DNA from: a virus
DNA: 64,000 bases
Virus record (IMG/VR): IMGVR_UViG_3300046694_000196
Span: 32,001-96,000 of that record
Reading direction: 5' to 3' (one strand)
Shown: positions 1 to 64,000 of the stretch, in pieces
Layout of the letters: every line of letters begins with the position of its first letter
How positions within the stretch are numbered: position 1 is the stretch's first letter
The notes under the pieces: model-generated
What the model was told of the DNA's origin: nothing
What the model saw: only the letters and a program-made list of their open reading frames with translations
Database searches by the model: none
Program-made: the position numbers and the translations under genes

Positions 1-273
1 GACCGCGAGACGAAGTACGGAATGATCGTGCACGCCGAGATGAACGTCATCTACAACGCGTCACTGACCGGAGTATCACTCAAGGGGGCGACGCTGTACG
101 TGTCGGGGCTCCCTGTGTGCTCGACTTGTACGCTCGGAGTCATCCAGGCCGGCATCTCTCGCGTGGTCATCCGTTCGCGAGACATAAATAGGTCCGAGAA
201 ATGGAGAGCGTCCTGGGACAAGAGCAGCGAGCTGCTCAGAGAAGCGGGCGTAGCGGTAGTCGTAGTTGACTAG
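1..273 (+). CDS. cd: dCMP deaminase (5'-truncated by window edge)
   Basis: HAEMN and PVCSTC zinc-binding deaminase motifs; frame open from base 1. Confidence 0.9.
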   Translation, partial: DRETKYGMIVHAEMNVIYNASLTGVSLKGATLYVSGLPVCSTCTLGVIQAGISRVVIRSRDINRSEKWRASWDKSSELLREAGVAVVVVD

Positions 274-317
274 TCTCGGTTTCATGATAGTATGCAACAT
301 CATCGAGGACACTTGAA

Positions 318-1430
318 GTGACTACAAAGAAACTTTTGTTGACTGGTATGAACAAAAACCAGTGCGTGCGGAATTTCTTCCTGAAGCAGGAACTGAACGT
401 CGTCCCGTCTTCCTACGCCCTCATAAGGGCCTTCGAGGACATGGGCTACGAGGTAGACCAGAGGCCGGTGACCCTCGGGGAAGACCTGTCCCACTACGAC
501 GAGGTCGTAATCTACATCCACAGCCCGAAGGCCTTCTGTCAGTTCCTCTGGTCAGGTCTCTACGCCGTGCACGCCCGCCCGGACGCGATCTTCGCGTTCG
601 ATGACTGGCAGGTCAAGCAGATCATGTACTCGATCAAGTCGTACAACGACTACCTGATCGAAGAGGACTACGTCAAGGCCTACAAGGACTACTACTTCGA
701 CCTGTGGCAGGGCAGGGAGTCTCGAGAAGAGGTCGCCCTCTACTCGGCCCAGTACCGCGAGGCCTGCGAGCGCATCCTCCGCAAGGAGAACAGGCTGCTG
801 ATCTCGGCCTTCGCGGGCGGAAACGTCGACGCACTCAACCTGGACTGGAAGGGGAACGTGTTCACGTTCAACCCGAACCCGTACCACCTGAACCGCACCC
901 CCGAGAACAACTTCGGCGTCGAGAAAGTCAAGACGTTCGACGACTTCTTCGGCGGAGACGAAGAGGCGGTCAAGAAGCATGAGTGGAACTTCGCGTCGCT
1001 TGTCCAGAAGAAGACCCGCGCGTGGGTAGACAAGCAGGGAGTGAAGTCCTGGCCCATCAACTACTACGGCTCCAAGAGGAACGAGGAGAAGTGCGAGCGC
1101 CTGACAGAAGACCAGATGTGCCGCAAGTTCTCCACCCAGTGGGGCATCCTCTATCCGGGATACGGCAAGATGTGTGAGTCGGGCTGGTGGCGGGCGCGCC
1201 CTCTCCAGGTCGCGGACGCCGGCTCTATCCTGGTCGGTGAGAAACCCGAGCTTATGATCTACTACAGGGACGCGTCCCTCATCCAGAGCGCCTCCACCGT
1301 AGAGGGACTCACCGACGCGCAGCTAGAGAAGCTCGCGAGGTGGCAGCGCGAGGCCCTGTATGCGAACCACCCCCTCGACAAGTCGGTCACTCGGCGAGAA
1401 CTGGAGGCAGTCCTCGATGCACCCAGATAA
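318..1430 (+). CDS. putative GT-B fold glycosyltransferase, distantly T4 beta-glucosyltransferase-like
   Basis: 370 aa; N-terminal VPSSYALIRAFEDMGYEVD resembles T4 BGT VPSSETIYLFKVISEMGLNVD; C-terminal WWRARPLQVADAGSIL resembles a GT-B donor-binding region; next to UGM. Confidence 0.55.
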   Translation: MTTKKLLLTGMNKNQCVRNFFLKQELNVVPSSYALIRAFEDMGYEVDQRPVTLGEDLSHYDEVVIYIHSPKAFCQFLWSGLYAVHARPDAIFAFDDWQVKQIMYSIKSYNDYLIEEDYVKAYKDYYFDLWQGRESREEVALYSAQYREACERILRKENRLLISAFAGGNVDALNLDWKGNVFTFNPNPYHLNRTPENNFGVEKVKTFDDFFGGDEEAVKKHEWNFASLVQKKTRAWVDKQGVKSWPINYYGSKRNEEKCERLTEDQMCRKFSTQWGILYPGYGKMCESGWWRARPLQVADAGSILVGEKPELMIYYRDASLIQSASTVEGLTDAQLEKLARWQREALYANHPLDKSVTRRELEAVLDAPR

Positions 1431-2481
1431 GAACAGACGCATACTCGTGATCGGCGCTGGCTTCTCAGGAGCAGTCATCGCCCGTGAGCTAGCAGAGTTC
1501 GGGTGGGACGTGTACGTCATGGACAAGCGAGACCACGTTGCGGGCAACGCCTATGACTACGAGCACAACCTTGGGCCACGCGTACACAAGTACGGCCCGC
1601 ACCTTTTCCACACCAACAACGAGCGAGTCTGGGACTACCTCCAGCGCTTCGGCGACTGGGTCCCGTACAGGCACAGAGTGAAGGCCATGCTCAAGGACGG
1701 GCGCTTCGTGACGCTACCCGTCAACCGAGAGACCAAGGAGGTCGTGGGTGAAGAGAACGTGCTCGACGTGTTCTACAGGCCATACACACGAAAGATGTGG
1801 GGCGTGGAGCTTGACGAACTTGATCCTTCCGTTGCGAAGCGAGTGCCAGTCCGCGACGACGACAACGAGTTCTACTTCCCTGACGACGCATTCCAGGCGC
1901 TGCCGCGAGAAGGGTACACTCAACTGGTCAGGAATATCCTGGACCACGAGAACATCACTGTGGGACTAGGACGGAAATTCTTCAAAGGGTTGGAACAGTA
2001 CTACTTTCACGTCTTCAATTCTATGCCGATCGACGAGTACTATGACTTCTGTTTCGGCGAGCTCCCGTACAGGTCCATCAAGTTCAGTACCCGCTTCGTC
2101 TCTCACCCGAACTTCTTTGACGACCTCCCCGCCGCCACCGTGAACTTCACTGGAGACGGCCCGTTCACGCGAGTCACGTGCTGGAACAAGCTCCCGAACT
2201 CACCGCCGGCAGAGCACGACGTCTGGACGTACGAGCAGCCATGTGACTACCGCGACAACGACATGGAGCGGTACTACCCGGTGAAGGACCGAGACGGCAA
2301 GAACCGCGCCACGTACGAGCAGTACAAGGCGATCCCGAACGAGAAGACTACTTTCATCGGCAGGACCGGGCTCTACGCCTACCTCGACATGCACCAGGCA
2401 GTCAACATAGCACTACAGACCGCGAAGAAGTTCAATGACGCGCACAGCAGCGATATTCACGACCAGGGCGTTCAGCTCTGA
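1417..2481 (+). CDS. glf: UDP-galactopyranose mutase
   Basis: GAGFSG FAD-binding motif, HKYGPHLFHTN, YTRKMWG, ERYYP, GRTGLYAYLDM; ATG 1417 with GGAG RBS. Confidence 0.95.
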   Translation: MHPDKNRRILVIGAGFSGAVIARELAEFGWDVYVMDKRDHVAGNAYDYEHNLGPRVHKYGPHLFHTNNERVWDYLQRFGDWVPYRHRVKAMLKDGRFVTLPVNRETKEVVGEENVLDVFYRPYTRKMWGVELDELDPSVAKRVPVRDDDNEFYFPDDAFQALPREGYTQLVRNILDHENITVGLGRKFFKGLEQYYFHVFNSMPIDEYYDFCFGELPYRSIKFSTRFVSHPNFFDDLPAATVNFTGDGPFTRVTCWNKLPNSPPAEHDVWTYEQPCDYRDNDMERYYPVKDRDGKNRATYEQYKAIPNEKTTFIGRTGLYAYLDMHQAVNIALQTAKKFNDAHSSDIHDQGVQL

Positions 2482-3523
2482 CTTCACTTCCCTCTACGAG
2501 TCCATGCACTTCCTGAGGGAGTACGACAGGATAGTGTTCTACCACGCCTACGGCACCGACAAGGTGGTCGAGGCAGTCGAGAGACTCGGCCGCGTCGTCG
2601 TCTCTGAGGTAGTGCACACCAAGTCCTGGTTCGACCGGTGCGTATCCGGCGACTTTCCTACCTGGAGGCATTTCTATGAAGCTTTCGACCCTCACGTCCC
2701 GGAACGCGGGATTGATGACGTCTACCTCTTTGGCGCGCCTCTCTCAGACGGCGGAAAGCTCAAGAGGAAGCACAACGGTCTACAGAAGAACCTTGACAAC
2801 AACAAGTTCATCACCTTCGTCAGCGTCGCTAAGCATTACTTCACCGCTTACGCGGCTGTCAAGCTCGCTAACGTCACCGGAGCCGCTTTCCACGAGGTGT
2901 GCTATGACCCTGGAGAGAACTCTGTGGGGCAGCTCGTTGACGTCATACGACCGGTCTCTGTTCGCGTTTACCACGGCTACGACATAGCGCGCTTCGGCAT
3001 AGAGAAGCACCGTTTCTTCCAGGACGGCATGGCCCAGTCGCGGTCTTCTCCCTTCGATGACGACGATGAAGTCGACCACGACGTGGTCTTCGGCTACAGC
3101 TACATGACCAGGGACCGCCGAGCCTCCCACGAGTACGCTCAAGACGTCATCTCGGTCGTGCGGTCACTCCCGGGAGTCAGGTCTCGCTTCCTGGTGAAGA
3201 ACAAGGTCGAGGGCTACGACACGTCTGTGAGTCGTGAGGAGTACATGCGACTCATCCGCAAGTCACGGTTCACGTTCGTGGCGCCGGCGTACGAGCCAGG
3301 CGTCTTCTCGCCGTTCAGGTACATCGAGGCCGTCTTGTCGGGCTGCCTCCCCCTCGTCTTCGAGACCTGCGCATACAGAGAGTTCTTTGACTCGTGGGGC
3401 GTCCCCGTGGACTCCGTGCACGCGACGATAGTCAACCGTGGCAGCGTAGCGGCTGCACTAGAGATGGACGAGATGGACCGGCGGGCGCTGGTGGAGTACC
3501 TCCGCGCCAAGTTTCTCGCGTAG
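2435..3523 (+). CDS. putative GT-B glycosyltransferase
   Basis: C-terminal EEYMRLIRKSRFTFVAPAYEPGVFSPFRYIEAVLSGCLPLV is typical of GT-B donor-binding domains; overlaps glf. Confidence 0.6.
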   Translation: MTRTAAIFTTRAFSSDFTSLYESMHFLREYDRIVFYHAYGTDKVVEAVERLGRVVVSEVVHTKSWFDRCVSGDFPTWRHFYEAFDPHVPERGIDDVYLFGAPLSDGGKLKRKHNGLQKNLDNNKFITFVSVAKHYFTAYAAVKLANVTGAAFHEVCYDPGENSVGQLVDVIRPVSVRVYHGYDIARFGIEKHRFFQDGMAQSRSSPFDDDDEVDHDVVFGYSYMTRDRRASHEYAQDVISVVRSLPGVRSRFLVKNKVEGYDTSVSREEYMRLIRKSRFTFVAPAYEPGVFSPFRYIEAVLSGCLPLVFETCAYREFFDSWGVPVDSVHATIVNRGSVAAALEMDEMDRRALVEYLRAKFLA

Positions 3524-3535
3524 CCCCTCCCGGCC

Positions 3536-3565
3536 TATAAATATCCTAGAATGCAACTCTAGGAT
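3536..3565 (+). promoter_or_regulatory. T4-type late promoter plus RBS-sequestering hairpin
   Basis: TATAAATA 3536-3543; ATCCTAGA(3543-50)/TCTAGGAT(3558-65) stem covers the AGGA RBS of the 3574 gene. Confidence 0.8.
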
Positions 3566-3573
3566 GACTCAAC

Positions 3574-4758
3574 ATGAACGCAATGACTTGGTCCTCTATC
3601 GTCCCCCTCATCGGCGGCGAGACCATAGCCATGGAGAGGGTCTTCGGCAACCGCCCAGAAGAACTGCTCTCCTACTCCCCATTCGCTTCTAACGACGCGC
3701 ACATCGTGAACCACTACGACGGCGAGGTCCCCTACCGCCTGATCGACAAGGAAGAGTTCACCCCCCGCCGCGTAGACGTAGTCAACTCGGTCTGCCCCTG
3801 CGCAGGGCTCTCGTCTCTGTCTCCCACTTCCGCTGCGGACTCTAAGGTCAACGAGTGGATGTTCGAGTCGTCGAAATACGTCTTCGAGAACGTCAAGCCG
3901 ACCGTGCTCTGGGGAGAGAACGCCCCCCACTTCGCTACGAACAAGGGCACGCTGATCCGAGAACGGCTGCGAGACATGGCACTCGACCACGGGTACTCCA
4001 TGAGCGTCATGAAGACGAAGTCACTCGTGCACGGCCTGCCCCAGATCAGGACCAGGAGCTTCTACTTCTTCTGGCGAGGCATGGACGCGCCGCTCTTTGA
4101 CTACTACCACCGGCCGCACGTCAAGATAGAAGACCTCATCCGGGGAGTCAAGTCAAACTCCCAGAGAGAAGTCATCGGCCGGGGAAAACCGTCTGACAAC
4201 AAGTACCTCGAGTTCATCCTCGAGCACGTCCGCAGGCAGACTTTCCAGGAGTTCTATGACTCCCTGCAGAAGTCTGAGAGCGTCATCACGATCATCGAGC
4301 AAGAGTCCGACTGGGTCTCGTGCGCTGAGTGGATGGAGTCCAAGGGGTACGACCGCGAGGCCAAGTCGTCACGACGCCGCCAGGCCAAGCTCGACGACAA
4401 CAAGGGCTACATGAAGAAAGACCTGCTGTTCGCGAAGGACTACATCGGCGCGTTCGTCGGGCACCTCCCTCACTCCATCAGGCACCCCGACGAAGACCGC
4501 TTCATCGACTACCGCGAGGCCATGACCATCATGGGGCTCCCCGACGACTTCGAGCTGCTCGACCCGAAGCACAGCTCCAACCACATATGCCAGAACGTCC
4601 CGGTGCAGACCGCGACCGACATGGCCACGGAGGTCCGAGAAGTACTCCTCGGCAACAGGAGGTCCTCGGGGCACAGGTACGTGCTGCAGGACAACGTTCA
4701 CCAGAAAGTAGAAGAGACCCTCTTCCCCTCGAAGACACTCGTAGACTTCGCTGTCTGA
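3574..4758 (+). CDS. DNA cytosine-C5 methyltransferase (atypical motif I)
   Basis: CPCAGLS (motif IV), ENAP (VI), QIRTRSFY (VIII), YREAMTIMGLPDDF...QNVP (IX/X); motif I is PLIGG. Confidence 0.8.
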   Translation: MNAMTWSSIVPLIGGETIAMERVFGNRPEELLSYSPFASNDAHIVNHYDGEVPYRLIDKEEFTPRRVDVVNSVCPCAGLSSLSPTSAADSKVNEWMFESSKYVFENVKPTVLWGENAPHFATNKGTLIRERLRDMALDHGYSMSVMKTKSLVHGLPQIRTRSFYFFWRGMDAPLFDYYHRPHVKIEDLIRGVKSNSQREVIGRGKPSDNKYLEFILEHVRRQTFQEFYDSLQKSESVITIIEQESDWVSCAEWMESKGYDREAKSSRRRQAKLDDNKGYMKKDLLFAKDYIGAFVGHLPHSIRHPDEDRFIDYREAMTIMGLPDDFELLDPKHSSNHICQNVPVQTATDMATEVREVLLGNRRSSGHRYVLQDNVHQKVEETLFPSKTLVDFAV

Positions 4759-4769
4759 CGAGAAACCAG

Positions 4770-4798
4770 TTGACAAACTGGCCCACCCGTGATATACT
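4770..4798 (+). promoter_or_regulatory. sigma70-like/early promoter
   Basis: TTGACA-N17-TATACT. Confidence 0.8.
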
Positions 4799-4822
4799 GT
4801 ACATTCACCCAGGAAATTTGTC

Positions 4823-5062
4823 ATGGCACTATCCGGTTCAAACGGCGACTACTATCGCCTGCCCGAAGCCGCCCGCGAGCTTCAAGACCTCATCGAACAC
4901 CGCAACATGAACTTCGCCGTCGGGAACATATTCAAGGCCTGCTACAGGCTCGGTTCCAAAGAGGGCACCGACGACGTGTACGACCTCGAGAAGATGATCT
5001 TCTTCGCGTCGAGGGAGCTGGCACGAATCAAGAAGGAGAGACGCGATGTACACTGCGATTAG
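4823..5062 (+). CDS. DUF3310-like protein (T7 gp1.7 nucleotide kinase-like)
   Basis: MNFAVGNIFKACYRLGSK...DLEKMIFFASRE pattern. Confidence 0.7.
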   Translation: MALSGSNGDYYRLPEAARELQDLIEHRNMNFAVGNIFKACYRLGSKEGTDDVYDLEKMIFFASRELARIKKERRDVHCD

Positions 5063-5294
5063 GCTCATCAACAGCGACTACTTCAACGGCCCGTGGGCCT
5101 TCGGACAGATATCAGACGTCATGGCCGACCTCGGCTACGACCTGACGGGGACGTGCGAGTCCCCGGTACAGTACGAGTTCCTGTACTCGCTGGACCTCCC
5201 AGAGGAACTGACACAGGACGAAATACGACGGGAGTTCGAAGAGCTCCTGCCAGAGTTCACCGTCGAAGTGCTCCGCTACGACATCGAAGAGTAA
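5046..5294 (+). CDS. hypothetical protein
   Basis: 82-aa ORF overlapping upstream gene, phage-like codon usage. Confidence 0.7.
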   Translation: MYTAIRLINSDYFNGPWAFGQISDVMADLGYDLTGTCESPVQYEFLYSLDLPEELTQDEIRREFEELLPEFTVEVLRYDIEE

Positions 5295-5304
5295 GGACGA
5301 TACT

Positions 5305-6288
5305 TTGCAATTCAACATTGAAATCGAGAAACTGAGAGAGTGCAAGCTCTTCGTGGCAGTGCCGATGTACGGCGGGATGTGCCACGGTAACTTCACTCGC
5401 TCCATCATGGACCTCACCGCGCTCTGTGCCCGCTACAGTGTCCACATGCGCACGTACTTCCTCTTCAACGAGTCCCTGATCAGCCGCGCGCGCGCGTACT
5501 GTGCCGACGAGTTCCTCCGCTCTGACTGCACCCACATGCTCTTCATCGACGCCGACATCACGTTCAACGCGAACGACGTCATCGCGATGATAGCGGTCCA
5601 GCTCATGGACCCCGAGAACAAGGACATCGTCGCGGCGGCTTACCCCAAGAAGTGCATCACCTGGGAGAAGATCAAGCTGGCAGTCGACAAGGGCTTCGCT
5701 GACGAGGACCCCAACAGGCTCGAGGACTTCGTGGGTGACTTCGTGTTCAACCCGGTGTCCGGCACTTCCATCCTGCTAAGTGAGCCCGCCGAGGTCGCCG
5801 AGGCCGGCACCGGCTTCATGCTCATCCCGCGCAACACGTTCGACCGCTTTAACGTGGCGTACCCCGAGTTCCGGTACCTGCCAGACCACGCGCGCAGCGA
5901 CAACTTCGACGGCACCCGCGAGATCACCATGTTCTTCGACTGCGTCATCGACAAGGACCGCAAGGAGTCTGAGTTCGAGGCGATGATGGACGACATCCTG
6001 GCACTAGAAGTAGGTTCTCCTGACGACGAGCTCGACGTCGAGAAACTGCAGGCCAAGGTCAAGGACATCCGTCTCCGTGAGAAGAACAGCTCGAAGAGGT
6101 ACCTGTCGGAGGACTACTACTTCTGCCAGAACGTCCGCAGGGCCGGCATGAAGGTGTGGATCTGTCCGTGGATCGAGCTGCAGCACAGCGGTTTCTACAC
6201 GTTCGGGGGCAAGCTCGCCGCGCTCGCCGCGATCGGCGCCTCCGCCACAGTCGACAAAGACGCACTAAAGAAGAGAGCCAAGGCATGA
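5305..6288 (+). CDS. GT-A-like glycosyltransferase conserved in T4-like phages
   Basis: LFVAVPMYGG, NESLISRAR, THMLFIDADI (DxD), RYLSEDYYFC; TTG start with AAGGA. Confidence 0.75.
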   Translation: MQFNIEIEKLRECKLFVAVPMYGGMCHGNFTRSIMDLTALCARYSVHMRTYFLFNESLISRARAYCADEFLRSDCTHMLFIDADITFNANDVIAMIAVQLMDPENKDIVAAAYPKKCITWEKIKLAVDKGFADEDPNRLEDFVGDFVFNPVSGTSILLSEPAEVAEAGTGFMLIPRNTFDRFNVAYPEFRYLPDHARSDNFDGTREITMFFDCVIDKDRKESEFEAMMDDILALEVGSPDDELDVEKLQAKVKDIRLREKNSSKRYLSEDYYFCQNVRRAGMKVWICPWIELQHSGFYTFGGKLAALAAIGASATVDKDALKKRAKA

Positions 6289-6482
6289 TACTGAAAGTGA
6301 TATCCGAAGAAGACGAGAACGACTTCGTCGAGTTTCGCGTAGAAGACGGGCTGGTCGAAGAGATCAGGGCCGAGCTCGGAGAAGACGCCAGCGAAGAAGA
6401 CATCGCGCGGCGAGTAGTAGAACTATTACTGGCCGAGGCCACCGAAGGAGAAGAAGATGAAGTTGACACAGTCGACGATTGA
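6285..6482 (+). CDS. acidic hypothetical protein
   Basis: ATG 6285 overlaps upstream stop; 65 aa. Confidence 0.65.
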   Translation: MILKVISEEDENDFVEFRVEDGLVEEIRAELGEDASEEDIARRVVELLLAEATEGEEDEVDTVDD

Positions 6483-6636
6483 GTATAGATTCGCCCTGAT
6501 CAACCACGCCCGAGACATACTCCGGGACGCCGGCGCGATCGATGGCTACCGATTTCACCCCGAACAGTACGAAGCCCACGTCTTGGCCCTCGCCGAGAAG
6601 ATCCACGCGTGGGTCGAGAAGGACCTGTCTGCATGA
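6457..6636 (+). CDS. hypothetical protein (59 aa, not in ORF track)
   Basis: MKLTQSTIEYRFALINHARDILRDAG...; GGAG RBS; stop overlaps gp45 ATG. Confidence 0.6.
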   Translation: MKLTQSTIEYRFALINHARDILRDAGAIDGYRFHPEQYEAHVLALAEKIHAWVEKDLSA

Positions 6637-7280
6637 AGCTATCCGACGAGACTCTCAACATCCTGAAGAACTTCGCGACGATCAACAAGGCGATCGAAGT
6701 GAAGGCCGGCAACGTGCTGGCAACTATCTCTCCCGCGAAGACCATCTTCGCCAAGACGACCGTCCCCGAGAACTTCGAAGTCGGCTTCGCTATCTACGAG
6801 CTACCGAAGTTCCTGGGCGCACTCAGCCTGTTCGGCGAGCCCACGCTGGACTTCAAGGACAAGTACGTCACCATCTCGGAGGGGTCGACGAAGATCCGAT
6901 ACACATACTGTGACCCTTCTACGATCGTCACCGCGCCGTCGAAGGAGATCAAGCTCCCCGACGTCGTCGCTTCCTTCGACGTCAAGTCGTCGAGCATCGC
7001 GGCGCTGATGAAGTCCCTGGGCGTCCTCGGCCTGCCTGAGATCATGGTGCACGGGGACGGCACTGCTATCTACCTGTCGGCGGCCAACTCGAAGAACCAG
7101 TCAGCCGACGAGTTCTCAGTGAAGGTCGCGGACTCCGAGGCGGAGTTCAAGGTCTACTTCAACAAGGAGAACTTCAAGCTCCTCGACCGTGACTACGAGG
7201 TCTCTGTGTCCAAGTCAGGCCTCGCGGAGTTCAAGTCGGGCGACCTGAAGTACTTCGTCATCGGGGCCGCTAACACGTGA
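6633..7280 (+). CDS. 45: sliding clamp
   Basis: MKLSDETLNILKNFATIN, FAIYELPKFL, IRYTYCDPSTI; adjacent to clamp loader. Confidence 0.95.
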   Translation: MKLSDETLNILKNFATINKAIEVKAGNVLATISPAKTIFAKTTVPENFEVGFAIYELPKFLGALSLFGEPTLDFKDKYVTISEGSTKIRYTYCDPSTIVTAPSKEIKLPDVVASFDVKSSSIAALMKSLGVLGLPEIMVHGDGTAIYLSAANSKNQSADEFSVKVADSEAEFKVYFNKENFKLLDRDYEVSVSKSGLAEFKSGDLKYFVIGAANT

Positions 7281-7609
7281 ACCGAGACGAGCTGAACTTC
7301 GTCGTAGAGTTCATTGACGCCATGGCCTCCCGCGGCGCGATCCGCGGGAGCGAACTGCTGAACGTGGGCTCCCTGCGTGCGCGGGCGCTCGAAGACATCA
7401 TGGAGATGAACGATGGAACTGAGCCAGGACCTGCGGGACATAGTCTGGGTCGAGAAGTACAGGCCGCAGACGATCGAGGACTGCATCCTGCCGGAAGCCC
7501 TGAAGGAGACGTTCCGGGGCTTCGTGAAGAAAGGGAACCTGCCGAACTTGCTCCTGCACGGCGGCCCCGGCATAGGAAAGACTACGGTAGCGAGGGCGAT
7601 GCTCCGTGA
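7277..7609 (+). CDS. small conserved phage protein (C-terminal extent uncertain)
   Basis: FIDAMASRGAIRGSELLNVGSLR N-terminus looks coding; 3' part overlaps gp44 by ~200 nt. Confidence 0.5.
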   Translation: MNRDELNFVVEFIDAMASRGAIRGSELLNVGSLRARALEDIMEMNDGTEPGPAGHSLGREVQAADDRGLHPAGSPEGDVPGLREEREPAELAPARRPRHRKDYGSEGDAP

Positions 7610-8372
7610 GCTGGACTCCGACTACATAGTAGTCAACGGGTCCCTCAACGGCAACATCGATACCCTCAGGAACGAGATCAAGGACTTCGCGTCGAGCGTG
7701 TCCCTGTTCAAGGCCGGCCGCAAGTACGTCATCCTGGACGAGGCCGACTACCTGAACGCCAACAGCGTACAGCCCGCCCTGCGCAACTTCATGGAGGAGT
7801 ACTCCAAGAACTGCGGCTTCATCCTGACGTGTAACTACAAGAACCGCATCATCGAGCCCCTGCACTCCAGGCTGGTCGGAGTAGACTTCTCTTCTTCCCC
7901 GAAGGAAGTGGACCAGCTCAAGTTCCAGTTCTTCAAGAGACTCAAGTTCATCCTGGAGAACGAGCGTGTCGCCTACGACAAGGCGGTGCTGGTCGAACTC
8001 ATCAAGAAGCACTTCCCCGACATGCGACGGGTCATCAACGAGGTCGAGCGGTACTCGGCCAACGGCGCGGTCGACTCCGGCATACTTGTCAGCCTGCTGG
8101 ACGACAACTTCGCGCGCCTGGTATCTGCACTCAAGGACAAGAAGTTCAACGAGATGAGGAAGTGGGTCGCAGAGAACTCACACCTGGACACCGCCGACGT
8201 CATCAGGAAGGTCTACGAGGCCGCTGACGGGCTTATGACTCCCCAGAGCATAGCGGCTTTCATCATCCTGGCACAGAAGTACCTCTACCAGTCGGCGTTC
8301 AGCTCTGACTCTGAGATCACGACCAGCGCCTTCCTCACAGAGACGATGATCGAGACGGAGTGGCTCGCGTGA
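7413..8372 (+). CDS. 44: clamp loader large subunit
   Basis: WVEKYRP, GGPGIGKT Walker A, ILDEAD, SRL, DMRR. Confidence 0.97.
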   Translation: MELSQDLRDIVWVEKYRPQTIEDCILPEALKETFRGFVKKGNLPNLLLHGGPGIGKTTVARAMLRELDSDYIVVNGSLNGNIDTLRNEIKDFASSVSLFKAGRKYVILDEADYLNANSVQPALRNFMEEYSKNCGFILTCNYKNRIIEPLHSRLVGVDFSSSPKEVDQLKFQFFKRLKFILENERVAYDKAVLVELIKKHFPDMRRVINEVERYSANGAVDSGILVSLLDDNFARLVSALKDKKFNEMRKWVAENSHLDTADVIRKVYEAADGLMTPQSIAAFIILAQKYLYQSAFSSDSEITTSAFLTETMIETEWLA

Positions 8373-8578
8373 TCAAGCGGTGCCTGTACTGCAGGAAGAT
8401 GCTGTGGAAGAAGTACGACGAGCTGCGGCTCGCGACTGCCGACGGCGAACGGGTATCGTACCTGTGCCTGCCACACGCAGACGAGATGATGAGGGAAGGA
8501 GACACCGTTGAGCAATCCGTTCGAGTGGGCCGCGGCGATGGGGACGACGAAGAAAGACCTGATCCGTTCGGCGACTGA
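8369..8578 (+). CDS. small Cys-containing hypothetical protein
   Basis: GTG overlaps gp44 stop; CLYC...CLPH; overlaps gp62 start. Confidence 0.45.
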   Translation: MIKRCLYCRKMLWKKYDELRLATADGERVSYLCLPHADEMMREGDTVEQSVRVGRGDGDDEERPDPFGD

Positions 8579-8897
8579 CCCAGAGGCTGCCGAGAAGTCC
8601 TACCCGGCCTTCATGGTCAACAGGGCTTTCTCCTACTACGCCGACACAGTGCTCCACGCCCAGGAGATGAACCGCGCCGGCGAGCTGCCCAACCTGATGC
8701 AGCACGACTACTACCTCCATTCACTCCGTGCCAAGAAGCGTTTCGCGAAGTGGCACAAGGCCGAGAAGGACGAGACCGTCGACCTGATCGCGCGGGCGTA
8801 CAGTATAAATATCCACGACGCGAGGGTCTACCTCTCGTTGATGTCGCCCGAAGACATCGAAGCCGTAAGAACAAGAATGGACACAGGCGGTCGATAA
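8508..8897 (+). CDS. 62: clamp loader small subunit
   Basis: YPAFMVNRAFSYYADTVLHAQEMN...DYYLHSLRAKKRFAKW. Confidence 0.93.
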   Translation: MSNPFEWAAAMGTTKKDLIRSATDPEAAEKSYPAFMVNRAFSYYADTVLHAQEMNRAGELPNLMQHDYYLHSLRAKKRFAKWHKAEKDETVDLIARAYSINIHDARVYLSLMSPEDIEAVRTRMDTGGR

Positions 8898-8898
8898 C

Positions 8899-9297
8899 AT
8901 GCACAACGACGTCTTTCGCGGGCTCGGAGTAAAGGTCACTCTGAAGGACCCCCAAGACTTCCTCAAGGTGATGGAGACACTGACCCGCATCGGGTTCGCT
9001 TCCAAGAAAGACAACACCCTCTACCAGTCCTGCCACATACTGCACAAACAGGGGCAGTACGCCATCATCCACTTCAAGGAGCTCTTCGAGCTGGACGGGA
9101 GGCCCTCTGAGGTCACCGAGTCCGACCGCGAGCGGCGGAACGCGATAGCGCACCTGCTCCACGAGTGGGGCCTGGTGGAAGTGGCTGCCGGCCAGGACGT
9201 CTCGGCCCTCGCCCCGATGTCACAGATCAAGGTCGTGGCGTTCAGGGACAAGAAGGACTGGAACCTCGTGGCGAAGTACTCCGTCGGGAGGAAGTGA
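8899..9297 (+). CDS. regA: translational repressor RegA
   Basis: DFLKVMETLTRIG, LYQSCHILHKQGQYAIIHFKELF. Confidence 0.97.
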   Translation: MHNDVFRGLGVKVTLKDPQDFLKVMETLTRIGFASKKDNTLYQSCHILHKQGQYAIIHFKELFELDGRPSEVTESDRERRNAIAHLLHEWGLVEVAAGQDVSALAPMSQIKVVAFRDKKDWNLVAKYSVGRK

Positions 9298-9298
9298 C

Positions 9299-9367
9299 TT
9301 GCTCATCGGGATACCAGTCTTGATACTGTTCGTCGCGCTCGTGGTCACCAGGTCAAGAAACAGTTGA
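9299..9367 (+). CDS. possible 22-aa transmembrane micropeptide
   Basis: TTG...LIGIPVLILFVALVVTRSRNS* fills the gap after regA. Confidence 0.3.
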   Translation: MLIGIPVLILFVALVVTRSRNS

Positions 9368-9391
9368 CATTTCTCGACATCCGTGTAGAAT
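9363..9391 (+). promoter_or_regulatory. early promoter
   Basis: GTTGAC-N17-TAGAAT. Confidence 0.75.
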
Positions 9392-9415
9392 GGGACCATC
9401 ATAGGAGACCGTGAC

Positions 9416-9922
9416 TTGAAAGTTAACATCGGGAAATACCCAGGTCCGAAGTCAAAGAAAGACCGCAAGGTCTCGGTCCGTATCGACTACTACGACGTAT
9501 GGTCCCTCGACCACACCCTGGCTATCATCATCCACCCCGCGCTGCTGAAGCTAGCCGAGCACAAGCACGGCTCTCCCTACGTCCCCGACGAGGAAGTCCC
9601 GGAGCACCTCCGACGATCCTCCGCCCCTCCCGTCAAGAACGACTGGGAGACCGACGAGAACTTCCACAAGCGGTGGGACTGGGTCCTCCAGGAGATGATC
9701 TGGGCGTTCGGGCAGGAGATCGCTGAGCCCCACTGGGAAGAACAGTTCCACAGCGGCACGCACGACATCCAGTTCAAGGACAACGGCGACGGCACCTCCA
9801 CCATGGTGAGAGGCCCGCGGGACACGCACGGCTTCGACAAGGAGGGCTGGAAAGCCCACTCCGCTCGCATGGAGAACGGCTTCAGGCTGTTCGGCCTGTT
9901 CTACAGAAACCTATGGGACTGA
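9416..9922 (+). CDS. conserved T4-like phage hypothetical protein
   Basis: 168 aa; IDYYDVWSLDHTLAIII, RWDWVLQEMIWAF, GFRLFGLFYRNLWD. Confidence 0.8.
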   Translation: MKVNIGKYPGPKSKKDRKVSVRIDYYDVWSLDHTLAIIIHPALLKLAEHKHGSPYVPDEEVPEHLRRSSAPPVKNDWETDENFHKRWDWVLQEMIWAFGQEIAEPHWEEQFHSGTHDIQFKDNGDGTSTMVRGPRDTHGFDKEGWKAHSARMENGFRLFGLFYRNLWD

Positions 9923-9923
9923 C

Positions 9924-10382
9924 ATGAGAAAAGTTGAACCGTACCAGATATTCACGCTGTCGTCGAGCTATGCAGGAGACAAGGGAGTGTCCTTCTCTGT
10001 CTCGAGACTCAACGTTTCTGAAGTCTTCGACAGCGCAGCCGACGCATTGAACGCTATTGACTTGGAAATCGACGAAGTTTCTAACTTGTTCGAGCTGCTC
10101 AGGTTGAGCACCAAAGTCGCGGCTTCTTCACATCGTGGAACGGCCAACACAATAGCCACGAACAGTTCCATGATAGCAGACCTGCTGAAGATGCTGGTAG
10201 AGAAGACCAAAGGACTCCCTTTCTCTGCCTGGAAAGTGTGGTACGATGAAGAACTCGAGGGTACCTACCTCTACTACACCGGCTCTCATGCATATGACGC
10301 CGCGGTTCTGGAACAGAATGCCGGGCAGTTCGTCTTACACCCTGACTGCGAGAAGTACGTCAGGAAGATAGTTTTCAAGTGA
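9924..10382 (+). CDS. hypothetical protein
   Basis: 152-aa ORF, AT-richer codon usage than flanks. Confidence 0.7.
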   Translation: MRKVEPYQIFTLSSSYAGDKGVSFSVSRLNVSEVFDSAADALNAIDLEIDEVSNLFELLRLSTKVAASSHRGTANTIATNSSMIADLLKMLVEKTKGLPFSAWKVWYDEELEGTYLYYTGSHAYDAAVLEQNAGQFVLHPDCEKYVRKIVFK

Positions 10383-10397
10383 TGGAGAACGTTTGAT

Positions 10398-10712
10398 ATG
10401 TGCACAGTTAGCAACATCGGAGACTACGGCCGCCGTGAGTGGGACGAGTGGATCAAGTACCCTGGTAAGCTCAACCCGGTACCAGGCTACTACCCTCAGC
10501 CGGTAGTCACTCCCCCGAAGGACATCACCCGCGAGGAGTTCGAAGCACTCAAGAAGCGAGTCGAGGCCCTCCACGAGCTCCTCCTCGCAGCCAAGAAATA
10601 CGACGAGCAGACAGATCAGCCACACTGCGAGGCGGACGACAAAGTCGCGGTAATCAAGAAGATAGCCGAGTACTTCGGCGTCGACATGAAGGACGTCTTT
10701 GATCATGATTGA
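10398..10712 (+). CDS. hypothetical protein
   Basis: 104 aa with GGAG RBS. Confidence 0.75.
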   Translation: MCTVSNIGDYGRREWDEWIKYPGKLNPVPGYYPQPVVTPPKDITREEFEALKKRVEALHELLLAAKKYDEQTDQPHCEADDKVAVIKKIAEYFGVDMKDVFDHD

Positions 10713-11094
10713 CCCTTTCAACAGCATCGCCCTGTCTCTATTGCTGTCTCTGACAGCCCCGTCAGCGCCGGCTGTCCCTGCACAGTACGCGTCCGTCGCG
10801 GAGTGTCACGCGGCCGGGCTGATGACTGAGGTCGAGTTCGTGCGCGCCAACCCGCGGGCGATCGTCATCACGAAGGTCGACATCAAGGACCCCACCTTCA
10901 AGACGGTCGTCGAGAACATGCTGGAAGTCATGAAGACCCCGCCGGCCTTCGCGTTCGACGCGATCATGGTGCTCGGACCGAGAGACGGCAGCGACGCGAA
11001 GAAGGCCTTCATCTTTTCCAGGAACGACTGCGTCCTCGACATGGTGCCCTTCGACGCACAAGAAGTCAGGGCCATCCTCGGCGAAGGCGTATAA
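10705..11094 (+). CDS. putative secreted protein
   Basis: signal-peptide-like N-terminus, YASVAEC...C. Confidence 0.7.
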   Translation: MIDPFNSIALSLLLSLTAPSAPAVPAQYASVAECHAAGLMTEVEFVRANPRAIVITKVDIKDPTFKTVVENMLEVMKTPPAFAFDAIMVLGPRDGSDAKKAFIFSRNDCVLDMVPFDAQEVRAILGEGV

Positions 11095-11112
11095 ACTTTC
11101 TTGAAAATAGTC

Positions 11113-11141
11113 GTTTACATTCCCGCAGAACCGTTTATATT
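11113..11141 (+). promoter_or_regulatory. T4-type early promoter
   Basis: GTTTAC-N17-TATATT. Confidence 0.8.
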
Positions 11142-11176
11142 CTAACCATAGACGGCAACACGGAAAGGAACCGATT

Positions 11177-11593
11177 ATGGAAAAGATCACAGCTTTCGAC
11201 AAGAAGAACCTCACCTCTCTCCGCAAGGAGATGGACGAGCTCCTGTCCAAGTACGGGCAGACCCTGAACCTCAACTTCCAGATCGGGTCGATGAGGTTCG
11301 GCCCCGGAGAAGTAGAGATGAAGGTGACCGCGAAGGTCGTCGGCGGCAAGGACAAGTACGCCGAGGCACTCGACTTCCACATCCAGATGCCCTGCTGGGG
11401 TAAAGACGGCAAGATAGTGGCCGCGAAACTCGCGGACGTCATCACCCTCAAGAACGACAAGGGCGACGAGCTCGTCGGCTACAACGGCAAGAAATACTCC
11501 AAGCCGTACATCTTCAAGTCGGGCCTCGACGGTAAGTCCTACGTCTGTGACGAGCGTTACGTCCTCCACTACTTCGGGAAGAAGCAGGCTTAA
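11177..11593 (+). CDS. hypothetical protein
   Basis: 138 aa, AAGGA RBS, downstream of early promoter. Confidence 0.8.
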   Translation: MEKITAFDKKNLTSLRKEMDELLSKYGQTLNLNFQIGSMRFGPGEVEMKVTAKVVGGKDKYAEALDFHIQMPCWGKDGKIVAAKLADVITLKNDKGDELVGYNGKKYSKPYIFKSGLDGKSYVCDERYVLHYFGKKQA

Positions 11594-11594
11594 G

Positions 11595-11620
11595 GATAAA
11601 TACTTCGAGAACAACGGAGT
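11595..11620 (+). promoter_or_regulatory. late promoter plus RBS hairpin
   Basis: GATAAATA 11595-11602; ACTTCG/CGGAGT stem covers GGAG of the 11626 gene. Confidence 0.55.
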
Positions 11621-11625
11621 CGCAC

Positions 11626-11859
11626 ATGGCCTGGAAGCCGAGAGAAAAGACGCCTGAAGAGAAGGCGAAGGAAGACCGTGAACACAAGGCCCGGACGGCC
11701 TTCTGGGACACGATCAAGAAGCACGGCATAGACCACTTCAAGAAGCAGGGCCTCAGCCACCGAGACATACAGGCCAAGGTCACTGCCGACGAGATGGCGA
11801 AGCGGCGGGTGTCAAACGCCGCGCACAACATAAGAGTCGCCAAGGGCGAGAAGAAGTAA
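11626..11859 (+). CDS. basic hypothetical protein
   Basis: 77 aa, GGAG RBS, followed by terminator. Confidence 0.75.
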   Translation: MAWKPREKTPEEKAKEDREHKARTAFWDTIKKHGIDHFKKQGLSHRDIQAKVTADEMAKRRVSNAAHNIRVAKGEKK

Positions 11860-11863
11860 TCGA

Positions 11864-11884
11864 GGCCCCGGAAACGGGGCTTTT
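11864..11884 (+). terminator. rho-independent terminator
   Basis: GCCCCG-GAAA-CGGGGC-TTTT. Confidence 0.85.
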
Positions 11885-11888
11885 CTAG

Positions 11889-11917
11889 TTGACATCCGAG
11901 TCGTGAAGATATACCAT
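11889..11917 (+). promoter_or_regulatory. early promoter
   Basis: TTGACA-N17-TACCAT. Confidence 0.7.
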
Positions 11918-11941
11918 GCATTCTCAATGGAGTGAAAGATC

Positions 11942-12109
11942 ATGAAAACCTGGGAAGAAGGCGCCCGAGCCGCCTACGAGGGCAAGGGAGACTGGGAGTG
12001 CCCGTACCCCGTCGTTGCTGACGTGGCGCGCTCCTCGTGGATACTTGGCTGGCGCGCCGCCCGTGAACGCGTCATCCTGGACAGGCTCTCGCAGGAGTTC
12101 AAGAAGTGA
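11942..12109 (+). CDS. Rmf-like small protein (55 aa, not in ORF track)
   Basis: WEEGARAAYEGKGDWECPY...RSSWILGWRAA matches the Rmf-family G..A...G.....CPY...R..WL.GW pattern. Confidence 0.6.
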   Translation: MKTWEEGARAAYEGKGDWECPYPVVADVARSSWILGWRAARERVILDRLSQEFKK

Positions 12110-13098
12110 GGGTGCTCTTCGAGACCGTCTTCGGCTCCCGTCTCTACGGCACCGAGACGCCTGAGTCTGACTACGACTACAAGGGCGTCTACGTGCCCTC
12201 TCCCGCGGAGATACTCCTGCCCAGGACGCCCGACGTCAAGACATTCAACACCGGCTCGAAGACCGAGAAGAACACCTCGGAGGACACGGACCGAGAGCTC
12301 TACTCCCTGCACAAGTTCTTCGACATGCTCGCCAAGGGCGACATGAACGCGACGGAGCTCCTGTTCGCTCCCCACGACGGCTCGTGCCTGGACTGGGAAG
12401 TCATCGTCGACAACCGGAACCGCCTCCTCTCGCGAGAGTGCAAGGGCATGGTCGGCTACGTGAAGCGACAGGCTAACGTCTACAGCGTGCGCGGCGACCG
12501 ACTCAACGAGGTCAGGCAGACCTACGATTTTCTCTCCTACCTGGGTGACGCCTACCTCTACACCGACAAGCTCGAGAGCGTCCCGGGCATCGTAGAGAGG
12601 ATCGTCGACTTCTGTGAGGGCAAGTCACACACCTCGTGGGAGTTCATCGACAACCAGGGCAAGTCTGTCTTCCACCTGGTCTGCTGTGACCGGAAGGTCC
12701 CCCTGACCGTCACGCTGGGCAACGCCATGAAGGTCTACATGACGGTGTGGGAAGAGTACGGCGCCAGGGCCAGGAAAGCGGCCGAGAACGACGGCGTAGA
12801 CTGGAAAGCAGTGTCCCACGCAGTGCGGATCGGCGAGCAGGCCGTCGAGCTCCTCATGACCGGCGAGATCACCTTCCCGAGACCCAACGCCGAGAGACTG
12901 AAGTCGATCAAGCGGGGCGACGCCGACTACGCCGAGGTCACTGCCGAGCTAGACTTCCTGCTGTCCTCGATAGAGCAGCTGGCGACCAGTTCTACCCTGC
13001 CCGAGAAACCAGATCGAGAATACATGGCACAGCTGGTGCACAACTGCTACAGCCGAGAAGTCACTCGTGAAACTGTGAAGAGAGGAGTCCTGCTATGA
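12106..13098 (+). CDS. Pol-beta superfamily nucleotidyltransferase (RlaP/NrdC.11-like)
   Basis: FGSRLYGTETPESDYDYKGVY (GS...DxD), KAVSHAVR. Confidence 0.85.
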   Translation: MRVLFETVFGSRLYGTETPESDYDYKGVYVPSPAEILLPRTPDVKTFNTGSKTEKNTSEDTDRELYSLHKFFDMLAKGDMNATELLFAPHDGSCLDWEVIVDNRNRLLSRECKGMVGYVKRQANVYSVRGDRLNEVRQTYDFLSYLGDAYLYTDKLESVPGIVERIVDFCEGKSHTSWEFIDNQGKSVFHLVCCDRKVPLTVTLGNAMKVYMTVWEEYGARARKAAENDGVDWKAVSHAVRIGEQAVELLMTGEITFPRPNAERLKSIKRGDADYAEVTAELDFLLSSIEQLATSSTLPEKPDREYMAQLVHNCYSREVTRETVKRGVLL

Positions 13099-13475
13099 GC
13101 AGCGCGAGGTTTTCTAAAGAGCAGTTGAAGGAGGCCGCGCTGAAGATGAACGCACGTCACACAGAAGTTACGGGAAAGCTCACACGGGCAGTCACCGATC
13201 GCGAATACTGCGTGAGGAAATTCCCGTGGGTCTTGAAGGCGAAGCGGAAAGTAGCCGACCTAGACGAATGGCTGCGTAACTGGAGCCGTGACGGCCTACG
13301 TCCCGCCCAACTCGTTGCAGAGGGCCTCATCACCGAAGAAGAGAGACAAGATTTCTGGCGAATGCCGCGTCGCATCCAGCGCATGCTCGAGTACCTAGAC
13401 ATGGCCGAGAAATCGATGGACGGCGTAGTCGTCCTAGACGACTACGAATTCCACCCGTTCAAGGACTACCTATGA
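13095..13475 (+). CDS. hypothetical protein
   Basis: 126 aa, overlapping junctions. Confidence 0.7.
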   Translation: MSSARFSKEQLKEAALKMNARHTEVTGKLTRAVTDREYCVRKFPWVLKAKRKVADLDEWLRNWSRDGLRPAQLVAEGLITEEERQDFWRMPRRIQRMLEYLDMAEKSMDGVVVLDDYEFHPFKDYL

Positions 13476-13969
13476 GCAAGAAACTCAACCTAGACTGGCA
13501 GCCGATCACCGAGGACATGCTCCCTCAGAACGCGACCTACGTGCACCCGTTCGTGCCGAACATGACGAGCGAGTTCAAGTTCCGGGACGTCGTCTACAAG
13601 CACGTCTACGTCCGGCGGCTCCACCGCGTTGACGGCAAGCTCACCGACCTCGTGGCCCCTCACGTAGAGATGTACCGTCTCGGGGCTGGCTGGCTACAAG
13701 TGTCCGTCAAGGAATTCCTCGCGGAGTGCCTGATAAGGCCCGACCCGTTCGACGGCGCCCGTTACAACGCGTGGATCGACGACCTGAAGCCGGGTGACTT
13801 CGTCCGCTGCAAGGGACAAAGGAACCCCAAGCTGTGGAAGAAAGTCATCATGATCAAGGAGCACTCTATCGTGTCGATACAGTACACGCAGCCCGTGGAC
13901 GACGACAAGTATTGTCAGGGCTCCGCGTCAGAAAACTACATCTGGTTCGTCCGGGAGAAACACTCGTGA
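13472..13969 (+). CDS. hypothetical protein
   Basis: 165 aa, overlapping junctions. Confidence 0.75.
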   Translation: MSKKLNLDWQPITEDMLPQNATYVHPFVPNMTSEFKFRDVVYKHVYVRRLHRVDGKLTDLVAPHVEMYRLGAGWLQVSVKEFLAECLIRPDPFDGARYNAWIDDLKPGDFVRCKGQRNPKLWKKVIMIKEHSIVSIQYTQPVDDDKYCQGSASENYIWFVREKHS

Positions 13970-14124
13970 AGTCACTTATCTTCTCTGCCATCGCAGTCCT
14001 GGCCTTCTGGGTCTTCATCACGGCCGGGCTCGGCATCACCGTCTCCAGCTGGCCCATCGCCATAGGAGCGTACGTCGTCATGCTGGTCGCGAACGTCCTC
14101 GCCACGGCTACGGTCAATCGCTAA
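13966..14124 (+). CDS. small membrane protein
   Basis: two hydrophobic segments; GTG overlaps upstream stop. Confidence 0.65.
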   Translation: MKSLIFSAIAVLAFWVFITAGLGITVSSWPIAIGAYVVMLVANVLATATVNR

Positions 14125-14139
14125 CTTCAGGAAAGAAGG

Positions 14140-14168
14140 GTTTACATTCCTGAGGAAAGTGATATAAT
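14140..14168 (+). promoter_or_regulatory. T4-type early promoter
   Basis: GTTTAC-N17-TATAAT. Confidence 0.9.
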
Positions 14169-14198
14169 GTCTCCATCAGCAACGAAAGGAGACTGCAC

Positions 14199-15158
14199 AT
14201 GGCACACCAGCTTGAACTCATCGACGGACAGGCCTCCATGGCCTACGTCAACACGGAAACCCCGTGGCACGGCCTCGGCTTCTCTGTCTCGGGAGACCTC
14301 TCCCCGGACGAGATCATGAAGGCCGCCCGGCTCGACTGGAACGTCGAGAAGGTGCCGCTCTTCGCGGAACACAACGGCAAGCGACTCCCGACGGGTCGAT
14401 CGGCACTCATCCGTGACCGGGACGACAAGGTCCTCGACGTCATCTCGGCCGGGTGGGAGCCCTGCCAGAACTCCGAGGCCTTCGAGTTCTTCTCGGACTG
14501 GGTCCGCGAGGGCGACATGACCATGGAGACGGCCGGCTCCCTCTACGGCGGGAAGACGGTCTGGGCGCTCGCCAAGATCAAGGACGGCGCCTTCGACGTG
14601 GTCAAGGGCGACACGACCGAGAGCTTCCTGCTCTTCTCGAACCCCCACCAGTACGGCCGGTCCATCGAGGTCCGCGCGACCAACATCCGGGTGGTCTGCA
14701 ACAACACGCTGACCTTCGCCCTCTCCAAGAAGGCGAACAGCATGATCCGCCTGAACCACTCGAAGAAGTTCGACGCCGAGATGGTCAAGGAGACCCTGGG
14801 ATACACCAGGGCCAAGACGGAGCTCCTGCGAGACCAGGCCCGCTTCCTCGCCACGGCCAAGTGCACCCCCGAGCAGGTCCACGAGTACATCTCGCGGCTC
14901 TTCCCGATCGGTGAGGGCGCCAAGCGGCCCGACCGGACGTTCTCTAAGCCCGGCCAGGTCGTCTTCGACGTGGTCGACACGCAGCCCGGAGCGGACCTCG
15001 CTCCCGGGACGTTCTGGAACCTGGCCAACGCGGTCAGCTACAGCACGGACCACATCCTCGGCAACGGCGTGGACAGCAGGCTCTCGTCTGCGTGGTTCGG
15101 CCGCTACCAGGCCAAGAAGATCGAAGCCCTGCAACTCGCCCTCGAGATGGCGGCGTAA
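14199..15158 (+). CDS. DUF932 / TIGR03299 phage-plasmid protein
   Basis: ETPWHGLG, QNSEAFEFF, ETAGSLYGGKTVWALA, ATNIRVVCNNTL. Confidence 0.9.
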   Translation: MAHQLELIDGQASMAYVNTETPWHGLGFSVSGDLSPDEIMKAARLDWNVEKVPLFAEHNGKRLPTGRSALIRDRDDKVLDVISAGWEPCQNSEAFEFFSDWVREGDMTMETAGSLYGGKTVWALAKIKDGAFDVVKGDTTESFLLFSNPHQYGRSIEVRATNIRVVCNNTLTFALSKKANSMIRLNHSKKFDAEMVKETLGYTRAKTELLRDQARFLATAKCTPEQVHEYISRLFPIGEGAKRPDRTFSKPGQVVFDVVDTQPGADLAPGTFWNLANAVSYSTDHILGNGVDSRLSSAWFGRYQAKKIEALQLALEMAA

Positions 15159-15169
15159 GGAGACGACAA

Positions 15170-15475
15170 GTGTTCAAGTGGAGAGAATTCGCGGACTGGG
15201 TAGCTACCCAGTCCGGACCGTACGACTACGTCAGCAACGACAGGTGCGCGCTCGGGCAGTTCTTGATCGCCCGCGGGTATACACAAGACGGCGACCACGC
15301 CGTGGGCGGCTGGACGTTCGACGTCCATGATGTCGTCTATGCGATACCTGAAGACATCATCGACGCCCTGGGAAAGAGTCGCGCCCAAAACTTCGAGAGT
15401 CTCTATGCGCGGCTGATTGGACCGTGCGCACGCCTGCTCGACGAGACCGTCGAGGTACTGACGTACGGCCGATGA
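15170..15475 (+). CDS. hypothetical protein
   Basis: GTG with AGGAG RBS; 101 aa. Confidence 0.7.
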   Translation: MFKWREFADWVATQSGPYDYVSNDRCALGQFLIARGYTQDGDHAVGGWTFDVHDVVYAIPEDIIDALGKSRAQNFESLYARLIGPCARLLDETVEVLTYGR

Positions 15476-15636
15476 TGGAGGCAGGACAGACCGAGCTGAT
15501 GTCCCAGCTCACTGACTCTATGCGGTTCCTGGGCCACCTCCGGGACAGACACCCGGAGGTGGCCCAGTACTACTTGGAACTGAGCGAAGTGATACTCATG
15601 CTCACTTCGCTGGCCCGCTCGATTTCTCAATCTTAG
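15472..15636 (+). CDS. hypothetical protein
   Basis: 54 aa, overlaps upstream stop. Confidence 0.55.
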   Translation: MMEAGQTELMSQLTDSMRFLGHLRDRHPEVAQYYLELSEVILMLTSLARSISQS

Positions 15637-15637
15637 G

Positions 15638-15666
15638 TTGACAAATCAGCTCGACTGGTATAATAT
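15638..15666 (+). promoter_or_regulatory. early promoter
   Basis: TTGACA-N17-TAATAT; CATAAATA follows. Confidence 0.7.
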
Positions 15667-15701
15667 GCATAAATACTGACACAACAGGGAGGACGACGCC
15701 G

Positions 15702-15872
15702 ATGTCTTGCATCGCGACTGTAGACCGTTTCATTTCTGACAGGGTCAAGAAGGGCTCCCTCACCGTCACAGACAAGTACCGCTTCGAGGACTACGACAGC
15801 GCGATAGAGTTCGCGCGGGCCCTCAAGAGAGTGGACAGACGCGTCATCAACTACAGGATAAGAGAACTATGA
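15702..15872 (+). CDS. hypothetical protein (56 aa, not in ORF track)
   Basis: GGAGG RBS; MSCIATVDRFISDRVKKGSL... Confidence 0.65.
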   Translation: MSCIATVDRFISDRVKKGSLTVTDKYRFEDYDSAIEFARALKRVDRRVINYRIREL

Positions 15873-16135
15873 AGGTCGGCTTGAAGAAGACCGTGGACGT
15901 AGACGTGACCACGATCGACATGTACCTGAAGCTCCGAGACGAGATGGCCTTCCTGCTGAAGGACTCCGACGGAGAGACAGTGCTGGACTACGAGGGCTAC
16001 GTGCCGAACAGCATCATCCCGGGTGAGTTCGGTGACTACATGCACCTGGTCATCGACATCGAGACCGGTCAGATCACCAACTGGAAGAAGCCAACAGCGA
16101 AGGACGTCCAGGACCTGATCGAGGAGAACTCCTGA
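15869..16135 (+). CDS. conserved phage hypothetical protein
   Basis: YEGYVPNSIIPGEFGDYMHLVIDIETGQITNW. Confidence 0.8.
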   Translation: MKVGLKKTVDVDVTTIDMYLKLRDEMAFLLKDSDGETVLDYEGYVPNSIIPGEFGDYMHLVIDIETGQITNWKKPTAKDVQDLIEENS

Positions 16136-16450
16136 TCACTGCGGCGGGCCCGGGTCTTCACTCGGGCCGTCGTCTTTCCCGAAGTCGTACGACCTCTTGA
16201 CGTTCTCGATCTCTTCGCGACCCTTCTGCCAAGACACCGCGCCCAAGATGGCGCCGATCGCCAGGTAGAACGTGCCTGAGCCGTCCATCGTGAGCGGCAC
16301 CCACGGCGCTATAGCTATCCCCGCCTTGATCATCCCCAGTACTATGCTGGGAGCGACCACGAAGTCGAACAGGATGATCACCACGAACGCCCAGGCTATC
16401 GCCGCGCGCCAGTGCTTCACGAATGCGTTCTCTATGTCTCTCTTCTTCAT
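16136..16450 (-). CDS. membrane protein, 3TM holin-like
   Basis: WRAAIAWAFVVIILFDFVVAP...LTMDGSGTFYLAIGAILGAVSW; late promoter GATAAATA at 16462-16455. Confidence 0.65.
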   Translation of the reverse strand: MKKRDIENAFVKHWRAAIAWAFVVIILFDFVVAPSIVLGMIKAGIAIAPWVPLTMDGSGTFYLAIGAILGAVSWQKGREEIENVKRSYDFGKDDGPSEDPGPPQ

Positions 16451-16468
16451 AGGATATTTATCGACTTG

Positions 16469-17956
16469 ATGGAATTTTACACTCACGCTGCCCAGTGGGG
16501 CGGCAAGGTGCGGGTCCGCGGCTGGAAGAACGGCCGCAGGTTCCAGGACTCGATCCCGTACAGGCCCTACCTCTTCACTCGCTCGAAGACGAACGAGCCG
16601 ACGGGTTACGTGACTCTCCGGGACCAGCCAGTCGACCGAGTCCAGTTCGACTCGATCTATGACGCCAAGGAGTTCGTGGAGCGGTACAGAGACGTTCACA
16701 ACTTCGAGGTGTACGGCTCAACTAACTGGCCGTACGCCTACCTCTACGACGTCTACGGCCGCGGCATGGAGTACGATGCCAAGCAGGTCTCGGTCGTCAA
16801 CGTCGACATCGAGGTCGGCGCCGACGAGTTCCCCGACCCGTGGAAGGCCGACTGGCCGATCACGGCAATCACCCTCGAGAAGAACAAGAAGTACGTCTCT
16901 TTCGGCCTGATGCCCTACGTCCCCGCGGACCCCGAAGACGTCTACGTCATGTGCGAGTCCGAGGAGGACATGCTCGAGCGGTTCATCACGGCGTGGCTCA
17001 ACTTCGACCCCGACGTGGTCACGGGATGGAACATCGACTACTTCGACGTGCCCTACCTCGTCAACCGCATCAGGAAGCTCCTGGGTGACGACTACGCTTG
17101 CATGCTGTCTCCCTGGAAGAAGATCAAGGAGAGCACCGTCTTCTACCACGGCTCCAACAAGACGCTTTACGACCTGGTGGGGGTCACCTCCCTGGACTAC
17201 CTCCCCCTCTACAAGAAGTTCTCGTTCTCTAACGAGGAGTCCTACCGCCTCGACAACATCGCGTTCGTGACAATCGGCGAGAAGAAGCTGGACTACTCAG
17301 AGTACGAGTCGCTCAACGACCTCTACAAGAACAACTTCCAGCTGTTCATGGAGTACAACCGTCGCGACGTCGCGCTGGTGTCTAGAATGAACGACAAGCT
17401 CGGGTTCATCGAGCAGGTCTTCGCGATGGCCTACGACACGCTGGTCAACTTCTCAGACACGTTCACGACCGTGAAGTTCTGGGAGATCATCTGCCACAAC
17501 TACCTGCTCGACCAGGGAGTAGTCTCGCCCCAGAAGAAGCACTCCATCAAGGAGAAGCAGATCGCGGGCGGGCACGTCAAGGAGCCTATCACGGGTCGGC
17601 ACGAGTGGGTGGCCTCTTTCGACCTCGACAGCCTCTACCCCCACCTCATCATGCAGTACAACATCAGCCCCGAGACGCTGGTGGACCGCCTGGACGAGCT
17701 CCCGTCTGAAGAAAGCTCAGTGGACCGGATACTCAACGGGTTCATGAACGAGGAGCGACTCGCGCAGCTGCGGGAGGCAGACCTCTCCTTGACGGCCGGA
17801 GGCGCCCTGTACTCGCGAGCGAAGCGGGGCTTCGCGGCGGCCCTCATGGACAAGTTCTACGAGGACCGAAAGAAGTTCAAGGGGATGATGAACGAAGAGA
17901 AGAAGAACCTCGAGGCCATAGAGGCCGAGATGAAGAGACGAGGACTGGCGCTGTGA
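16469..17956 (+). CDS. 43A: family B DNA polymerase, N-terminal half (gp43A: exonuclease + motif A)
   Basis: DIE (ExoI), GWNIDYFDVPY (ExoII), YNRRDV (ExoIII), SFDLDSLYPHLIMQYNISPET (motif A); stops in fingers domain. Confidence 0.95.
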   Translation: MEFYTHAAQWGGKVRVRGWKNGRRFQDSIPYRPYLFTRSKTNEPTGYVTLRDQPVDRVQFDSIYDAKEFVERYRDVHNFEVYGSTNWPYAYLYDVYGRGMEYDAKQVSVVNVDIEVGADEFPDPWKADWPITAITLEKNKKYVSFGLMPYVPADPEDVYVMCESEEDMLERFITAWLNFDPDVVTGWNIDYFDVPYLVNRIRKLLGDDYACMLSPWKKIKESTVFYHGSNKTLYDLVGVTSLDYLPLYKKFSFSNEESYRLDNIAFVTIGEKKLDYSEYESLNDLYKNNFQLFMEYNRRDVALVSRMNDKLGFIEQVFAMAYDTLVNFSDTFTTVKFWEIICHNYLLDQGVVSPQKKHSIKEKQIAGGHVKEPITGRHEWVASFDLDSLYPHLIMQYNISPETLVDRLDELPSEESSVDRILNGFMNEERLAQLREADLSLTAGGALYSRAKRGFAAALMDKFYEDRKKFKGMMNEEKKNLEAIEAEMKRRGLAL

Positions 17957-18195
17957 TAGACGAGAGAATCCTGACGAGGTACGAGGAGATGCTGGGACAC
18001 GGCGAAGTCGCCTGCGAGCCAGAACCCGGAATTTCTCTCGCGCACCTCAGGTGGATGCTCAGAGAGATACGAGACCAGGAAGACGAACTGAAGTCTTCTC
18101 GTTGGCTCGGGTTCGTACAGGGCGTCCTCGTCATGATGGGAGTGACTACCGTCACAGAAGAGAGAAATTTCACACGGTCCTACTTCAGGAGTTAG
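17953..18195 (+). CDS. conserved phage hypothetical protein
   Basis: HLRWML...KSSRWLGFVQGVL. Confidence 0.75.
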   Translation: MIDERILTRYEEMLGHGEVACEPEPGISLAHLRWMLREIRDQEDELKSSRWLGFVQGVLVMMGVTTVTEERNFTRSYFRS

Positions 18196-18197
18196 AC

Positions 18198-18758
18198 ATG
18201 AACGTACTGACAGGCAAGCAGAGAGACATATTCGTCAGCTCAGACCACCACTTCAACCACGCGAACATACTGGGCTTCACGACAGTCGGCGGCAGCAAGT
18301 TCCGGGGCGACCTCTTCGACAGCGTCGAAGAGATGAACGAGGTCATGGTAGAGCGACACAACGCGGTGGTGGGCAGCAATGATATCTGGTACTGTCTTGG
18401 CGACGTTTACTTTGGTCACCGCGATGATGCTGCTAAAATTCTACCTCGACTGAACGGGAAGAAGCGGCTCATCCTGGGTAACCACGACGACGGCAAGTGT
18501 CCCGTCTTGCAACACCACTTCGAGAAGGTCATGCTCTGGCGGTTCTTCAAGGAGTTCGACTGCCTGCTGTCGCACACTCCCCAGCACGAGTCGAACCTCT
18601 ACAAGGTGACGTTCAACGTGCACGGGCACATCCACCAGAACGAGTCACCCTCTCTGAGGCACGTGAACGCCTGCGTCGAGAAGACCGGGTACGCTCCCGT
18701 GAACCTCGAGCAGCTGATGACCGACCACAAGCTGCTCACGCAGGAGACCTTCGGTTGA
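18198..18758 (+). CDS. calcineurin-like metallophosphoesterase
   Basis: SDHHFNH, LGDV, LGNHD, SHTP, VHGHIH. Confidence 0.92.
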   Translation: MNVLTGKQRDIFVSSDHHFNHANILGFTTVGGSKFRGDLFDSVEEMNEVMVERHNAVVGSNDIWYCLGDVYFGHRDDAAKILPRLNGKKRLILGNHDDGKCPVLQHHFEKVMLWRFFKEFDCLLSHTPQHESNLYKVTFNVHGHIHQNESPSLRHVNACVEKTGYAPVNLEQLMTDHKLLTQETFG

Positions 18759-18922
18759 CGCCGCTGACCTACACGCTCATACTCATCCTGTCGTCGAACA
18801 GCACGGTCGGCGGGTACGACACCGTCTCGGCCCCGTTCCGGTCTATGGAACAGTGCACTCTGGCGCAGGCAGACCTCGCAGTTAAGTTCAAGGCGAGGGT
18901 AGTGTTCGCGAAGTGCTATTGA
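18755..18922 (+). CDS. small secreted Cys-pair protein
   Basis: hydrophobic N-terminus, FRSMEQC...KC. Confidence 0.6.
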   Translation: MTPLTYTLILILSSNSTVGGYDTVSAPFRSMEQCTLAQADLAVKFKARVVFAKCY

Positions 18923-18924
18923 CA

Positions 18925-18953
18925 GTTTACATTTCTCGATTTCCTGATATACT
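18925..18953 (+). promoter_or_regulatory. T4-type early promoter for gp43B
   Basis: GTTTAC-N17-TATACT with TG extension. Confidence 0.85.
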
Positions 18954-18978
18954 GTAACTTCAGCTAGGACATACTCCC

Positions 18979-20079
18979 ATCGATTACTCAACTCTCAGCG
19001 ATGCAGAGCTCAGGGCCCTGCGTCAAGAGACCGAAGTAAAGGTCTCCAAGTACCACAACACCCAGCAGGGCAAGAAGATCGCGCTCAACGCATTCTACGG
19101 AGCACAGAGCAACCAGTTCTTCCTGTACTACTCAGACGTCCTCGCAGAGAGCATCACTCTCTCAGGGCAGCTGTCGGTCAAGTGGATCGCCAAGAAGTTC
19201 AACGCGAAGCTCAACGGGGTCCTCAAGACCTCGGGCGTCGACTACGTGCTCATGGTCGATACAGACTCCAACTACCTGTGCCTGGACGCCCTCGTCAAGA
19301 AGGTGTTCCCCGACGGGGCCCCCAAGGAGAAGGTAGTCAACTTCATCGACAAGTTCTGCCGAGAAGTGCTGGCGCCGTTCATTCGAGAGTCCTTCGAGGA
19401 GCTCGCGACGATGATGAACGCGTTCGAGCAGCGGATGTCGATGAAGCGCGAGAACATCGCGGACGTGACGATCATCACGGGCAAGAAGAAGTACATCATG
19501 AACGTGTGGGACTCCGAGGGGGTCAGGTACGAGACGCCCAAGGTCAAGATGACCGGCATAGAGGCAGTGCGCTCCAACACCCCGTTCGTCTGCCGCGAGT
19601 ACATCAAGAAATCGATCGAGATCATCGTGAACGGCACCGAGGAACAGCTCCACGAGTACGTCGCGAAGTGCCGCGAGGCGTTCAACGGCCTCAGGTTCGA
19701 AGAGGTCGGGAAGCCGACGGGCGTCAACGGCATGAAGGACTACGCCGACAAGTACACCGTCTACCGTAAGGGCACCCCGATGCACGTGCGCGCGGCGCTG
19801 CTCTACAACAAGGTCATCAAGGAACAGAAGCTCGACAAGAAGTTCCCGCTGATCAACGACGGCGACAAGATCAAGTACACATACATGAAGGTGCCCAATC
19901 CCCTGCGCGAGAACGTCTTCGCGTGCACCACTTCTCTGCCTTCTGTCCTGAAACTAGAACAGTACATCGATTTCGATACGCAGTTCGCAAAGACCTTCCT
20001 CAGCCCGCTAGAGATCATCCTGAAGGAGATCGGGTGGCACCACGAGAAGCGTCTCTCACTAGAGGAGTTCTTCACATGA
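18979..20079 (+). CDS. 43B: family B DNA polymerase, C-terminal half (gp43B), probable ATC start
   Basis: frame upstream of the track's 19246 start carries motif B KIALNAFYGA; then motif C VDTDS and KKKY; in-frame TAA at 18955; AGGA 9 nt before ATC 18979. Confidence 0.9.
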   Translation: MDYSTLSDAELRALRQETEVKVSKYHNTQQGKKIALNAFYGAQSNQFFLYYSDVLAESITLSGQLSVKWIAKKFNAKLNGVLKTSGVDYVLMVDTDSNYLCLDALVKKVFPDGAPKEKVVNFIDKFCREVLAPFIRESFEELATMMNAFEQRMSMKRENIADVTIITGKKKYIMNVWDSEGVRYETPKVKMTGIEAVRSNTPFVCREYIKKSIEIIVNGTEEQLHEYVAKCREAFNGLRFEEVGKPTGVNGMKDYADKYTVYRKGTPMHVRAALLYNKVIKEQKLDKKFPLINDGDKIKYTYMKVPNPLRENVFACTTSLPSVLKLEQYIDFDTQFAKTFLSPLEIILKEIGWHHEKRLSLEEFFT

Positions 20080-20651
20080 CACATACAGACAAGAACGAAG
20101 ACCGACCGAAGAAGGACTACGGCGACCGCAAGGGCGACTGGCTCCAGACGTACAGCGGCGGCTGTTTCTTCCCGATAGACCCCCGCCCCGAAGACGTCCA
20201 CATCGAGGACATCGCCCACTCGCTGTCCCACCAGTGCAGGTACGCTGGTCACTGCCGTGACTTCTACTCCATCGCAGAGCACTGCTGCCACATCTACGAC
20301 GCCATCGAAGACGAGCACAAGTTCGCGGCCCTGATGCACGACGCATCGGAGGCCTACCTGGTAGACGTCCCGCGACCGGTCAAGCCGTACCTGACGAACT
20401 ACAAGGAGATAGAGGCCCGCATCGAGGAAGTCATCTTCACGAAGTACGGCCTGCCTTTCCCGTTCCACCCGCGCGTCAAAGAGTTCGACAACAACATCAT
20501 AGTGGACGAGAAAGAGGCGCTCATGGCGCCCTGCGACCAGGAGTGGTACCTCATCGGCCTGGCAAAGGTCGGCGCCGTCATAGAGTGCTGGTCACCCGGC
20601 CGGGCCGAGGCAGAGTTCCTGGACCGGTTCCGGAGGCACTGGAGTGAGTGA
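20076..20651 (+). CDS. HD-domain 5'-deoxynucleotidase-like protein
   Basis: IEDIAHSLSHQCRYAGH, YSIAEH, ALMHDASEAYLVD. Confidence 0.88.
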   Translation: MTHTDKNEDRPKKDYGDRKGDWLQTYSGGCFFPIDPRPEDVHIEDIAHSLSHQCRYAGHCRDFYSIAEHCCHIYDAIEDEHKFAALMHDASEAYLVDVPRPVKPYLTNYKEIEARIEEVIFTKYGLPFPFHPRVKEFDNNIIVDEKEALMAPCDQEWYLIGLAKVGAVIECWSPGRAEAEFLDRFRRHWSE

Positions 20652-20847
20652 CTACGTGTACGTCCCAGAAGTCGAAGAGCGCGCTCGCCTACGCATAGCG
20701 GAGATGGTCGCGGGCGGTCTGCTCAGTGACAAGCTGTGCTTCGTGCACTGTGGAGAACGGTGTGACTGTGCAGGCGGCGCCCACCTATACATATACATGG
20801 AAGAACTAGAACGATACAAGGAAGAACATGAGCACCCTCAAGGATAA
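20644..20847 (+). CDS. hypothetical protein
   Basis: 67 aa, C-rich CFVHCGERCDC. Confidence 0.55.
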   Translation: MSDYVYVPEVEERARLRIAEMVAGGLLSDKLCFVHCGERCDCAGGAHLYIYMEELERYKEEHEHPQG

Positions 20848-21883
20848 GCTACTCAAGAACTCCACCATCAAGGAGACCGCGATACTCTCCGAGTCCAAGA
20901 TCTACGGCCACAAGGACATGATCCCGACCGTGGTCCCTATGATCAATGTCGCCCTCTCCGGGCGCATCGACGGGGGCCTCACGCCCGGCCTCACCACCAT
21001 CGCCGGCCCCTCCAAGCACTTCAAGACGGCGTACACTCTGCTCATGGCCTCGGCCTTCCTGAAGCAGTACCCCGACGGCATAGTGCTGTTCTACGACTCA
21101 GAGTTCGGCACGCCTGACTCCTACATCTCCAGCTTCGGCATAGACCCGTCGAAGGTCGTGCACTCCCCGCTCCTCAACATCGAGCAGTTCAAGTTCGACG
21201 TCATGGCGCAGCTCGAGGGCCTCGACCGCAAGGACAAGGTCCTCATCATGGTGGACTCGATCGGCAACCTCGCTTCCAAGAAAGAAGTCGACGACGCCAT
21301 CGAGGGCAAGTCGGTGGGAGATATGACGCGGGCGCGATCACTCAAGTCAGTTTTCCGCATGGTTACACCGTACTTAACGATCAAGGACATCCCGATGATC
21401 GTCATCAACCACACGTACCAGACCCAGGAGATCTACTCCAAGGCCGTGGTGTCGGGCGGTACGGGCATCTACTACAGCTCGGACAACATCTGGATCGTCG
21501 GCCGGCAACAGGACAAGGACGGCACCGAGATCAAGGGTTGGCACTTCGTCATCAACGTCGAGAAGTCTCGCTTCGTCAAGGAGAAGTCCAAGATACCGAT
21601 CAGCGTGTCCTACGAGAGCGGCATCATGAAGTGGTCGGGCTTCCTCGACATAGCCCTCGACGGCCAGTACGTCGGGAAGCCGTCTAACGGCTGGTACCAG
21701 CGAGTAGACCGGGAGACCGGCGAGCTCGTCGGAGACAAGTTCCGCGAGAAGCAGATCATCAACAACGGCGATTTCTGGAAAGAAGTGTTGACAACCACTG
21801 ACTTCGCCGATTATATTACCAAAAGGTACTCCATCGGTACGGGCAAGATCCTCGATGAAGACAACGTACCAGACGAGGAGTGA
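20828..21883 (+). CDS. uvsX: RecA-like recombinase UvsX
   Basis: AGPSKHFKT, FYDSEFG, DSIGNLASKKE, DMTRA. Confidence 0.97.
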   Translation: MSTLKDKLLKNSTIKETAILSESKIYGHKDMIPTVVPMINVALSGRIDGGLTPGLTTIAGPSKHFKTAYTLLMASAFLKQYPDGIVLFYDSEFGTPDSYISSFGIDPSKVVHSPLLNIEQFKFDVMAQLEGLDRKDKVLIMVDSIGNLASKKEVDDAIEGKSVGDMTRARSLKSVFRMVTPYLTIKDIPMIVINHTYQTQEIYSKAVVSGGTGIYYSSDNIWIVGRQQDKDGTEIKGWHFVINVEKSRFVKEKSKIPISVSYESGIMKWSGFLDIALDGQYVGKPSNGWYQRVDRETGELVGDKFREKQIINNGDFWKEVLTTTDFADYITKRYSIGTGKILDEDNVPDEE

Positions 21884-21932
21884 GGGCTCGCGCCCTCCTC
21901 ACCGCTCCCGTCCCTCTCGCTCCCGGTAAAGC

Positions 21933-23288
21933 ATGATAGAACAGACCATACTGTCGAGCCTCGTCCAGCACGAGGCTTACGCGCGGAAGGCCGTGCCGTA
22001 CCTCCGAGAGGAGTACTTCTCAGACTCGTCTGACCGGGCCCTCTACTCCCTCATCGATTCTTTCTTCAAGAAATACAACAGGCTCCCGAACCGTGAGGTC
22101 CTCCGCGTAGAGCTCGACTCGCTGAGCGTCAACCAGACCCTCTACGACGAGGTCTCCGAGAAGATAACTGCTCTCTCGAACGTGGTCACCGACGACCTGG
22201 ACTGGTTGATCGACCAGACCGAGAAGTTCTGTCAGGACAAGGCGATCTACAACTCCATCATGGAGTCTATCCAGATCCTCGACGGCAAGTCGAAGCTGGA
22301 CAAGGGCGCGATACCGGACCTGCTCCAGGAGGCCCTCGCGGTCTCTTTCGACGAGTCAGTGGGACACGACTACCTGGAAGACGCCGAGGCCAGGTTCGAC
22401 GCCTACTCAGACGAGGACTCCCGCATCAAGTTCTCGATCGACCTGATGAACAAGATCACGGGCGGCGGTCTCTCCAGGAAGACCCTGAACGTCTGGATGG
22501 CAGGCACCGGCGGCGGCAAGTCCATGTGGATGTGTCACGAGGCCGCGAACAACCTGCTCGACGGCAAGAACGTCCTGTACGTGACGCTCGAGATGAGCCA
22601 GGCCAAGATCGCCGAGCGCATCGACGCCAACCTCCTGGACGTCAACGTCAACCTCGTCAAGGACATGCCCAAGGAGGTCTACCTCAAGAAGATCAGGAAG
22701 CTGAAGGAGAAGACCCTCGGAAAGCTGATCGTCAAGGAGTACCCCAGCACCGGAGCCCACGCGGGACACCTGAGGTTCCTCCTCAACGAGCTGAAGACCA
22801 AGAAGAACTTCGTCCCCGACATCATCTACGTCGACTACATCAACCTGTGCGCGTCGTCTCGACTGAAGCCGGGCAACGTCAACTCCTACACCTACATCAA
22901 GGCCATCGCGGAAGAGCTCCGCGGCCTAGCAGTGGAGCAGGACCTGGTGCTGGTCACGGCGACCCAGGTCACCCGTACGGGCTACGGCGCGTCTGACATC
23001 GACCTCACCGACACCTCAGAGTCCTTCGGCCTGCCCGCGACGGCAGACCTGATGATCGCGATCATCGTGACGGAAGAACTGGACGAGCTCGGGCAGGTCA
23101 TGTTCAAGCAGCTCAAGAACAGGTACGGCGACCCCAACTACTACAAGAAGTTCCTGGTCGGTCGCGACGGCGGGAAGATGAGGTTCTACGACATAGCGAA
23201 CGACAACGAAGAGCCGGTGTTCGACAAGACCAAGGCAGGAGAAAAGACAAGTGGCAGCAACGGAAAGTTCGAATCTCTACGCTTCTGA
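21933..23288 (+). CDS. 41: replicative DnaB-like helicase
   Basis: AGTGGGKS, YVTLEM, IYVDYINL, SESFGLPATAD, KQLKNRY. Confidence 0.97.
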   Translation: MIEQTILSSLVQHEAYARKAVPYLREEYFSDSSDRALYSLIDSFFKKYNRLPNREVLRVELDSLSVNQTLYDEVSEKITALSNVVTDDLDWLIDQTEKFCQDKAIYNSIMESIQILDGKSKLDKGAIPDLLQEALAVSFDESVGHDYLEDAEARFDAYSDEDSRIKFSIDLMNKITGGGLSRKTLNVWMAGTGGGKSMWMCHEAANNLLDGKNVLYVTLEMSQAKIAERIDANLLDVNVNLVKDMPKEVYLKKIRKLKEKTLGKLIVKEYPSTGAHAGHLRFLLNELKTKKNFVPDIIYVDYINLCASSRLKPGNVNSYTYIKAIAEELRGLAVEQDLVLVTATQVTRTGYGASDIDLTDTSESFGLPATADLMIAIIVTEELDELGQVMFKQLKNRYGDPNYYKKFLVGRDGGKMRFYDIANDNEEPVFDKTKAGEKTSGSNGKFESLRF

Positions 23289-23547
23289 CGACGACGTCGA
23301 GATGTTCAAGGACGTCAGGTACCTCTTCAACGTCGAGGACTACCCACAGCTGAGCGAGATAGACGAGGAGGTCATACTCAAGTCGTGGCTCTACTACCGG
23401 CACAACCCCGAGAACAGCTACGCCAGGGTGCTAGACAGGGCTTCTTTCTACATCAAGCACGGCCTGACTCCCGCCTACTACAGCGACGAGGCCGGCTCTA
23501 TGCTAGTCGTCACCTCGAAAGAATTTATCCAGCGAAAGATGAACTAG
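23251..23547 (+). CDS. hypothetical protein
   Basis: 98 aa, overlaps gp41 end. Confidence 0.6.
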   Translation: MAATESSNLYASDDDVEMFKDVRYLFNVEDYPQLSEIDEEVILKSWLYYRHNPENSYARVLDRASFYIKHGLTPAYYSDEAGSMLVVTSKEFIQRKMN

Positions 23548-23548
23548 A

Positions 23549-23755
23549 ATGACAGAAATGGAAATCGGAGTAGTCGAGGACGCCATCGCGTGGTTCGTCA
23601 CTACCGCGGACTACAAGATCATGTTCTCAGACGTGCAGGAGAAGGAGTTCCGGGAATCTATGAATAAATACCCCGAGTCCCTGAAGAGGCTCGTCGCGAA
23701 CTACTGGGACCAGTACCTCAACTATGCCCCTGATACACAGGAACAACGACTCTAG
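23549..23755 (+). CDS. hypothetical protein
   Basis: 68 aa. Confidence 0.6.
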   Translation: MTEMEIGVVEDAIAWFVTTADYKIMFSDVQEKEFRESMNKYPESLKRLVANYWDQYLNYAPDTQEQRL

Positions 23756-23990
23756 GTCCTGCGGGGCCCTCACGATAGCCTCCCAGACAAAGGTGTCGGT
23801 CGCCGGCCAGGCAGTCGCACTCGTAGGAGACGTCGAGTCTCACGGCGGGGGAGCGTTCAACGAGAACGGCCGGAAGGTCTCCATAGACGGCATACACGTC
23901 GTCTGCGTGGGAGACTCCGCAGCCACTGACTCCCTCCTGCACCCGAACCCCTCTGCCGCTACCGGTTTCTCCAAGTTCTCGGTCTCCTGA
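23724..23990 (+). CDS. PAAR-like spike tip protein (gp5.4-like)
   Basis: HRNNDSRSCGA...VALVGD..SH...VSIDGIHVVCVGD...H; ATAAATA ~60 nt upstream. Confidence 0.8.
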   Translation: MPLIHRNNDSRSCGALTIASQTKVSVAGQAVALVGDVESHGGGAFNENGRKVSIDGIHVVCVGDSAATDSLLHPNPSAATGFSKFSVS

Positions 23991-24014
23991 GCCGATAAAT
24001 ACGTCAAGGAGACC
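23981..24014 (+). promoter_or_regulatory. late promoter inside RBS-sequestering hairpin (T4 gene e-like)
   Basis: GGTCTCCT(23981-88)/AGGAGACC(24007-14) stem; GATAAATA 23994-24001 in the loop. Confidence 0.85.
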
Positions 24015-24019
24015 CACAC

Positions 24020-24844
24020 ATGCTCAGCAGAGACCAGTTCGTAAAGGTAGTGGCAGGCGCGACCACGGCAAAGATCAACGCGTACATAGACCCGATATTC
24101 AACGCGATGCAGGAGTTCGGGATCGACACTTCTGAGAGACAGGTGATGTTCCTGGCGCAGGTGCTCACCGAGTCGGGCGCGCTGTCAGTAGTGGTCGAGA
24201 ACCTCAACTACTCTGCGGCGGGGCTGCTCAAGACGTTCCCGAAGTACTACCGCAACCAGGTCGAGGCCAACGCGCACGCGAAGCAGCCCGTGAAGATAGC
24301 TTCTCGAGTCTACGCCAGCCGCATGGGCAACGGGAACGAGGCGTCCCAGGACGGCTGGAAGTACAGGGGCCGCGGCCTCATCCAGATAACCGGCAAGAAC
24401 AACTACGTCTCGTTCGGTGAGGCCATCGGCCGCGACCTGACTGACGACCCGTCCTACCTGGAGACCCCCGAGGGTGCCTCTCGCTCGGCTGCCTGGTTCT
24501 GGAACGTCAACAACCTCAACAGGTTCGCGGACAGGAAAGACATCACCGGCTGCTCCAGGGCAGTGAACGGCGGCACCAACGGACTCGAGGAGCGCAAGCG
24601 CTACTACGCACACGGGCTAGACGTGATATCTGGCGACGCACCGTCTCCGGGCGTCGCCTTCACTACCCTCAAGGTAGGCTCGTCAGGTCCGGCAGTGGTG
24701 GAGATACAGACGCTGCTGGGCATCACCGCAGACGGACAGTTCGGCCCCGGCACCGCCGCGGCGGTCAAGACATTTCAGACCAGGAACGGCCTCGCGGCCG
24801 ACGGAATCGTGGGCCCGGCGACCTACGAAGAGTTGAAGAAGTAG
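24020..24844 (+). CDS. GH19 endolysin with C-terminal peptidoglycan-binding domain
   Basis: FLAQVLTES, ENLNYSA, YRGRGLIQITGKNNY, AVNGGTNGL; ADGQFGPGT/ADGIVGPAT. Confidence 0.95.
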   Translation: MLSRDQFVKVVAGATTAKINAYIDPIFNAMQEFGIDTSERQVMFLAQVLTESGALSVVVENLNYSAAGLLKTFPKYYRNQVEANAHAKQPVKIASRVYASRMGNGNEASQDGWKYRGRGLIQITGKNNYVSFGEAIGRDLTDDPSYLETPEGASRSAAWFWNVNNLNRFADRKDITGCSRAVNGGTNGLEERKRYYAHGLDVISGDAPSPGVAFTTLKVGSSGPAVVEIQTLLGITADGQFGPGTAAAVKTFQTRNGLAADGIVGPATYEELKK

Positions 24845-24845
24845 A

Positions 24846-25268
24846 ATGTTCTCTTCCCTTAAACTTTACCTAGCGGCTGGCGTGGCCGTGGCCCTCGTGG
24901 TCGCTGTCGGGTCGTTCGTGGTGTACAAGAAGACCATGGAGGCCGAGGTCGCCACCCTGAAGACCGAGAAGGCCCAGCTCCAGTCGAACGTCGACAAGAT
25001 GAAGATTGCAGTGCAGCTCAGCGAGCAGACCGTGAAGCTCCAGCAGGAAGCTGCCAAGAAACAGGCCGAGACCAACGGGGCGCTCGCGAAGTCACTGGCC
25101 GAGGCCGAGGCCGAGAACCTCGACAGGATATCGAAGCTCAAGGACGAGGACCTGGCGGCCCGCAGCGTGTCTGAGCCTGACAACGTAGAGAAAGAGATAA
25201 ACGATGCCTTCAAAGAAGTCAACGCTGCTGTGCGCAGCGCTACTGTTCCCGCCCCTGCTGGCAAGTAG
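24846..25268 (+). CDS. i-spanin (Rz-like)
   Basis: N-terminal TM plus coiled coil, follows endolysin. Confidence 0.8.
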   Translation: MFSSLKLYLAAGVAVALVVAVGSFVVYKKTMEAEVATLKTEKAQLQSNVDKMKIAVQLSEQTVKLQQEAAKKQAETNGALAKSLAEAEAENLDRISKLKDEDLAARSVSEPDNVEKEINDAFKEVNAAVRSATVPAPAGK

Positions 25269-25563
25269 CTGCACCTCCGACCGGGTCGATCGCGTCCAGG
25301 TGACCACCGCTACCGCTACGATCCACGTGCAGAAGCAGGGCGCTCCTCGACCGCCAGCGCTCAAGGACGTGAAGTGGTTCGTGGTCACCGAGAACAACTT
25401 CGAGGCCCTCAAGGCCAAGTTCGCGAAGGACGGCAAGGCCCTCGCGGCGTACGGCCTGACCCCCGCAGACTTCAAGGCCCTGCTCGCGAACCAGTCCGAG
25501 CTCCTGAGGTACATCAAGCAGCAGCAGGCTATTATCGTCTACTACGAGAAGAACACGGACTGA
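25204..25563 (+). CDS. o-spanin (Rz1-like lipoprotein)
   Basis: lipobox-like LLASSC, Pro-rich; overlaps i-spanin. Confidence 0.8.
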   Translation: MPSKKSTLLCAALLFPPLLASSCTSDRVDRVQVTTATATIHVQKQGAPRPPALKDVKWFVVTENNFEALKAKFAKDGKALAAYGLTPADFKALLANQSELLRYIKQQQAIIVYYEKNTD

Positions 25564-25579
25564 AGCAAGGACCTACATC

Positions 25580-26242
25580 ATGACGAAGACGAGACTCATC
25601 GGCGACGTGCACGGCGCCATGGACAGGTACCTCAGGATCATCGAGGGCGCAGAGCAGTCGGTGCAGGTCGGTGACTTCGGCATCGGCTTCCGTGCCAACC
25701 CGACCCACCTGTACGACTACAAGAAGCACCTCTTCATCCGCGGTAACCACGACTGGCCTCAGGGCTGCGCCGCCGAGGTGAACTGGATACCCGACGGGTC
25801 GATCACGGTCATCCCGGACACTTCAGACTCGGTCATGTACGCCGGCGGCGCCTGGTCCATCGACTGGGCCTACCGCACCGAGCACGTGTCCTGGTGGAGA
25901 GACGAGGAGCTGTCGCAGCACGCCCTGGACAAGATCGTCGAGGATTACGACCGGGCCAGGCCCAAGGTCATGGTCACCCACGAGATGCCCCAGTCGGTCG
26001 TGACAGAGTTCGGGATCAAGATCTTCGACGTGCCGTCGCGGACGAGAGACGCGTTCGACCGGATGCTTGCGATACACAGGCCGTCGCTCTGGGTCGGCGG
26101 ACACTGGCACCTGCCCTTCGACCGAGTCATCTACGGCACCAGGTTCATGGTGCTCGACTGCGACAGCTGGATCGACCTTGACCTTGCAGGCGACTGCCTC
26201 GAAGGTGAGCAGCAGAGACTGGCAAAACTTCACTATCTCTAA
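25580..26242 (+). CDS. metallophosphoesterase
   Basis: GDVHG, QVGDFG, RGNHD, VTHEMP, GGHWH. Confidence 0.9.
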   Translation: MTKTRLIGDVHGAMDRYLRIIEGAEQSVQVGDFGIGFRANPTHLYDYKKHLFIRGNHDWPQGCAAEVNWIPDGSITVIPDTSDSVMYAGGAWSIDWAYRTEHVSWWRDEELSQHALDKIVEDYDRARPKVMVTHEMPQSVVTEFGIKIFDVPSRTRDAFDRMLAIHRPSLWVGGHWHLPFDRVIYGTRFMVLDCDSWIDLDLAGDCLEGEQQRLAKLHYL

Positions 26243-26249
26243 AATAGTA

Positions 26250-26279
26250 GTTTACATCCTCTCCGGAATGGTATATCTT
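26250..26279 (+). promoter_or_regulatory. early promoter
   Basis: GTTTACA...TATCTT in AT-rich patch. Confidence 0.7.
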
Positions 26280-26309
26280 AGAATTATCAAATCGGAAAGG
26301 AACTCTGCA

Positions 26310-26486
26310 ATGTTTATCAAAGCCGCAAACGGAATGAAGTACCGTTTGGTACGCAACTCAGACCACTCTGATGAGTGGGTTGTTGTCGAACTTCATGCCG
26401 GCTCAAGGGATAAGACGGTGTTTCACGGTACGAAGTCTGAGTGTTCTGAGTGGATAGAACACAACGGGCACGACGAATGGAATTGA
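26310..26486 (+). CDS. small hypothetical protein
   Basis: AAGGA RBS; own promoter and terminator; AT-rich. Confidence 0.7.
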   Translation: MFIKAANGMKYRLVRNSDHSDEWVVVELHAGSRDKTVFHGTKSECSEWIEHNGHDEWN

Positions 26487-26501
26487 AATTTACTGCAATC
26501 T

Positions 26502-26522
26502 AGAGGCCTCCGGGCCTCTTTT
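26502..26522 (+). terminator. rho-independent terminator
   Basis: AGAGGCC-TCCG-GGCCTCT-TTT. Confidence 0.8.
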
Positions 26523-26525
26523 GTC

Positions 26526-26555
26526 GTTTACGTACCTGCTAGATTAGTTTATACT
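26526..26555 (+). promoter_or_regulatory. early promoter
   Basis: GTTTACG...TATACT. Confidence 0.75.
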
Positions 26556-26579
26556 GGTCGAGAAACAGAAAGGTGCACC

Positions 26580-26762
26580 ATGTTCGCTTCGATCATCATC
26601 TACTCCATCTCACTCGTCTTCTTCGTCCTGGGACTCCTGTTCCTCGGCGCGACGTTCCAGCCCGGCACGTCGAAGGGCACGGGACAGCTCGTCTGCCTGT
26701 TCTTCTTCTGCTTCTTCCTGCTCATCGCCGCCGGCGTAGCACTGGTGGGGGCTCACGTATGA
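26580..26762 (+). CDS. small 2-TM membrane protein
   Basis: two hydrophobic helices. Confidence 0.7.
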   Translation: MFASIIIYSISLVFFVLGLLFLGATFQPGTSKGTGQLVCLFFFCFFLLIAAGVALVGAHV

Positions 26763-26938
26763 TGGCTGTTCTGTTCTTCACCGCTGCCATGCTGGTCTAC
26801 GTCTTGTCGGTCGCGTTCTCGGGACTGAGTCGCGACGCGTCGGTGACGATGGGCCACCGAGTGGTCGCCGGGTGGATGGGAATTGCCCTGCTGTGCGTAG
26901 CGCTGATCCTAGCGATGTTCGGGAGCACGTACGTCTGA
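26759..26938 (+). CDS. small 2-TM membrane protein
   Basis: two hydrophobic helices; overlapping junctions. Confidence 0.7.
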   Translation: MMAVLFFTAAMLVYVLSVAFSGLSRDASVTMGHRVVAGWMGIALLCVALILAMFGSTYV

Positions 26939-28221
26939 TGCCATCGGAGTCCTACATGATGAGACAAGTGAAGACCTACCGGGTCGGCGGCAGCGTCCGC
27001 GACGAGCTGATGTTCGTAGACCCCAAAGACCGTGACTACGTAGTGGTCGGCTCTAAGGAAGAGTGGATGCTGGGCGGCGGCTTCAAGCGAGTCGGCCACG
27101 ACTTCCCGGTGTTCCTGCACCCCGAGACGGGTGAAGAGTACGCGCTGGCACGCACCGAGCGTAAGACGGGTGCGGGCTACTCAGGCTTCGAGACAGAGAC
27201 CGAGGGCGTGTCCCTGACAGACGACCTGCGCCGCCGCGACTTGACTATCAACGCCATGGCCCTGGACGAAGAGACCGGTGAACTGGTCGACCCGTTCGGG
27301 GGCGAGCGAGACCTGCGAGACCGGGTCCTGCGACACGTGGACCCCGACGGCTTCAAGGAAGACCCTGTCCGGGTCCTGCGGCTGGCTCGCTTCCTGGCCA
27401 GGTGGCCTGGCTTCCTGCCCGCCAAGGACACCGTCAAGCTGTGCAGGGAGATGGTCGAGGCCGGAGAGCTGGCACACCTGACTCCCGAGCGAGTCACCGC
27501 CGAGATGACGAAGGCCCTGACCGAGAAGTCTCCGAGCCGGTTCTTCGTCTTCCTGCGGATGGTCGGCGCCCTGGCCGTAGTGTTCCCTGAGGTCCAGGCC
27601 CTGGCGGGGGTCGAGCAGCCCTACGAGCACCACCCCGAGGGAGACGCCTTCGTGCACACCATGACGGTGATGGACCAGGCCGTTGACTGGGACGGGACTA
27701 CAGACCCGTTGGAAGCTTTCGCCGCGCTGGTGCACGACCTGGGCAAGGCAAAGACTCCCCGCGAGAAATGGCCGCACCACTACGGCCACGAGGAGGCCGG
27801 CTACTGGGTCGTCCAGTCGATGGCAGACCGCCTGAAGTTGTCGAACGAGTACAGGCACGTCGGCGCCATGGTCGCCCGGTACCACATGCACGTCCACAAG
27901 CTGCACGAGCTGCGGGCCAAGACGGTGCTGAAGATGTACCAGGACGTCAACACCAAGAGCTACTCGCGAGTGACACAAGTGCTGGCGAACGTGGCGAGGT
28001 GGGACGCCTCCGGCCGCGGACCGTTCTACTCAGGGCGCCGCTACGACAACGCGGTCGTACTGGGAGACGTATTCGACGCGCTGGACGAAGTCAAGCTGTC
28101 GAACCACTTCGGCGAGGGACAGATATCAGAGATGACGGTACACGAGATCAAGGACTTCCTGTACAGGGAGAAGCTGAGGGTCATCGACGCAACTAGGAGC
28201 AGACACTATGATCGATACTGA
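26938..28221 (+). CDS. cca: CCA-adding tRNA nucleotidyltransferase with HD domain
   Basis: VGGSVRD, DRDYVVVG, DLRRRDLTINAMA, EDPVRVLRLARF, HHPEGDAFVHT, ALVHDLGK. Confidence 0.95.
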   Translation: MPSESYMMRQVKTYRVGGSVRDELMFVDPKDRDYVVVGSKEEWMLGGGFKRVGHDFPVFLHPETGEEYALARTERKTGAGYSGFETETEGVSLTDDLRRRDLTINAMALDEETGELVDPFGGERDLRDRVLRHVDPDGFKEDPVRVLRLARFLARWPGFLPAKDTVKLCREMVEAGELAHLTPERVTAEMTKALTEKSPSRFFVFLRMVGALAVVFPEVQALAGVEQPYEHHPEGDAFVHTMTVMDQAVDWDGTTDPLEAFAALVHDLGKAKTPREKWPHHYGHEEAGYWVVQSMADRLKLSNEYRHVGAMVARYHMHVHKLHELRAKTVLKMYQDVNTKSYSRVTQVLANVARWDASGRGPFYSGRRYDNAVVLGDVFDALDEVKLSNHFGEGQISEMTVHEIKDFLYREKLRVIDATRSRHYDRY

Positions 28222-28447
28222 AGACAAGAGAAACGGTGAATGGAACCCGATCGAAACGGTCCCAAAGGACGGCGGCTGTTTCGAAGTTCTCTATGAGGAC
28301 GGGACTACTGAGCAAGAAGTGTATTGGAGCGATACCCGGTATTGCATGATAGGCCCTCCTCAAGGTTCTTGCGGTCCTGGGCTTCTCTCTACCGAAGCAG
28401 GCCACCTACCGATCGGTGACGGGATAACCCACTGGCGCCTAGCGTAG
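28208..28447 (+). CDS. hypothetical protein
   Basis: WNPIETVPKDG...ITHWR phage small-protein pattern. Confidence 0.7.
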   Translation: MIDTEDKRNGEWNPIETVPKDGGCFEVLYEDGTTEQEVYWSDTRYCMIGPPQGSCGPGLLSTEAGHLPIGDGITHWRLA

Positions 28448-28474
28448 AATAGAGTCAGACAAGGAGATCATACC

Positions 28475-28768
28475 GTGGAAGACAAGAGAAACTACGTCGT
28501 CTTTCGTGACGACCTGGGAAACCGAATGCTGCTGTCGGGCGTGTACGACCAGGGCGCAGACTTCTGGCGATGCCTAGAAATATCACTGACGCTCGGCATC
28601 ACGAGGGAAGACGACTTCTACGAGGTACCGATCGTGGACGACGAGCTGTGCTTCCCGCACGTGAAAGTCGAAGTGACGCACCCGTCCTTCTTCCACGGGT
28701 ACTGTGACGGGTACCTCATCGGCGGACCGACTTTCGACGAGGTAGCGAGGGAGTCCGGCGATGCCTAA
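28475..28768 (+). CDS. hypothetical protein
   Basis: 97 aa, AAGGAG RBS. Confidence 0.7.
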   Translation: MEDKRNYVVFRDDLGNRMLLSGVYDQGADFWRCLEISLTLGITREDDFYEVPIVDDELCFPHVKVEVTHPSFFHGYCDGYLIGGPTFDEVARESGDA

Positions 28769-29738
28769 CCACCTCCGACACCTGGAAGACATGATGCTCC
28801 TCGAGGGGAGGGCCGGGTTCGACAAGGCCCTCCGGGTCTTCCGAGACCTCACGTCGGGGGAGCTGCAGCACTTCAGCGTCAAGTACGACGGCGCGCCCGC
28901 GGTCTTCTTCGGCAAGACTCGATACGGAGAGTTCGTCGCGACGAAGTCGATCTTCAACAAGAAGCCGGTCGCGTTCTACTCGTTCCTGGACTCACGACTA
29001 GACGACATGCCGGAAGGACTCGCCCGCAAGGTAAGGGCCCTGCTACTGTCCTGCCTGTCCCTGCCGATGAACAGCGCGGTCCAGTGCGACCTACTCTTTT
29101 CCGAAGAAAGTGACAAAGCACACACTGTGCTGCTAGACGGCTACGGGAAACAGAACGAGAGGAAGTACGTGACTCTCCACCCGAACGTGATACGGTACCA
29201 CTTTCGAGAGGGCACGCCCGATGCATCACGGATAGAGTTCTCTTGCGTAGGCCTCGTACCCCACACCTACTACTCGGTCGACGACGAGCTCAGACTGGCT
29301 CCGTGCGCGGCGTTCGACGTCGAGTGGTCGCGGTACGTCTTCACGATGGACACACACCTGCGGGGCACTGCGCTCAACGTCACTCCCGTCATGTTCCGTC
29401 GTACTCCCCCGTCTTCGTTCGAGACCGCCCACACCCCCCAGACGATGAACGGCTACGTCAGGGCCGGCCGGTCTTTCCCCGCCGACAACCCGGTCGAAGA
29501 CGCGTACAAGTGGCTCTCTGAGATGAAGGACTACCTTCTCTCTCAGGTGATGGAACGCGAAGAATCGTGGGCGACGAGGCGCACCTTCTTGACCGTCGCG
29601 GGGCACGAGATCGACACCAGCCACGAGGGCCTGGTGTACGACAACGGTGAGTTCTCCTGCAAGCTGGTGAACCGGAGGGAGTTCTCGATCGCGAACTTCT
29701 CGCAAGACTACGTCAGAGGGTGGAAGCCGAATAAATAA
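28761..29738 (+). CDS. DUF6267-like protein with ligase-type KxDG motif
   Basis: HLEDMMLLEG, SVKYDGAPAVFFG, FVATKSIFNK, HEGLV, KLVNRREFSIANF. Confidence 0.7.
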   Translation: MPNHLRHLEDMMLLEGRAGFDKALRVFRDLTSGELQHFSVKYDGAPAVFFGKTRYGEFVATKSIFNKKPVAFYSFLDSRLDDMPEGLARKVRALLLSCLSLPMNSAVQCDLLFSEESDKAHTVLLDGYGKQNERKYVTLHPNVIRYHFREGTPDASRIEFSCVGLVPHTYYSVDDELRLAPCAAFDVEWSRYVFTMDTHLRGTALNVTPVMFRRTPPSSFETAHTPQTMNGYVRAGRSFPADNPVEDAYKWLSEMKDYLLSQVMEREESWATRRTFLTVAGHEIDTSHEGLVYDNGEFSCKLVNRREFSIANFSQDYVRGWKPNK

Positions 29739-29757
29739 AAATAAACGGAGTACAAGG

Positions 29758-30018
29758 ATGCTGAAGCTTCTAGGCGCACTGTGCGGCGTGTCGATACTGA
29801 CAACCGTCTTCCTCCTGACGCAGATGCCCGTCACCACCGACGCAGCCAGCGTAAACCTGATAAAGGTCATCGGAGAACTGAACTCGCAGATCGGGGAACT
29901 TGAGACCACTGTCTCGTCTCTCCAAGACAAGGTGAACAACATTGACCAGAACTACGCCGAAGCGAACAAAGACGGGGCTTCCCCGAAGCAAGGTAGACAC
30001 GACTCCGCGGCTCAATGA
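29758..30018 (+). CDS. membrane-anchored coiled-coil protein
   Basis: N-terminal TM/signal; ATAAATA upstream. Confidence 0.65.
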   Translation: MLKLLGALCGVSILTTVFLLTQMPVTTDAASVNLIKVIGELNSQIGELETTVSSLQDKVNNIDQNYAEANKDGASPKQGRHDSAAQ

Positions 30019-30622
30019 GACAGTAGTCTTCACCTGGGCCAGGATGAACCCCCCGACGGTCGGCCACGAGAAGCTGATCGAGGCTATGCTAGCAGTACCC
30101 GGTGACCACGTGGTCCACCTGTCCCACTCTGCCGGCGGCAAGCGCAACCCCCTCTCATACGAAGACAAGCTGGCCTACGCCCGAGAAGCGTTCGGAGACG
30201 TCGTGCAAGAGTCGTCATCGACTAACATAGCGTCGTCACTAGTGGCGCTCGGAGAACAGTACGCGAACCTCGTACTCGTGGTCGGTGACGACCGGGTCGC
30301 AGAGTTCTCCGAGATGCTAGAGAAGTACAACGAGCGGGACTTCCACTTCGAGTCCTGGCAGGTCCTGTCCGCGGGCGCCCGTCGCCCCAACGGGGTCGCG
30401 GTTGAGGGAGTGTCGGCGTCGATGGTCCGAGAGGCCTGCGTGGCCGAGGACCTGGGCACGGTCCGGTGGTGCCTGCCTGACAGGCTCGCGCCATTCGCAG
30501 AAGAGATCATCGAGAAGGTCAAGGCCGTCCATACCGTAGAGGAGTCCCTCAAGACGGTACAGTCACTCAAGCGGCGCCAGGCCCGAGACGTGGTCCGGAA
30601 GGCAGTGTCCCGCCTGAAGTAA
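29942..30622 (+). CDS. cytidyltransferase-like (HIGH-superfamily) nucleotidyltransferase
   Basis: FTWARMNPPTVGHEKL, VVGDDRV, VSASMVR; start position uncertain. Confidence 0.85.
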   Translation: MTRTTPKRTKTGLPRSKVDTTPRLNETVVFTWARMNPPTVGHEKLIEAMLAVPGDHVVHLSHSAGGKRNPLSYEDKLAYAREAFGDVVQESSSTNIASSLVALGEQYANLVLVVGDDRVAEFSEMLEKYNERDFHFESWQVLSAGARRPNGVAVEGVSASMVREACVAEDLGTVRWCLPDRLAPFAEEIIEKVKAVHTVEESLKTVQSLKRRQARDVVRKAVSRLK

Positions 30623-30636
30623 GCGGCTCCCGAAAT

Positions 30637-30644
30637 ATAAATAG
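30637..30644 (+). promoter_or_regulatory. T4-type late promoter
   Basis: TATAAATA upstream of structural gene. Confidence 0.75.
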
Positions 30645-30676
30645 GACGAGAAATTCATCCTATCGGGAGAGCGACC

Positions 30677-31234
30677 ATGCCACTTTGGGGCAATCGAGAC
30701 CAGTATTCAGACGCGCCGAAGTTCACGACGCAGGTCACCAATGGCCAGACGGGCCAGCAGCAGTACGGTAACACCGTATTCCTCGCGGACAACGTCGAAG
30801 TCTCTGTGAACAAGGCCATCGCGGCACCCGGTTGGGTCAGGCGCACGGTAGGCACCGGCGCGGTGGCCTCCATCACCATCACCTCGGGCGGCACACTCTA
30901 CGCGAACGCTGACACCATCACCGTCTCTGGCGGAGCCACGAACGCCGCCGCTAACGTCGTGACCAACGGAAACGGCGTCATCACTGCCGTTAACGTGACC
31001 AACCCCGGCTCCGGCTTCACTTCTGCGCCGACTATCGCGGTCACCACCTCGACCGGCTCCAACGCGACCTTCGCCGCAGTCCTCAACGGCCGCGCAGGAC
31101 GCGTGTCCTGGGAGACCCTGGTGGCTATCTCGGGCCCGATCACTACAGACGCGGTGTCCTTCTCGAACACTTCTACCGCTAACGTGGCAAACTCCACCGG
31201 AACGGCTGACGACTCCGTCCTCCCTGACGCTTAA
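30677..31234 (+). CDS. virion structural protein (G/T/N/A-rich)
   Basis: MPLWGNRD, PGWV, ETLVA motifs of T4-like virion proteins; late promoter. Confidence 0.7.
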   Translation: MPLWGNRDQYSDAPKFTTQVTNGQTGQQQYGNTVFLADNVEVSVNKAIAAPGWVRRTVGTGAVASITITSGGTLYANADTITVSGGATNAAANVVTNGNGVITAVNVTNPGSGFTSAPTIAVTTSTGSNATFAAVLNGRAGRVSWETLVAISGPITTDAVSFSNTSTANVANSTGTADDSVLPDA

Positions 31235-31245
31235 CGGAGGCAGCC

Positions 31246-31518
31246 TTGGCTGACGAACCGAACGAGGGCCTCTTCCTGAGCACGAAGAGGCTCAGCTTCA
31301 TCCTATCGCTCGTCACCATGTCCAGCGTCATCTTCGGGGGCTTCTCGACGGTGACCGGCTACGTCTACCGAGTCCAGAAGATCGAGAGCGACCTCACGGT
31401 GGTCTTCGCGCAGACGTCAAAGATGGTCGACAAGGTCGGGACTCTCAATGACCAGCTCGTGTCACTGACCATCACGGTCAACAGGATAGAAGAGCGACAG
31501 GACATGCGAAACAGATAA
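31246..31518 (+). CDS. membrane protein with coiled coil
   Basis: single TM, TTG start with GGAGG. Confidence 0.65.
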   Translation: MADEPNEGLFLSTKRLSFILSLVTMSSVIFGGFSTVTGYVYRVQKIESDLTVVFAQTSKMVDKVGTLNDQLVSLTITVNRIEERQDMRNR

Positions 31519-31910
31519 TGTATGAACGGCTGGACGACTCAAACTTCATCCTGTACGCGGCGAGGCACTACGACAACCCCCACTGCTTCGACGACGAGGA
31601 GTTCTTTGACGACCTCAAGAGGTTCAAGTACCTCAAGAAGCTGTTCAAGAAGTACCGGGACTCGGGGGTGCTGCGCGAGCGGCTCATCCTGAACCACGTC
31701 ATAGTCATCTACAACTTGTTCGGGCCGGAACCCGCCACCCGGATGCTCTTCAGCAAGATGGACGGCTACTACCCCGAGCTCAAGGCCTGCCTGCTCTTCC
31801 TCAACTACATGCCCCCGAAAGTCTACAACGTCGGCCCCGAGAACTCCACTGTCTCGTCGGCCGACGTCGTCGTAGACGGGCGCATGCTGGAATCGCTGAG
31901 GTCGATATGA
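31518..31910 (+). CDS. conserved T4-like hypothetical protein
   Basis: NFILYAARHYDNPHC...DLKRFKYLK...ERLILNHVIVIYNLFG. Confidence 0.85.
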   Translation: MYERLDDSNFILYAARHYDNPHCFDDEEFFDDLKRFKYLKKLFKKYRDSGVLRERLILNHVIVIYNLFGPEPATRMLFSKMDGYYPELKACLLFLNYMPPKVYNVGPENSTVSSADVVVDGRMLESLRSI

Positions 31911-32065
31911 GCGAGCCAGTCAACGTCACGGGGAACGTATCGGGCATAGGCTCGCGCGGGGTGGACGACAAGCTGAAGGTACCCAAGTCTGCAGCTGAGA
32001 AATACAAGAAGAGGAACCGGCTAGGGTTCCTCGAGTTCGTCCGTAGAGGCAAGCCCGGCGTCTGA
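31907..32065 (+). CDS. small hypothetical protein (52 aa, not in ORF track)
   Basis: ATG overlaps upstream stop; ends in terminator. Confidence 0.6.
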   Translation: MSEPVNVTGNVSGIGSRGVDDKLKVPKSAAEKYKKRNRLGFLEFVRRGKPGV

Positions 32066-32075
32066 CCGGGCTTTT
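32051..32075 (+). terminator. rho-independent terminator
   Basis: AAGCCCGG-7nt-CCGGGCTTTT. Confidence 0.8.
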
Positions 32076-32122
32076 CTGTGCTTACTTTAAGTTAAACGTT
32101 GGTAATGTATGCATTCTATGGG

Positions 32123-32150
32123 TTGACAACTTTTCTAACTTTGGTATAAT
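32123..32150 (+). promoter_or_regulatory. early promoter
   Basis: TTGACA-N16-TATAAT, no ORF directly downstream. Confidence 0.75.
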
Positions 32151-32154
32151 AGCA

Positions 32155-32375
32155 ACTGCTGCTTCTCATGATAACCACTGAAATTTCGAAGCTTGCTTCG
32201 ACTTGAGCTTGCTCAAGGAAACGACTGAACGCGTAGCGATACGAACCAGTCGTGAACGGGAAGAGAGATGCATGCTCGTCATTTCCGTATCAATGACAAA
32301 GTGTGTCCTCCGGACCCGTGCTCTCCCGCCGGTACTCTGACTCGGTCCCTCCGGGACGGAGCGAGCTCCCGACTT
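32155..32375 (+). other. structured non-coding region (candidate origin or ncRNA)
   Basis: at least five consecutive inverted repeats between two promoters, upstream of primase. Confidence 0.55.
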
Positions 32376-32380
32376 ACTGG

Positions 32381-32409
32381 TTGACACTGTGTCGACTAGG
32401 TGATACTAT
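32381..32409 (+). promoter_or_regulatory. promoter for primase
   Basis: TTGACA-N17-TACTAT. Confidence 0.75.
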
Positions 32410-32427
32410 AGACCTTTCCAATCACGA

Positions 32428-33459
32428 ATGGCTTTCATGAGCGACCTCTACGTCGACCAGAAATACGCGTCCATCATCTCCTCTTCCCTCGAGATGGTCA
32501 AGGACAAGTCGGACTCCAAGTTCAAGCTAAACTTTAGGTGTCCGTTCTGCGGGGACTCCAACAAGTCCAAGTACAAGACCCGCGGGTGGCTGTTCGAGTC
32601 AGGAGACCGACTGGCGTACAAGTGCTTCAACTGCGGCGTGTCTCCCCCGTTCGGCAAGGTGATACAGACCGTGTCTCCCCACCTCTACCGGGAGTACTGC
32701 ATCGAGCAGTTCCGCCGAGAACCCCCGAAGCGCGCCGTCAAGACGACCGAGCATCCCTCACCCTTCGAAGAGAAGGCCGAGTTCACCCTCAGGGGAGTCA
32801 CGTCGATCCGTGACCTCTCTGACAACCACCCCGCGAAGCAGTACGTCCTCGGTCGTAAGATTCCCGAGTTCATCCTGGGAGACGTCTACTACGCCCACGA
32901 GTTCTACAAGTGGGTCAATGAGACCCTGGTGCCCGACAAGTTCCGCGTGAGGCGAGACGAGCCCAGGATAGTGTTCACCCTTCGGAGGCGAGACGGCTCG
33001 GTGTTCGGCATACAGGGCCGATCGCTGGACCCGGACTCTACGCTGCGGTACGTCACCGTGCGCACCGAGGACTCTGACGACCCCAAGATATTCGGCGTGG
33101 ACCGGTGGGACCCCGACGTCAAGACGTACGTCGTAGAGGGACCGATCGACTCGCTGTTCCTCCCCAATTGCCTGGCGATGGTGGGCTCGGAGGCCCGACT
33201 TGACCGCGTAGTCAACAAGGAGTTGACCACCGTGGTGCTGGACAACGAGCGGCGCAACCGCGAGATCGTGGCCGTCATGAATAAATACGTACTCGACGGA
33301 TGGCAGGTGTGTATCTGGCCAGACGACTTCAAGCACAAGGACCTCAACGACGCGATCAGAGCGGGGTACAGCCCCGAAGAACTCGAGGGCGTAGTCGCGT
33401 CCAACACCTACCGCGGCGCAGCCGCTGCCCTAAAGATGAAGTATTGGAACAAGACATGA
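32428..33459 (+). CDS. 61: DNA primase
   Basis: CPFCGDS...YKCFNCG zinc finger, QGRSL, VVEGPIDSLF, DNE, KDLND (TOPRIM). Confidence 0.97.
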   Translation: MAFMSDLYVDQKYASIISSSLEMVKDKSDSKFKLNFRCPFCGDSNKSKYKTRGWLFESGDRLAYKCFNCGVSPPFGKVIQTVSPHLYREYCIEQFRREPPKRAVKTTEHPSPFEEKAEFTLRGVTSIRDLSDNHPAKQYVLGRKIPEFILGDVYYAHEFYKWVNETLVPDKFRVRRDEPRIVFTLRRRDGSVFGIQGRSLDPDSTLRYVTVRTEDSDDPKIFGVDRWDPDVKTYVVEGPIDSLFLPNCLAMVGSEARLDRVVNKELTTVVLDNERRNREIVAVMNKYVLDGWQVCIWPDDFKHKDLNDAIRAGYSPEELEGVVASNTYRGAAAALKMKYWNKT

Positions 33460-33680
33460 AGATGTACGTCACGCGCGTCGAGATAGTCGACGGGCAGCTC
33501 TCTATAGTTTTCCCTCCCGGCTTCCTAGACAAGCTGGACCTGAAGCACGACCAGTTCCTGCTCTGGGAAATTTCCGACGAACAAATTTTAATCAAGAAAA
33601 AAATTCAAACAGGAAGCAAGCATGACGCAAAACTCGACCGTCTCGACGACGAAACTACTGTCCGAGGCGAAGTTCTTTGA
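33456..33680 (+). CDS. AbrB/SpoVT-like small DNA-binding protein
   Basis: GQLSIVFPPGFLDKLDLKHDQFLLWEI swapped-hairpin pattern. Confidence 0.55.
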   Translation: MKMYVTRVEIVDGQLSIVFPPGFLDKLDLKHDQFLLWEISDEQILIKKKIQTGSKHDAKLDRLDDETTVRGEVL

Positions 33681-35844
33681 GGCCTACTCGAGGTGGGACG
33701 ACGGTCTAGGGAGGTACGAGACCTGGTCAGAGGCTGTAGGACGCGTCATGACCATGCACAGGAAGAGGTACGCGCGACAGCTCCGTGAGAGCGACGAGCT
33801 CGGTGAGGCGTTCGCGTCTGCCCAGAGCGCCTACGAAGACAAGCTCGTCCTCGGGGCGCAGAGGGCGCTGCAGTTCGGGGGAGAACAGATCCTCAAGAAC
33901 AACATGAAGATGTACAACTGCACCAGCACGTACGCGGACCGCCCCAGGGCCTTCGGAGAGATCTTCTGGGCACTGCTGTCGGGCTCCGGCGTCGGGTTCA
34001 GCGTCCAGAAACAGCACGTCGACAAGCTGCCCGACGTGGCAGAGCGAAAGAAGCAGCCCAAGATATTCGTCATCGCAGACTCTATCGAGGGCTGGGCCGA
34101 CTCACTGGCCGTGCTCATGTCCTCGTTCTTCGTCGGCGGTGGTACGCACCCCGAGTACGAGGGCAGGAGGGTGTTCTTCGACACCACGAAGATCCGTGAC
34201 AAGAACGCGTTCATCTCGGGGGGCTTCAAGGCGCCCGGCCCCGAACCGCTCAGGAGGGCGCTGGACAAGATCGAGCACCTCCTGCAGGGGCTCGTGCTCC
34301 GCGGAGTCAAGAGGCTCGAGCCCATTCACGTCTACGACGTCATCATGCATGCCTCTGACGCGGTGCTCTCAGGCGGCGTCAGACGCTCGGCCACCCTCTG
34401 CATGTTCTCCCTGGGAGACGAGGCGATGATGTCCGCCAAGACCGGTAACTGGTTCGCGGACAACCCCCAGCGCGCTCGCTCAAACAACTCCGTAGTCCTC
34501 ATTCGAGACCGGATCACGCGTGAGCAGTTCGCGGACGTCATGCAGAAGACCCGCGAGTTCGGAGAGCCGGGTTTCCTCTTCACCGAGAAAGAAGACTTCG
34601 CGTACAACCCGTGCGTCGAGGTGTCTATGCTCCCGTTCGACTTCACTACCGGCGAGTCGGGGTTTCAGGGCTGCAACCTCACTGAGATCAACGGCGGGAA
34701 GATGACCTCGAGGCAGACGTTCCTCGCCGCGTGCGAGGCCGCAGCGGTGCTCGGTACTATCCAGGCCGGGTACACTGACTTCCCCTACATGACTCCCGTT
34801 ACCAAGGCCATCTTCGAGCGAGAGGCCCTCCTGGGAGTCTCTATCACGGGCTGGATGAACAACCCCGAAGTGCTGTTCGACGAGGAGCTCCTCCGAGAGG
34901 GTGCCGAGCTCATCAAGAAGGTGAACCGGAGAGTGGCCGCGCTGCTCAACATCAACCCCGCCGCGCGCAGCACCGTCGTGAAGCCGTCTGGCACTGCCTC
35001 TATCATCCTCGAGACCGAGTCGGGCATACACGGCGGGCATTCCGCCAGGTCGTTCCGCAACGCCCAGATGAACAAGGAGTCCGAGGTAGTCCAGCTCATC
35101 CGTGCACAGAACCCCTACATGGTAGAGGAGTCCGTCTGGTCAGCCAACGGCACTGACTACGTGGTGTCCTTCCCGGTCACCGCTCCCCGAGGCACCGTCT
35201 TCAAGCGAGACTTGCTGGGAGTGAAGCTGCTCGAGAAGATACGCCTGGTACAGAACTCCTGGATCGAGGCCGGCACTGACGTCGACCTGTGCGTAGACCG
35301 CGGCCTGAGGCACAACGTGTCGAACACCGTCGACGTGCCCGCCGACAAGTGGGGCGAGGTCGAGGAGTACCTCTTCGAGAACAGGTCGTCCTTCGCGGGC
35401 GTGTCCCTCCTTCCCGCTACCGGTGACAAGGACTTCGCCCAGGCGCCGTTCACCTCGGTGCTCTCTGAGCAAGAGATACTCGACGCGTACGGCACCGCGT
35501 CTTTCTTCGCTTCGGGGCTCATCGTAGACGCGGCGAAGGTGTTCTCTAACCTGTGGCGTGCGATCGACGTCGTGAAGGACTCATCGCGGCAGACACAGGA
35601 GCGGCTCGACGTGCAGACCGACTGGATACGACGCTTCAAGAAGTTCGCAACTAACTACTTCGAGGGTGACGAGAAGAAGGCCGCGTACTGCCTCAAGGAC
35701 GTAGAGCTCCTGCACAAGTGGGAGAAGATACAGTCGAACTTCAAGGACGTCGACTTTGTGAGTAACCTGTCAGCCAAGAAGTTCACTTCGGTAGACACCA
35801 TGGCAGGCGCGGCCTGCTCGGGCGGAAGCTGCGAGTTGTTCTGA
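33622..35844 (+). CDS. nrdJ: class II (B12-dependent, monomeric RTPR-type) ribonucleotide reductase
   Basis: YSRW...ETW, MYNCT, GVGFSV, GGVRRSA, SNNSV, NPCVE, CNLTE, VKPSGT, C-terminal CSGGSC; no nrdB in window. Confidence 0.88.
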   Translation: MTQNSTVSTTKLLSEAKFFEAYSRWDDGLGRYETWSEAVGRVMTMHRKRYARQLRESDELGEAFASAQSAYEDKLVLGAQRALQFGGEQILKNNMKMYNCTSTYADRPRAFGEIFWALLSGSGVGFSVQKQHVDKLPDVAERKKQPKIFVIADSIEGWADSLAVLMSSFFVGGGTHPEYEGRRVFFDTTKIRDKNAFISGGFKAPGPEPLRRALDKIEHLLQGLVLRGVKRLEPIHVYDVIMHASDAVLSGGVRRSATLCMFSLGDEAMMSAKTGNWFADNPQRARSNNSVVLIRDRITREQFADVMQKTREFGEPGFLFTEKEDFAYNPCVEVSMLPFDFTTGESGFQGCNLTEINGGKMTSRQTFLAACEAAAVLGTIQAGYTDFPYMTPVTKAIFEREALLGVSITGWMNNPEVLFDEELLREGAELIKKVNRRVAALLNINPAARSTVVKPSGTASIILETESGIHGGHSARSFRNAQMNKESEVVQLIRAQNPYMVEESVWSANGTDYVVSFPVTAPRGTVFKRDLLGVKLLEKIRLVQNSWIEAGTDVDLCVDRGLRHNVSNTVDVPADKWGEVEEYLFENRSSFAGVSLLPATGDKDFAQAPFTSVLSEQEILDAYGTASFFASGLIVDAAKVFSNLWRAIDVVKDSSRQTQERLDVQTDWIRRFKKFATNYFEGDEKKAAYCLKDVELLHKWEKIQSNFKDVDFVSNLSAKKFTSVDTMAGAACSGGSCELF

Positions 35845-35845
35845 G

Positions 35846-36178
35846 TTGCTGCGTGAGATAACCCTGGCGGCCGTGATAGCCGCCTCCCCGCACAAGGCGT
35901 CAGCTGAGTGCGGGGTCGCTTCCTGGTACGACCTCGGAGGGAGGACCGCGTCGGGAGAGAAGATGAACGGGAAGAGACGGACCGCCGCGCACCGGACGAT
36001 CAAGTTCGGCACGGTCCTGAGGGTGACCAACCCGGCTAACGGGAAAGTTACCGAAGTAATAGTGAACGACCGGGGACCTTTCACCCGCGGGCGCGTGTTA
36101 GACCTGTCACGTGCCGCCGCGAACGACCTGGGAGTAGTCTCGAAGGGACACGCGAGGGTGTGCTTCTCCCGGCGATAA
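35846..36178 (+). CDS. RlpA-like DPBB lytic transglycosylase
   Basis: GVASWY, TASGE, TAAHRT, VNDRGPF, VLDLSRAAA. Confidence 0.9.
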   Translation: MLREITLAAVIAASPHKASAECGVASWYDLGGRTASGEKMNGKRRTAAHRTIKFGTVLRVTNPANGKVTEVIVNDRGPFTRGRVLDLSRAAANDLGVVSKGHARVCFSRR

Positions 36179-36185
36179 ATATCGC

Positions 36186-36620
36186 ATGGGTGAATGGACA
36201 TACCGGGGCAGCACTTTCACGGCCGACGACGTCGGCGCGCACAAGGCGTTCGTGTACGTCATAACCAACCTCACGGACGGCCGCCGCTACGTCGGCAAGA
36301 AGCTCCTGTGGACCCGCAAAGTCAAGACAGTCAACAAGAAGAAGAAAAAAATCCTCGTCCAGTCTGACTGGCCTTCTTACCACGGGTCTTCTGAAGAGCT
36401 GAAGAGGGACGTGGAGCTCCTCGGGGAAGACAGCTTCTCTCGCGAGATACTCCACCTCTGTGCAGCGCCGGGCGAGGCGTCCTACCTAGAGATGAAGGAG
36501 CAGATACTCCGCGACGTGCTCCTCCGCAAGGACTACTACAACCTGTTCGTCGGCGGGAAGATACACGCGAACCACGTCAAGAACTTGTGGGTGACAGATG
36601 ACAGACCGCCTGCACGTTGA
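36186..36620 (+). CDS. GIY-YIG family nuclease
   Basis: AFVYVITN...RYVGKK, REILHLC, E..Q, YYN; GATAAATA 4 nt upstream. Confidence 0.8.
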   Translation: MGEWTYRGSTFTADDVGAHKAFVYVITNLTDGRRYVGKKLLWTRKVKTVNKKKKKILVQSDWPSYHGSSEELKRDVELLGEDSFSREILHLCAAPGEASYLEMKEQILRDVLLRKDYYNLFVGGKIHANHVKNLWVTDDRPPAR

Positions 36621-36828
36621 GATAACTAACGACGACGTCCCGTACGTGGTGGGCGAGTGCTCCGCGTGTCACCGCGGAGAGAACACCCTCATAGTCTACC
36701 ACCAGATGCTCCACCCGAACGTCCGCGAGCGCAAGTCACGGAACAACATCGTCTTCATGCAGTGCGTCGCGTGCGGTTCCAAGTTCAAGTCGACCACAAA
36801 GGACTTGATCGGAGACGGAAAACTCTAG
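36598..36828 (+). CDS. small zinc-ribbon protein
   Basis: CSAC...CVAC. Confidence 0.6.
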   Translation: MTDRLHVEITNDDVPYVVGECSACHRGENTLIVYHQMLHPNVRERKSRNNIVFMQCVACGSKFKSTTKDLIGDGKL

Positions 36829-36857
36829 TTTACATTCTCGTGAGAATGAGTTATACT
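36828..36857 (+). promoter_or_regulatory. early promoter
   Basis: GTTTACA-N17-TATACT. Confidence 0.8.
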
Positions 36858-36887
36858 GTACTTCAATCCCTACAACATGGAGGCGAC

Positions 36888-37151
36888 ATGGCCAAGAAGA
36901 AGAGCAGACCCTCGTACACGTCCAGGGGCACCGGCAAGAGCGTGTCGAACGCGCGTGCAGCCGGCGGCCGCTCCCTCACCTCTCCCATCGACCGGATGCT
37001 CGACAAGCGCGAGGCCTGGGCCAAGGGTCAGAACCCCAACCTGGTCATGGCCAACCCGAACCCCAACGAGACCAACCGGCCCTTCATCAAGCTGAAGGCC
37101 AACGCCGTCTGGGGCGACCCGCGGAAAGTGCGAGGCTACGAGAACCGATGA
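36888..37151 (+). CDS. conserved basic T4-like hypothetical protein
   Basis: GGAGG RBS; AWAKGQNPNLVMANPNPNETNRPFIK. Confidence 0.75.
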   Translation: MAKKKSRPSYTSRGTGKSVSNARAAGGRSLTSPIDRMLDKREAWAKGQNPNLVMANPNPNETNRPFIKLKANAVWGDPRKVRGYENR

Positions 37152-37396
37152 TCCAAGTATACGGCCGCCGCGACCCGCCCTGTGCTTTCTGTGACAGGGC
37201 GAAGGCCCTGCTGGAGAGCAGAGGTTTGGACTACGCTTTCTTATCTATGCCCGAAGACCTCAGCCTCATAGAGTTCCAGGCGAGGTTTCCGGGTCGGAAG
37301 ACCATCCCACAGATAGTAGTGAACGGCCGGCTCCTGGAAGACGGCTACGCGTCACTCGTCGAAGAACTAGACGGAGGCTTCGGCCATGATTTCTAA
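37148..37396 (+). CDS. nrdC: glutaredoxin
   Basis: CAFC, TIPQIVVNG. Confidence 0.9.
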   Translation: MIQVYGRRDPPCAFCDRAKALLESRGLDYAFLSMPEDLSLIEFQARFPGRKTIPQIVVNGRLLEDGYASLVEELDGGFGHDF

Positions 37397-37736
37397 CGAG
37401 AAGACGCTCGACATGATGTCTAAGGGCATCGTCTACATCGAGTACGAGAAGATGGACGGCACGCTGCGGAAGGCCCACGCGACCCTGCAGCCGGCGATGA
37501 TCCCTGCCCGACACGCCCCGTCAGACGAGGCCGTCGACTCCGTGAACGTCAAGAAGTACACCCGCTACTACGACCTGGACGTCGGTGACTGGCGCGCGTT
37601 CATCAACGACAACCTCAAGAGCGTCGAGTGGTCAGGAAAGACCTTCGTGGTCGCCCGTCCCGAGTTGCTCGACCGAGAAGCGACTGAGTGGGAAGTACCC
37701 GACGACATCGTCCTGGTGGAAGGCCCGGCCTTCTGA
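37386..37736 (+). CDS. WYL_2/a-gt.4-like Sm-fold protein
   Basis: YEKMDGTLRKAHATL...YYDLDVGDWRAF. Confidence 0.75.
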   Translation: MISNEKTLDMMSKGIVYIEYEKMDGTLRKAHATLQPAMIPARHAPSDEAVDSVNVKKYTRYYDLDVGDWRAFINDNLKSVEWSGKTFVVARPELLDREATEWEVPDDIVLVEGPAF

Positions 37737-37966
37737 TGTGGACTAAGAAGAGCAAGGGCAACGCCAAGGTCTACACTCACCCCGGAATAGACCACGCAAT
37801 CGTAGTCAACCACAACGGCATCTCCTGGAACGGCAACGTGTTTCCTACGTTAGACGCAGCCAAGGCGTGGGCGACGAACTACACTGAGATCGTCGACTCC
37901 CTGGTTGACGTCATCCGCAGAGAAGAAGACCTGAGGGTCTTGGAGGCGTTGAAGAATTGCTCGTAG
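37736..37966 (+). CDS. hypothetical protein
   Basis: 76 aa, overlapping junction. Confidence 0.65.
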   Translation: MWTKKSKGNAKVYTHPGIDHAIVVNHNGISWNGNVFPTLDAAKAWATNYTEIVDSLVDVIRREEDLRVLEALKNCS

Positions 37967-38175
37967 TCTACGGTGACAGCCGCGGCTGCTTCACATGTGC
38001 AGTCCTCAAGACCCTCCTGAAGTCCTCTAAGATAGACTACCGCTTCTACGAGCTCGACGAAGACTACACTCTGGGAGAGCTCTCCGAACTCTACCCCTCT
38101 TTCTCGGCCGTGCCGTTCATACTTAGAGACGGAGTCGAGGTCCCCCTCCGTGAACTGGAAGAAATGCTGCTATGA
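37957..38175 (+). CDS. glutaredoxin-like protein
   Basis: GCFTC, AVPFILRDG. Confidence 0.75.
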   Translation: MLVVYGDSRGCFTCAVLKTLLKSSKIDYRFYELDEDYTLGELSELYPSFSAVPFILRDGVEVPLRELEEMLL

Positions 38176-38420
38176 TCAAAGTCAAGTCAACGTATGCTCC
38201 CGAGAACCTGCAGTACCTGCTCTCTAGGTGCAACATATATCCTCCGATCAAAGTAGCCGCCGCAGCGACGGGCGAAGGCGGCGTCACGACGTATGCGCTG
38301 GCCTCGGACTGGCTACCGTTCGACCTAGACAGCTATTACGAGCTGATCTTCACGACGTGGACCGTGTACGAAAACAGCCCGTCCTACACGACGTGGACCA
38401 TCCGGAAGGTGACAGAATGA
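38172..38420 (+). CDS. hypothetical protein
   Basis: 82 aa. Confidence 0.6.
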   Translation: MIKVKSTYAPENLQYLLSRCNIYPPIKVAAAATGEGGVTTYALASDWLPFDLDSYYELIFTTWTVYENSPSYTTWTIRKVTE

Positions 38421-39370
38421 CGCAGATCCTTCGAGGCGAGTTGAAGTACAACGAGCTTACGTCGAACGCCCGTGGCGGCACAGAGCTCATGGCGCGCCGC
38501 ATGGTGGACACGATCCCCCAGGAGCTGCTGAAGGGGTTCCAGATCGTCCACTCGCGCGTCCGAGACCTCGACCCCTCCCTCAAGAAGGTGCTCGTGCTCC
38601 ACGACCTGCCGAACGACCCCGAGTCCGACAGGCTAGCAGACCCGGCCTTCCGTGCGCAGTTCGACAAGATCGTGTGCGTCTCTGACTGGCAGCTCCAGAT
38701 GTACAACGCCTACAAGGGTCTCCCGTACTCGGAAGCGGTCGTCATCAACAACGCGATAGTCCCCATTGACGACTGTCACGACAAGTCGACCGATGAGATC
38801 AACCTCATATACCACACGACGCCCCACCGGGGACTGGCACTGCTGGTCCCCGTGTTCGAGGCCCTCGCGAGGGTGCACGACGACGTCCGCCTGCACGTGT
38901 ACTCGTCCTTCGAGGTCTACGGCTGGGGAGAACGCGACAAGCCCTACGAGCCGCTGTTCCACGCCTGCAAGAACCACCCCAAGATCGAGTACTACGGCGC
39001 GAGGCCCAACGACGAGGTCCGCGCCGCGCTGGCCAAGACAGACGTCTTCGCCTACCCCTGCATCTGGCCCGAGACGTCTTGCCTGGCCGCCATCGAGGCC
39101 TTCAGTGCCCGCAACGTGGTGGTGACCCCCAACTACGCGGGCCTGACTGACACCTGCGCCCGCTGGGCCGACTCCTACGCATGGACTGAAGACGCGCAGG
39201 TGCACGCCAACGTCTTCTACAACAAGCTGAACCACGTCGTCAACCGCGTCCGCGCCGACAGGTCTGCGGCTGACCAGTACCTGGACTCTGCCAAGGCCTA
39301 CTTCGACACGTTCTACAACATCGACAACGTCAAGCACCAGTGGATCGACCTCCTGTCCTCGATAAAGTGA
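38417..39370 (+). CDS. GT4-like glycosyltransferase
   Basis: GGTELM, VCVSDWQ, YHTTPHRGL, YPCIWPETSCLAAIEA. Confidence 0.85.
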   Translation: MTQILRGELKYNELTSNARGGTELMARRMVDTIPQELLKGFQIVHSRVRDLDPSLKKVLVLHDLPNDPESDRLADPAFRAQFDKIVCVSDWQLQMYNAYKGLPYSEAVVINNAIVPIDDCHDKSTDEINLIYHTTPHRGLALLVPVFEALARVHDDVRLHVYSSFEVYGWGERDKPYEPLFHACKNHPKIEYYGARPNDEVRAALAKTDVFAYPCIWPETSCLAAIEAFSARNVVVTPNYAGLTDTCARWADSYAWTEDAQVHANVFYNKLNHVVNRVRADRSAADQYLDSAKAYFDTFYNIDNVKHQWIDLLSSIK

Positions 39371-39378
39371 AAGAATGG

Positions 39379-39407
39379 GTTTACATTCTTTACGAATAGG
39401 ATATTAT
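39379..39407 (+). promoter_or_regulatory. early promoter
   Basis: GTTTAC-N17-TATTAT. Confidence 0.8.
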
Positions 39408-39433
39408 GGTACCAGGAGCAAAGGAGAATTCCC

Positions 39434-40555
39434 ATGGCACTGCCCAAGGCTAAGAAACAGAAGAAAGCCAGGATGTCCGCCGGAGCGGCGAAGACTTTCT
39501 TCCTCAACAACTTCGGCGGCGAGCCCACTTTCTCGCCTCTCGCCGAGCTCACGAACATGGAGCTCATCAAGGTCTACACCTGGTACTCCAACGTGATGTC
39601 CCGCAAGGACGGAATGCAGTTCCTGTACGACTACCTCGCCAAGCGCGACAAGCCCCTGCTCAAGAAGCTGAGGGCGATCGGCGAGACGAAGGTCTCGATC
39701 AGCTACTGCTGGCTGGCGCGCCTCATCGACAGGGGAGCCCCCCTCTCGGCCGAGACAGTAGCCAAGCTGCCCGCCCACCTCGAAGAGGTCATCGGGCGGT
39801 GGTACGGTAAGGAAGAAGAGACGGAAAAAAAAACTACTTCGGACGAGCCTCCTAGGGTAGACCGGTCGGTCGAGAAGGAGAGGTTCTTCATCGGGGACGT
39901 CGAAGAGATACTCGACCTCGACGGCTCCAAGTCCGTGTACGACTACCTCACGGCCAACGAGGTCCCCAAGGGCTACGCGCCCAAGATCGCGGCCTACTAC
40001 GCGCCGGTCCTGGCCGAGCTGCGAGAGGCCCTCGAGGGCAAGGACCGGGACCTCAAAGAGGGCTACCGGCACCTGTCGAAGGGCAAGCTGCGTGACCTGG
40101 TCAACCGCTACCAGCGAGTAGTAGACGACTGCGAGCGCTACGCCGAGAACAAGACCGTCAAGCGAGTGGTCAAGAAGAAGGCCGTCCCGATCGAGAAGCT
40201 CGTGGGCAACGTGAAGTACATGGCGCGGTTCGACGAGTACCAGCTAGTCTCGAAGCACCCGTCGGTCATCATCGGCGCCAAGGAGTTCTGGGTCTACGAC
40301 GCGCGGTACCGAGACATCATCCGGTACGTGGCCGGGGAAGACGGGTTCACCGTCCGAGGCACCTCTGTCTACGGCTACGACGAGACGCTCTCGGTCAAGA
40401 AATCGACCGGACGTAAGTCCCGGGAAGTGGTCGACGCGCTGATCCGCGAGGGCAAGGTCGGCCTCAAGAAGTTCATGGACAACGTCAAGGCGCCGCCGAG
40501 GGAGCCGAACGGGCGGATCAACGCCAACATGCTGATCGTGAAGGCGATCACCTGA
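39434..40555 (+). CDS. conserved T4-like hypothetical protein
   Basis: 373 aa, AGGAG RBS, upstream of the rnh block. Confidence 0.85.
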   Translation: MALPKAKKQKKARMSAGAAKTFFLNNFGGEPTFSPLAELTNMELIKVYTWYSNVMSRKDGMQFLYDYLAKRDKPLLKKLRAIGETKVSISYCWLARLIDRGAPLSAETVAKLPAHLEEVIGRWYGKEEETEKKTTSDEPPRVDRSVEKERFFIGDVEEILDLDGSKSVYDYLTANEVPKGYAPKIAAYYAPVLAELREALEGKDRDLKEGYRHLSKGKLRDLVNRYQRVVDDCERYAENKTVKRVVKKKAVPIEKLVGNVKYMARFDEYQLVSKHPSVIIGAKEFWVYDARYRDIIRYVAGEDGFTVRGTSVYGYDETLSVKKSTGRKSREVVDALIREGKVGLKKFMDNVKAPPREPNGRINANMLIVKAIT

Positions 40556-40562
40556 GGCGGAG

Positions 40563-40599
40563 TATAAATACTGGGTCGGTAACAACGCCGACCCAAGGA
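40563..40599 (+). promoter_or_regulatory. late promoter plus hairpin abutting RBS
   Basis: TATAAATA 40563-70; TGGGTCGG/CCGACCCA stem; AAGGA follows. Confidence 0.7.
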
Positions 40600-40605
40600 T
40601 GCCCA

Positions 40606-40968
40606 ATGTCGAACGTAATCAAGTTCCCCGGTGTCTCCGACCTCCCCCTTGACCAGAACGAGTTCATCGAGAGAGTGCACTCGATACGCACCGAGTACGC
40701 CGAAGAGGCTGCCGAGGAAGCGTTCGAAGCAGTGCTCATGATCGCGAGGAACTACGGCTTCCTGACGCGTCAGGACAAGTTCAACGTCAAGGACATGGTC
40801 GCGATGTCCGACACCATCTTCTCTTCCCTCCTGCGGTACGCCGACGTCCACCACCCGATGCAGGACGTCATAGACCAGGTCATCGAGATAACCGACGACC
40901 GAGACCTGCCCGAGGCGTCTCCCCTCGAAGACTTCTCAGTCGAGATACCCGACCCGGTAAAGGTCTGA
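40606..40968 (+). CDS. acidic hypothetical protein (late)
   Basis: 120 aa; MSNVIKFP. Confidence 0.75.
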   Translation: MSNVIKFPGVSDLPLDQNEFIERVHSIRTEYAEEAAEEAFEAVLMIARNYGFLTRQDKFNVKDMVAMSDTIFSSLLRYADVHHPMQDVIDQVIEITDDRDLPEASPLEDFSVEIPDPVKV

Positions 40969-40984
40969 AAATTAAGGCTACAAC

Positions 40985-41857
40985 ATGATCCTCTTTGACT
41001 ACTCCCAGGTGTGCATCGCGAACGTGATGGTGCACTATCGAGACCTGCGGGACGACGACGGCGCGCTGTCCCTAGACAAGTTCCGTCGGCTCGTGCTGGC
41101 TACCGTGCGCAAGAACGTCCTGAAGTTCCGCGCCGAGTACGGGCGAGACGTGGTCATAGCGGTGGACTCCGGCCCGTCCTGGCGCAAGGACTACTTCCAG
41201 TACTACAAGGCCAACCGAAAGACGGGCCGCGACGAGTCGACCCTTGACTGGAACTTCATCTTCGACTCCATGCGGGCCGTGAAGGAGGAGCTGAGGGACA
41301 ACTTCCCGTACCGCGTCATCGAGGTGCCCCGCGCAGAGGCCGACGACGTCATAGGCACCATAGCGCACCGCTTCGGCGCCCAGCTCGGCGACGGCGAGCA
41401 CAGGATGCTCATACTCTCGGGCGACAAGGACTTTATCCAGCTGCAGACCTACAGCAACGTGAGGCAGTACGCCCCCGTGGGCATGAAGGTCGGATACGTC
41501 AACGGGGGAGACCCCGACGAGTTCCTGCTCGAGCACGTGATCCGCGGCGACGGCGGCGACGGCGTGCCCAACGCCCTGTCGGCAGACGAGACGTTCATCA
41601 AGCCGGGAGGTCGCAACATGACCCTCAGCGCGAAGCGGATGTCCGCCCTCAAGGACTCCGTCCGCGCCGGCACCTGCACAGAGACGGGTTACTTCCGCAA
41701 CCTGGTGCTCATCGACCTCGCGAGGACCCCCGAGTCCATCAAAGAGGCCATCAACGCGTCGTTCGACTCCCAGGGAGGGAAGACGCGACTCAAGCTCATG
41801 AACTACTTCATCAAGCACAGGCTCGCAGACCTCGTGCAGAACCTATCGGACTACTGA
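40985..41857 (+). CDS. rnh: RNase H / 5'-3' exonuclease
   Basis: WRKDYFQYYKANRK, EADDVIG, SGDKDFIQLQ, GDGGDGVPN, RNLVLIDL. Confidence 0.95.
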   Translation: MILFDYSQVCIANVMVHYRDLRDDDGALSLDKFRRLVLATVRKNVLKFRAEYGRDVVIAVDSGPSWRKDYFQYYKANRKTGRDESTLDWNFIFDSMRAVKEELRDNFPYRVIEVPRAEADDVIGTIAHRFGAQLGDGEHRMLILSGDKDFIQLQTYSNVRQYAPVGMKVGYVNGGDPDEFLLEHVIRGDGGDGVPNALSADETFIKPGGRNMTLSAKRMSALKDSVRAGTCTETGYFRNLVLIDLARTPESIKEAINASFDSQGGKTRLKLMNYFIKHRLADLVQNLSDY

Positions 41858-41860
41858 ACC

Positions 41861-42277
41861 ATGGCCATGCTCCACGTATACAAGCACCTCAAGACCGCCG
41901 ACGAGATCAAGGGCCGCAAGGAGAGGATCGAGTTCCTCCGTGCGAACCGGAACTACACGGTCGACAAGCTCCTCGCCCTCACCTACCGCGACGACGTCGA
42001 GTTCGACCTGCCCGACACCCCGCCGCCGTACAAGCCCTCGATATTCGAGGAGTACGGCAACCTACACCAGGAGATCAGGAAGATCGAGCGCACTTTCGTC
42101 AAGGGCTCCGTCCCGGGCTGGCCGCGCCACAAGCGAGAGGCCGTCTTCATCCAGGTGCTGGAGTACGTCGACAAGGACGACTCGACCCTGCTGATCGGCA
42201 TGCTCGCCAAGAAGCTCCCGTTCAAGGGCATCGACAAGAAGCTCGTCCAGGAAGCGCTGCCGGAGCTGTTCGCCTGA
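41861..42277 (+). CDS. conserved T4-like hypothetical protein
   Basis: LPDTPPPYKP...KREAVFIQVLE..D. Confidence 0.8.
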   Translation: MAMLHVYKHLKTADEIKGRKERIEFLRANRNYTVDKLLALTYRDDVEFDLPDTPPPYKPSIFEEYGNLHQEIRKIERTFVKGSVPGWPRHKREAVFIQVLEYVDKDDSTLLIGMLAKKLPFKGIDKKLVQEALPELFA

Positions 42278-42513
42278 TGCCGAGCTACGACTTCTACGAC
42301 GCAGACGCGGGCGAGTACGTCACGCTCACGATGAAGATCGCCGAGCTGGACGAGTTCAAGGCCGCACACCCCAACATGCGCCAGCAGCTCTCGAGGGTGA
42401 ACGTCTGTGACCCCACTCGAGTGGGCGTCACTACCAAACCGGACTCAGGATTTCGCGACCTCTTGAAGGACATCAAGGGCAAGCACTACGGCTCGGAGAT
42501 CGACACGCACTGA
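42277..42513 (+). CDS. FmdB-like small regulatory protein
   Basis: MPSYDFY...KPDSGFRDLLKDIK; typical position before phoH. Confidence 0.7.
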   Translation: MPSYDFYDADAGEYVTLTMKIAELDEFKAAHPNMRQQLSRVNVCDPTRVGVTTKPDSGFRDLLKDIKGKHYGSEIDTH

Positions 42514-42562
42514 CTCCGCCGTCTTCGTCATGTGGTTAACCCTCCAACGATGAGGAACTCAC

Positions 42563-43348
42563 TTGCAGTCTAGGACTTCCCGGAAAGAAAAGCGCAAACA
42601 AGAACAGGGAACCACCGTCGAGAGCGGGCTCAGGCTCGACCCGATAAAGCCTAAGACAGAAAACCAACGAGCGGCGTTCAGGGACTACGAGGCGGGAGAC
42701 ACCCTCTTCCTCCACGGCCTGCCGGGTACGGGCAAGACCTTCGTGGCACTGTACCTCGCGCTCAAGTCAGTGATCAACGAGAAGACCCACAGGCGAGTGG
42801 TCATCGTCAGGTCCGCGGTCCCTACTAGGGACATCGGGTTCCTCCCGGGCTCTGCGGCCGAGAAGATGAGGGCGTACGAGGCGCCCTACGCGGCCATCTG
42901 CGCTGAACTCTTCGGACGCGGCGACGCATACGAGGTGCTCAAGCAGAAGAAGCTGGTGGAGTTCATCCCGACCTCCTTCATCCGGGGCGTCACCATCGAC
43001 GACGCGGTGGTCATCATCGAGGAGGGGCAGAACATGTCCCGCCAGGAGATCAGGTCGGTCGTGACGCGCGTGGGAGAGAACTCCCGGGTGATCGTCGCGG
43101 CGGACGCCTCCCAGGACGACCTGACCTCGAAGAGGTACAGCGAGGAGTCGGGCATCGACTGGTTCATCAAGGTCATGAAGCGGATGCCGTGTGTCTCCTT
43201 CATCGACTTCGTAGTAGAAGACATCGTCCGTTCGGGCTTCGTGAAATCGTTTATCCTGGCAGAGTATGACATCATCATTCCTAGACATGAAGAACAAGAA
43301 GCCGGAGAGAGTCACGCTGACAGACGTCAGGGCGTTCTCGCACTCTGA
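42563..43348 (+). CDS. phoH: PhoH-family ATPase
   Basis: GLPGTGKT, RDIGFLPG, FIRGVT, IEEGQN, DIVRSGFVK. Confidence 0.95.
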   Translation: MQSRTSRKEKRKQEQGTTVESGLRLDPIKPKTENQRAAFRDYEAGDTLFLHGLPGTGKTFVALYLALKSVINEKTHRRVVIVRSAVPTRDIGFLPGSAAEKMRAYEAPYAAICAELFGRGDAYEVLKQKKLVEFIPTSFIRGVTIDDAVVIIEEGQNMSRQEIRSVVTRVGENSRVIVAADASQDDLTSKRYSEESGIDWFIKVMKRMPCVSFIDFVVEDIVRSGFVKSFILAEYDIIIPRHEEQEAGESHADRRQGVLAL

Positions 43349-43997
43349 GCTCACCTGGCGAGAAGTAGACACCCGCGACATGGAGTACGGTCGCGGGTAC
43401 GTCGTCTCAGAGGACGAGGTGTACCCCTCCATCACCACGATTCTGGGATCGACCGCGGACAAGTCAGGCCTGGACGCCTGGCGGGCCGCGGTGGGCGAGG
43501 AGGAAGCTGCGAGGGTCTCGAAGCGGGCCACCGACAAGGGCACTGCCGTGCACGAGATGTGCGAGCTGTACCTCAAGAACTCACTGGTCGACGTCACGGG
43601 ATACGGCCTCGTCGAGAGAGAATCGTTCCTGCGGCTCAAGCCGGTGATAGACGCCCACGTGACCGACGTCTACGCGCAGGAGACTCCCCTGTACTCGAAG
43701 AGACAGAGGATGGCCGGCCGCGTAGACCTGATCGCCAAGTGGGACGGCGTGCTGTCTATCATCGACTTCAAGACCTCGAACAGGCCGAAGGTCAGGGGCT
43801 GGATAACGGACTACTTCATCCAGGAGACGGCCTACGCGATGATGCTCTACGAGATGACGGGCACTGCTGTCCACCAGGTGGTGACGCTCATCACGGTGGA
43901 AGACGACGACCCCCAGGTCTTCATCGAGAAGCCGCGAGACTGGTTCAACGAGGTCATAGCCCGCCGGAGAAAATTTCGTGAGCTGCGTCAAGTTTGA
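43266..43997 (+). CDS. PD-(D/E)XK exonuclease
   Basis: YPSITTIL, GTAVH, AGRVDLI, IIDFKTS, Q..AYA. Confidence 0.9.
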   Translation: MTSSFLDMKNKKPERVTLTDVRAFSHSELTWREVDTRDMEYGRGYVVSEDEVYPSITTILGSTADKSGLDAWRAAVGEEEAARVSKRATDKGTAVHEMCELYLKNSLVDVTGYGLVERESFLRLKPVIDAHVTDVYAQETPLYSKRQRMAGRVDLIAKWDGVLSIIDFKTSNRPKVRGWITDYFIQETAYAMMLYEMTGTAVHQVVTLITVEDDDPQVFIEKPRDWFNEVIARRRKFRELRQV

Positions 43998-44027
43998 GTT
44001 TACATCGACCCCGACATAGGATATAAG
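43998..44027 (+). promoter_or_regulatory. early promoter
   Basis: GTTTACA-N17-TATAAG. Confidence 0.65.
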
Positions 44028-44033
44028 GTACTC

Positions 44034-44216
44034 ATGACAAACAAAGTAATCCTGGTCGACGACCAGAACCACACCGTCGCGAACATCGAGCTCGACTCCC
44101 TGGACGAGGTGATCACTTACAACGGTGACTTCTTCGTCAAGCAGGGTGGGCCGTCGCTCGGCGACCTCTCGTGGACGGTCTACAAGAAGACCTTCGCGCG
44201 GACGCTCGACCAATGA
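44034..44216 (+). CDS. hypothetical protein
   Basis: 60 aa after promoter. Confidence 0.65.
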   Translation: MTNKVILVDDQNHTVANIELDSLDEVITYNGDFFVKQGGPSLGDLSWTVYKKTFARTLDQ

Positions 44217-44449
44217 GGCCTACTGAAGAAATGCTAGAGAAGTTTCACGCGGCGTACGATGACTCTCTGGAGCTGCAGCCGCGCGAGACCAACCAGGCGA
44301 TCTATGACGGCCTCTGTGCCGCGCTGGACGCTATGGGAGAAGTCGCCGACCTGGTAACTCGCCTGCAGAGAAATCTCGACGGGCGGGACGAGTACATCGT
44401 CAGCAAGGGCCTCTGGACTGACTTCGTGGCCGGCCTCAATAGACCATAA
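44213..44449 (+). CDS. hypothetical protein
   Basis: 78 aa, overlapping junction. Confidence 0.65.
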   Translation: MRPTEEMLEKFHAAYDDSLELQPRETNQAIYDGLCAALDAMGEVADLVTRLQRNLDGRDEYIVSKGLWTDFVAGLNRP

Positions 44450-44491
44450 ATATTACGTGAATGCATTCTTACGCGTGAAGGAGTTTTGCGC

Positions 44492-45550
44492 ATGATAAAG
44501 TATGACGCCGCCGTCCTCATCGGCAAGTTTTCACCGTTCCACAACGGACACCTCCGAGTAGTCGAGGAGGCCCTCGCGGTCTCAGACTACGTCGTCCTGA
44601 TAGTAGGCTCTGCCAACCGCCCCAGGAACACCTACGTCCCCTTCACTTTCCGAGAACGACTCGCGATCATCCGGGCCTCGCTGCCCGAGTACGCCCTCGA
44701 GCGCGTGGTCATCACTTCCTGTAACGACTACCGTTACAACGACGCTCGCTGGATGGCGGGGGTCCAGAAGGCCGTGACTGACGCCCTGAAGGGCCTGACG
44801 TTCACCAACCGGGGCTTCAAGGACTACAACCACCGCATCGCCCTCGCGGGCATGTACAAGGACGGCACTTCCTACTACCTCAACAGCTTCCCGCAGTGGG
44901 ACAACTCCATCGCGATCCGTCCCGAGGAGTACGCCGGAGAGGTCCTCTCCGCGACGAAGATTCGTCGACAGATATTCACGGGCGAGACCGGCTACGTTAA
45001 CACGATGGCCCCCGCCGCGAAGTTCGTCATGGAGAGCATCATCGACTCGGTCTTCGAGGGCGAGTGGTCCAGGCTGCAGTCCGACTGGGCCTACGAGCAG
45101 AAGTACGAGTCACTCTGGGGCAAGGGCCCCCACGTCACGGTAGACTCCGTGGTAGTCCAGGCCGGCCACGTCCTGCTCATCGAGCGGGGCAACGAGTACG
45201 GTCGCGGACTGCTGGCGATGCCGGGCGGCTTCCTCAACAGGCGCGAGAAGGTGATTGACGGCGCGGTCCGCGAGCTCCGCGAGGAGACCCGCCTCAAGGT
45301 GCCCGAGAAGGTCCTGCGCGGCTCCCTCAAGGACGTCAGGGTCTACGACGACCCTTACCGGTCCAACCGGTCACACATCATCACCCACGCGCACCTGTTC
45401 GAGCTCTCGAACGTCGGCGAGTTGCCGGCAGTCTACGGCTCCGACGACGCCGCGAAGGCCCACTGGTACCCCATCAGCCTGGTCCAGGACATGGAACAGC
45501 TGTTCTTTGAAGACCACTATTCGATACTTGGGGATTTGTTAAGTCTTTGA
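44492..45550 (+). CDS. nadM: bifunctional NMN adenylyltransferase / Nudix ADP-ribose pyrophosphatase
   Basis: IGKFSPFHNGH, PFTFRER, SATKIR; Nudix box GGFLNRREKVIDGAVRELREET. Confidence 0.95.
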   Translation: MIKYDAAVLIGKFSPFHNGHLRVVEEALAVSDYVVLIVGSANRPRNTYVPFTFRERLAIIRASLPEYALERVVITSCNDYRYNDARWMAGVQKAVTDALKGLTFTNRGFKDYNHRIALAGMYKDGTSYYLNSFPQWDNSIAIRPEEYAGEVLSATKIRRQIFTGETGYVNTMAPAAKFVMESIIDSVFEGEWSRLQSDWAYEQKYESLWGKGPHVTVDSVVVQAGHVLLIERGNEYGRGLLAMPGGFLNRREKVIDGAVRELREETRLKVPEKVLRGSLKDVRVYDDPYRSNRSHIITHAHLFELSNVGELPAVYGSDDAAKAHWYPISLVQDMEQLFFEDHYSILGDLLSL

Positions 45551-46074
45551 CGTTTTTCGGCGACTGTGCGACGCCTTGCAGCACTTATGTTTGCGCGCCA
45601 TTCGTCACTAAATTTTAGGCCTCTTCTTTTCTCAGCGAGAATGGAATAATCCCGGGTTGCATTGTATAATTTTATGCGCTCAGAATTTGACTTAGCTATG
45701 TTAAGTTTACCTTGCTCGGATATAACTGGCTTCTTGTAACTGTCACGCATCTTTTGCTTGGTTTCTTCGGAATGTCTTTTCCCGGCAAATCCTCTAGTTG
45801 TATGACTATCTGGAGATATGTTGTACCACGCTGCGTCGTCAACACAATTATATTGAGAAATGAGTTCTTTCTCTTTCTCGATTAGAAGTTCTTTGGTAGA
45901 GCATTCTATGAGTATGACACGGGAAAAGTTCTCGTTACCATACTTCTTGATGGCTCTCTTGATAGCCTTTCCAGAACCGAGATAGGTTTCCCAATCTCTC
46001 TTACCGTACCGGCACCGGCCTAGGTACCTTTTCTGGTTGACTAAATTTGTAGTAATGTATATAAATCCAAACAT
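45517..46074 (-). mobile_element. free-standing GIY-YIG homing endonuclease gene (Seg-like, NUMOD3)
   Basis: GFIYITTN...RYLG, HSEETKQKM; AT-rich, opposite strand, sits between nadM and nadV. Confidence 0.88.
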
Positions 46075-46076
46075 TA

Positions 46077-46114
46077 GTAGTCTCCTTTCAGATATTTATC
46101 AGAATGAGACCACT
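46077..46114 (-). promoter_or_regulatory. late promoter in loop of RBS-sequestering hairpin
   Basis: minus strand AGTGGTCTC-...GATAAATA...-GAGACTACT covering GGAG. Confidence 0.75.
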
Positions 46115-46148
46115 GTGATATCATAACGCTCACAAGAAGGAGTTTCAC

Positions 46149-47591
46149 ATGAGCATCATCAAGCACAACCTCATCCTGCAGTCCGACGCCTACAAGAACT
46201 CGCACCCGTTCATGGTCTCCAAGGACGTCGACGGGCTCACGTCATACATCGAGGCCCGCAAGGGCTGGACGGACGAGCTGGTCTTCTTCGGCCTGCAGGC
46301 GTTCATCCGCGAGTACCTCTCTAAGCCGATCACCGTCGAGGACGTGGCCGAGGCAGCCCGCTACGCGAAGTCCGCCGGCATCCCGTTCCACGGTGACATG
46401 TGGGAGCACGTGGTGTCGCGGCACGGCGGCTTCCTGCCGGTCCTCATCCAGGCGCTCCCGGAAGGCTCGGTAGTCGGACACGGCGTCCCCGTGGTGCAGG
46501 TCACCTCCACCGACGACAAGTACCCCGGCCTGGTCTCGGTCATTGAGACTGCCCTGCTGCGCGCAGTCTGGTACCCGTCTTCGGTGGCTTCCCTCTCGCG
46601 GGCGATCAAGAAGAACATGCAAGCTGCGATCTTGCGGACTTCTGACCTGGCTCCCGACCTGGCCCTGCCGTTCATGCTCAACGACTTCGGCGCCCGAGGC
46701 ACCTCTTCGGGGGAGTCGGCCGCGATCGGCGGGCTCGCTCACCTGGTCAACTTCATGGGCAGCGACACCCTCGAGGCGATAGGCGCTGCGGTGACCTACT
46801 ACGACCACAGCCTCGAGCGAGACGGCCCCGTCCTCCTCTCAGTGCCGGCGACCGAGCACTCGGTGACGACCATCAACGGCGAGGACGGCGAGTGTGACTT
46901 CATCGGGCGGGTCATCGACACGTTCACGGAGCAGGGCTTCCCGATCATCAGCACGGTCGCAGACAGCTACGACATGGACCGGTTCGTGACCGAGTACGTC
47001 GGCGGCGCCCTCAAGGACAAGGTACTGGCACGAGACGGCTGGCTAGTGGTGCGGCCTGACTCCGGCACCCCCTCCGAGGTGGTCCCGCGGGTGCTGGGCC
47101 AGCTCTGGGACTCCTTCGGGGGCACGGTCAACTCCAAGGGCTTCAGGGTCCTCGACCCGCACGTCCGTGTGATCCAGGGAGACGGCGTCAACTACGACAG
47201 CATCAACACCATCCTGTGGGCCGTCGAGCGCGAGGGTTACTCGGCCGAGAACGTGGTCTTCGGCATGGGCGGGCAGCTCCTGCAGGGAGTCATGAGGGAC
47301 GACCACTCCTGGGCCATGAAGACCAACGCCGTGCGACACCGCGGAGACGAGCACTGGAAGGACGTCCAGAAGCGCCCCAAGACAGACATGACGAAGGCGT
47401 CCAAGGCCGGCCGCCAGGCGGTCGTGTACCACGGCGGCGAGTTCCACTCCGTCCGCGAAGAGAACCTGCTCGTCGCGAACGCGGTCGGGCACCACGGGGC
47501 GTACAACTGGCTCGAGGACGTGTGGGACACCGGCGAGACTATCCGGACCACCACTTTCCAGGAAGTCAGGGACCGCGCTGCTCTCACTTAA
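46149..47591 (+). CDS. nadV: nicotinamide phosphoribosyltransferase
   Basis: SDAYKNSH, FFGLQAF, NDFGARG, PATEHS, DSYD, VRPDSG, VIQGDG, FGMGG. Confidence 0.96.
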   Translation: MSIIKHNLILQSDAYKNSHPFMVSKDVDGLTSYIEARKGWTDELVFFGLQAFIREYLSKPITVEDVAEAARYAKSAGIPFHGDMWEHVVSRHGGFLPVLIQALPEGSVVGHGVPVVQVTSTDDKYPGLVSVIETALLRAVWYPSSVASLSRAIKKNMQAAILRTSDLAPDLALPFMLNDFGARGTSSGESAAIGGLAHLVNFMGSDTLEAIGAAVTYYDHSLERDGPVLLSVPATEHSVTTINGEDGECDFIGRVIDTFTEQGFPIISTVADSYDMDRFVTEYVGGALKDKVLARDGWLVVRPDSGTPSEVVPRVLGQLWDSFGGTVNSKGFRVLDPHVRVIQGDGVNYDSINTILWAVEREGYSAENVVFGMGGQLLQGVMRDDHSWAMKTNAVRHRGDEHWKDVQKRPKTDMTKASKAGRQAVVYHGGEFHSVREENLLVANAVGHHGAYNWLEDVWDTGETIRTTTFQEVRDRAALT

Positions 47592-47758
47592 GCCATTGAG
47601 ATAGTTCTGATATCTCGTGAAACTGGTGAACGGATCACGAAAGAAGAGCGGGGGCCGATAGATTATCAGTCCTCGCGTTTTCGTTGAGAATTGCCTCTCC
47701 AGGCCATTGAGAACGTTACGCGATTTCTTTGAAAATCTCAAGAGTTCATCACTTTGAC

Positions 47759-47788
47759 GTTTACAAGGCATTCTCGACTTGATATACT
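47759..47788 (+). promoter_or_regulatory. early promoter
   Basis: GTTTACA-N17-TATACT. Confidence 0.8.
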
Positions 47789-47816
47789 GTTCTTGATCAA
47801 CGGAAAGGATCGAGAA

Positions 47817-48149
47817 ATGGAAAAGGTAGAAATCCTGGTAGAAGCCTACAACGACGATGAGCGGCACTGGAGCGGCGACTACGTCGCAAGGGTCATCTTG
47901 CTTGATGTCAATGAAGACGGTTCTAAGACCATCCGTGACATCCTAGAGATGGTCATGGACAGCGAGCTCAAGAACGCCCGCCGCGTCGCCGGCATCGCGC
48001 TCGGCCATACAGACGACAGGGAAGTAGTCATCTTGGGTGACTACGACTTCGGAAAGAAGAGCGCCCTGGTCTCACGCCTCGACGAGGCGGTCAAGCAGAC
48101 CGTCGCCGCCCGCAAGGTAAAGGACGCTCTCGATGCGGCTGCTAACTAA
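47817..48149 (+). CDS. hypothetical protein
   Basis: AAGGA RBS; 110 aa. Confidence 0.75.
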   Translation: MEKVEILVEAYNDDERHWSGDYVARVILLDVNEDGSKTIRDILEMVMDSELKNARRVAGIALGHTDDREVVILGDYDFGKKSALVSRLDEAVKQTVAARKVKDALDAAAN

Positions 48150-48420
48150 GGGCGAGGCCCTGAACTACGCCTGCCGCGTCCTGTCACTGGACCACGGTTT
48201 CTTCAGGATAGCGGGGAAGCACTCGACGTCCCTCTACTACACGAGGCGAGGGACGTCGCACAAGATACGCATCTCGGACCACGTAGACCCCTTCCGGAAC
48301 GACGACGTGCGGGCCGAGGTCATCATAGGCGACTCGACGATCGAGGCCGACGTGAAGTACCGCGTGGCGAAGGCCGTGGCCGAGTTCGCGGTCCGAGACA
48401 GGAACAGGGTGACTCGATGA
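48133..48420 (+). CDS. hypothetical protein
   Basis: 95 aa; KIRISDH. Confidence 0.7.
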   Translation: MRLLTKGEALNYACRVLSLDHGFFRIAGKHSTSLYYTRRGTSHKIRISDHVDPFRNDDVRAEVIIGDSTIEADVKYRVAKAVAEFAVRDRNRVTR

Positions 48421-48569
48421 AGAAGCTGAAGGATTTCTGGGTGAAGTACGACTTTTGGGTGATGTACCCCTTCGCGTGCGCCGCTGCTTTCGCCATCACT
48501 TACGGCTTCGCCCTGCTTGGGGAGCCTCGCTCTCTGTGGGTGATGCGTCTCCTGGGACTGCTGTCATGA
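48417..48569 (+). CDS. small membrane protein (50 aa, not in ORF track)
   Basis: ATGA overlaps both neighbours; hydrophobic. Confidence 0.6.
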   Translation: MKKLKDFWVKYDFWVMYPFACAAAFAITYGFALLGEPRSLWVMRLLGLLS

Positions 48570-48943
48570 GTGACTACGCGAGAGACGACTCGTTCGATTG
48601 CTTCGACCTGGTCTGGGACGCGGAGTACTCCGCGTGGGACCTCGTCCACCAGTCTACGGGCCAGCACTACTTTCCCGGAGAACTGCTGTTCCTGTTCACC
48701 GACTGCGCGGACTACGACTTCCTGCGCTTCCGTAAGAATTCCGCCGACTACGCGTTCAACGAGATGGGCGGCGAGTTCTACCGTGCGTGGCTCGTCAAGA
48801 TGCACGCCGCCTACGTGCTGTGGTTCGCGGAGACCAGACGCGTGGAGTACCTCGAACAGAACCCCGGCAAGGGGAAACAGGCCGAGAGGGCCTACGCGGA
48901 AGCGATGGCCGAGGCCGAGAATTTCTACAGGAGGATGAAGTGA
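48566..48943 (+). CDS. hypothetical protein
   Basis: 125 aa. Confidence 0.7.
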   Translation: MSDYARDDSFDCFDLVWDAEYSAWDLVHQSTGQHYFPGELLFLFTDCADYDFLRFRKNSADYAFNEMGGEFYRAWLVKMHAAYVLWFAETRRVEYLEQNPGKGKQAERAYAEAMAEAENFYRRMK

Positions 48944-49374
48944 CAGAACCCAAGAGACCCGGAGGGGACGCGGTCCTCTTCATCGTCATGAGGACGGACC
49001 TGAAGTCAATGGTTCCGGGCAAGGCCATCGCGCAGGGCTCACACGCCGCCAACGCGGCCGCTAAGCACGCCGAGGCCTCCGCGCCCGAGCTCTACCGTGC
49101 GTGGTCGACGTCCACCATGCAGCACTTCGGGACGGTCCTCGTGCTCGACGGCGGCAAGAGCATCGACGCGATCGAGGACCTCGTCGCGGAGGCCTCTGCC
49201 ATGTCCGCAGTCCGCGGCCAGGAAGCGGTCACGGGCATGGTCTTCGACCCGACCTACCCCGTCCGAGACGGCGAGGCGACGCACTACGTCCCGGTCACGA
49301 CCTGTGCCTACCTCATGTGCTACAGGGACAGCGAGGCGCACAAGGTCATCAAGCAACTGAAGCTTCACCCATGA
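48940..49374 (+). CDS. peptidyl-tRNA hydrolase PTH2-like protein
   Basis: IVMRTDL..M.PGKAIAQGSHA pattern. Confidence 0.7.
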   Translation: MTEPKRPGGDAVLFIVMRTDLKSMVPGKAIAQGSHAANAAAKHAEASAPELYRAWSTSTMQHFGTVLVLDGGKSIDAIEDLVAEASAMSAVRGQEAVTGMVFDPTYPVRDGEATHYVPVTTCAYLMCYRDSEAHKVIKQLKLHP

Positions 49375-49556
49375 GCATAGTGCAGTTTCTCGACAGGGGC
49401 TGGGAGGTCTACGACGAGGGCGTCCGGGTCACAGACATGCTCTGGGAGGCCGTCTTCGAGGAGGAGTCCCCATTCGAGGTCTACAGCAAGAGCCAGTGCG
49501 AGATGCTGGTGAAGTTCGTGCAGGACAACGACATCGACTACGCGAGGGTAGCATGA
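49371..49556 (+). CDS. hypothetical protein
   Basis: 61 aa. Confidence 0.6.
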   Translation: MSIVQFLDRGWEVYDEGVRVTDMLWEAVFEEESPFEVYSKSQCEMLVKFVQDNDIDYARVA

Positions 49557-49771
49557 AGGTAACAGATGTAGTAGGGAAAGACAAGGTATGCCGGTTCTCA
49601 CACTTCGTGAACAGCGAGCTGTGGTACGAGGCCGAGAACGGTTTCCTGTTCCCCGTGACCACTTACGACGCCGGGACGGCTCGCTTCAACGCCGAAGAGA
49701 AGAGCGTCCTGCTCATGCGGTGGGTCCGACAGCACCTCAAGAAAATCGAGGAAGCCCGTGAAGAAGTTTGA
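49553..49771 (+). CDS. conserved phage hypothetical protein
   Basis: LWYEAENGFLFPV...KSVLLMRWVR. Confidence 0.75.
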   Translation: MKVTDVVGKDKVCRFSHFVNSELWYEAENGFLFPVTTYDAGTARFNAEEKSVLLMRWVRQHLKKIEEAREEV

Positions 49772-50258
49772 CATAGACGAGGTCCGCGCCTTCATCGCGA
49801 AGCAGTCGCGCTCGACCAAGATATACATAGGGTGTGACTCCTACCGCTTCAAGCGGGAGGGCGTGTGGCACGCGCGGTACACGACCGTCTGCATCGTGCA
49901 CATCAACGGCAAGAACGGTTGCGCCATCTTCGGTGACATCGACACCGAGCGTGACTATGACCAGAAGAAGAACGCACCGCGCATGAGGATGATGAACGAG
50001 GTCTACCGTTCTGTCGGCATGTACCTGAAGCTCGCAGAGGTCATCGGAGACCGCGAGATGGAGCTCCACGTCGACATCAACCCCTCGAAGCTGCACGGCT
50101 CCAACGTGGCGTACGCCGAGGCCGCCGGGTACATCCGGGGCGTCACGGGCGTCACGCCTAAGTTCAAGCCTGAAGCATTGGCGTCGTCGTTCGGCGCGGA
50201 CCACTTCCGCACCTACGGCGGCAAGAAAGAGAAGGCCAAGGAGGCCGAGTTGTCATGA
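49758..50258 (+). CDS. YkuK/DUF458 RNase H-fold protein
   Basis: IYIGCDS, RMMNEV, ELHVDIN, ADH. Confidence 0.8.
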   Translation: MKKFDIDEVRAFIAKQSRSTKIYIGCDSYRFKREGVWHARYTTVCIVHINGKNGCAIFGDIDTERDYDQKKNAPRMRMMNEVYRSVGMYLKLAEVIGDREMELHVDINPSKLHGSNVAYAEAAGYIRGVTGVTPKFKPEALASSFGADHFRTYGGKKEKAKEAELS

Positions 50259-50479
50259 GCGCTGCGGCCTGGTACCTGATACTCAACCTGGGCTCGGTCT
50301 CGTCTGCAGTGATCGTGCCGCAGACGTACCCTGACGAAGACACGTGCCGGAGAGCGGCCATCATCGCTGTAGAGCGCTACAACACATCCACGAACACTGA
50401 CTCGATGTCGTACGTGAAGTACGCGTGCATACCCAACGCGGAGGCCGTCAAGAAAGAAATCGAGGACCTCCCGGAATAG
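50255..50479 (+). CDS. small secreted Cys-pair protein
   Basis: hydrophobic N-terminus, YPDEDTC...YAC. Confidence 0.65.
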   Translation: MSAAAWYLILNLGSVSSAVIVPQTYPDEDTCRRAAIIAVERYNTSTNTDSMSYVKYACIPNAEAVKKEIEDLPE

Positions 50480-50483
50480 ACGG

Positions 50484-50514
50484 TTGACAAACCGGTCGGA
50501 TCGTGGTATAAATA
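50484..50514 (+). promoter_or_regulatory. overlapping early and late promoter for the RNA cluster
   Basis: TTGACA 50484-89 and TATAAATA 50507-14. Confidence 0.8.
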
Positions 50515-50520
50515 TCACAC

Positions 50521-50837
50521 GATCAAGCGGGAAGCCGCTTGTCAACGAGAAATGACTCTCGACGCAGGTAGCCACAGGAAATATTATAGTGGTGAGGGGC
50601 GCCGGGAACGTACGCAGGGCCCGTCCTGGTACCGGAGACGTCCGGTCGCACAAACCAGGCATTTCTCGACTCTATACGCCTGCAGACCTCTCCGGACAGG
50701 AGAGTAGCTAACTCCGGGTCTAAGTGAAGCAAGAGACAACGCGTCATGTCTGGGTTCTACTCCCAGATGCTGATAACAGCGCGGCGCCATGCTGCCTTGT
50801 CTCCCTAGAACACGACGGTCTGCAGGCGTATAGAGTC
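50521..50837 (+). ncRNA. large structured non-coding RNA candidate
   Basis: 9-bp stem 50546-54/50660-68; perfect 21-bp stem 50668-88/50817-37; multiple internal hairpins. Confidence 0.6.
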
Positions 50838-50839
50838 AA

Positions 50840-50921
50840 GCACCCTTATCGTCCCCGCCTTCTAAGCGGTCGTTAACGACGTAGACGGAGTAGGCTGGTT
50901 CGAGTCCAGCAGGGTGCTCCA
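50840..50921 (+). ncRNA. atypical tRNA-Arg(UCU)-like RNA
   Basis: GCACCCT/AGGGTGC acceptor, TTCGAGT T-arm, CCA; CCGC-CTTCTAA-GCGG hairpin inside the D-stem. Confidence 0.75.
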
Positions 50922-50924
50922 CTA

Positions 50925-51030
50925 TTTCCGCTGGTGAGACTGCCGCGTACGGGCAAGTCACCGGTCTCGGGGCATAGAGGCCGGCTGCAGAGGCAGTCGC
51001 TGGTGCGAGTCCAGCCCGTTAAGGAAACCA
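50925..51030 (+). ncRNA. tRNA-like multi-hairpin RNA ending in T-arm and CCA
   Basis: TTTCC/GGAAA-CCA ends, GCTGG-TGCGAGT-CCAGC arm, three more hairpins. Confidence 0.5.
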
Positions 51031-51119
51031 TTTCTGATCGTGACGGGGAGCGCGCTAACGCCCTCGTCGCCTTTGCGCAGCAGGTCGCGGACTCCTTTAG
51101 CGGGGAGCCCTAGACCTGA

Positions 51120-51188
51120 GTCGGAATCGTCCAACTTGGATAGGACACTGCCGTCTAGGTGGAAACCAGGTTCAAATCCTGACCGACG
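51120..51188 (+). pseudogene. degenerate tRNA
   Basis: D-arm GTCC/GGAC and TTCAAAT T-loop present; 5-nt anticodon loop, weak acceptor, no CCA. Confidence 0.45.
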
Positions 51189-51201
51189 TCTGCAACAATT
51201 C

Positions 51202-51283
51202 GCGGCTGTGGTGTAACGGTAGCCACGCAAGGTCGAGAGCCTTGTTCTTCGGAGTGAGAGTTCGAGTCTCTCCAGCCGCACCA
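51202..51283 (+). tRNA. tRNA-Leu(GAG)
   Basis: GCGGCTG/CAGCCGC, CAAGG-TCGAGAG-CCTTG, variable arm, CCA. Confidence 0.88.
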
Positions 51284-51288
51284 AGTTT

Positions 51289-51375
51289 GATCGTGTCACC
51301 TTAGCGGCGATAGGTTCCGGCTCTTAACCGGATGATGAAAGTCCACCGTGGGTTCGAGTCCCACCGCGATCACCA
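51289..51375 (+). tRNA. tRNA-Lys(CTT) with long variable region
   Basis: GATCGTG/CGCGATC, TCCGG-CTCTTAA-CCGGA, CCA. Confidence 0.85.
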
Positions 51376-51398
51376 AATCCCTACACAATGGAGAAATC

Positions 51399-51920
51399 AT
51401 GACCACGAACTGGAATTCACCGATCGCTGAAGTGAACCCGACCGAGGGCAGGAAAGACTTCCTCCTGAACATCGGCGACGTGGTGCTGTACAACTACCTC
51501 GGGTACAAGCGGTACGACTCGTTCGACAAGTCGCGGTCCCTCGAAGTCATCGAGGTGTCTACGGGCCCCACGGGGAACGTCATCTTCCGCGGAAAGCAAC
51601 AGAAGAACGTCCGGTACAACACGAACGGCACAGCTCCAGCCGGGTGGCTCGAGACGCCGTTCCTGTCTTCGAAGTACTTCCGAGTGGTCACTCCCGCAGT
51701 GCCCGTAGAGTCGTTGAAGGGCTCACCTCAGCCCCTCCCGGTCGACACCCTGATCGTCGACGCGACCACCCTGAAGGTGCTGAAGGCCTGCAACAACATC
51801 AACCAGAAGAGTGAAGTCGAGGCCATCCTCCGCAGGGACATGAACCAGAAGCTGTTCGTGTTCGCGCGAGTCGCAGAAGTGTCGGTCGGCGAGCTGCCCG
51901 TGAAGTGGGACTGGAAATGA
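51399..51920 (+). CDS. hypothetical protein
   Basis: GGAG RBS; 173 aa. Confidence 0.75.
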   Translation: MTTNWNSPIAEVNPTEGRKDFLLNIGDVVLYNYLGYKRYDSFDKSRSLEVIEVSTGPTGNVIFRGKQQKNVRYNTNGTAPAGWLETPFLSSKYFRVVTPAVPVESLKGSPQPLPVDTLIVDATTLKVLKACNNINQKSEVEAILRRDMNQKLFVFARVAEVSVGELPVKWDWK

Positions 51921-52156
51921 GCCTCTTCCTCATACGTGACGTGCTGTCCGGGGAGTACCTGGACCAGAACACCGTCATGTTCGTGGCGGACCCTGAGAAG
52001 GCCCGCGCGAAGTTCAACTCTCGCCAAGCCGCCGAGAAGAAGATCGCGTTCGTAGTCAAGGAGAACACACGGTTCAACAGGTACTACGACTACGAGCGAA
52101 ACCCGGTGCAGTTCGAGCCCGTAGAATTCAGACTGGTGGAGGTGACTCATGAGTGA
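51917..52156 (+). CDS. hypothetical protein
   Basis: 79 aa. Confidence 0.7.
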   Translation: MSLFLIRDVLSGEYLDQNTVMFVADPEKARAKFNSRQAAEKKIAFVVKENTRFNRYYDYERNPVQFEPVEFRLVEVTHE

Positions 52157-52568
52157 GCTGCTCAAGACTATCAAGGCCGACTTCCTGGCAGCGCGCAAGG
52201 CGCGAGAAGCCTCGACCGCCTCTTTCCTCTCGGGGCTCGTGGGCACTATCGAGCAGGAGTTCGCGGGGAGAGCCACGGGCGACGCGACCGACGAGAAAGT
52301 CATCGCGGTCATCAAGCAGTTCCTCAAGAAGAACGAGGCGCTGCTGGCCATCGAGAACCTGCCGCAAAACGCGATCGACATGGTTGAGTTCGAGACCAGG
52401 ATCATCGAGAAGTACCTGCCGGTCCAGATGACCGAGGACAAGATACGCGAGGTCTTTACTGAGCTCGACGCGTCCAACCTGGGCCTCATGATGAAGCACC
52501 TCAAGGAGAACTTCGCGGGTCTCTACGACGGAGCACTGGCGTCGAAGGTCGCAAGGGAGTTCCTGTGA
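52149..52568 (+). CDS. GatB/YqeY domain protein
   Basis: IKADFLAARKAR..., E..IIEKYLPVQMTEDKI, LGLMMKHLK...YDGALAS. Confidence 0.88.
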   Translation: MSELLKTIKADFLAARKAREASTASFLSGLVGTIEQEFAGRATGDATDEKVIAVIKQFLKKNEALLAIENLPQNAIDMVEFETRIIEKYLPVQMTEDKIREVFTELDASNLGLMMKHLKENFAGLYDGALASKVAREFL

Positions 52569-52750
52569 AAGACACGTGGTTCACTATGAGGCCCGTGGGC
52601 GACGTCTTCATCGTCGAGTCACACGTCAGAAAGTTCTCGGCATTCGAGAAATGTGAGACGACTTACAAGAACTACGTCGGTACTTTCGCGAACAGGCTAG
52701 AAGCAGCCGAGGCTATAGACGCAGTGAAGAAACGCCTCGGCATCGGTTGA
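52565..52750 (+). CDS. hypothetical protein
   Basis: 61 aa. Confidence 0.6.
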   Translation: MKDTWFTMRPVGDVFIVESHVRKFSAFEKCETTYKNYVGTFANRLEAAEAIDAVKKRLGIG

Positions 52751-52775
52751 CGTCTCGGTGCTTTCTCGATAAATA
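52747..52775 (+). promoter_or_regulatory. early/late promoter upstream of tRNA-like pair
   Basis: TTGACG 52747-52 and GATAAATA 52768-75. Confidence 0.6.
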
Positions 52776-52784
52776 AATTTCTAT

Positions 52785-52866
52785 GCACATGTATCCGCCG
52801 GGCTTGCGAAGCTCGAGTCAGGTAACTGGATGGAAGATATGGGTTCGAGTCCCATCATGTGCTCCA
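52785..52866 (+). ncRNA. atypical tRNA-Arg(GCG)-like RNA
   Basis: GCACATG/CATGTGC, ATGGG-TTCGAGT-CCCAT, CCA; CGGGC-TTGCGAA-GCTCG hairpin inside ATCCG/TGGAT. Confidence 0.75.
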
Positions 52867-52867
52867 T

Positions 52868-52959
52868 GCACCCGTATCCCGCTGCGCTTCGAACGCAGAC
52901 AAAGGTAATCGGAAGTGGCCGCGAGGCTGATGCAGGTTCGAGTCCTGTCGGGTGCTCCA
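52868..52959 (+). ncRNA. atypical tRNA-Arg(UCG)-like RNA
   Basis: GCACCCG/CGGGTGC, GCAGG-TTCGAGT-CCTGT, CCA; CTGCG-CTTCGAA-CGCAG hairpin inside TCC/GGA. Confidence 0.75.
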
Positions 52960-52969
52960 AATTTTATCG

Positions 52970-52997
52970 TTGACACTCTTCTCATTCTTGATATTAT
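52970..52997 (+). promoter_or_regulatory. early promoter
   Basis: TTGACA-N16-TATTAT. Confidence 0.7.
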
Positions 52998-53017
52998 CGA
53001 AAGACAGTAATGGAAAT

Positions 53018-53338
53018 ATGGCTGAACGAGTGGTACACGAACGGGATATCATACCTGGCGACAGTCAACCTTCTCTACCTGGAGAGCCTCGTGAGGCTCC
53101 TCGGCTGAGGTACTTCGGAGACAGGATGCGGCACCTAGTGTGCGTGCCCTACTCCGTCGAGAACCTCCACGAGATGGCACGGGACCTGGGAGTAAAGGGG
53201 TGCTGGTACCACGCGAGGCCGCACCCGCACTACGACATGCCCAAGAGGGCGGTCGCGGAGTTGTCGGAGAGAGTCGAGATGGTCTCTCCGAGGGTAATCA
53301 TGAGGATCATACGGGATGCGCAACTCTCTGGTGATTGA
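53018..53338 (+). CDS. DUF4031-like protein
   Basis: HLVC...LHEMARDLG...WY...HYDMP. Confidence 0.7.
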   Translation: MAERVVHERDIIPGDSQPSLPGEPREAPRLRYFGDRMRHLVCVPYSVENLHEMARDLGVKGCWYHARPHPHYDMPKRAVAELSERVEMVSPRVIMRIIRDAQLSGD

Positions 53339-53525
53339 CCTCGAACGGTGGAACTCACTCAAGTCCCGCTACTTCGAGCTGGAAGCGATGCTGGACCTGA
53401 TAGTGATCACGGACGGGACGGACTCGTTCTTCGTGAAGAAGAACAGGTACACCGACGACGAGCTTGGACAGCGCTCCGGTTCTCTCGGAGAATACGTGAA
53501 GAAATACAGTGCCGGGTTAGTGTAG
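53316..53525 (+). CDS. hypothetical protein
   Basis: 69 aa; 3' end overlaps tRNA-His. Confidence 0.55.
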   Translation: MRNSLVIDLERWNSLKSRYFELEAMLDLIVITDGTDSFFVKKNRYTDDELGQRSGSLGEYVKKYSAGLV

Positions 53526-53587
53526 CTGGATGTGCAAGCGCCGTTGTGAACGGCGAAGAGTCGGTTCGATCCCGACACCCGGTTCCA
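53511..53587 (+). tRNA. tRNA-His(GTG), no G-1, U73
   Basis: GCCGGGT/ACCCGGT, CGCCG-TTGTGAA-CGGCG, T-CCA. Confidence 0.85.
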
Positions 53588-53594
53588 GTTTGTT

Positions 53595-53882
53595 ATGGAG
53601 ACGAAGATGGAAGACGACGGCAACATAGGTCTGTTGAAGACCGAGCTCGTGAAGGTGATCACCGCGTACGAGAAATCGATCGCGGACTACATCGAAGAGA
53701 ACGGCGTCCCGAAATACCTGACCGCAGACGAGGTGAGTGCTTACCAGTTCAGCGTTGACCGCGACGGGGTGCCCTACGCGGCCGGCCACGCCGAGGACAC
53801 GTACGGCTCGGGATACGACAACGGGCTGACAGAGGGCGAGGCCATGCTGGCCTACCGACTCCTGGACATCCTCGGAGAGTAG
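53595..53882 (+). CDS. acidic hypothetical protein
   Basis: 95 aa. Confidence 0.65.
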   Translation: METKMEDDGNIGLLKTELVKVITAYEKSIADYIEENGVPKYLTADEVSAYQFSVDRDGVPYAAGHAEDTYGSGYDNGLTEGEAMLAYRLLDILGE

Positions 53883-53946
53883 AGTGCTGCTCTTCCTGGT
53901 AATAGTGGCCTTCATACTCATCGCGTCCCATAAATACGACGAATAA

Positions 53947-54017
53947 CAGTCTAGATTAGCTGGTGCTTTTCCGCGGTCCGGAGCCGTAGAGGCGTGGTTC
54001 GATCCCACGTAGACTGA
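53947..54017 (+). ncRNA. tRNA-like RNA with acceptor and T-arm but non-canonical body
   Basis: CAGTCTA/TAGACTG, CGTGG-TTCGATC-CCACG; no 7-nt anticodon loop; CATAAATA upstream. Confidence 0.5.
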
Positions 54018-54092
54018 GGGCTGCAAGTCAAATGGCGCGACGCCTGCACGACACGCAGTAGACAGGAGGTTCGATTCCTCCGCAGCCCACCA
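54018..54092 (+). tRNA. tRNA-Val(GAC)
   Basis: GGGCTGC/GCAGCCC, loop ACGACAC, GGAGG-TTCGATT-CCTCC, CCA. Confidence 0.82.
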
Positions 54093-54098
54093 ATACCT

Positions 54099-54172
54099 GC
54101 CCGGTTCGTTCAATGGTAGGACACCGTCTTTACATGGCGAGGACAACAGTTCGATTCTGTTACTGGGTACCA
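54099..54172 (+). tRNA. tRNA-Val(TAC)
   Basis: GCCCGGT/ACTGGGT, loop TTTACAT, CCA. Confidence 0.85.
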
Positions 54173-54177
54173 AAACT

Positions 54178-54330
54178 ATGACAGACCTGTTCCGGTACAA
54201 GATAGGTAAGCTGACTGCCCAGAGAGACGGCGCAGAAGCAGCGGGAGAATACGGTGAGGCTCTTCGCCTGACGGACGAGATCTTGCAGGTCATCGCGAGA
54301 CAGAAGAAGATGCTCAGCATTGGGAAATAG
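54178..54330 (+). CDS. small hypothetical protein (50 aa, not in ORF track)
   Basis: MTDLFRYKIGKL...; lies between tRNAs, stop inside tRNA-Gln. Confidence 0.45.
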   Translation: MTDLFRYKIGKLTAQRDGAEAAGEYGEALRLTDEILQVIARQKKMLSIGK

Positions 54331-54395
54331 TCTAATGGTAGGACGCCTCATTCTGAGTGAGGATGGTGTACGTTCGAGTCGTACTTTCCCAGCCA
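54321..54395 (+). tRNA. tRNA-Gln(CTG)
   Basis: TGGGAAA/TTTCCCA, CCTCA-TTCTGAG-TGAGG, CCA. Confidence 0.9.
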
Positions 54396-54400
54396 AATTT

Positions 54401-54487
54401 GGAAGGTGAAGCAGCCAGGTGGCTGCGTCGGTTTGCTAAACCTGACGGACCTCACGGTCTGCGTTTCGAGTACGCCGCCTTCCTCCA
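54401..54487 (+). tRNA. tRNA-Ser(GCT)
   Basis: GGAAGGT/GCCTTCC, loop TTGCTAA, long variable arm, CCA. Confidence 0.85.
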
Positions 54488-54497
54488 CGCATTCGAG

Positions 54498-54520
54498 AAA
54501 GGGGCCTTCGGGCTCCTTTT
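54498..54520 (+). terminator. rho-independent terminator
   Basis: GGGGCC-TTCG-GGCTCC-TTTT. Confidence 0.85.
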
Positions 54521-54523
54521 CTT

Positions 54524-54553
54524 GTTTACACGGCATCGAGAATGTGTTATACT
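54524..54553 (+). promoter_or_regulatory. early promoter
   Basis: GTTTACA-N17-TATACT. Confidence 0.8.
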
Positions 54554-54577
54554 CTATCAAGTAACACAGGAGCGGAC

Positions 54578-54838
54578 ATGGACCTCATTCGTAACGGACC
54601 CGGCGACTACGACCTCTCCACGAACGGCGTGGTGACGCACAAGATCGCGTCGATCAGGGTACCCGCTGCTGCCGGCACGCAGTACAGGAACGGTGCGAGG
54701 CCGACCCACGTCACCAAGTGGGTGTTCCGCGCGGTGAACGGCACCTACGAGAAGTGCCAGAAGTTCGCCTCGCTAGACGACCTGCTGAGCGTGGCCTTCC
54801 CGGCGCGGGTCATCAAGCTCACGCGGATGACGACATGA
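54578..54838 (+). CDS. hypothetical protein
   Basis: AGGAG RBS; 86 aa. Confidence 0.7.
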   Translation: MDLIRNGPGDYDLSTNGVVTHKIASIRVPAAAGTQYRNGARPTHVTKWVFRAVNGTYEKCQKFASLDDLLSVAFPARVIKLTRMTT

Positions 54839-55038
54839 CCCTCGAAGAGAAATTACGATCAGCACGCGCGAAGCTCCGAGAATTGCAGGTCACCCTCAAC
54901 TACATCCACTCGTTCGGCGCTGCCACTGAGTGGCGCGAGCCTGGCCTGTTGAAAGAGCTGCGCGAGTTTGTAGAGAAGTGGCGCCGCGCTGCCGTAGACT
55001 ACAACCGGTTGGAACGAGAGTTCCTGGAGTCACTGTGA
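54835..55038 (+). CDS. hypothetical coiled-coil protein
   Basis: 67 aa. Confidence 0.65.
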   Translation: MTLEEKLRSARAKLRELQVTLNYIHSFGAATEWREPGLLKELREFVEKWRRAAVDYNRLEREFLESL

Positions 55039-55286
55039 TGAACACGCTGAGACAGGTAATTCGGGGGTGCGGCTACTTACCTCACGTCGGTGAGCATCCC
55101 GGCACGATCCCGCTGGTCGTCTTGACTGTGATGATCACTGCCGCCGTAGGAGTCTTCGGACCGATCGGCATAGCGGCCGGTTTCATCATTTCTGTGGCTT
55201 TCAACGGCGCGCTGTACCTCCGCGGCGCATACGAGCGTGCAGAGTTGAGTGACTCGATAGAAAAGAGGACGACTCGCTATGAGTAA
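55038..55286 (+). CDS. membrane protein
   Basis: two TM segments. Confidence 0.65.
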   Translation: MNTLRQVIRGCGYLPHVGEHPGTIPLVVLTVMITAAVGVFGPIGIAAGFIISVAFNGALYLRGAYERAELSDSIEKRTTRYE

Positions 55287-55587
55287 GCACCTCTTTGAGA
55301 TCTACGTGCCAACCCAGAAGAACTGCGGCAAGCCCATCAGGACTCGCCAGCACAGGGAGTGGGACCGTCGCGTGAGGAAGATCACGGGCGGGCTGACCGT
55401 GTACAAGCCCGTGAAGGGCCAGTGGGTCGACAAGTCCGACGACAGGCTCTACGCGGAGAGGATGATACCCGTGAGGGTGGTCGCGACCGACCAGGAGATG
55501 CGCTGCATCGCGGACCTCACCAAGAAGTTCTACGAGCAGATAACGGTGCTCTACTACAAGCTGTCGTCGGAGGTTCACTTCGCATGA
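55279..55587 (+). CDS. conserved phage hypothetical protein
   Basis: LFEIYVPT...HREWD...ITGGLTV...ERMIPVRV. Confidence 0.8.
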   Translation: MSKHLFEIYVPTQKNCGKPIRTRQHREWDRRVRKITGGLTVYKPVKGQWVDKSDDRLYAERMIPVRVVATDQEMRCIADLTKKFYEQITVLYYKLSSEVHFA

Positions 55588-55898
55588 GTATATGGAAAGA
55601 AGAGTGGCCGGTCAAGAAGTCTAGTTCCTTGAAGAGGCTGCTGTGCCTCCTAGGGAAACACCACTGGGTACAGGGAAAGCACCGAAAGACCGGCTCCGTG
55701 GTCGCTCACCTCATCTTTCCCGTACACGAGATGGAAGCAGACTACCGGTGCAAGCACTGCCTCAAGGATACAGTCAAGTCCGGGCTGTCGTCAAGTCCGC
55801 TGCGCGCCTTCTCACCCAGAGACTTCCCGATCGATCCGGTTGACGGATGGCCGCTTGACTCTGAAGGCAACCGACTACCATTCAAGAGGAAGACATGA
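55584..55898 (+). CDS. hypothetical protein
   Basis: LLCLLGKHHW...CKHC. Confidence 0.65.
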   Translation: MSIWKEEWPVKKSSSLKRLLCLLGKHHWVQGKHRKTGSVVAHLIFPVHEMEADYRCKHCLKDTVKSGLSSSPLRAFSPRDFPIDPVDGWPLDSEGNRLPFKRKT

Positions 55899-56068
55899 GA
55901 GACCTGTTCAAGGAAATCGCTTTCGACACGCTGGTACACTCCGCGATCTTCGCGGTGGTGTTCGGGCTGGCTTACTTTCTGCAGGTGCACGGTTTGTGGC
56001 TGTTCATCGGATTGTGGATGCTCGCGTCAGGGACGTACAGCGGCTACGGGAAATGGGCAGGCCGATGA
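55895..56068 (+). CDS. small membrane protein (57 aa, not in ORF track)
   Basis: two TM segments; ATGA overlaps at both ends. Confidence 0.6.
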   Translation: MRDLFKEIAFDTLVHSAIFAVVFGLAYFLQVHGLWLFIGLWMLASGTYSGYGKWAGR

Positions 56069-56226
56069 CCGAGAAAGAATACCGCGTCAAGTCGGCGTAC
56101 GACGGGTGCTACTACGTGCAGCACCGAAAGGCATTCCTGGGTCTCTCCTTCTGGTGGACTCTCGGGATAGCGAGAGACACTGAAGAGATCAAGGCCCTGG
56201 TCGAGCACCACCGCACGAGACTGTAG
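56065..56226 (+). CDS. hypothetical protein
   Basis: 53 aa. Confidence 0.6.
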   Translation: MTEKEYRVKSAYDGCYYVQHRKAFLGLSFWWTLGIARDTEEIKALVEHHRTRL

Positions 56227-56236
56227 GAGGAATGAC

Positions 56237-56890
56237 ATGACGCTGCCGAATTTTCGAGTACGCGAAGACATCATCGACGGCCTCGGGCCGTGGCACTGGC
56301 CGATCGAAGACTCGGGCGCATGGGACGGCCCCGTTGATGACTGGGTGACGTCCCACCGGGCTATCATCGAGGCCCTGCCGAACCGTCGCGGGTGCGTCCA
56401 GGCGGGCGGCAACTGCGGCCTCTACCCGGCGCTGCTGTCGAAGATGTTCGAGCGAGTGTACACCCTCGAGCCCGACTCTGACAACTTCAAGTTCCTGACG
56501 CACAACGTCGAGGCGCACTCCGGCGACAACGTCTTCTACCGCGAGGGCGCGGTCGGTGACTCGTCCAAGAAAGTCGGACTGCGCCGGCTGACTCCCCACA
56601 ACGTCGGGATGCACCAGGTAGTGGACGTGCCCGACGGGGACATCGAGATGCACGCCATCGACGACCTGCTGTCCCTAGAGGACGGGCCGATCGACCTGAT
56701 ATGGCTGGACATCGAGGGCGGCGAGTACCTGGCACTGCTGGGCGCCATGGAGACGATCAAGACCTGGCTCCCCGTCATCGGGGTCGAGCGGGCGTCACAG
56801 TCGATACGAGACCTGCTGCGTCCCCTGGGCTACAGGGAGTACGCGGAGTCCAAGATGGACACTTTCTTCAAGATAGGAGACCTGACGTGA
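56237..56890 (+). CDS. FkbM-family SAM-dependent methyltransferase
   Basis: VQAGGNCGLYP, TLEPD, IDDL, IWLDIEG.E. Confidence 0.88.
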   Translation: MTLPNFRVREDIIDGLGPWHWPIEDSGAWDGPVDDWVTSHRAIIEALPNRRGCVQAGGNCGLYPALLSKMFERVYTLEPDSDNFKFLTHNVEAHSGDNVFYREGAVGDSSKKVGLRRLTPHNVGMHQVVDVPDGDIEMHAIDDLLSLEDGPIDLIWLDIEGGEYLALLGAMETIKTWLPVIGVERASQSIRDLLRPLGYREYAESKMDTFFKIGDLT

Positions 56891-57363
56891 CTTTCACCGT
56901 GAAGAGAGACTCGTGGCATTACAGGTGGCTCCTGTGGTACTCCGCCACGCGAGACATCGACTACTACGACGCACAGGACCTCGTAAGCCTCAATGCAGTC
57001 GAGAAAAATTTCATGATCTTTGACCGACTGCCCACAGACTTCTGTGCTTACTGGCGTCGGGTCCTCCTGTGGCCGGCGATCCGGATCGGGCTTAACCTGC
57101 TATGCTACGTCCCGCTCGGCGTCGCGATCGCAGTCACGGGCGTGTCTGGCCTGGCCGGTCTAGGATGGGTCCTGGCATCGGCCGTCACTCTGGGCCTGTT
57201 CGGCCTGGTGCTGGGCGCCGGCATGTGGGCGATCGACGCGGTAAAGAAGAAATTCACCCGCAAGACTGCCCGGAACGGGGACGAGTTCATCGCCCACGTC
57301 GCAGAATCGATGCACGGCAAGTTCTGCTCTCGCGTCGAGTACGAGGAAAAGTCCGATGCGTAA
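56887..57363 (+). CDS. membrane protein
   Basis: SWHYRWL, FCAYWR, TM segments. Confidence 0.7.
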   Translation: MTFTVKRDSWHYRWLLWYSATRDIDYYDAQDLVSLNAVEKNFMIFDRLPTDFCAYWRRVLLWPAIRIGLNLLCYVPLGVAIAVTGVSGLAGLGWVLASAVTLGLFGLVLGAGMWAIDAVKKKFTRKTARNGDEFIAHVAESMHGKFCSRVEYEEKSDA

Positions 57364-57610
57364 GACACTCAACGTTCTCAACCTGCTGTTCTTCAGCTTC
57401 GAGACCAAGGCGATCGTCGGCTTCATCACGTTCCTGTACGTCTTGTTCGCGATGGGCGGCGCTGTCACCCTGGGACGCACGACGACGGGTTACACTACTA
57501 AGACGATGGCGTGCTTCCTCCCACCGAAGAAAGCCACAGACGTCCCGCAGGACGAGCTCCTCAACGAGACCTGGACCTGTGACGTGAGGGAGAAGAAAGT
57601 TGACTTCTAA
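57356..57610 (+). CDS. membrane protein
   Basis: TM segment, C...C pair. Confidence 0.65.
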   Translation: MRKTLNVLNLLFFSFETKAIVGFITFLYVLFAMGGAVTLGRTTTGYTTKTMACFLPPKKATDVPQDELLNETWTCDVREKKVDF

Positions 57611-57932
57611 GCCAGTACCGTTCAAGGGAGAACTCTGTCACGTCCGCAGTTCCGTGCGGCCCGCCGAGCTGGGATACGTCACCGAGCGGACCACTACCAC
57701 CGTCACGGTCCAGTTTCGCGGGGGCGTGATCGGGAAGTACGACATCGCGAAGAACGAGTTCACGCGGGTCAACGTCTTTCCAGGTGAGGACTGGTACGGG
57801 CTCACGATCGACGAGCGGATAGACGCGGTCGACAAGAACCTGTACACCGCCGCGCGGTCACCGTCTAGAGCGCCGTGCTCGTCACGGGAGCCTCACGACG
57901 TCCGAGAGTGGCTCGACGGGCTGGAGGACTGA
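57600..57932 (+). CDS. hypothetical protein
   Basis: 110 aa. Confidence 0.6.
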   Translation: MTSKPVPFKGELCHVRSSVRPAELGYVTERTTTTVTVQFRGGVIGKYDIAKNEFTRVNVFPGEDWYGLTIDERIDAVDKNLYTAARSPSRAPCSSREPHDVREWLDGLED

Positions 57933-57933
57933 G

Positions 57934-58293
57934 ATGAAGCCGTGGTCACACGCGAGGGCGTCTGCCAAGAGGTACGGCGGCAGGCCCGAAGATTACGTGG
58001 CTGTCCATGACTGGTTTGATAGCACCAAGTCAGCCTACGCCGATACTCGTCACCGGGCCATCTTACACAACACTTTTGGTATCTTCCTGGCCGAGCAGCT
58101 CTTTGGTCACGTGATCGTGAACAGTGACGGCAAGGAAGTTCACGTGAGGAACATCGCAGAGGACCATGTAGTGGAAGACTGCGGGTTCATACCGACGATC
58201 GAGAAGTGGCTAGAGGGCATTCCGACTGAAGACTGGATGCGTGGCCGCGGCATGAAGAAACGACTCAACGAGCTGGGGATAGAGTATGACTAA
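57934..58293 (+). CDS. DUF6915-like His-rich protein
   Basis: HARASAKRYGG.PEDY..HDWFD.TK...RHRAILH...HVVEDCG.IP. Confidence 0.75.
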   Translation: MKPWSHARASAKRYGGRPEDYVAVHDWFDSTKSAYADTRHRAILHNTFGIFLAEQLFGHVIVNSDGKEVHVRNIAEDHVVEDCGFIPTIEKWLEGIPTEDWMRGRGMKKRLNELGIEYD

Positions 58294-58813
58294 AGTCGAC
58301 AAGAGCGCATTCAAGAAAACCTATGATAACCTGCAGAAAGAGATAGCTTCTCTACAGGAACGGGTGAAGATCGAGAGCCAGAAAATGGTCGATGGTGTCT
58401 TCGCGAAATTTCTGGAAGACAACCCTAAAGTTCACGGAGTGGGTTGGACACAGTACACTCCGAGCTGGAATGACGGCGAGGAGTGTTACTTCTCTGTCAA
58501 CGAGCTCCATTACTACTTCAGTCAGGACTCGTGGGAAGACATCGGTCCTCACGAGGGTGACGACGAGATCACGTACTACCTGAAGTACGCAAAGGGTCAA
58601 GAGCTCATTGATGACACCGCGAAGGCGAAAGCTTCACTGGAAGAATTCGGTCTCGACCTAGACTCTGTGAAAACCGTCAATGATGACTTCAATGCCCTGA
58701 GGGAGACGATAGCGTCGATCGACGACTCCTACATGGAGATGATCTTTGGCAACCACGTCAAGGTTTACTACACCCGCGACGGCTTCGAGGTCGAAGAGCA
58801 CTCGCATGACTGA
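58286..58813 (+). CDS. acidic partner protein of the DUF6915-like gene
   Basis: WTQYTPSWNDGEECYFSV; coupled to upstream gene. Confidence 0.75.
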   Translation: MTKVDKSAFKKTYDNLQKEIASLQERVKIESQKMVDGVFAKFLEDNPKVHGVGWTQYTPSWNDGEECYFSVNELHYYFSQDSWEDIGPHEGDDEITYYLKYAKGQELIDDTAKAKASLEEFGLDLDSVKTVNDDFNALRETIASIDDSYMEMIFGNHVKVYYTRDGFEVEEHSHD

Positions 58814-59015
58814 CGTGACGACCGGGGACTTCGTGGTGCTAGACCCGGAGTCCCGTTTCTTTGACGAGTACCTCCCGGAACTGGGCACAGACTCGCTGCG
58901 AGTGTACAGGGTGCGGTACGAGTACAGCCCGTGGGTCTCAGGCGAGGTGTGCGAGTACCAACTGTGGAGAGGCTTCTGGAGGGCAGAGGCGTTTAGGAAG
59001 GTGACAGATGAGTGA
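58806..59015 (+). CDS. hypothetical protein
   Basis: 69 aa. Confidence 0.6.
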   Translation: MTDVTTGDFVVLDPESRFFDEYLPELGTDSLRVYRVRYEYSPWVSGEVCEYQLWRGFWRAEAFRKVTDE

Positions 59016-59580
59016 AGAACTGAGGATAACGCTAGCCGACTACAATGACGACCTGGTCGCCGAGTGGAAGAAGGCTACGCACTACGACTTCCACCATGGT
59101 GACATCTTTGAGCTGTCGGGTGACGCCATAGTCTCGCCGGCGAACTCTTTCGGGTTCATGGACGGCGGCATAGACCTGGTCTACGTGCACAGGTTCGGGA
59201 AGCGGGTCGAGAAGGCCCTGCAGGACAAGATCAAGGGGCTGCCGTTCCAGGAGCTGCTTGTGGGACAGGCCGTCACGGTCCCCACGGGAGACGAGAAGTT
59301 CCCGCACATGATCTCGGCCCCGACTATGCGGGTGCCCATGCAGATCACAGACCCCAACGCGGTGCGCCTCGCCATGAGGGCCGCTGTGTGGCAGGCCGAG
59401 CTCCAAGGACTCGACAGCATAGTGACTCCCGGACTCGGCACACTGACCGGGATGATGCGTCCGGACTGGGCCGTCGCGATGATGCTGGCCGGCATCGACG
59501 ACGCGCTATATCAGCCGCCGTTCCCTTCGTCGGTCCGCGAAGCGGTCGACAGGACAGTAGCCGCTTACGTGAAGGCTTAG
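59008..59580 (+). CDS. macrodomain (ADP-ribose binding/hydrolase) protein
   Basis: HGDIF, DAIVSPANSFGFMDGGID, APTMRVP, PGLGT. Confidence 0.92.
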   Translation: MSEELRITLADYNDDLVAEWKKATHYDFHHGDIFELSGDAIVSPANSFGFMDGGIDLVYVHRFGKRVEKALQDKIKGLPFQELLVGQAVTVPTGDEKFPHMISAPTMRVPMQITDPNAVRLAMRAAVWQAELQGLDSIVTPGLGTLTGMMRPDWAVAMMLAGIDDALYQPPFPSSVREAVDRTVAAYVKA

Positions 59581-60419
59581 ACTCGTCCGCGGTTGAGCGT
59601 GAGTGCGTAACCGGCGGCGTTCACCTTCTGGAGCTCGTCGTCGTTGAGGTACCTGTTGTAGACAGCGAGGGAGTCGATAGTTATGATTCCCGTCCTGGTG
59701 TTCTGGTGGATCGCACCGGCCCGTACAGGGATAGAAGACACGAAGACTGAGCTGCTGTTAGTGGCCATGGCCACTGCGTTAGCCGTCCAGCCCGCGCGGG
59801 TCGAGCGACCCGTAGCGCCGTCGAAGTCCATGACTGAGAAGTTACCGGCGCCGTCGTGTCTGAGGAAAGACGTGCGCGTGTAGCCCCACCTAGCGGTCCA
59901 GGGCTTCATGGTCTGCCCCGCTGAGACCTGGGTGCCGTTCTGGTAGTAGACGCCGTAGGCCCCGTGCAGGTCTCCTACCGCGTGGGGCTGGCCTGCTGTC
60001 TCCAACCCGTTGAACCACCAGGTGCCGCGCGAGAAGCTGTCGCCGAACGCGAAGAGACCCATCGAGGTGCTGTTGTTGGCCACGTTGGCGGTGGCTCCGG
60101 TGAGGGCTATGGTCCACGCGCTCACGATGTTGGCGGAGGGGCCCGTGAGTGCTTTCCACCCCTTCATGACGATGCCGCCGTTGGCCGAGGCCGAAGTGGT
60201 GGAGTTGTTGCTGTCTGAGGGCAGCCCCTCGAAGTTGTACACCTGACCAGTTACGGTGTCCGCGGTGCCGTTCGTGAAGTCTGTCTCGGAGAACTTGAAG
60301 AGGTTAGACAGGCCGAACGACGGGAAGTTGTCGGACGTCCGGAGGGGGACCAAACGAGTACCCGCGCCGTTGTTGGGCGCTGGGACCAGGGTCTTTTCTA
60401 CTAGTGTGGTGTTGGCCAT
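59577..60419 (-). CDS. LamG/ConA-like lectin-domain virion protein
   Basis: beta-rich G/S/T/N composition, C-terminal IDSLAVYNRYLNDDEL. Confidence 0.6.
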   Translation of the reverse strand: MANTTLVEKTLVPAPNNGAGTRLVPLRTSDNFPSFGLSNLFKFSETDFTNGTADTVTGQVYNFEGLPSDSNNSTTSASANGGIVMKGWKALTGPSANIVSAWTIALTGATANVANNSTSMGLFAFGDSFSRGTWWFNGLETAGQPHAVGDLHGAYGVYYQNGTQVSAGQTMKPWTARWGYTRTSFLRHDGAGNFSVMDFDGATGRSTRAGWTANAVAMATNSSSVFVSSIPVRAGAIHQNTRTGIITIDSLAVYNRYLNDDELQKVNAAGYALTLNRGRV

Positions 60420-62830
60420 CAGGACGTCCTAACGCTCTTGGTGAAGTTGATGCAGAAGTTGTTGAGGGGGTAGTACTTGCCCTGGTGCGAACCGTACGAG
60501 GTGTCGGTGAACTTGTACATTGACCTGGTAGGGTCGCTGTCCATGATGGTGCCGGTACCGAAGACCGAGTACACGTTGAAGCCGTCAGATGCCACGTTAA
60601 CGGGGGCACCGAAGCTCACTGCCTCGCCCCGGAGGACCGTGGTATTGGTCCCCGAGTCGTAGCGAGCGTCGCGTATGATGGGGTTCGTTGTAGAGCTGGC
60701 CTGGTACATGCGGAAGCAGCCGTTTCGCAGGCACGGAGTGAACGTGCTGAGGATGTTCCCGGCGTACACTATCTCTTTCGAAGCGAGGCCGTTGGGGTAC
60801 GGTGAGCCGTCACGGTACGCCGCTACCGGCTGGGTCACGCCGAACGCGAAAGTCTCTTCACCGTAGGTCACCACGAAGTTCCCGTTCGCAGTGATCGGGC
60901 TGTACATCGCGATCGAGATGGTGTCATCAGAGATGATGTTGACGGTGTTGATCGACAGCTGGTTAGACGTGTTCGAGAAACCGTCGAGAGTCCCGGGGAA
61001 CACTCTGAGGCCCGCGAGTCGTACCGGGAAGGTCCACGTAGTGTCGAACTGCAGGGGCTTTACGGGGACGTGGAACTTGATCTGTATCTCGTCGTCCTTG
61101 ACCCTGTACACGTCTGTGGGGTACAGGGGCTGCCACGGCTTACCGTCTCTGAGGACGGTGTTCATGACCTTGCCGATGTGCTCACCGCACCACCTGTTGC
61201 CGTCTGCAGACATGTGCAGGATGTCACCGTGGTAGCGGCCGAGAGCGTCTGTCGCGGGGTTGAGAGTGGAATTGAACGCGTTGGGTGCGAAGTAGTTCGG
61301 CCCGACGACATAGACGTGTTCGTCGGCCGCCGCTACCTGGGTCAGCGCCTCACCGAGCAGCCCGTAGCGACCTACCATCGCGAACATCGGCATGTCACGC
61401 GTCTGTCCAGTGATCGTCTGCACGTCTGTCTGCATAGACGCGCGCAATGAGATGAGGTTGTTGGCCCAGTTGTCACGGACCTGGCTGAACGAGAAAGTAG
61501 CGCTGTTCGAAGAGAGCTTCAGCGAGCTGGCCTCGCTCTCGCCCTGCGCGAAGACTACGCCGCCGAAGCCGTATGACCAGCCCTTCTCGAGGGCCTTCTT
61601 CTTGGCGCGGGCGATGTCGTCCTTGAAGAGGTTGTAGTACCCGGCGCCCTCAGTGTCAGAGGGGAGCATGGTAGAGAGATAGATGCCGCCCGTCGTCGGG
61701 CTAGACATGAGCATGTGTGGCGCCGCGAACTTGATGCCGCCGGGGTTGTACCTGTTGCCTAGGTGCGAGGCCTTGAACTGCCCCGTGATCCCGGTGCTGT
61801 AGAACTCACCCTGCCCATTTCCGTAGTCTCGCTCGTACATCGGGACGATGTCGAACATGGCATCTCCGCGTCCCGCGGGGCCAGAAAAGTTGGTGCTCCA
61901 GATGAAGTTCCAGGTCTGCATGCCCATCGCGAAGCTGACGTTTCCTAGGTCCTGGTTGGCGTTAGACACCGGGGGCAGAGCGTCGGCGCCGCCGGCGTTA
62001 GACTGTCCGTAGATAGACCAGTGATACAGGTCGGGGAAGTCAGCGACCCTCTCGTGGCCGCGGACGTGTACCCTCGAGCCGTCCCGCGGGACGCCGAGAG
62101 CGAGCTGGTTGGTGTCTCCCCAGGTGACCGCGTAGTTGTACTCGGGGGCGTTGACTATGTCGTGCCGGCCCGTGTCGAAAGTTATGCCCTCTACCGTGCG
62201 GCCGCCGAGGAGCGTCATGTCCGAAGCGGTGGTCACTGACAGGAGGTTCATGTCGGCGTACGTGAGGTTCGCGGAGTTGTTCGCGACGTCCTGCTTGCCT
62301 GACTGCAGCGCGCTTATCTTGGTGTTGAGAGCAGAGGTGTCCGCGAACTGGGTGAACGTGATGTTAGACGTGCCGACCGTGATCGGGCCGGGGGTGTTGC
62401 AGACGAACTGCTTGCCGGCGTTGACCGTGCCGGTGTTGACGAACACCGCGGCGTTGAGGAGCTGTACGCCGGTGTTGGCGTCGAGTGCCCGTGACCACAC
62501 GCCGGTGTTCGAGACCCATACGCCGTTCTGGTTGGCGAAGGCCTGGTCCTTGACGAGGACGCGCGAGAGGCTCGTGAGCACCCCGTCGATGGTCTGCTCG
62601 CCTGAGAACGACGATATGCTGTTGGTCGACGCCACGTTGACCGCGGTCTTCCACTGCACGCCCACCGTGGTGATGTTGAGCACGTCCTGCTGGAACTTGC
62701 GGATGGAGGCCACGCTCACGCCGTTGGACGTGACGTAGACCGTGTTGGCGTCGCCGTTCACCCAAGAGTCGACGCGCTCCTCGTTGGTCTTGAAGCGAGG
62801 TATCGCGGTGAGGAGGGGCAGCTGCGTCAT
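60419..62830 (-). CDS. tail fibre/spike protein with SGNH (SASA-like) esterase domain
   Basis: N-terminal VNGD..T..VTSNG..VASIRK and GEQTIDGV...RVLVKDQ...QNGVWV tail modules; GQSN, QGESE, D..H catalytic motifs. Confidence 0.75.
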   Translation of the reverse strand: MTQLPLLTAIPRFKTNEERVDSWVNGDANTVYVTSNGVSVASIRKFQQDVLNITTVGVQWKTAVNVASTNSISSFSGEQTIDGVLTSLSRVLVKDQAFANQNGVWVSNTGVWSRALDANTGVQLLNAAVFVNTGTVNAGKQFVCNTPGPITVGTSNITFTQFADTSALNTKISALQSGKQDVANNSANLTYADMNLLSVTTASDMTLLGGRTVEGITFDTGRHDIVNAPEYNYAVTWGDTNQLALGVPRDGSRVHVRGHERVADFPDLYHWSIYGQSNAGGADALPPVSNANQDLGNVSFAMGMQTWNFIWSTNFSGPAGRGDAMFDIVPMYERDYGNGQGEFYSTGITGQFKASHLGNRYNPGGIKFAAPHMLMSSPTTGGIYLSTMLPSDTEGAGYYNLFKDDIARAKKKALEKGWSYGFGGVVFAQGESEASSLKLSSNSATFSFSQVRDNWANNLISLRASMQTDVQTITGQTRDMPMFAMVGRYGLLGEALTQVAAADEHVYVVGPNYFAPNAFNSTLNPATDALGRYHGDILHMSADGNRWCGEHIGKVMNTVLRDGKPWQPLYPTDVYRVKDDEIQIKFHVPVKPLQFDTTWTFPVRLAGLRVFPGTLDGFSNTSNQLSINTVNIISDDTISIAMYSPITANGNFVVTYGEETFAFGVTQPVAAYRDGSPYPNGLASKEIVYAGNILSTFTPCLRNGCFRMYQASSTTNPIIRDARYDSGTNTTVLRGEAVSFGAPVNVASDGFNVYSVFGTGTIMDSDPTRSMYKFTDTSYGSHQGKYYPLNNFCINFTKSVRTS

Positions 62831-62982
62831 GGGTTACCTACGTCGTTGGGCAGGTCTACGTTGACCGTCGTGTTGAGCTGGTCCTCGAGTTGCGAGAACG
62901 CCGCGAGGAGTTCCAGGAGCTCGAGTATCCACTGGTCCTGGTCACGGCGGAAGCCGTCTATCTTGTAGGCGAGTTTCTGCAA
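62827..62982 (-). CDS. small late protein (not in ORF track; start uncertain)
   Basis: LQKLAYKIDGFRRDQDQWILELLELL...; stop overlaps tail gene ATG. Confidence 0.55.
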   Translation of the reverse strand: MQKLAYKIDGFRRDQDQWILELLELLAAFSQLEDQLNTTVNVDLPNDVGNP

Positions 62983-63007
62983 TTTTCGGAGTTTCTCAAA
63001 CTTTATC

Positions 63008-63037
63008 GTTTACATCGTGGCTTGCATTATTTATACT
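63008..63037 (+). promoter_or_regulatory. early promoter overlapping a divergent late promoter
   Basis: GTTTACA-N17-TATACT (+); TATAAATA on minus strand at 63035-63028. Confidence 0.8.
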
Positions 63038-63062
63038 GATACCAGGAGCAAAGGAGAAACCC

Positions 63063-63575
63063 ATGCAGAAGACCTTCACCTCGACCGAACACGACCGCAC
63101 GGTAAAGTGGATAGAGGGGGGTCGGATCATCCACTGCGACCTCGCCGGTCGCGTGCTGGCAGTCGAAGACTACTCGAAGAGCGCTATCTCGAAGATCCTC
63201 AAGTTCTTCGAGCGGGGAGCCGCTGCGAAGCCGATGAAAGTGGCTACGTTCAACGCCGCGGCCCAGGAGGTCCTCCGAGACATCGAGGGCTTCGAGGTGG
63301 ACTTCGCCGACGGGAAGATCACCGCGCGGGCGACGTCCCGAGAGAAGTCCACCAACAAGGTCTTCCGCGGCGCCGACACGCGCTACAACAGCAAGTACGA
63401 GAACACCATCCTCTACACGAGGAAGGGTGACGGCTTCGCGGAGAACACCCGGTACTCGGTCGTGTTCCACTCCGACGGCCTGGTCGAGTTCGAAGAGTTC
63501 GAGAAGATCTCGTGTGAGAACCTGAACGTGCGGCACGACCAGCCGCTGCTCAGCGTGTACGTTACGGAGGGCTGA
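63063..63575 (+). CDS. hypothetical protein
   Basis: AGGAG RBS; 170 aa. Confidence 0.8.
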   Translation: MQKTFTSTEHDRTVKWIEGGRIIHCDLAGRVLAVEDYSKSAISKILKFFERGAAAKPMKVATFNAAAQEVLRDIEGFEVDFADGKITARATSREKSTNKVFRGADTRYNSKYENTILYTRKGDGFAENTRYSVVFHSDGLVEFEEFEKISCENLNVRHDQPLLSVYVTEG

Positions 63576-63808
63576 TGGTAGAGGTAGTAGGGCGAGACGA
63601 GAAAGCCAAGAGGCGGGTCACGCACAGTAGGTGCGGCATGATCCTCGAGTACTACGACAGGGAAGTCAGGTCGCAGCGCTACACCGACTACGGAGGCGGC
63701 TCTGAGACCTACTACTTCATCGTGTGCCCGGAGTGTTTCTCGGGAGACGCGGACGCGCCTGCGTGCGCGATCAGTTCAAACGCGAAAGTGGAGGTGGAGT
63801 CGTGCTAG
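63575..63808 (+). CDS. small zinc-binding protein
   Basis: THSRCG...CPEC. Confidence 0.7.
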   Translation: MVEVVGRDEKAKRRVTHSRCGMILEYYDREVRSQRYTDYGGGSETYYFIVCPECFSGDADAPACAISSNAKVEVESC

Positions 63809-63981
63809 TCAAGGCTGCGATCATGATCATCCTGACACAGTCTGGCACTTTCTCGGTGGAGAGGTTTGACTCTCTCCGTGAGTGCGAGTCTGCCAGGACA
63901 GTGCTCATTGAGAACGCGAACGAGATGTTCTCGACCTGGTTCGACAAGGCGAGACTGTTTCGTTGCAGGGAGATCGACTGA
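63802..63981 (+). CDS. small secreted Cys-pair protein
   Basis: hydrophobic N-terminus, FDSLREC...FRC. Confidence 0.65.
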   Translation: MLVKAAIMIILTQSGTFSVERFDSLRECESARTVLIENANEMFSTWFDKARLFRCREID

Positions 63982-64000
63982 TGGAAGTGATCTGGATATC

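Follow-up and report, generated by a model that had tools for sequence, protein, structure and literature searches.

A T4-like rhizosphere phage carries a candidate mutase-fed module for sugar hypermodification of 5-hydroxymethylcytosine DNA

The best-known sugar camouflage of phage DNA is the T-even glucosyl-5-hydroxymethylcytosine (5hmC) pathway, in which post-replicative glycosyltransferases of the GT-B fold use host UDP-glucose and the genes are scattered. In Rhizobium phage RL38J1 and Pootjesviridae, the base-proximal sugar is a galactose on 5-hydroxycytosine, several glycosyltransferases build mono- to tri-saccharides, and Lee et al. (NAR 2026) proposed that the UDP-galactopyranose mutase (UGM) of RL38J1 supplies UDP-galactofuranose (UDP-Galf) (PMC13326640). 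A phage mutase feeding DNA glycosylation is therefore not new as an idea, and the remark in the preliminary description of the locus studied here that no described phage DNA modification is supplied by UGM is outdated. RB69 and DLP3 make arabinosyl-5-hydroxycytosine with a sugar supply consisting of a kinase/nucleotidyltransferase and an isomerase (PMC13326640; Thomas et al. 2018, PMC6024577); the arabinose of RB69 is now placed on 5-hydroxycytosine and not on hmC, which corrects the RB69-type context first given to this locus. Finally, in the C5-methyltransferase/TET (5mYOX)/glycosyltransferase pathways, 5hmC in DNA is the acceptor and some of the transferases resemble T4 β-glucosyltransferase (BGT) (Burke et al. 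2021, PMC8256090; bioRxiv 10.1101/2023.12.21.572611), with no mention of a mutase or a furanose in the 2023 preprint.

The phage analyzed here is an uncultured T4-like rhizosphere phage, and the window is a stretch of 64,000 nucleotides of its IMG/VR record. The observation of five contiguous genes at the beginning of this window was confirmed, all on the + strand and with coordinates right or nearly so, the start of the mutase being moved to 1417. They encode (i) the C-terminal 90 amino acids of a dCMP deaminase (cd; 1-273; PF00383, E 6e-10; phrog_174), (ii) a GT-B glycosyltransferase, GT1 (318-1430; phrog_14998 match), (iii) UGM, or Glf (1417-2481, ORF from 1360; PF03275, 163.7 bits), (iv) a second GT-B glycosyltransferase, GT2 (2435-3523), and (v) as the last gene of the block, a C5-cytosine methyltransferase homologue (3574-4758; PF00145, 52.7 bits). 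Shortly downstream come genes 45 (6609-7280), 44 (7413-8372) and 62, a T4-like replication context shared with the T-even pathway; unlike the scattered T-even genes, those of this phage form one cluster, located between genes 46 and 45. Sigma-70-like sites were found five times versus 1.4 expected from shuffled sequence, including, as consensus matches only, TTGACT-16-TAGTAT with a TG just 5' of GT1 (266-293, +) and TTGACA-17-TATACT (11/12) directly 3' of the methyltransferase stop (4770-4798, +). The latter likely marks the end of a GT1-UGM-GT2-methyltransferase unit, and the block and its DNA methyltransferase apparently share one transcription unit.

The base that would receive the sugar is indicated by a gene outside the window. 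A hydroxymethylase partner had been predicted upstream, and a gp42-type dCMP hydroxymethylase indeed lies 1.7 kb before window base 1 (G000:C1:29569-30273, equivalent to L002:15569-16273; +), matching T4 dCMP hydroxymethylase (PDB 1B49/1B5D) with 229 bits and E 4e-67. This orthologue is ~46% identical to the T4 enzyme with the same catalytic and specificity residues, and C148 (the catalytic Cys), D179 (the dCMP specificity residue), D171 and D145 are kept in all 44 distinct copies from related phages. D171 aligns with E. coli ThyA D169, a position occupied by Asn in 5-hydroxy-dCMP synthases, as in the flavin-dependent thymidylate synthase homologue of RL38J1 (PMC13326640). The invariant Asp thus predicts 5hmC and not the 5-hydroxycytosine of RL38J1 and RB69/DLP3, although in RL38J1, too, a thymidylate synthase homologue prepares the base. 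As shown by homology, the product of the gp42-type enzyme would be 5-hydroxymethyl-dCMP. A DUF1599 gene (G000:C1:29034-29576, +) directly precedes it, and a MazG-like PRA-PH gene (G000:C1:24069-24632, +; 32.8 bits) is the candidate in place of the T4-type gp56 dCTPase and gp1 dNMP kinase of the T-even pathway, neither of which was found in the record (73% complete). Likewise, no TET/JBP gene was found in this phage; unlike in the C5-methyltransferase/TET pathways, hmC would be made at the nucleotide level by gp42, rendering the methyltransferase unnecessary as a precursor step. The dCMP deaminase, whose full gene (L002:17722-18273, with HAE and PCxxC motifs) starts 279 nt before the window, is another feature in common with T-even phages. 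It had been counted as part of the module, but some of the related clusters lack it, and it belongs to the usual nucleotide metabolism of T4-like phages rather than to the module specifically.

The gene between the two glycosyltransferases is shown by homology to encode a bona fide UDP-galactopyranose mutase. Translation most likely begins at ATG 1417, which follows a GGAGG, with a 14-nt overlap with the upstream stop, giving a compact phage form of 354 amino acids. It matches Klebsiella UGM with 235 bits (E 1.5e-68), the GxGxxG motif (FAD) and the substrate-binding residues being aligned, and it is 31% identical to the mutase of RL38J1. In RB69/DLP3, the sugar supply is likewise phage encoded, with DNA glycosyltransferases beside a thymidylate synthase homologue in a T4-like phage, but here it is a mutase, and UDP-Galf is the predicted donor instead of the host UDP-glucose of T-even phages. 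We therefore propose this UGM as the supplier of UDP-galactofuranose. Nevertheless, it lacks ~38 helical-domain residues, has a His at the position of Klebsiella UGM Asn84 and scores 274 bits against TIGR00031, slightly under the equivalog cut-off of 303.75, so that its substrate might differ, e.g., UDP-arabinose, which bacterial UGM accepts in vitro.

Linkage was counted over distinct related IMG/VR phage loci with enough flank. A gp42-like gene lies upstream of GT1 in 32 of 34 loci, and UGM directly downstream of GT1 in 36 of 55, while two GT1-UGM loci have no gp42 within 10 kb. Dozens of independent metagenomic phage contigs show the identical gene order, which places the arrangement far beyond chance. 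The GT1-UGM pair is old: the two genes are also adjacent in Aeromonas phage 25, its relatives and Erwinia phage FBB1, at a GT1 identity of 24 to 27%, with gp42 present in both phage 25 and FBB1. Phages phiAS4 and Aes508 are further cultured carriers of the module. In phage C48C1, where gp42 was not found, a TET/JBP dioxygenase (PF12851, 62.6 bits) immediately precedes the GT1-UGM pair, recalling the TET pathways and providing a putative independent route to hmC. Conversely, in DLP6, a related phage with the same gene 46-gene 45 interval, that interval contains no gp42, GT1, UGM or methyltransferase, the module, along with gp42, being either wholly there or wholly lacking.

However, about a third of GT1 loci have no phage UGM, so that GT1 can work without one, via host Glf or another donor. 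In 21 distinct loci of this kind, GT1 still lies beside gp42. The loci without UGM form one nested clade (99/100) in the GT1 tree, consistent with a single loss. Together with the atypical features of the mutase, they lend some weight to a glycosylated 5hmC DNA in which the sugar is not galactofuranose, the donor being a common host one such as UDP-glucose or UDP-galactopyranose, or another mutase-made furanose such as UDP-L-arabinofuranose; T4 BGT itself uses a common host donor, and arabinose is proven as a phage DNA sugar (PMC13326640). We consider this rather unlikely, given that GT1-UGM adjacency, often with overlapping stop and start, persists to ~25% GT1 identity and across two hmC-producing enzymes, and that most UGM-carrying loci, as well as phage 25, FBB1 and C48C1, have no transferase other than GT1 beside UGM. 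Moreover, the substrate-holding residues of Klebsiella UGM are otherwise conserved, and one relative locus (L008) adds an NAD-dependent epimerase that fits a UDP-Glc to UDP-Gal to UDP-Galf route.

Concerning the transferases, GT1 has no Pfam or NCBIfam match; its called start is 348, but the GTG at 318 is favored because it includes the conserved first strand KK(I/L)L(I/L)TG. Its AlphaFold2 model (pLDDT 91) has a GT-B fold with T4 BGT as the top PDB match (Foldseek E 4e-5; VIA Z 17.7, 295 residues aligned); in the PDB search, T4 BGT structures scored Z 17.7/16.9/16.4, the next family 15.6 and T4 AGT 14.6. GT2, which matches GT47 and GT1 families only below threshold, gave a GT-B model (pLDDT 95), also with T4 BGT on top (Z 16.6-15.9; next family 14.9). 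The phage HY126 transferase (PDB 9IQZ) was also among the matches (GT1 Z 12.8, GT2 Z 14.1). GT1 and GT2 have no sequence-level homology to BGT or AGT of the T-even pathway (hhalign against BGT, not significant, probability <10%), no a-gt or b-gt homologues were found elsewhere in the record, and no relatives of either protein were detectable in Rhizobium phages, RL38J1 having several transferases as well but belonging to another virus family.

The GT-B fold is generic, and other GT-B enzymes, including those with lipid or small-molecule acceptors, score only ~2 Z units below T4 BGT. The mutase and transferases could accordingly act off DNA, either glycosylating virion proteins or remodeling the envelope of the host (LPS, O-antigen or exopolysaccharide) to exclude superinfecting phages, their proximity to nucleotide genes being incidental: in its C-terminal half, GT1 has weak matches to Gordonia phage glycosyltransferases, and actinophages glycosylate virions. 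The usual role of Glf is in cell-surface galactofuranose, and a gene of Agrobacterium phage Atu_ph04 was so read (PMC6630229). We regard such a role as improbable because GT1 is tied to a cytosine hydroxymethylase or, in the absence of gp42, to a TET/JBP dioxygenase, because the module comes and goes with gp42, and because the block is surrounded by genes of early DNA metabolism, with recombination genes on one side and replication genes on the other, and is apparently cotranscribed with a DNA methyltransferase. The shared top match of both transferases to BGT points the same way, as does phage 25, listed by Petrov 2010 as gp42 positive with no glucosyltransferases, i.e., without another candidate DNA transferase (PMC2993671). 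We propose GT1 as a 5hmC-DNA galactofuranosyltransferase.

A conserved C5-methyltransferase in the cluster, like the DUF1599 gene, sets this locus apart from the T-even pathway and is shared with the C5-methyltransferase/TET pathways. All catalytic motifs are present, PLIGG, CPCAGLS, GENAP, QxRxR and CQNVP being invariant in 57 distinct copies, and the gene occurs in 41 of 43 related loci. To our knowledge, C5-substituted cytosine is no substrate for a C5-methyltransferase, and such conservation fits poorly with a complete exchange of cytosine. The same methyltransferase family is found in Pseudoalteromonas phage XG4, which looks like a hybrid, with a D-type thymidylate synthase homologue, a nucleotidyltransferase-kinase and two glycosyltransferases. 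Between the block and gene 45 lies a phrog_1574 gene (5305-6288, +) encoding a probable GT-A fold glycosyltransferase, with invariant DSD and ED motifs, weak Anp1 matches in 21 and weak GT21 matches in 18 of 26 members, and an atlas look-alike cluster in which 32% of members have Anp1. It is a core gene of the phage lineage, probably outside the hmC module; DLP6, which has no module, carries it, and C48C1, FBB1 and Aeromonas phage 25 do not.

The gene 46-gene 45 interval is plastic, with homing-endonuclease-like genes and a different content in DLP6, and GT2 is a rare accessory gene: of 48 distinct related loci just 3 have it, and it has only 10 close relatives among 5.8 billion proteins. That the block merely gathers unrelated neighbors in a hypervariable T4-like region, some inactive, with DNA carrying only 5hmC and/or 5mC, is nevertheless very improbable: the order DUF1599, gp42, (cd), GT1, (UGM), methyltransferase is kept in dozens of contigs at divergence down to 45% identity, the catalytic residues of gp42, UGM and methyltransferase are conserved, and both transferase models are confident, with many invariant residues in the family alignments.

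Altogether, a UGM-fed sugar hypermodification locus acting on modified cytosine is the best-supported explanation. The original suggestion is upheld in part, by gp42 and the BGT-like transferases, its deaminase component being set aside. Specifically, we favor, with some reserve, a T4-like hypermodification module for galactofuranosyl-5hmC DNA in which GT2 supplies a second sugar or serves a second set of sites. The gp42-type enzyme would form 5-hydroxymethyl-dCMP, and hm-dCTP would enter DNA at replication, the MazG-like pyrophosphatase lowering dCTP. The mutase would convert host UDP-galactopyranose to UDP-galactofuranose, the donor with which GT1 would attach galactofuranose at the 5hmC hydroxymethyl group of double-stranded phage DNA; GT2 may add a second sugar or modify hmC sites left free by GT1. 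In the weakest step, the cotranscribed C5-methyltransferase would probably methylate cytosines that escaped replacement. If so, the phage DNA would be shielded from restriction enzymes and CRISPR nucleases, and also from type IV enzymes adapted to glucosyl-hmC. The module would then most likely represent an as yet unproven variant of the sugar camouflage of phage T4 against host nucleases, with a five-membered-ring galactose on 5hmC.

The five genes that the preliminary description had listed in the first 4.8 kb of the window were confirmed, all on the plus strand. The row opens with the C-terminal 90 aa of a dCMP deaminase (1-273; PF00383 and phrog_174), whose full gene begins 279 nt upstream of the window and carries the zinc motifs HAE and PCxxC. 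It continues with GT1 (318-1430, 370 aa), a GT-B-like protein matching phrog_14998 and belonging to no Pfam or NCBIfam family, then with a UDP-galactopyranose mutase (UGM; first called at 1360-2481, with the ATG at 1417 as the most likely start), with a second GT-B-like protein, GT2 (2435-3523, 362 aa; GT47 and GT1 family matches only, all sub-threshold), and with a C5-cytosine methyltransferase (MTase; 3574-4758). Gene matches place genes 45, 44, and 62 after this module, from 6609 onward, and the IMG/VR phage record, which is linear, 126 kb long, 59% G+C, and 73% complete and of which bases 32001-96000 form the window, reads in the order 55, 47, 46, module, 45, 44, 62, 43, uvsX, and 41. Since sigma-70-like promoters, as consensus matches, occur only at 266-293 and 4770-4798, GT1, UGM, GT2, and the MTase appear to share a single transcription unit. 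A 118-aa ORF (4789-5145), preceded by a strong promoter-like site, is 72 to 78% identical in nucleotides to hypothetical genes from unrelated podophages of Mesorhizobium and Rhizobium, and it looks like a small mobile gene common to rhizosphere phages. Further downstream, the coding region of the DNA polymerase, gene 43, is split in two (16412-20079), with its N-terminal part in ORF 16412-17956, its C-terminal match at ~18988-20073, and a 235-aa ORF (18051-18758) in between; the same split is found in a related phage locus (L008). Among public sequencing runs, this stretch is present only in what is probably its source sample, a rhizosphere metagenome kept as contigs.

A base-preparing enzyme had been suggested as possibly lying upstream, and a gp42-type dCMP hydroxymethylase gene was indeed found 1.7 kb before the window, on the same strand as the module (positions 29569-30273 of the full record). 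Its 234-aa product, a thymidylate synthase homologue, matches the T4 dCMP hydroxymethylase (PDB 1B49/1B5D) over residues 5 to 222 with 229 bits (E value of 4e-67), against at most 45 bits for true thymidylate synthases. Aligned with the T4 enzyme, it has the diagnostic catalytic Cys148, Asp179, and an Asp at each of the ThyA L143 and D169 positions, and these four residues are invariant in 44/44 distinct gp42-like copies of related phages. Asp179 selects dCMP rather than dUMP (residue diagnostics from PMC13326640, sections 24 and 28), and enzymes making 5-hydroxy-dCMP carry Asn where ThyA has D169 (Lee et al., NAR 2026, PMC13326640). The Asp found there thus assigns the gp42-like enzyme to the hydroxymethyl type, and homology establishes hm-dCMP synthesis as its predicted activity.

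The start of the gp42-like gene is overlapped by a DUF1599 gene ("nucleotide modification associated domain 1"), a family whose gene immediately precedes gp42 in 27 of 34 loci. As a MazG-like dCTPase it was set aside, since hhalign gave no match to T4 gp56 or to the phage's own PRA-PH protein, both single-sequence targets, and searching PDB sequences gave no information either. The PRA-PH protein, which is MazG-like and encoded 5 kb further upstream, is itself a candidate dCTPase. The interval between gene 46 and the module (26438-31601 of contig C1 of the full record G000, or 12438-17601 of its stretch L002) holds genes for a 528-aa GDSL-type esterase, a DexA-like exonuclease, the DUF1599 and gp42-like proteins, a DUF4326 protein, and a gp30.3 homologue. 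By tblastn, T4 a-gt, b-gt, gp56, and gp1 have no match in the record, which says little given that it is only 73% complete. Likewise, this incomplete record showed no match to the TET/JBP family PF12851 (the control genomes also gave no signal), none by tblastn to the TET protein of phage C48C1, and no NAD-dependent epimerase.

The mutase is well recognized, with 163.7 bits for PF03275 (cutoff, 26.3), 67 bits for PF13450, and the GAGFSG motif of the FAD-binding Rossmann fold, and it is ~40% identical to the Klebsiella UGM, FAD motif included. The ATG at 1417 is preceded by GGAGG and gives a 14-nt overlap with the GT1 stop. All of Y155, W160, R174, Y185, N270, R280, Y314, and Y349 of the Klebsiella enzyme, which we take from solved complexes to be its substrate-binding residues, are aligned and identical in the phage protein. 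Like its relatives in other phages, this mutase is compact (336 to 359 aa); compared with the Klebsiella UGM, these phage enzymes lack ~38 helical-domain residues (104-141) and have His in place of Asn84. This absence splits the TIGR00031 match into two stretches, scoring 274.1 bits, just under the NCBIfam equivalog cutoff of 303.75. By homology, the encoded UGM is functional-looking, and it is predicted to interconvert UDP-Galp and UDP-Galf.

For the two transferases, a comparison of AlphaFold models with T4 beta-glucosyltransferase (BGT) had been suggested, and BGT proved to be the best structural match in the PDB for both. The AlphaFold2 models, built on family alignments (pLDDT of 91 for GT1 and 95 for GT2), are GT-B folds. 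For GT1, BGT was the best Foldseek match in the whole PDB (E value of 4e-5) and filled the top three VIA-align entries (Z of 17.7, 16.9, and 16.4; next family, 15.6), with 295 of 351 residues aligned at an rmsd of 3.6 and T4 alpha-glucosyltransferase (AGT) at a Z of 14.6. For GT2, BGT filled the top four entries (Z of 16.6 to 15.9; next family, 14.9), with 274 residues aligned at an rmsd of 3.9. The arabinosyltransferase of phage HY126 (PDB 9IQZ) is also among the structural matches of both. Neither protein is a sequence member of the T4 BGT family, as judged from hhalign, profile, and tblastn searches without significant match: hhalign to T4 BGT reached probabilities of 9.8% (GT1) and 3.1% (GT2), the GT1 profile matched no PDB sequence, and no Pfam (PF09198, CAZy GT63, included), NCBIfam, or PDB sequence match exceeded threshold for either one. 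Nor did hhalign relate GT1 significantly to GT2. By fold and context, GT1 and GT2 may work like BGT from outside its sequence family; the structural margin of BGT over other GT-B enzymes is modest.

A further protein, of family phrog_1574 (5305-6288), is encoded just before gene 45. It has invariant DSD and ED motifs, most members give weak Anp1 and GT21 matches, and it is probably a GT-A enzyme. It was rejected as a third transferase of the module and set aside as a core gene of the lineage, because it is present in Stenotrophomonas phage DLP6, which has no module, and absent from Aeromonas phage 25, Erwinia phage FBB1, and phage C48C1.

At least 649 relatives of GT1 occur in a large protein collection; none is annotated, and many come from contigs of 100 to 190 kb. 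We fetched 80 IMG/VR loci and scanned them with the window's own proteins, counting distinct loci with enough flank. These loci share a near-invariant order of DUF1599, gp42-like, (dCMP deaminase), GT1, (UGM), C5-MTase, phrog_1574, and gene 45. A gp42-like gene lies upstream of GT1 in 32 of 34 loci, the C5-MTase downstream in 41 of 43, and UGM directly after GT1 in 36 of 55; GT2 occurs in 3 of 48. The block is identical in a close relative with 77% GT1 identity, and the relative at 58% (L008) has an additional NAD-dependent epimerase and GT1-family transferase. In the related phage DLP6, the same interval between genes 46 and 45 has no gp42, GT1, UGM, or MTase, so the module appears to be present or absent as a unit. 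That these genes are unrelated neighbors is, in our estimation, extremely improbable.

The association of GT1 with UGM reaches well beyond this lineage. The two genes are adjacent in Aeromonas phage 25, in about twenty of its relatives, and in phage FBB1 (GT1 24 to 27% identical, just after motA), and phage 25 and FBB1 both have gp42. They are also adjacent in phage C48C1 (OQ984149; GT1 33% identical), where they make up a row of three genes (6561-10008 of locus L003) with that for a TET/JBP dioxygenase (PF12851, 62.6 bits) immediately upstream; this complete genome lacks both a gp42-like gene and a homologue of the window's C5-MTase. TET/JBP enzymes provide the second route by which phages are known to make 5hmC (Burke et al. 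2021, PMC8256090). That the GT1-UGM pair, much older than the present lineage as judged from these distant homologues, travels with two unrelated hmC-making enzymes is the strongest argument for 5hmC in DNA as the acceptor; sugar transfer to 5hmC in duplex DNA by GT1 and GT2 is inferred only from this linkage to gp42 and TET/JBP. The competing idea, that the module targets the cell surface or the virion, we rate as quite improbable. As GT1 is the sole transferase beside UGM in most UGM-carrying loci, and also in phage 25, FBB1, and C48C1, it is likely the user of the mutase product. In another GT1-UGM locus (9257-14918 of L054), gp42 is missing within 10 kb. This locus has a PRA-PH/MazG-like gene and encodes a 478-aa protein in which a dATP/dGTP diphosphohydrolase N-terminal domain is fused to an NAD-dependent sugar epimerase; sugar-nucleotide and dNTP-pool metabolism would there be joined in a single polypeptide.

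Altogether, we consider it highly probable that the block is an hmC DNA glycosylation module, and moderately probable that the full statement, galactofuranose included, is correct. We propose that hm-dCTP would be incorporated into phage DNA, that UGM would convert host UDP-Galp to UDP-Galf, and that GT1 would put galactofuranose on the hydroxymethyl group, while GT2 may add a second sugar or serve other hmC sites. In T4, AGT and BGT divide the hmC sites between them. A sugar other than galactofuranose on hmC is an unlikely alternative, and it draws on the shortening of the mutase and its His in place of Asn84, on the ability of UGM to accept UDP-arabinose, which is known for these enzymes, and on the GT1 clade without UGM. 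When GT1 sequences are placed on a maximum-likelihood tree, the 21 UGM-less rows group into a single clade (99/100) nested among UGM-carrying rows, and 3/3 outgroups have UGM, a pattern that fits a single loss of UGM, with the caveat that kin share labels.

The MTase is the most faithful neighbor of GT1. It scores 52.7 bits for PF00145 (cutoff, 22) and has motifs I (GxG), IV (PC), VI (ENx), VIII (QxRxR), and X (NVP), motif IV reading PCA instead of PCQ. PLIGG, CPCAGLS, GENAP, QxRxR, and CQNVP are kept in 57/57 distinct copies, and homology indicates intact catalytic motifs. C5-substituted cytosine is no substrate for a C5-MTase. The simplest idea, a guess prompted by the failure to find gp56, is that the enzyme methylates cytosines escaping replacement. 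A prediction of a complex between GT1 and the MTase scored 0.00 in the absence of control runs and is neutral on binding. The MTase family extends to cyanophage S-TIM5, where a gp42-like gene is absent, and to Pseudoalteromonas phage vB_Psh_XG4 (PP712099, unannotated), where a 28% identical member follows a GT2-like gene. Besides this C5-MTase, the XG4 cluster (100-6580 of locus L095) encodes a gp42-like thymidylate synthase homologue (Asp/Asp type), an APH-type kinase joined to a nucleotidyltransferase, and a pair of GT-B-like transferases, of which the second is related to GT2; it also contains a small HAD-like ORF. Its nucleotidyltransferase-kinase fusion resembles that of the RB69 arabinose pathway, and the cluster is probably another, different hmC glycosylation pathway. 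A bolder reading, tentative and on balance somewhat unlikely, is that these phages make two cytosine modifications at once, with the MTase an integral and co-selected part of the hmC-sugar pathway rather than a passenger. Galactofuranosyl-5hmC, with a hexofuranose so far not known on hmC, would then be written through the nucleotide pool, and a specialized MTase family with its invariant PCAGLS motif would methylate escaped cytosines, do other C5 chemistry, or act with the transferase. If true, the recurrence in XG4 of the triad of thymidylate synthase homologue, transferase, and MTase would turn this into a general design rule among T4-like phages of the environment.

The module is predicted to be a variant of known phage systems. 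It resembles the T4 glucosyl-hmC system in its way of working and differs from it in transferases that are nonhomologous by sequence, in its own nucleotide-sugar enzyme, in its clustered layout, and in the added MTase. Our earlier reading as a DNA-sugar modification is sustained in part: homology and linkage support an hmC module, whereas the claim that no phage DNA modification supplied by UGM was known is out of date. In RL38J1, DNA carries galactose then glucose on 5-hydroxycytosine, and the phage UGM was proposed as the supplier of UDP-Galf (Lee et al. 2026, PMC13326640). However, the synthase of RL38J1 is an Asn-type 5hodCMP synthase, as opposed to the Asp here and in 44/44 relatives, its transferases show no kinship with GT1 or GT2, and its virus family is different. 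In our literature search, galactofuranose or UGM was connected with phage DNA modification only by Lee et al. 2026 and by a 2019 phage genome paper that took the UGM gene for a host cell-wall function (PMC6630229). The Aeromonas phage literature found held nothing on DNA modification, and the search returned no description of 5hmC carrying galactofuranose or any other sugar supplied by a mutase.

The prediction can be tested directly, since GT1-UGM occurs together with gp42 in phages already in culture, namely Erwinia phage FBB1 and Aeromonas phages 25, phiAS4, and Aes508. If true, it would account for the finding of Petrov et al. (2010, PMC2993671) that phage 25 lacks a glucosyltransferase despite having genes 42 and 56. 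A hexofuranose on hmC would, if true, be a new DNA sugar chemistry, and the module's enzymes would be new tools for 5hmC labeling. To our knowledge, mammals have no galactofuranose. Glycosylated hmC is the textbook case of phage DNA camouflage, and it shapes restriction, type IV restriction, and CRISPR targeting, as well as phage sequencing and engineering. Given its many metagenomic relatives, the GT1 family appears to be common in environmental T4-like phages.

Follow-up and report, generated by a model that had tools for sequence, protein, structure and literature searches.

A BGT-like GT-B glycosyltransferase paired with UDP-galactopyranose mutase in a T4-like phage: a candidate galactofuranosyltransferase for 5-hydroxymethylcytosine in DNA

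The locus described here raises the question which sugar is transferred, and onto which acceptor, by the product of a glycosyltransferase gene that lies between the genes for a dCMP deaminase and a UDP-galactopyranose mutase (Glf) in the genome of a T4-like phage of ~59% G+C. The stretch of DNA analysed, hereafter the window, comprises 64,000 nucleotides (bases 32001-96000 of the 126,343-bp IMG/VR virus record IMGVR_UViG_3300046694_000196), and the replication backbone of the source phage (gp47, gp46, deformylase, gp45, gp44, gp62, regA) resembles that of Caulobacter phage Cr30, Sinorhizobium phage phiM12 and Stenotrophomonas phage DLP6. The reading we prefer, with a probability of roughly 0.6, is that of a post-replicative GT-B transferase of the T4 beta-glucosyltransferase (BGT) type, which acts on 5-hydroxymethylcytosine (5hmC) in the phage's own double-stranded DNA and for which UDP-galactofuranose (UDP-Galf) is the most likely donor. 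The gene, its fold, the conserved motifs, the genomic linkages and the fusions are what the analysis shows; acceptor, donor, stereochemistry and the catalytic roles of single residues are inferred. The features on which the following discussion draws are collected in Table 1.

Table 1. Features of the transferase locus (positions in the window)
Feature	Position	Strand	Remarks
dCMP deaminase gene, 3' part, upstream neighbour	1..273	+	Pfam dCMP_cyt_deam_1 E 1.2e-15, whole ORF
Sigma-70-like promoter candidate, TTGACT, 16 nt, TG-TAGTAT	266..293	+	consensus scan
Shine-Dalgarno sequence of the transferase gene, GAGGA	305..309	+	read from sequence
BGT-like GT-B glycosyltransferase gene	318..1430	+	370 codons from GTG; phrog_14998
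Peptide VPSSYALIRAFEDMGYEVD, residues 29-47, helix 1 and strand 2 of the N-terminal Rossmann domain	402..458	+	best BLASTP segment against T4 BGT
Asp95-Asp96-Trp97 codons (DDW motif)	600..608	+	invariant or near-invariant in the family
Trp290-Trp291-Arg292-Ala293-Arg294 codons (GSGWWRxR motif)	1185..1199	+	family-invariant
UDP-galactopyranose mutase (Glf) gene	1417..2481	+	Pfam GLF E 5.7e-48
Second GT-B-like protein gene	2435..3523	+	weak GT47 and Glyco_trans_1_2; Pfam E 3.2e-5 and 8.7e-3, both below cut-off
C5 cytosine methyltransferase-like protein gene	3574..4758	+	Pfam DNA_methylase E 5.9e-14

That the open reading frame is real, and that its coordinates and GTG start had been given correctly in the preliminary description, is borne out by a Shine-Dalgarno sequence 8 nt before GTG318 and by the N-terminus (..KKLLLTGMNKNQC), which fits the family consensus MKKILITGMNxxQC. 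Judged by the same consensus, the database call P0002, which starts at ATG348 and is 360 aa long, loses the first beta-strand. The promoter candidate further upstream shares 9/12 positions with the consensus and has the extended -10 TG, being a pattern match only. A word-index search returned 649 relatives of the transferase, the family falls into 441 clusters at 50% identity, the nearest relative is 77% identical, and residues 5-365 match positions 2-356 of the 358 positions of the profile phrog_14998, a family of unknown function, at E 2.7e-26. The transferase family as a whole carries no functional annotation.

Direct sequence searches with this protein were empty: neither Pfam (at E ≤ 0.1) nor NCBIfam holds a family for it, none of 63 relatives matches any Pfam model, PF09198 (the BGT model) included, no PDB chain is matched by phmmer or by the 63-sequence profile, and a profile of 25 BGT homologues found nothing in the phage record. 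The relation to BGT therefore rests on the predicted fold and on profile-profile comparison. An N-terminus like that of BGT had been recognised by eye in the preliminary description from the peptide listed in Table 1. Taken by itself this peptide does not carry the claim, the best BLASTP segment between the transferase and T4 BGT having 13/37 identical residues at E 0.05 in a single comparison, which alone is not significant, and its VPSS being conserved in the close clade only. At the level of the family the claim stands: the family profile aligns with T4 BGT over its N-terminal 71 columns, the region of the peptide included, at E 1.2e-3, and comparison of the transferase family with an alignment of 25 BGT homologues by hhalign gave 89% probability (E 2e-6) over the C-domain in local mode and 95% probability (E 7e-9) over 301 columns in global mode.

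The predicted structure agrees with this and extends the likeness over the whole length of the protein rather than its N-terminus alone. An AlphaFold2 model of the transferase, made with 63 relatives, shows a two-Rossmann GT-B fold with high confidence (pLDDT 94.7, pTM 0.91). Among solved structures the top match to the model is T4 BGT both in Foldseek (1qkj, E 5e-6) and in VIA-align (1j39, Z 17.3, rmsd 3.6, 293 residues), followed in the latter by glycogen synthase (Z 15.3) and T4 alpha-glucosyltransferase (AGT, Z 14.9). A feature search of the ESM Atlas likewise placed a viral cluster bearing PF09198 among the nearest named clusters.

In BGT, Asp100 is the catalytic base, Arg269 binds the phosphate and Glu272 the ribose. 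In the global hhalign alignment the DDW motif of the family (95-97) falls on BGT Thr99-Asp100, so that Asp96 (D86 in P0002 numbering) matches the BGT base and is the predicted catalytic base of the transferase, where it would act on the hydroxymethyl oxygen. Local alignment pairs Arg294 with BGT Arg269, Gln297 with Glu272 and Gly251 with Gly214, all of these correspondences being alignment-based, not taken from a 3D superposition. The GSGWWRxR motif is predicted to form the start of the UDP-phosphate-binding helix; by this helix, with Arg294, the UDP-sugar would be held and the sugar transferred with inversion. No branch of the family lacks either motif, and the fusion proteins discussed below have both.

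The comparison with T4 BGT (CAZy GT63, PF09198, PDB 1j39, 1qkj) thus yields both common and separating features. Common to the two are a length of ~350-370 aa, the two-Rossmann GT-B architecture and, in the genome of a T4-like phage, a gene beside that of the gp42-type dCMP hydroxymethylase. They are separated by an identity of only ~12%, by the lack of a PF09198 match in the transferase, by the Gln which the transferase family has in place of Glu272, and by the motifs GED-LS.YD, DDWQ and GSGWWRxR, which are invariant in the transferase family and its own with respect to BGT. Family members, moreover, also occur as fusions to C5-methylase domains, an arrangement never seen with BGT.

Other phage GT-B enzymes with BGT-like predicted folds glycosylate 5hmC in DNA, and linkage of their genes to those for thymidylate-synthase homologues, gp45 and dCMP deaminase is frequent (Pyle et al. 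2023, 10.1101/2023.12.21.572611). These enzymes (GT53, GT66, GT94; 5mYOX/ThyS clusters) reach T4 BGT in Foldseek at E 1e-5 to 1e-7, the range into which the transferase falls as well, the comparison being one of Foldseek behaviour only. They add heptose or a Kdo-like sugar, and neither Glf coupling nor a Galf product is reported in that study. The enzyme class is the same as that of T4 BGT and of these GT-B enzymes; what sets the transferase apart is a distinct, unannotated sequence family with a probable furanose donor and an obligate C5-methyltransferase-like partnership.

The neighbouring genes bear on the acceptor. Upstream of the window lie genes for a MazG-like pyrophosphohydrolase, a DUF1599 (Nmad1) protein and a 234-aa thymidylate-synthase homologue, and the dCMP deaminase gene begins 278 nt before the window. 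The synthase homologue, whose gene is located 2 kb upstream, matches T4 gp42 at E 4e-67 and keeps both the catalytic DFICTN and the Asp that specifies dCMP (KND). As a MazG-like dCTPase, a DUF1599 protein, a gp42-type dCMP hydroxymethylase and a dCMP deaminase, these four proteins would lead from dC to 5hmdC at the nucleotide level. According to Lee et al. 2026 (PMC13326640), 5-hydroxy-dCMP synthases are marked by Asn in place of Asp169. In an alignment of synthases we found RSQN in RB69 gp48, RL38J1 gp216 and the enzyme of Morganella phage Rgz1, and RSND in the window phage, T4, FBB1, phiAS4, DSL-LC01 and environmental relatives; 5hmC rather than 5-hydroxycytosine is accordingly expected to be made in the source phage and to serve as the acceptor.

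This neighbourhood is not peculiar to the window. Among 80 related IMG/VR loci, in which genes within 10 kb of the transferase were counted and most gaps are contig ends, the C5-methyltransferase-like gene is the most constant partner (74/80), followed by the gp42-type gene (71/80), a GT-A-like gene (64/80), the dCMP deaminase gene upstream of the transferase (60/80), DUF1599 (56/80) and Glf (49/80); a GT47-like gene is present in 4/80 loci, all of them counted among the 49 that bear Glf. Homologues are linked to base modification by other routes, too. In phage C48C1 (Kyanoviridae), in which no thymidylate-synthase homologue was found, an operon consists of a Tet_JBP dioxygenase gene (E 3.3e-17, above cut-off), then the transferase homologue and then Glf. 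Of the 13 family representatives with a length of at least 820 aa, 12 begin with a C5 DNA methylase domain, to which the transferase domain is fused; two of the long fusion representatives also carry a UDG domain and two contain inteins, and one methylase-transferase fusion adjoins genes for a thymidylate-synthase homologue, a MazG-like protein and a DUF1599 protein in a PolA-type phage. These fused forms were found by an exhaustive search of representatives, the word-index search having returned none. In the source phage itself there is no UDG-like gene beside the transferase, and the 126-kb record, which is ~73% complete, yielded no sugar epimerase and, in a search run without positive control, no TET/JBP.

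The family thus has three independent ties to the DNA chemistry of 5-hydroxymethylpyrimidines, namely the gp42-type neighbour, the TET/JBP neighbour and the C5-methylase fusions. A protein that is repeatedly fused to DNA-base-flipping domains and that adjoins either route to a 5-hydroxymethylpyrimidine is most simply understood as a DNA transferase for that base, whose two Rossmann domains would hold the DNA in the cleft between them. The preliminary description had left the choice between nucleotide and DNA open; the methylase fusions, the TET/JBP neighbour and the structural matches to BGT and AGT favour DNA over the free nucleotide. It should be noted that a GT-B fold is in itself silent on the acceptor and that in many phages GT-B genes are found away from base-modification clusters (Pyle et al. 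2023, 10.1101/2023.12.21.572611), which leaves room for acceptors other than DNA: 5hm-dCMP or 5hm-dCTP as free nucleotides, a protein of the virion or a polymer of the host surface. Such an acceptor appears very improbable to us, given that family members are fused to DNA C5-methylase and UDG-type DNA-binding domains, that a DNA-acting enzyme of the TET/JBP type adjoins the transferase, and that the gene keeps a constant place among replication genes beside the gp42-type enzyme. To our knowledge, no pathway for glycosylated dNTPs has been described.

Regarding the donor, the start of glf is likely ATG1417, preceded by a Shine-Dalgarno sequence GGAGG (1403-1407), so that the gene would overlap that of the transferase by 14 nt; Glf homologues align from residue 21-27 of the ORF onward. 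The mutase, translationally coupled to the transferase, would convert UDP-galactopyranose of the host to UDP-Galf, and galactofuranosyl-5hmC would be the product. T4 BGT takes UDP-glucose, whereas the coupling of the transferase to Glf makes a furanose donor probable. Glf directly adjoins a family member in five divergent phage lineages, with a gene order that varies between them: the window clade, the Aeromonas phages (19/19 records as well as IME13), Erwinia phage FBB1, phage C48C1 and actinophage DSL-LC01. In a quick ML tree of the family, rooted on the fusion proteins and to be read with its long branches and this rooting in mind, the Glf-linked members are placed on deep branches, and the Glf-less state within the environmental clade corresponds to one well-supported clade of 20 members. 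The family is accordingly not strictly dependent on Galf, and the donor may differ between clades.

This Glf-less clade, which keeps the transferase, would also suit an enzyme that takes a pyranose donor of the host (UDP-glucose or UDP-galactose), as T4 BGT does, with Glf serving another transferase of the GT47-like or GT-A-like kind that adds a second, furanose sugar. Two points fit such a division of labour: most of the UDP-Galf transferases characterised so far belong to the GT-A class, and in the window a GT47-like gene overlaps the end of glf. The two candidates for the second transferase fare worse on closer inspection. The GT47-like gene, found in only 4/49 Glf-bearing loci, is a clade-specific extra of the window's own small clade. 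The GT-A-like gene had to be rejected as a part of the module, being a backbone gene, located between gp46 and gp45 in Cr30, phiM12 and DLP6, which have no hmC enzymes such as the gp42 type, no transferase and no Glf; the Aeromonas and Erwinia phages, C48C1 and DSL-LC01 do not carry it. In FBB1 and C48C1, finally, no other transferase was found nearby, which leaves the transferase as the sole candidate adjoining Glf. We therefore regard a pyranose donor as unlikely and, based on the adjacency of Glf in five lineages and on the poorer standing of the other candidates, UDP-Galf as the probable donor. Neither the second glycosyltransferase of the window (E 0.14) nor ORF27 of phiAS4 (E 0.05) could be upheld as a paralogue of the transferase.

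The preliminary description had further pointed to a likeness to an uncharacterised protein encoded near gp42 in RB69-like phages, which did not hold for RB69: hhalign gave E 0.29 with RB69p047 and E 0.4 with RB69p046, and RB69 is not among the tblastn hits. RB69p046:47 and DLP3 gp79 represent arabinosyltransferase 1, proposed to act first in the arabinosyl-5-hydroxycytosine system (PMC13326640). That system resembles the source phage in being a cytosine glycosylation of T4-like phages with a furanose-type sugar, and differs from it in the synthase signature and in the sugar-supply genes. A clear family member is gp40 of Morganella phage Rgz1 (E 1.7e-44), whose gene is flanked by those for an arabinose-5-phosphate isomerase and an NTP-transferase protein; a gene for a U32-type peptidase follows three genes further on. 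These surroundings correspond to the RB69-type arabinose cluster, and a member occupies the equivalent cluster in Morganella and Providencia phages. Rgz1 also carries an RB69p047-like protein next to its RSQN-type synthase.

Hence the earlier proposal of a first sugar transferase retains its force for the source phage, in which the protein is the best candidate for this step, and cannot be generalised to the whole family: in the Rgz1 lineage the member may act at a later sugar step or on another acceptor. By the same token, the coexistence in Rgz1 of a family member with an RB69p047-like first arabinosyltransferase would accord with a role of the transferase in extending a sugar already present on the base, as known for the beta-glucosyl-HMC-alpha-glucosyltransferase of T2/T6 or for RB69 gp3. 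We judge such a second-step role improbable for the window enzyme, since no other dedicated transferase is linked to the gene in the 20 Glf-less relatives, in FBB1 or in C48C1, and since the best structural neighbours, BGT and AGT, both act on the base directly.

The closest precedent on the side of the sugar is the Rhizobium phage RL38J1, for which the Glf gp84 has been proposed to supply UDP-Galf for galactosyl-5-hydroxycytosine, with gp215, gp151 and gp237 as glycosyltransferases (Lee et al. 2026, PMC13326640). As in the source phage, a phage Glf would there supply the galactose next to the base, and a thymidylate-synthase homologue the modified cytosine that bears it. The acceptor in RL38J1 is 5-hydroxycytosine (RSQN), whereas the source phage is of the hmC type (RSND), and the RL38J1 Glf is only ~31% identical to that of the window. 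Neither galactosyltransferase 1 (gp215, hhalign E 0.5) nor glucosyltransferase 3 (gp237, hhalign E 0.042) could be accepted as a homologue of the transferase, the alignments covering short stretches only.

Cultured carriers of the family comprise Aeromonas, Erwinia, Morganella, Providencia, Gordonia and actinobacterial phages, to which hundreds of environmental T4-like phages are to be added. For the Aeromonas phages 25, 31 and 44RR, genes 42 and 56 but no glucosyltransferase have been listed (Petrov et al. 2010, review, PMC2993671). Aeromonas phage 25 carries the transferase-Glf pair, which fills the gap listed for this phage. A literature search of incomplete coverage returned no paper describing Galf on 5hmC or methylase-transferase fusions. 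The glycosylation of its cytosines determines whether a phage evades restriction enzymes and CRISPR nucleases or falls to modification-dependent nucleases; should UDP-Galf be the donor, a natural base new to DNA would result, and the enzyme would lend itself to furanose labelling of 5hmC.

On a broader scale, it is conceivable, at somewhat less than even odds in our estimation, that the whole family consists of DNA furanosyltransferases that make 5-(galactofuranosyl-oxymethyl)cytosine, so far an undescribed DNA base, and account for the glycosyltransferase reported "missing" in phages with gp42, Aeromonas phage 25 among them, and that the pairing or fusion with a C5-methyltransferase-like protein reflects a new two-enzyme mechanism on DNA, in which the partner, for example, flips or covalently activates hydroxymethylcytosine. 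The tightly linked C5-methyltransferase-like partner may also change the pathway as outlined here; in the window this protein keeps the PC(A), EN(A), QxRxR and QNVP motifs.

The most constant partner of the BGT-like transferase is a C5 cytosine methyltransferase-like protein, which was found at 74 of the 80 related loci scored for genes within 10 kb of it. In other phages the two domain types share one polypeptide: a C5 methyltransferase-like domain is joined N-terminally to the transferase domain in 12 of the 13 long representatives (at least 820 aa) of the family (proteins entered with this observation: P0153, P0168, P0176, P0184, P0186, P0189, P0197, P0202, P0205, P0223, P0259 and P0263). 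In two of the fusion proteins the methylase and transferase parts are separated by a UDG domain, and LAGLIDADG inteins occur in two. It should also be noted that this enzyme of the C5-methylase type is encoded by a phage predicted to swap C for 5hmC.

The entire hmC-sugar island, about 12 kb long, is inserted between a deformylase gene and the gene of a GT-A-like protein. The latter was ruled out as a member of the island: it is a backbone gene, lying between gp46 and gp45 in Cr30, phiM12 and DLP6. In the stretch from the gp42-type gene to the dCMP deaminase gene lie the DUF4326 and gp30.3-like genes. As for the UDP-galactopyranose mutase gene (Glf), its listed start is probably too early; the alternative ATG is preceded by GGAGG (1403-1407) and agrees with Glf homologues. 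Read from there, Glf overlaps the transferase gene by 14 nt, which implies that the two would be translationally coupled.

Features discussed in the text and their coordinates
Feature	Record	Position	Remark
Glf start region	window	1360-1430	listed ORF start ATG1360; alternative ATG1417
C5 cytosine methyltransferase-like protein	window	3574-4758	
GT-A-like protein	window	5305-6288	phrog_1574
DUF4326 protein	L005	10266-10523	1.7 kb upstream of window start
T4 gp30.3 (NADAR-like) homologue	L005	11152-11601	0.4 kb upstream of window start
phiAS4 ORF27	L003 (Aeromonas phage phiAS4)	7118-8164	348 aa
Tet_JBP dioxygenase, BGT-like transferase, UDP-galactopyranose mutase	L001 (Phage C48C1, OQ984149.1)	5580-9027	three-gene operon
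P0145, family member	L097 (GCA_002844615.3, 2.35-Mb contig)	8001-9260	419 aa

Phage C48C1, a member of the Kyanoviridae, has no thymidylate-synthase homologue, and its operon would let it make a sugar-modified base of this kind after replication, on 5hmC or 5hmU. Morganella phage Rgz1 (L098, OK499989.1; considered together with locus L109) combines a synthase of the 5-hydroxyC type (signature RSQN), an RB69p047-like transferase and a BGT-like member sitting within an arabinose-supply cluster (arabinose-5-P isomerase, an NTP-transferase protein and a U32 peptidase-like protein), a combination suggesting multi-arabinosylated DNA made with a transferase set unlike that of RB69. Aeromonas phages carry a gene of the phiAS4 ORF27 type immediately downstream of the transferase; its product, for which a Pfam match was not found, has an N-terminus faintly like the transferase family (E 0.05) and may be a second GT-B enzyme.

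One family member, P0145, looks like a eukaryotic copy of this phage DNA-transferase family: it keeps the DDWQ and GSGWWRAR motifs, and its gene sits between others that encode cytochrome P450, patatin and an adenylate cyclase of fungal type with RA, LRR, PP2C and cyclase domains.

Follow-up and report, generated by a model that had tools for sequence, protein, structure and literature searches.

Near-cognate start codons are weak, and initiation factor IF3 discriminates against them. The AUU start of infC, which encodes IF3, mediates autoregulation in bacteria and is the model of a weak start serving regulation. Translation is likewise controlled in the DNA polymerase gp43 of phages T4 and RB69, which represses its own synthesis via an operator hairpin and the ribosome-binding site. 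Split versions of this polymerase, encoded by genes 43A and 43B, have been described in the T4-related Aeromonas phages 25 and 44RR (Petrov, Ratnayaka and Karam 2010, cited in PMC2988022), and according to the latter account the two halves from phage 25 co-purify and are active. As for AUC, it initiates at 1-2% of the AUG level in E. coli and yields an N-terminal Met (bioRxiv 10.1101/063800), and the dnaA genes of Deinococcus deserti, D. radiodurans, and D. geothermalis start at ATC, as proven by N-terminal proteomics/mass spectrometry (PMC2830850).

Neither a split gp43 nor an AUC start is new by itself; the phage analyzed here appears to combine them. The window, a stretch of 64,000 nucleotides of the IMG/VR record IMGVR_UViG_3300046694_000196, comes from an uncultured T4-like phage represented by a single metagenome-assembled contig with an estimated completeness of 73%. 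A megablast of its DNA against a collection of cultured phages gave no match, and hence no close cultured relative. The original prediction, made from the sequence, was that the C-terminal half of a split polymerase starts at an AUC codon. Its background assumptions agree with the published record, namely that split gp43 occurs in T4-like phages (Aeromonas phages 25 and 44RR, as presented in PMC2988022) and that AUC is a weak start codon (bioRxiv 10.1101/063800).

A polymerase encoded by two cistrons

All features of the polymerase locus given below lie on the plus strand. The gene gp43A (16469..17956) runs from ATG 16469 to TGA 17954-17956 and encodes 495 aa of a T4-type family B DNA polymerase, comprising the N-terminal and exonuclease domains and the first part of the polymerase domain (Pfam DNA_pol_B_exo1, 3e-20; DNA_pol_B, 4.9e-14). 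Its C-terminus, ...EAEMKRRGLAL*, falls at the tip of the fingers, so that the predicted break within the fingers is borne out both by the coordinates and by the alignment to RB69 gp43 (2.6e-68; residues 157-488 against RB69 186-503). gp43B (18979..20079, 366 aa; Pfam DNA_pol_B) carries the remainder of the enzyme: the thumb, motif C of the palm, and the second helix of the fingers, in which motif B lies. This protein matches RB69 gp43 (1.8e-48; residues 27-365 against RB69 554-901), and the alignment begins from T4 residue 528. Broken at the fingers tip, the two cistrons jointly span a whole T4/RB69-type enzyme with exonuclease and polymerase domains, and their fingertip extensions overlap (495+366 = 861 aa versus 823-857 aa in unsplit relatives). 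A search of the 126-kb genome, whose contig is an estimated 73% complete, found gp43B as the sole PolB C-terminal half and no other PolB.

Three ORFs occupy the 1022-nt interval between the halves, and two of them match PHROG families. The first, of 80 aa (17953..18195), has a GTG that overlaps the gp43A stop (GTGA) and belongs to a phage family of unknown function (phrog_7775, 2.2e-22). It is followed by a 186-aa gene of the phosphoesterase family (18198..18758; phrog_547, 1.5e-43) and by a 55-aa ORF (18755..18922) whose TTG start overlaps the preceding stop, which ends in ...AKCY* and which had no family match in Pfam or PHROG. We compared this interval with that of the closest relative, the IMG/VR contigs L001 and L002, which come from two metagenomes and are identical over 8972 nt. 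In L002 the phosphoesterase has an orthologue at the same site (71% identical), and the 55-aa ORF has a counterpart of the same length, site, and C-terminus (36% identical). No counterpart of the 80-aa ORF was found in the L002 interval, so gene content differs between the two phages. These comparisons indicate that the insert holds real, conserved genes.

The gp43B frame has no canonical start codon upstream of motif B

The open frame of gp43B extends from 18958 to 20079 and is bounded by an in-frame TAA (18955..18957) located upstream of the expected transcript start. Its earliest in-frame ATG, GTG, or TTG is GTG 19246, followed by ATG 19252 (19246..19254), and these are the codons chosen by ORF finders, with a truncated product as the outcome. 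Motif B (KIALNAFYGA, 19075..19104), the dNTP-binding helix that aligns to RKLLINSLYGA of RB69, lies upstream of GTG 19246 and would be lost with any canonical start. The coordinates thus confirm that motif B sits in a frame without ATG, GTG, or TTG before it and with TAA 18955 as its boundary. They also confirm that the ORF track omits 89 codons, the 267 nt from ATC 18979 to GTG 19246. The same absence of a canonical start upstream of conserved, essential residues was found in L002. Public gene calls are affected in both phages: the call on the contig of the window (P0001, 275 aa) starts at ATG 19252 (MVDTDS) and lacks motif B, and that of L002 (P0002, 324 aa) is likewise too short, with an internal Met as its start; one of the two is labelled hypothetical. 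A scan of the whole 126-kb genome found gp43B to be the sole gene with an extended and strongly coding-like region 5' of its first canonical start (96 codons, score of 0.91 versus 1.23 for the gene body). Genome-wide relaxed start usage was rejected on the same scan, which returned no comparable gene.

Promoter and ribosome-binding site of gp43B

Between the 55-aa ORF and gp43B we identified a putative promoter of the sigma-70/T4-early type (18926..18953), composed of TTTACA (18926-18931), a 16-nt spacer, and TATACT (18948-18953). It agrees with the consensus at 10 of 12 positions and has the TG of an extended -10 at 18945-18946. The pattern TTTACA-N15-18-TAYANT occurs seven times in the window, always on the plus strand, against 0.02 expected copies. 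At each of the eight other copies of this promoter class in the genome, a ribosome-binding site and an ATG follow in the same geometry, with AGGA or GGAG 5-8 nt before the ATG. At gp43B, the Shine-Dalgarno core AGGA (18966..18969) is followed after 9 nt by ATC (18979..18981), the proposed initiation codon, 26 nt after the promoter. Both the consensus early promoter just before the ATC and the AGGA at 9 nt had been part of the original prediction, and both stand. Folding predictions show the initiation region as unstructured (-1.2 and -0.8 kcal/mol) and give no operator-like hairpin that would cover the ribosome-binding site or the start codon.

Conservation of the start region

Inspection of the start codon in close homologs had been suggested as a check, and in L001/L002 the ATC, the AGGA, and the promoter are all kept. 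This relative is well diverged from the window (80% nucleotide and 79% amino acid identity, dS 0.62). The order in L002 is ...AKCY stop, TTTACA-N17-TATACT, AGGA, 8 nt, and ATC GAC TAC TCA, with both promoter hexamers retained and the sequence of the spacer diverged. A ribosome-binding site at functional spacing (9 nt in the window, 8 nt in L002) and the codon itself are therefore conserved between orthologues. Two indels distinguish the sequences, one of 1 nt that lies between AGGA and ATC and one of 2 nt within the promoter spacer, and they show that the region preceding ATC does not code for protein. Starting with codon 2, changes are synonymous or conservative. In the stretch from the 1-nt indel to the conserved coding sequence, ATC 18979 is the sole near-cognate codon. 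The dN/dS of the first 89 codons is 0.157 (0.24 for the whole of gp43B), and these estimates indicate that the omitted codons are under strong purifying selection.

Many gp43B homologues are free-standing proteins with a Met start at this point. In a clade of seven gp43B proteins (support 100/99), three of the five members other than those of the window and its closest relative (P0003, P0006, and P0007, all Logan proteins) begin with Met-Asp exactly at the position of the ATC, which suggests that ATC is probably derived from ATG. The Met of P0023 also aligns exactly with ATC 18979. A metagenome scan for further clade members gave only relatives of 43-45% identity, and a pattern scan of viral contigs for more ATC carriers gave only the two known contigs. 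Since ATC occurs in only two lineages, conservation of this single codon is by itself not statistically strong. The case for an independent start at ATC is made by the diverged relative that keeps it, the frame-breaking indel, purifying selection, and the aligned Met of homologues taken together. These sequence comparisons support gp43B as an independent unit of translation that starts at ATC 18979 and has a promoter and ribosome-binding site to itself, and we put the probability that translation starts at this AUC at about 0.8.

Alternative explanations

Translation could instead start at another non-canonical codon between ATC and motif B, leaving the ATC untranslated or internal. CTG 19018 shares the frame of gp43B and is kept in L002, and in E. 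coli CUG and AUC initiate with about equal efficiency (bioRxiv 10.1101/063800). The Leu at this position is, however, an internal residue conserved across all homologues, and homologues have their starts precisely where the ATC lies. Codons 2-13 show synonymous or conservative change only. Moreover, the AGGA is suitably spaced for ATC, and CTG 19018 has no conserved Shine-Dalgarno sequence before it and lies within a predicted hairpin; we regard a start of this kind as unlikely. A frameshift from an upstream ATG was also considered and rejected, the sole nearby out-of-frame ATG (19001) being ACG in L002. Recoding of TAG by the phage tRNA(CUA) was rejected as well: in-frame TAG is not widespread, and the stop upstream of gp43B is TAA. 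A further reading of the AUC is that a phage initiator-like tRNA with anticodon GAU decodes it and gp43B begins with Ile. The genome does encode 24 tRNAs, including two tRNA(CAU) and a tRNA-Ile(GAU) with an unusual G at position 37. Initiator tRNAs have a 1:72 mismatch and G29-31:C39-41, both of which ordinary elongator tRNA-Ile lacks. The phage tRNA-Ile(GAU) has an A1-U72 pair and C29-31:G39-41 in its anticodon stem and is elongator-like, and gp43B is alone in the genome in lacking a canonical start, which makes decoding by such a tRNA extremely improbable.

Joining of the halves by a group I intron, trans-splicing, or a split intein would make an independent start unnecessary, and introns do occur in phage polymerase genes, gene 43B of Aeromonas phage 25 itself being annotated with a group IA2 intron. 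Yet a scan of 16000-20500 against Rfam found no intron or other RNA family at E<=0.89, and at E<=1 it gave one chance snoRNA match only. The interval is filled by conserved non-endonuclease ORFs, two of the three with L002 orthologues, and its content differs between relatives. Pfam returned polymerase domains only, with no intein or Hint domain, and both protein ends adjoin fingers homology without an extra domain. Nor is joining needed, given the conserved promoter and ribosome-binding site before gp43B, the full span of the enzyme already covered by the two halves, and the many homologues that are free-standing with a Met start. Splicing is effectively excluded by these comparisons, and joining in any form seems exceedingly doubtful. 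Error in assembly or sequencing, or decay of gp43B as a pseudogene in a defective phage, might be suspected in a single metagenome-assembled contig of 73% estimated completeness. Against error, the ATC recurs in L001/L002, whose sequence is 20% divergent at the nucleotide level and came out identical in the assemblies of two other metagenomes, so that sequencing error is effectively excluded; against decay, dN/dS is 0.16-0.28 and the genome has no other PolB. Error and decay together are thus very unlikely.

Proposed initiation at AUC and its implications

Initiation at AUC 18979 would have arisen by an ATG to ATC change in the common ancestor of the window phage and its closest relative, kept in both. 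gp43A and gp43B are kept apart by an old insert comprising two or three genes (the unknown-function family, the phosphoesterase, and the 55-aa protein). Transcription from the promoter at 18926-18953 would produce an mRNA with a leader of ~19 nt, predicted to be unstructured, and with AGGA 9 nt before AUC. Most likely, the 30S subunit initiates there, using initiator fMet-tRNA despite a third-position mismatch with the codon, to give a product of 366 aa with the N-terminus Met-Asp-Tyr-Ser, in which Met is the presumed first residue. gp43B would contribute motif C, the thumb, and the second helix of the fingers together with motif B, and the two proteins should assemble non-covalently, pairing via antiparallel fingers helices.

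Because near-cognate starts are weak and disfavoured by IF3, AUC probably lowers gp43B output per transcript, a loss that the dedicated promoter may offset. The very low efficiency of AUC in E. coli is awkward for a subunit needed 1:1 with gp43A. The original proposal that AUC sets gp43B stoichiometry or autoregulation is plausible in view of the behaviour of near-cognate starts in E. coli and infC. More speculatively, and in our view rather less likely than otherwise, the codon could be a selected regulatory device that ties gp43B synthesis to how faithfully the infected cell initiates translation (IF3 activity), coupling assembly of the two-piece replicase, and with it the onset or rate of replication, to the translation state of the host, with the strong promoter as compensation.

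Well-supported natural AUC starts are very few, and this one would lie in an essential phage replication enzyme and be kept in two diverged lineages. Gene callers truncate gp43B by 42-91 residues and drop motif B, so that polymerase-based phylogenies and annotations of the clade are affected. With its short leader, known promoter class, and close homologues that start with Met, the gene is a natural test case. It could show how far a near-cognate start supports an abundant stoichiometric subunit and whether phages exploit IF3-dependent discrimination.

Comparison with known systems

Like infC, gp43B would start at a near-cognate AUH codon that is subject to discrimination by IF3; unlike infC, no feedback loop is evident for it, and its regulatory role is putative. 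Like T4/RB69 gp43, it would be a polymerase gene with controlled translation initiation, but with no operator-like hairpin predicted. On the one hand, Deinococcus dnaA is a cellular gene with a directly mapped N-terminus, whereas gp43B is a phage gene whose start is proposed from sequence comparison. On the other hand, both are replication genes without a canonical start, with ATC conserved among related genomes and a conserved N-terminus recovered on re-annotation. The closest likeness in gene architecture is to Aeromonas phages 25 and 44RR, in which a T4-type PolB is also encoded by two cistrons cut at the fingertip, with a 43A of ~495-498 aa that ends soon after the first fingers helix and a 43B that opens with an acidic/Leu-rich segment before motif B. 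The gap is occupied by a homing endonuclease in phage 25, by an untranslated spacer in 44RR, and here by a phosphoesterase, a PHROG unknown family, and a 55-aa ORF, followed by the dedicated promoter. Finally, 43B starts at ATG after AAGGA in phage 25 and, most probably, at ATC in the phage described here.

Split polymerase without a canonical start

The T4-type family B DNA polymerase (PolB) is encoded in two pieces. gp43A runs from ATG 16469 to TGA 17954-17956 with the C-terminus ...EAEMKRRGLAL, and the gp43B frame extends from just after TAA 18955-18957 to 20079. Against RB69 gp43, 43A matched (2.6e-68) up to RB69 residue 503 and 43B (1.8e-48) from RB69 residue 554 (T4 528) to the C-terminus, limits that put the cut at the fingertip. 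In unsplit relatives (823-857 aa) the fingertip is short at this position; in the split enzyme a short extension is present on both halves (495 and 366 aa), which jointly span the whole enzyme. No second PolB was found elsewhere in the 126,343-base record, which has T4-like genes, a G+C content of 59% and an estimated completeness of 73%.

That 43B is a split half without a canonical start, as originally predicted, was confirmed. The first ATG, GTG or TTG in its frame is GTG 19246, downstream of motif B (KIALNAFYGA, 19075-19104), which aligns with RB69 RKLLINSLYGA. Translation from a canonical codon would yield a product that opens immediately upstream of motif C (DTDS) and could not work as a polymerase. 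The public 43B call for this contig (P0001) is exactly such a truncation: 275 aa, opening MVDTDS.

The halves are separated by 1022 nt with three ORFs: an 80-aa ORF (17953-18195; phrog_7775, 2.2e-22) whose GTG overlaps the 43A stop, a 186-aa phosphoesterase (phrog_547, 1.5e-43) and a 55-aa ORF without a family match. Searches for an intron in the split region (Rfam) and for an intein in the split genes (Pfam) returned no match. The closest relative lacks the 80-aa gene, and its phosphoesterase (71% identical) follows 43A directly, through an identical GTGA overlap. Genes are therefore still being gained or lost in the gap.

Conservation and context of the ATC codon

Free-standing 43B proteins, 366-392 aa long, turned up by the hundreds in a protein search. 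For the nearest of them, P0002 (80% identical), the gene call opens at an internal Met (324 aa), which suggested that this gene, too, has no canonical start. The corresponding DNA lies on two IMG/VR contigs, L001 and L002, from different metagenomes and identical across 8972 nt. Their layout matches the window: 43A ends in ...EAEMKKRGILT and the 55-aa ORF in ...AKCY, followed by TTTACA-N17-TATACT, AAGGA, 8 nt and ATC GAC TAC TCA. Over 43B, window and relative share 80% nucleotide identity (dS 0.62, dN/dS 0.24), with a dN/dS of 0.157 in the first 89 codons, those missed by the ORF finder. Upstream of ATC, the promoter spacer contains an indel of 2 nt, and a further indel, of 1 nt, lies between AGGA and ATC; from codon 2 onward the two differ only by synonymous or conservative changes. 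This pattern places the start of coding between the 1-nt indel and codon 2, an interval in which no near-cognate codon other than ATC occurs. Maximum-likelihood analysis placed the window and L002 inside a seven-member clade (support 100/99) in which P0003, P0006 and P0007 have a Met-Asp start exactly at the ATC position. Most simply, the ancestor shared by the two ATC lineages would have exchanged ATG for ATC.

The predicted signals around this codon were all recovered, with a Shine-Dalgarno AGGA (18966-18969) 9 nt before ATC 18979 and a promoter comprising TTTACA (18926-18931), a 16-nt spacer with TG, and TATACT (18948-18953). The class TTTACA-N15-18-TAYANT occurs seven times in the window, always on the + strand, against 0.02 expected, and nine times in the whole genome. 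The other eight copies are followed within ~15-30 nt by AAGGA, GGAG or AGGAG and, after 5-8 nt, by ATG; the 43B copy is arranged identically except that ATC replaces ATG. Transcription would start near 18960, leaving a leader of ~19 nt predicted to be unstructured (less structured than shuffled controls). A hairpin, GCAGAG...CUGC, is predicted at 19000-19024, ~22-46 nt downstream of ATC, with a counterpart at the equivalent position of L002 (z -2.4 there, against -0.6 in the window; two sequences compared).

Proposed initiation at AUC

These sequence comparisons support the proposed AUC start of gp43B well, and we put its probability at roughly 80%. An initiator tRNA would start at AUC, giving Met-Asp-Tyr-Ser... 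In Escherichia coli, initiation from AUC reaches 1-2% of the AUG level (other constructs, 0.02-3%) and gives an N-terminal Met (10.1101/063800), and ATC is the proven start of Deinococcus dnaA (PMC2830850). The combination of a weak codon with a dedicated promoter suggests that gp43B output may be tuned.

Every open frame of the genome was scored with a codon-usage model trained on long ORFs. Only in 43B did a long run of strongly coding sequence precede the first canonical start (96 codons, score 0.91 versus 1.23 for the body of the gene), so relaxed start-codon use is not a general trait of this genome. A special initiator for AUC is also unlikely, because the phage tRNA-Ile(GAU) (genome 121886-121960, outside the window) resembles an ordinary elongator in its cloverleaf. 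It has G at position 37, which is normally A (t6A) in tRNAs for ANN codons.

Among the 24 phage tRNAs, one with anticodon CUA (genome 126204-126277, outside the window) would read the stop TAG. Of 176 long open frames with coding-like sequence, 32 still end in TAG and the other 144 in TGA or TAA, and widespread in-frame TAG was not seen. A possible target is a small ORF among the tRNA genes (genome 114055-114330, outside the window), which opens GAAGGAA-N7-ATG CTC GCC TAG and runs on in frame past TAG, strongly coding-like (PVNAKECVFHF...).

Comparison with other split polymerases

Another split-polymerase lineage was found on five IMG/VR contigs (L007, L020, L021, L031 and L040) from different metagenomes, with 17-23% mutual divergence. 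Its 43B starts ATG GTT ATG TCA ATC GAT, and the frame ends directly after motif B (...NSAYGALS, then TAG; L007 ~3985-4015). Homology (N-A/E-YFRWFD...AESITLSGQ) resumes in the -1/+2 frame past 8 inserted nucleotides, TAGTTACY. All five contigs share this site without a difference, changes beyond it are synonymous when read in the new frame, and GCU CUC UCC UAG would allow tRNA-Leu re-pairing at +2. The arrangement resembles a conserved site of programmed frameshifting or short bypassing.

In Aeromonas phage 25, gp43 is cut in the same region as in the window, with 43A (498 aa) followed by a homing endonuclease and then 43B. Its halves are active and co-purify (PMC2988022). Its 43B carries a group I intron directly after motif B, at the same codon as the L007-lineage site, and starts with ATG after AAGGA, in contrast to ATC in the window. 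The novelty of the window lies in its conserved AUC start, combined with a different cassette that carries a promoter.
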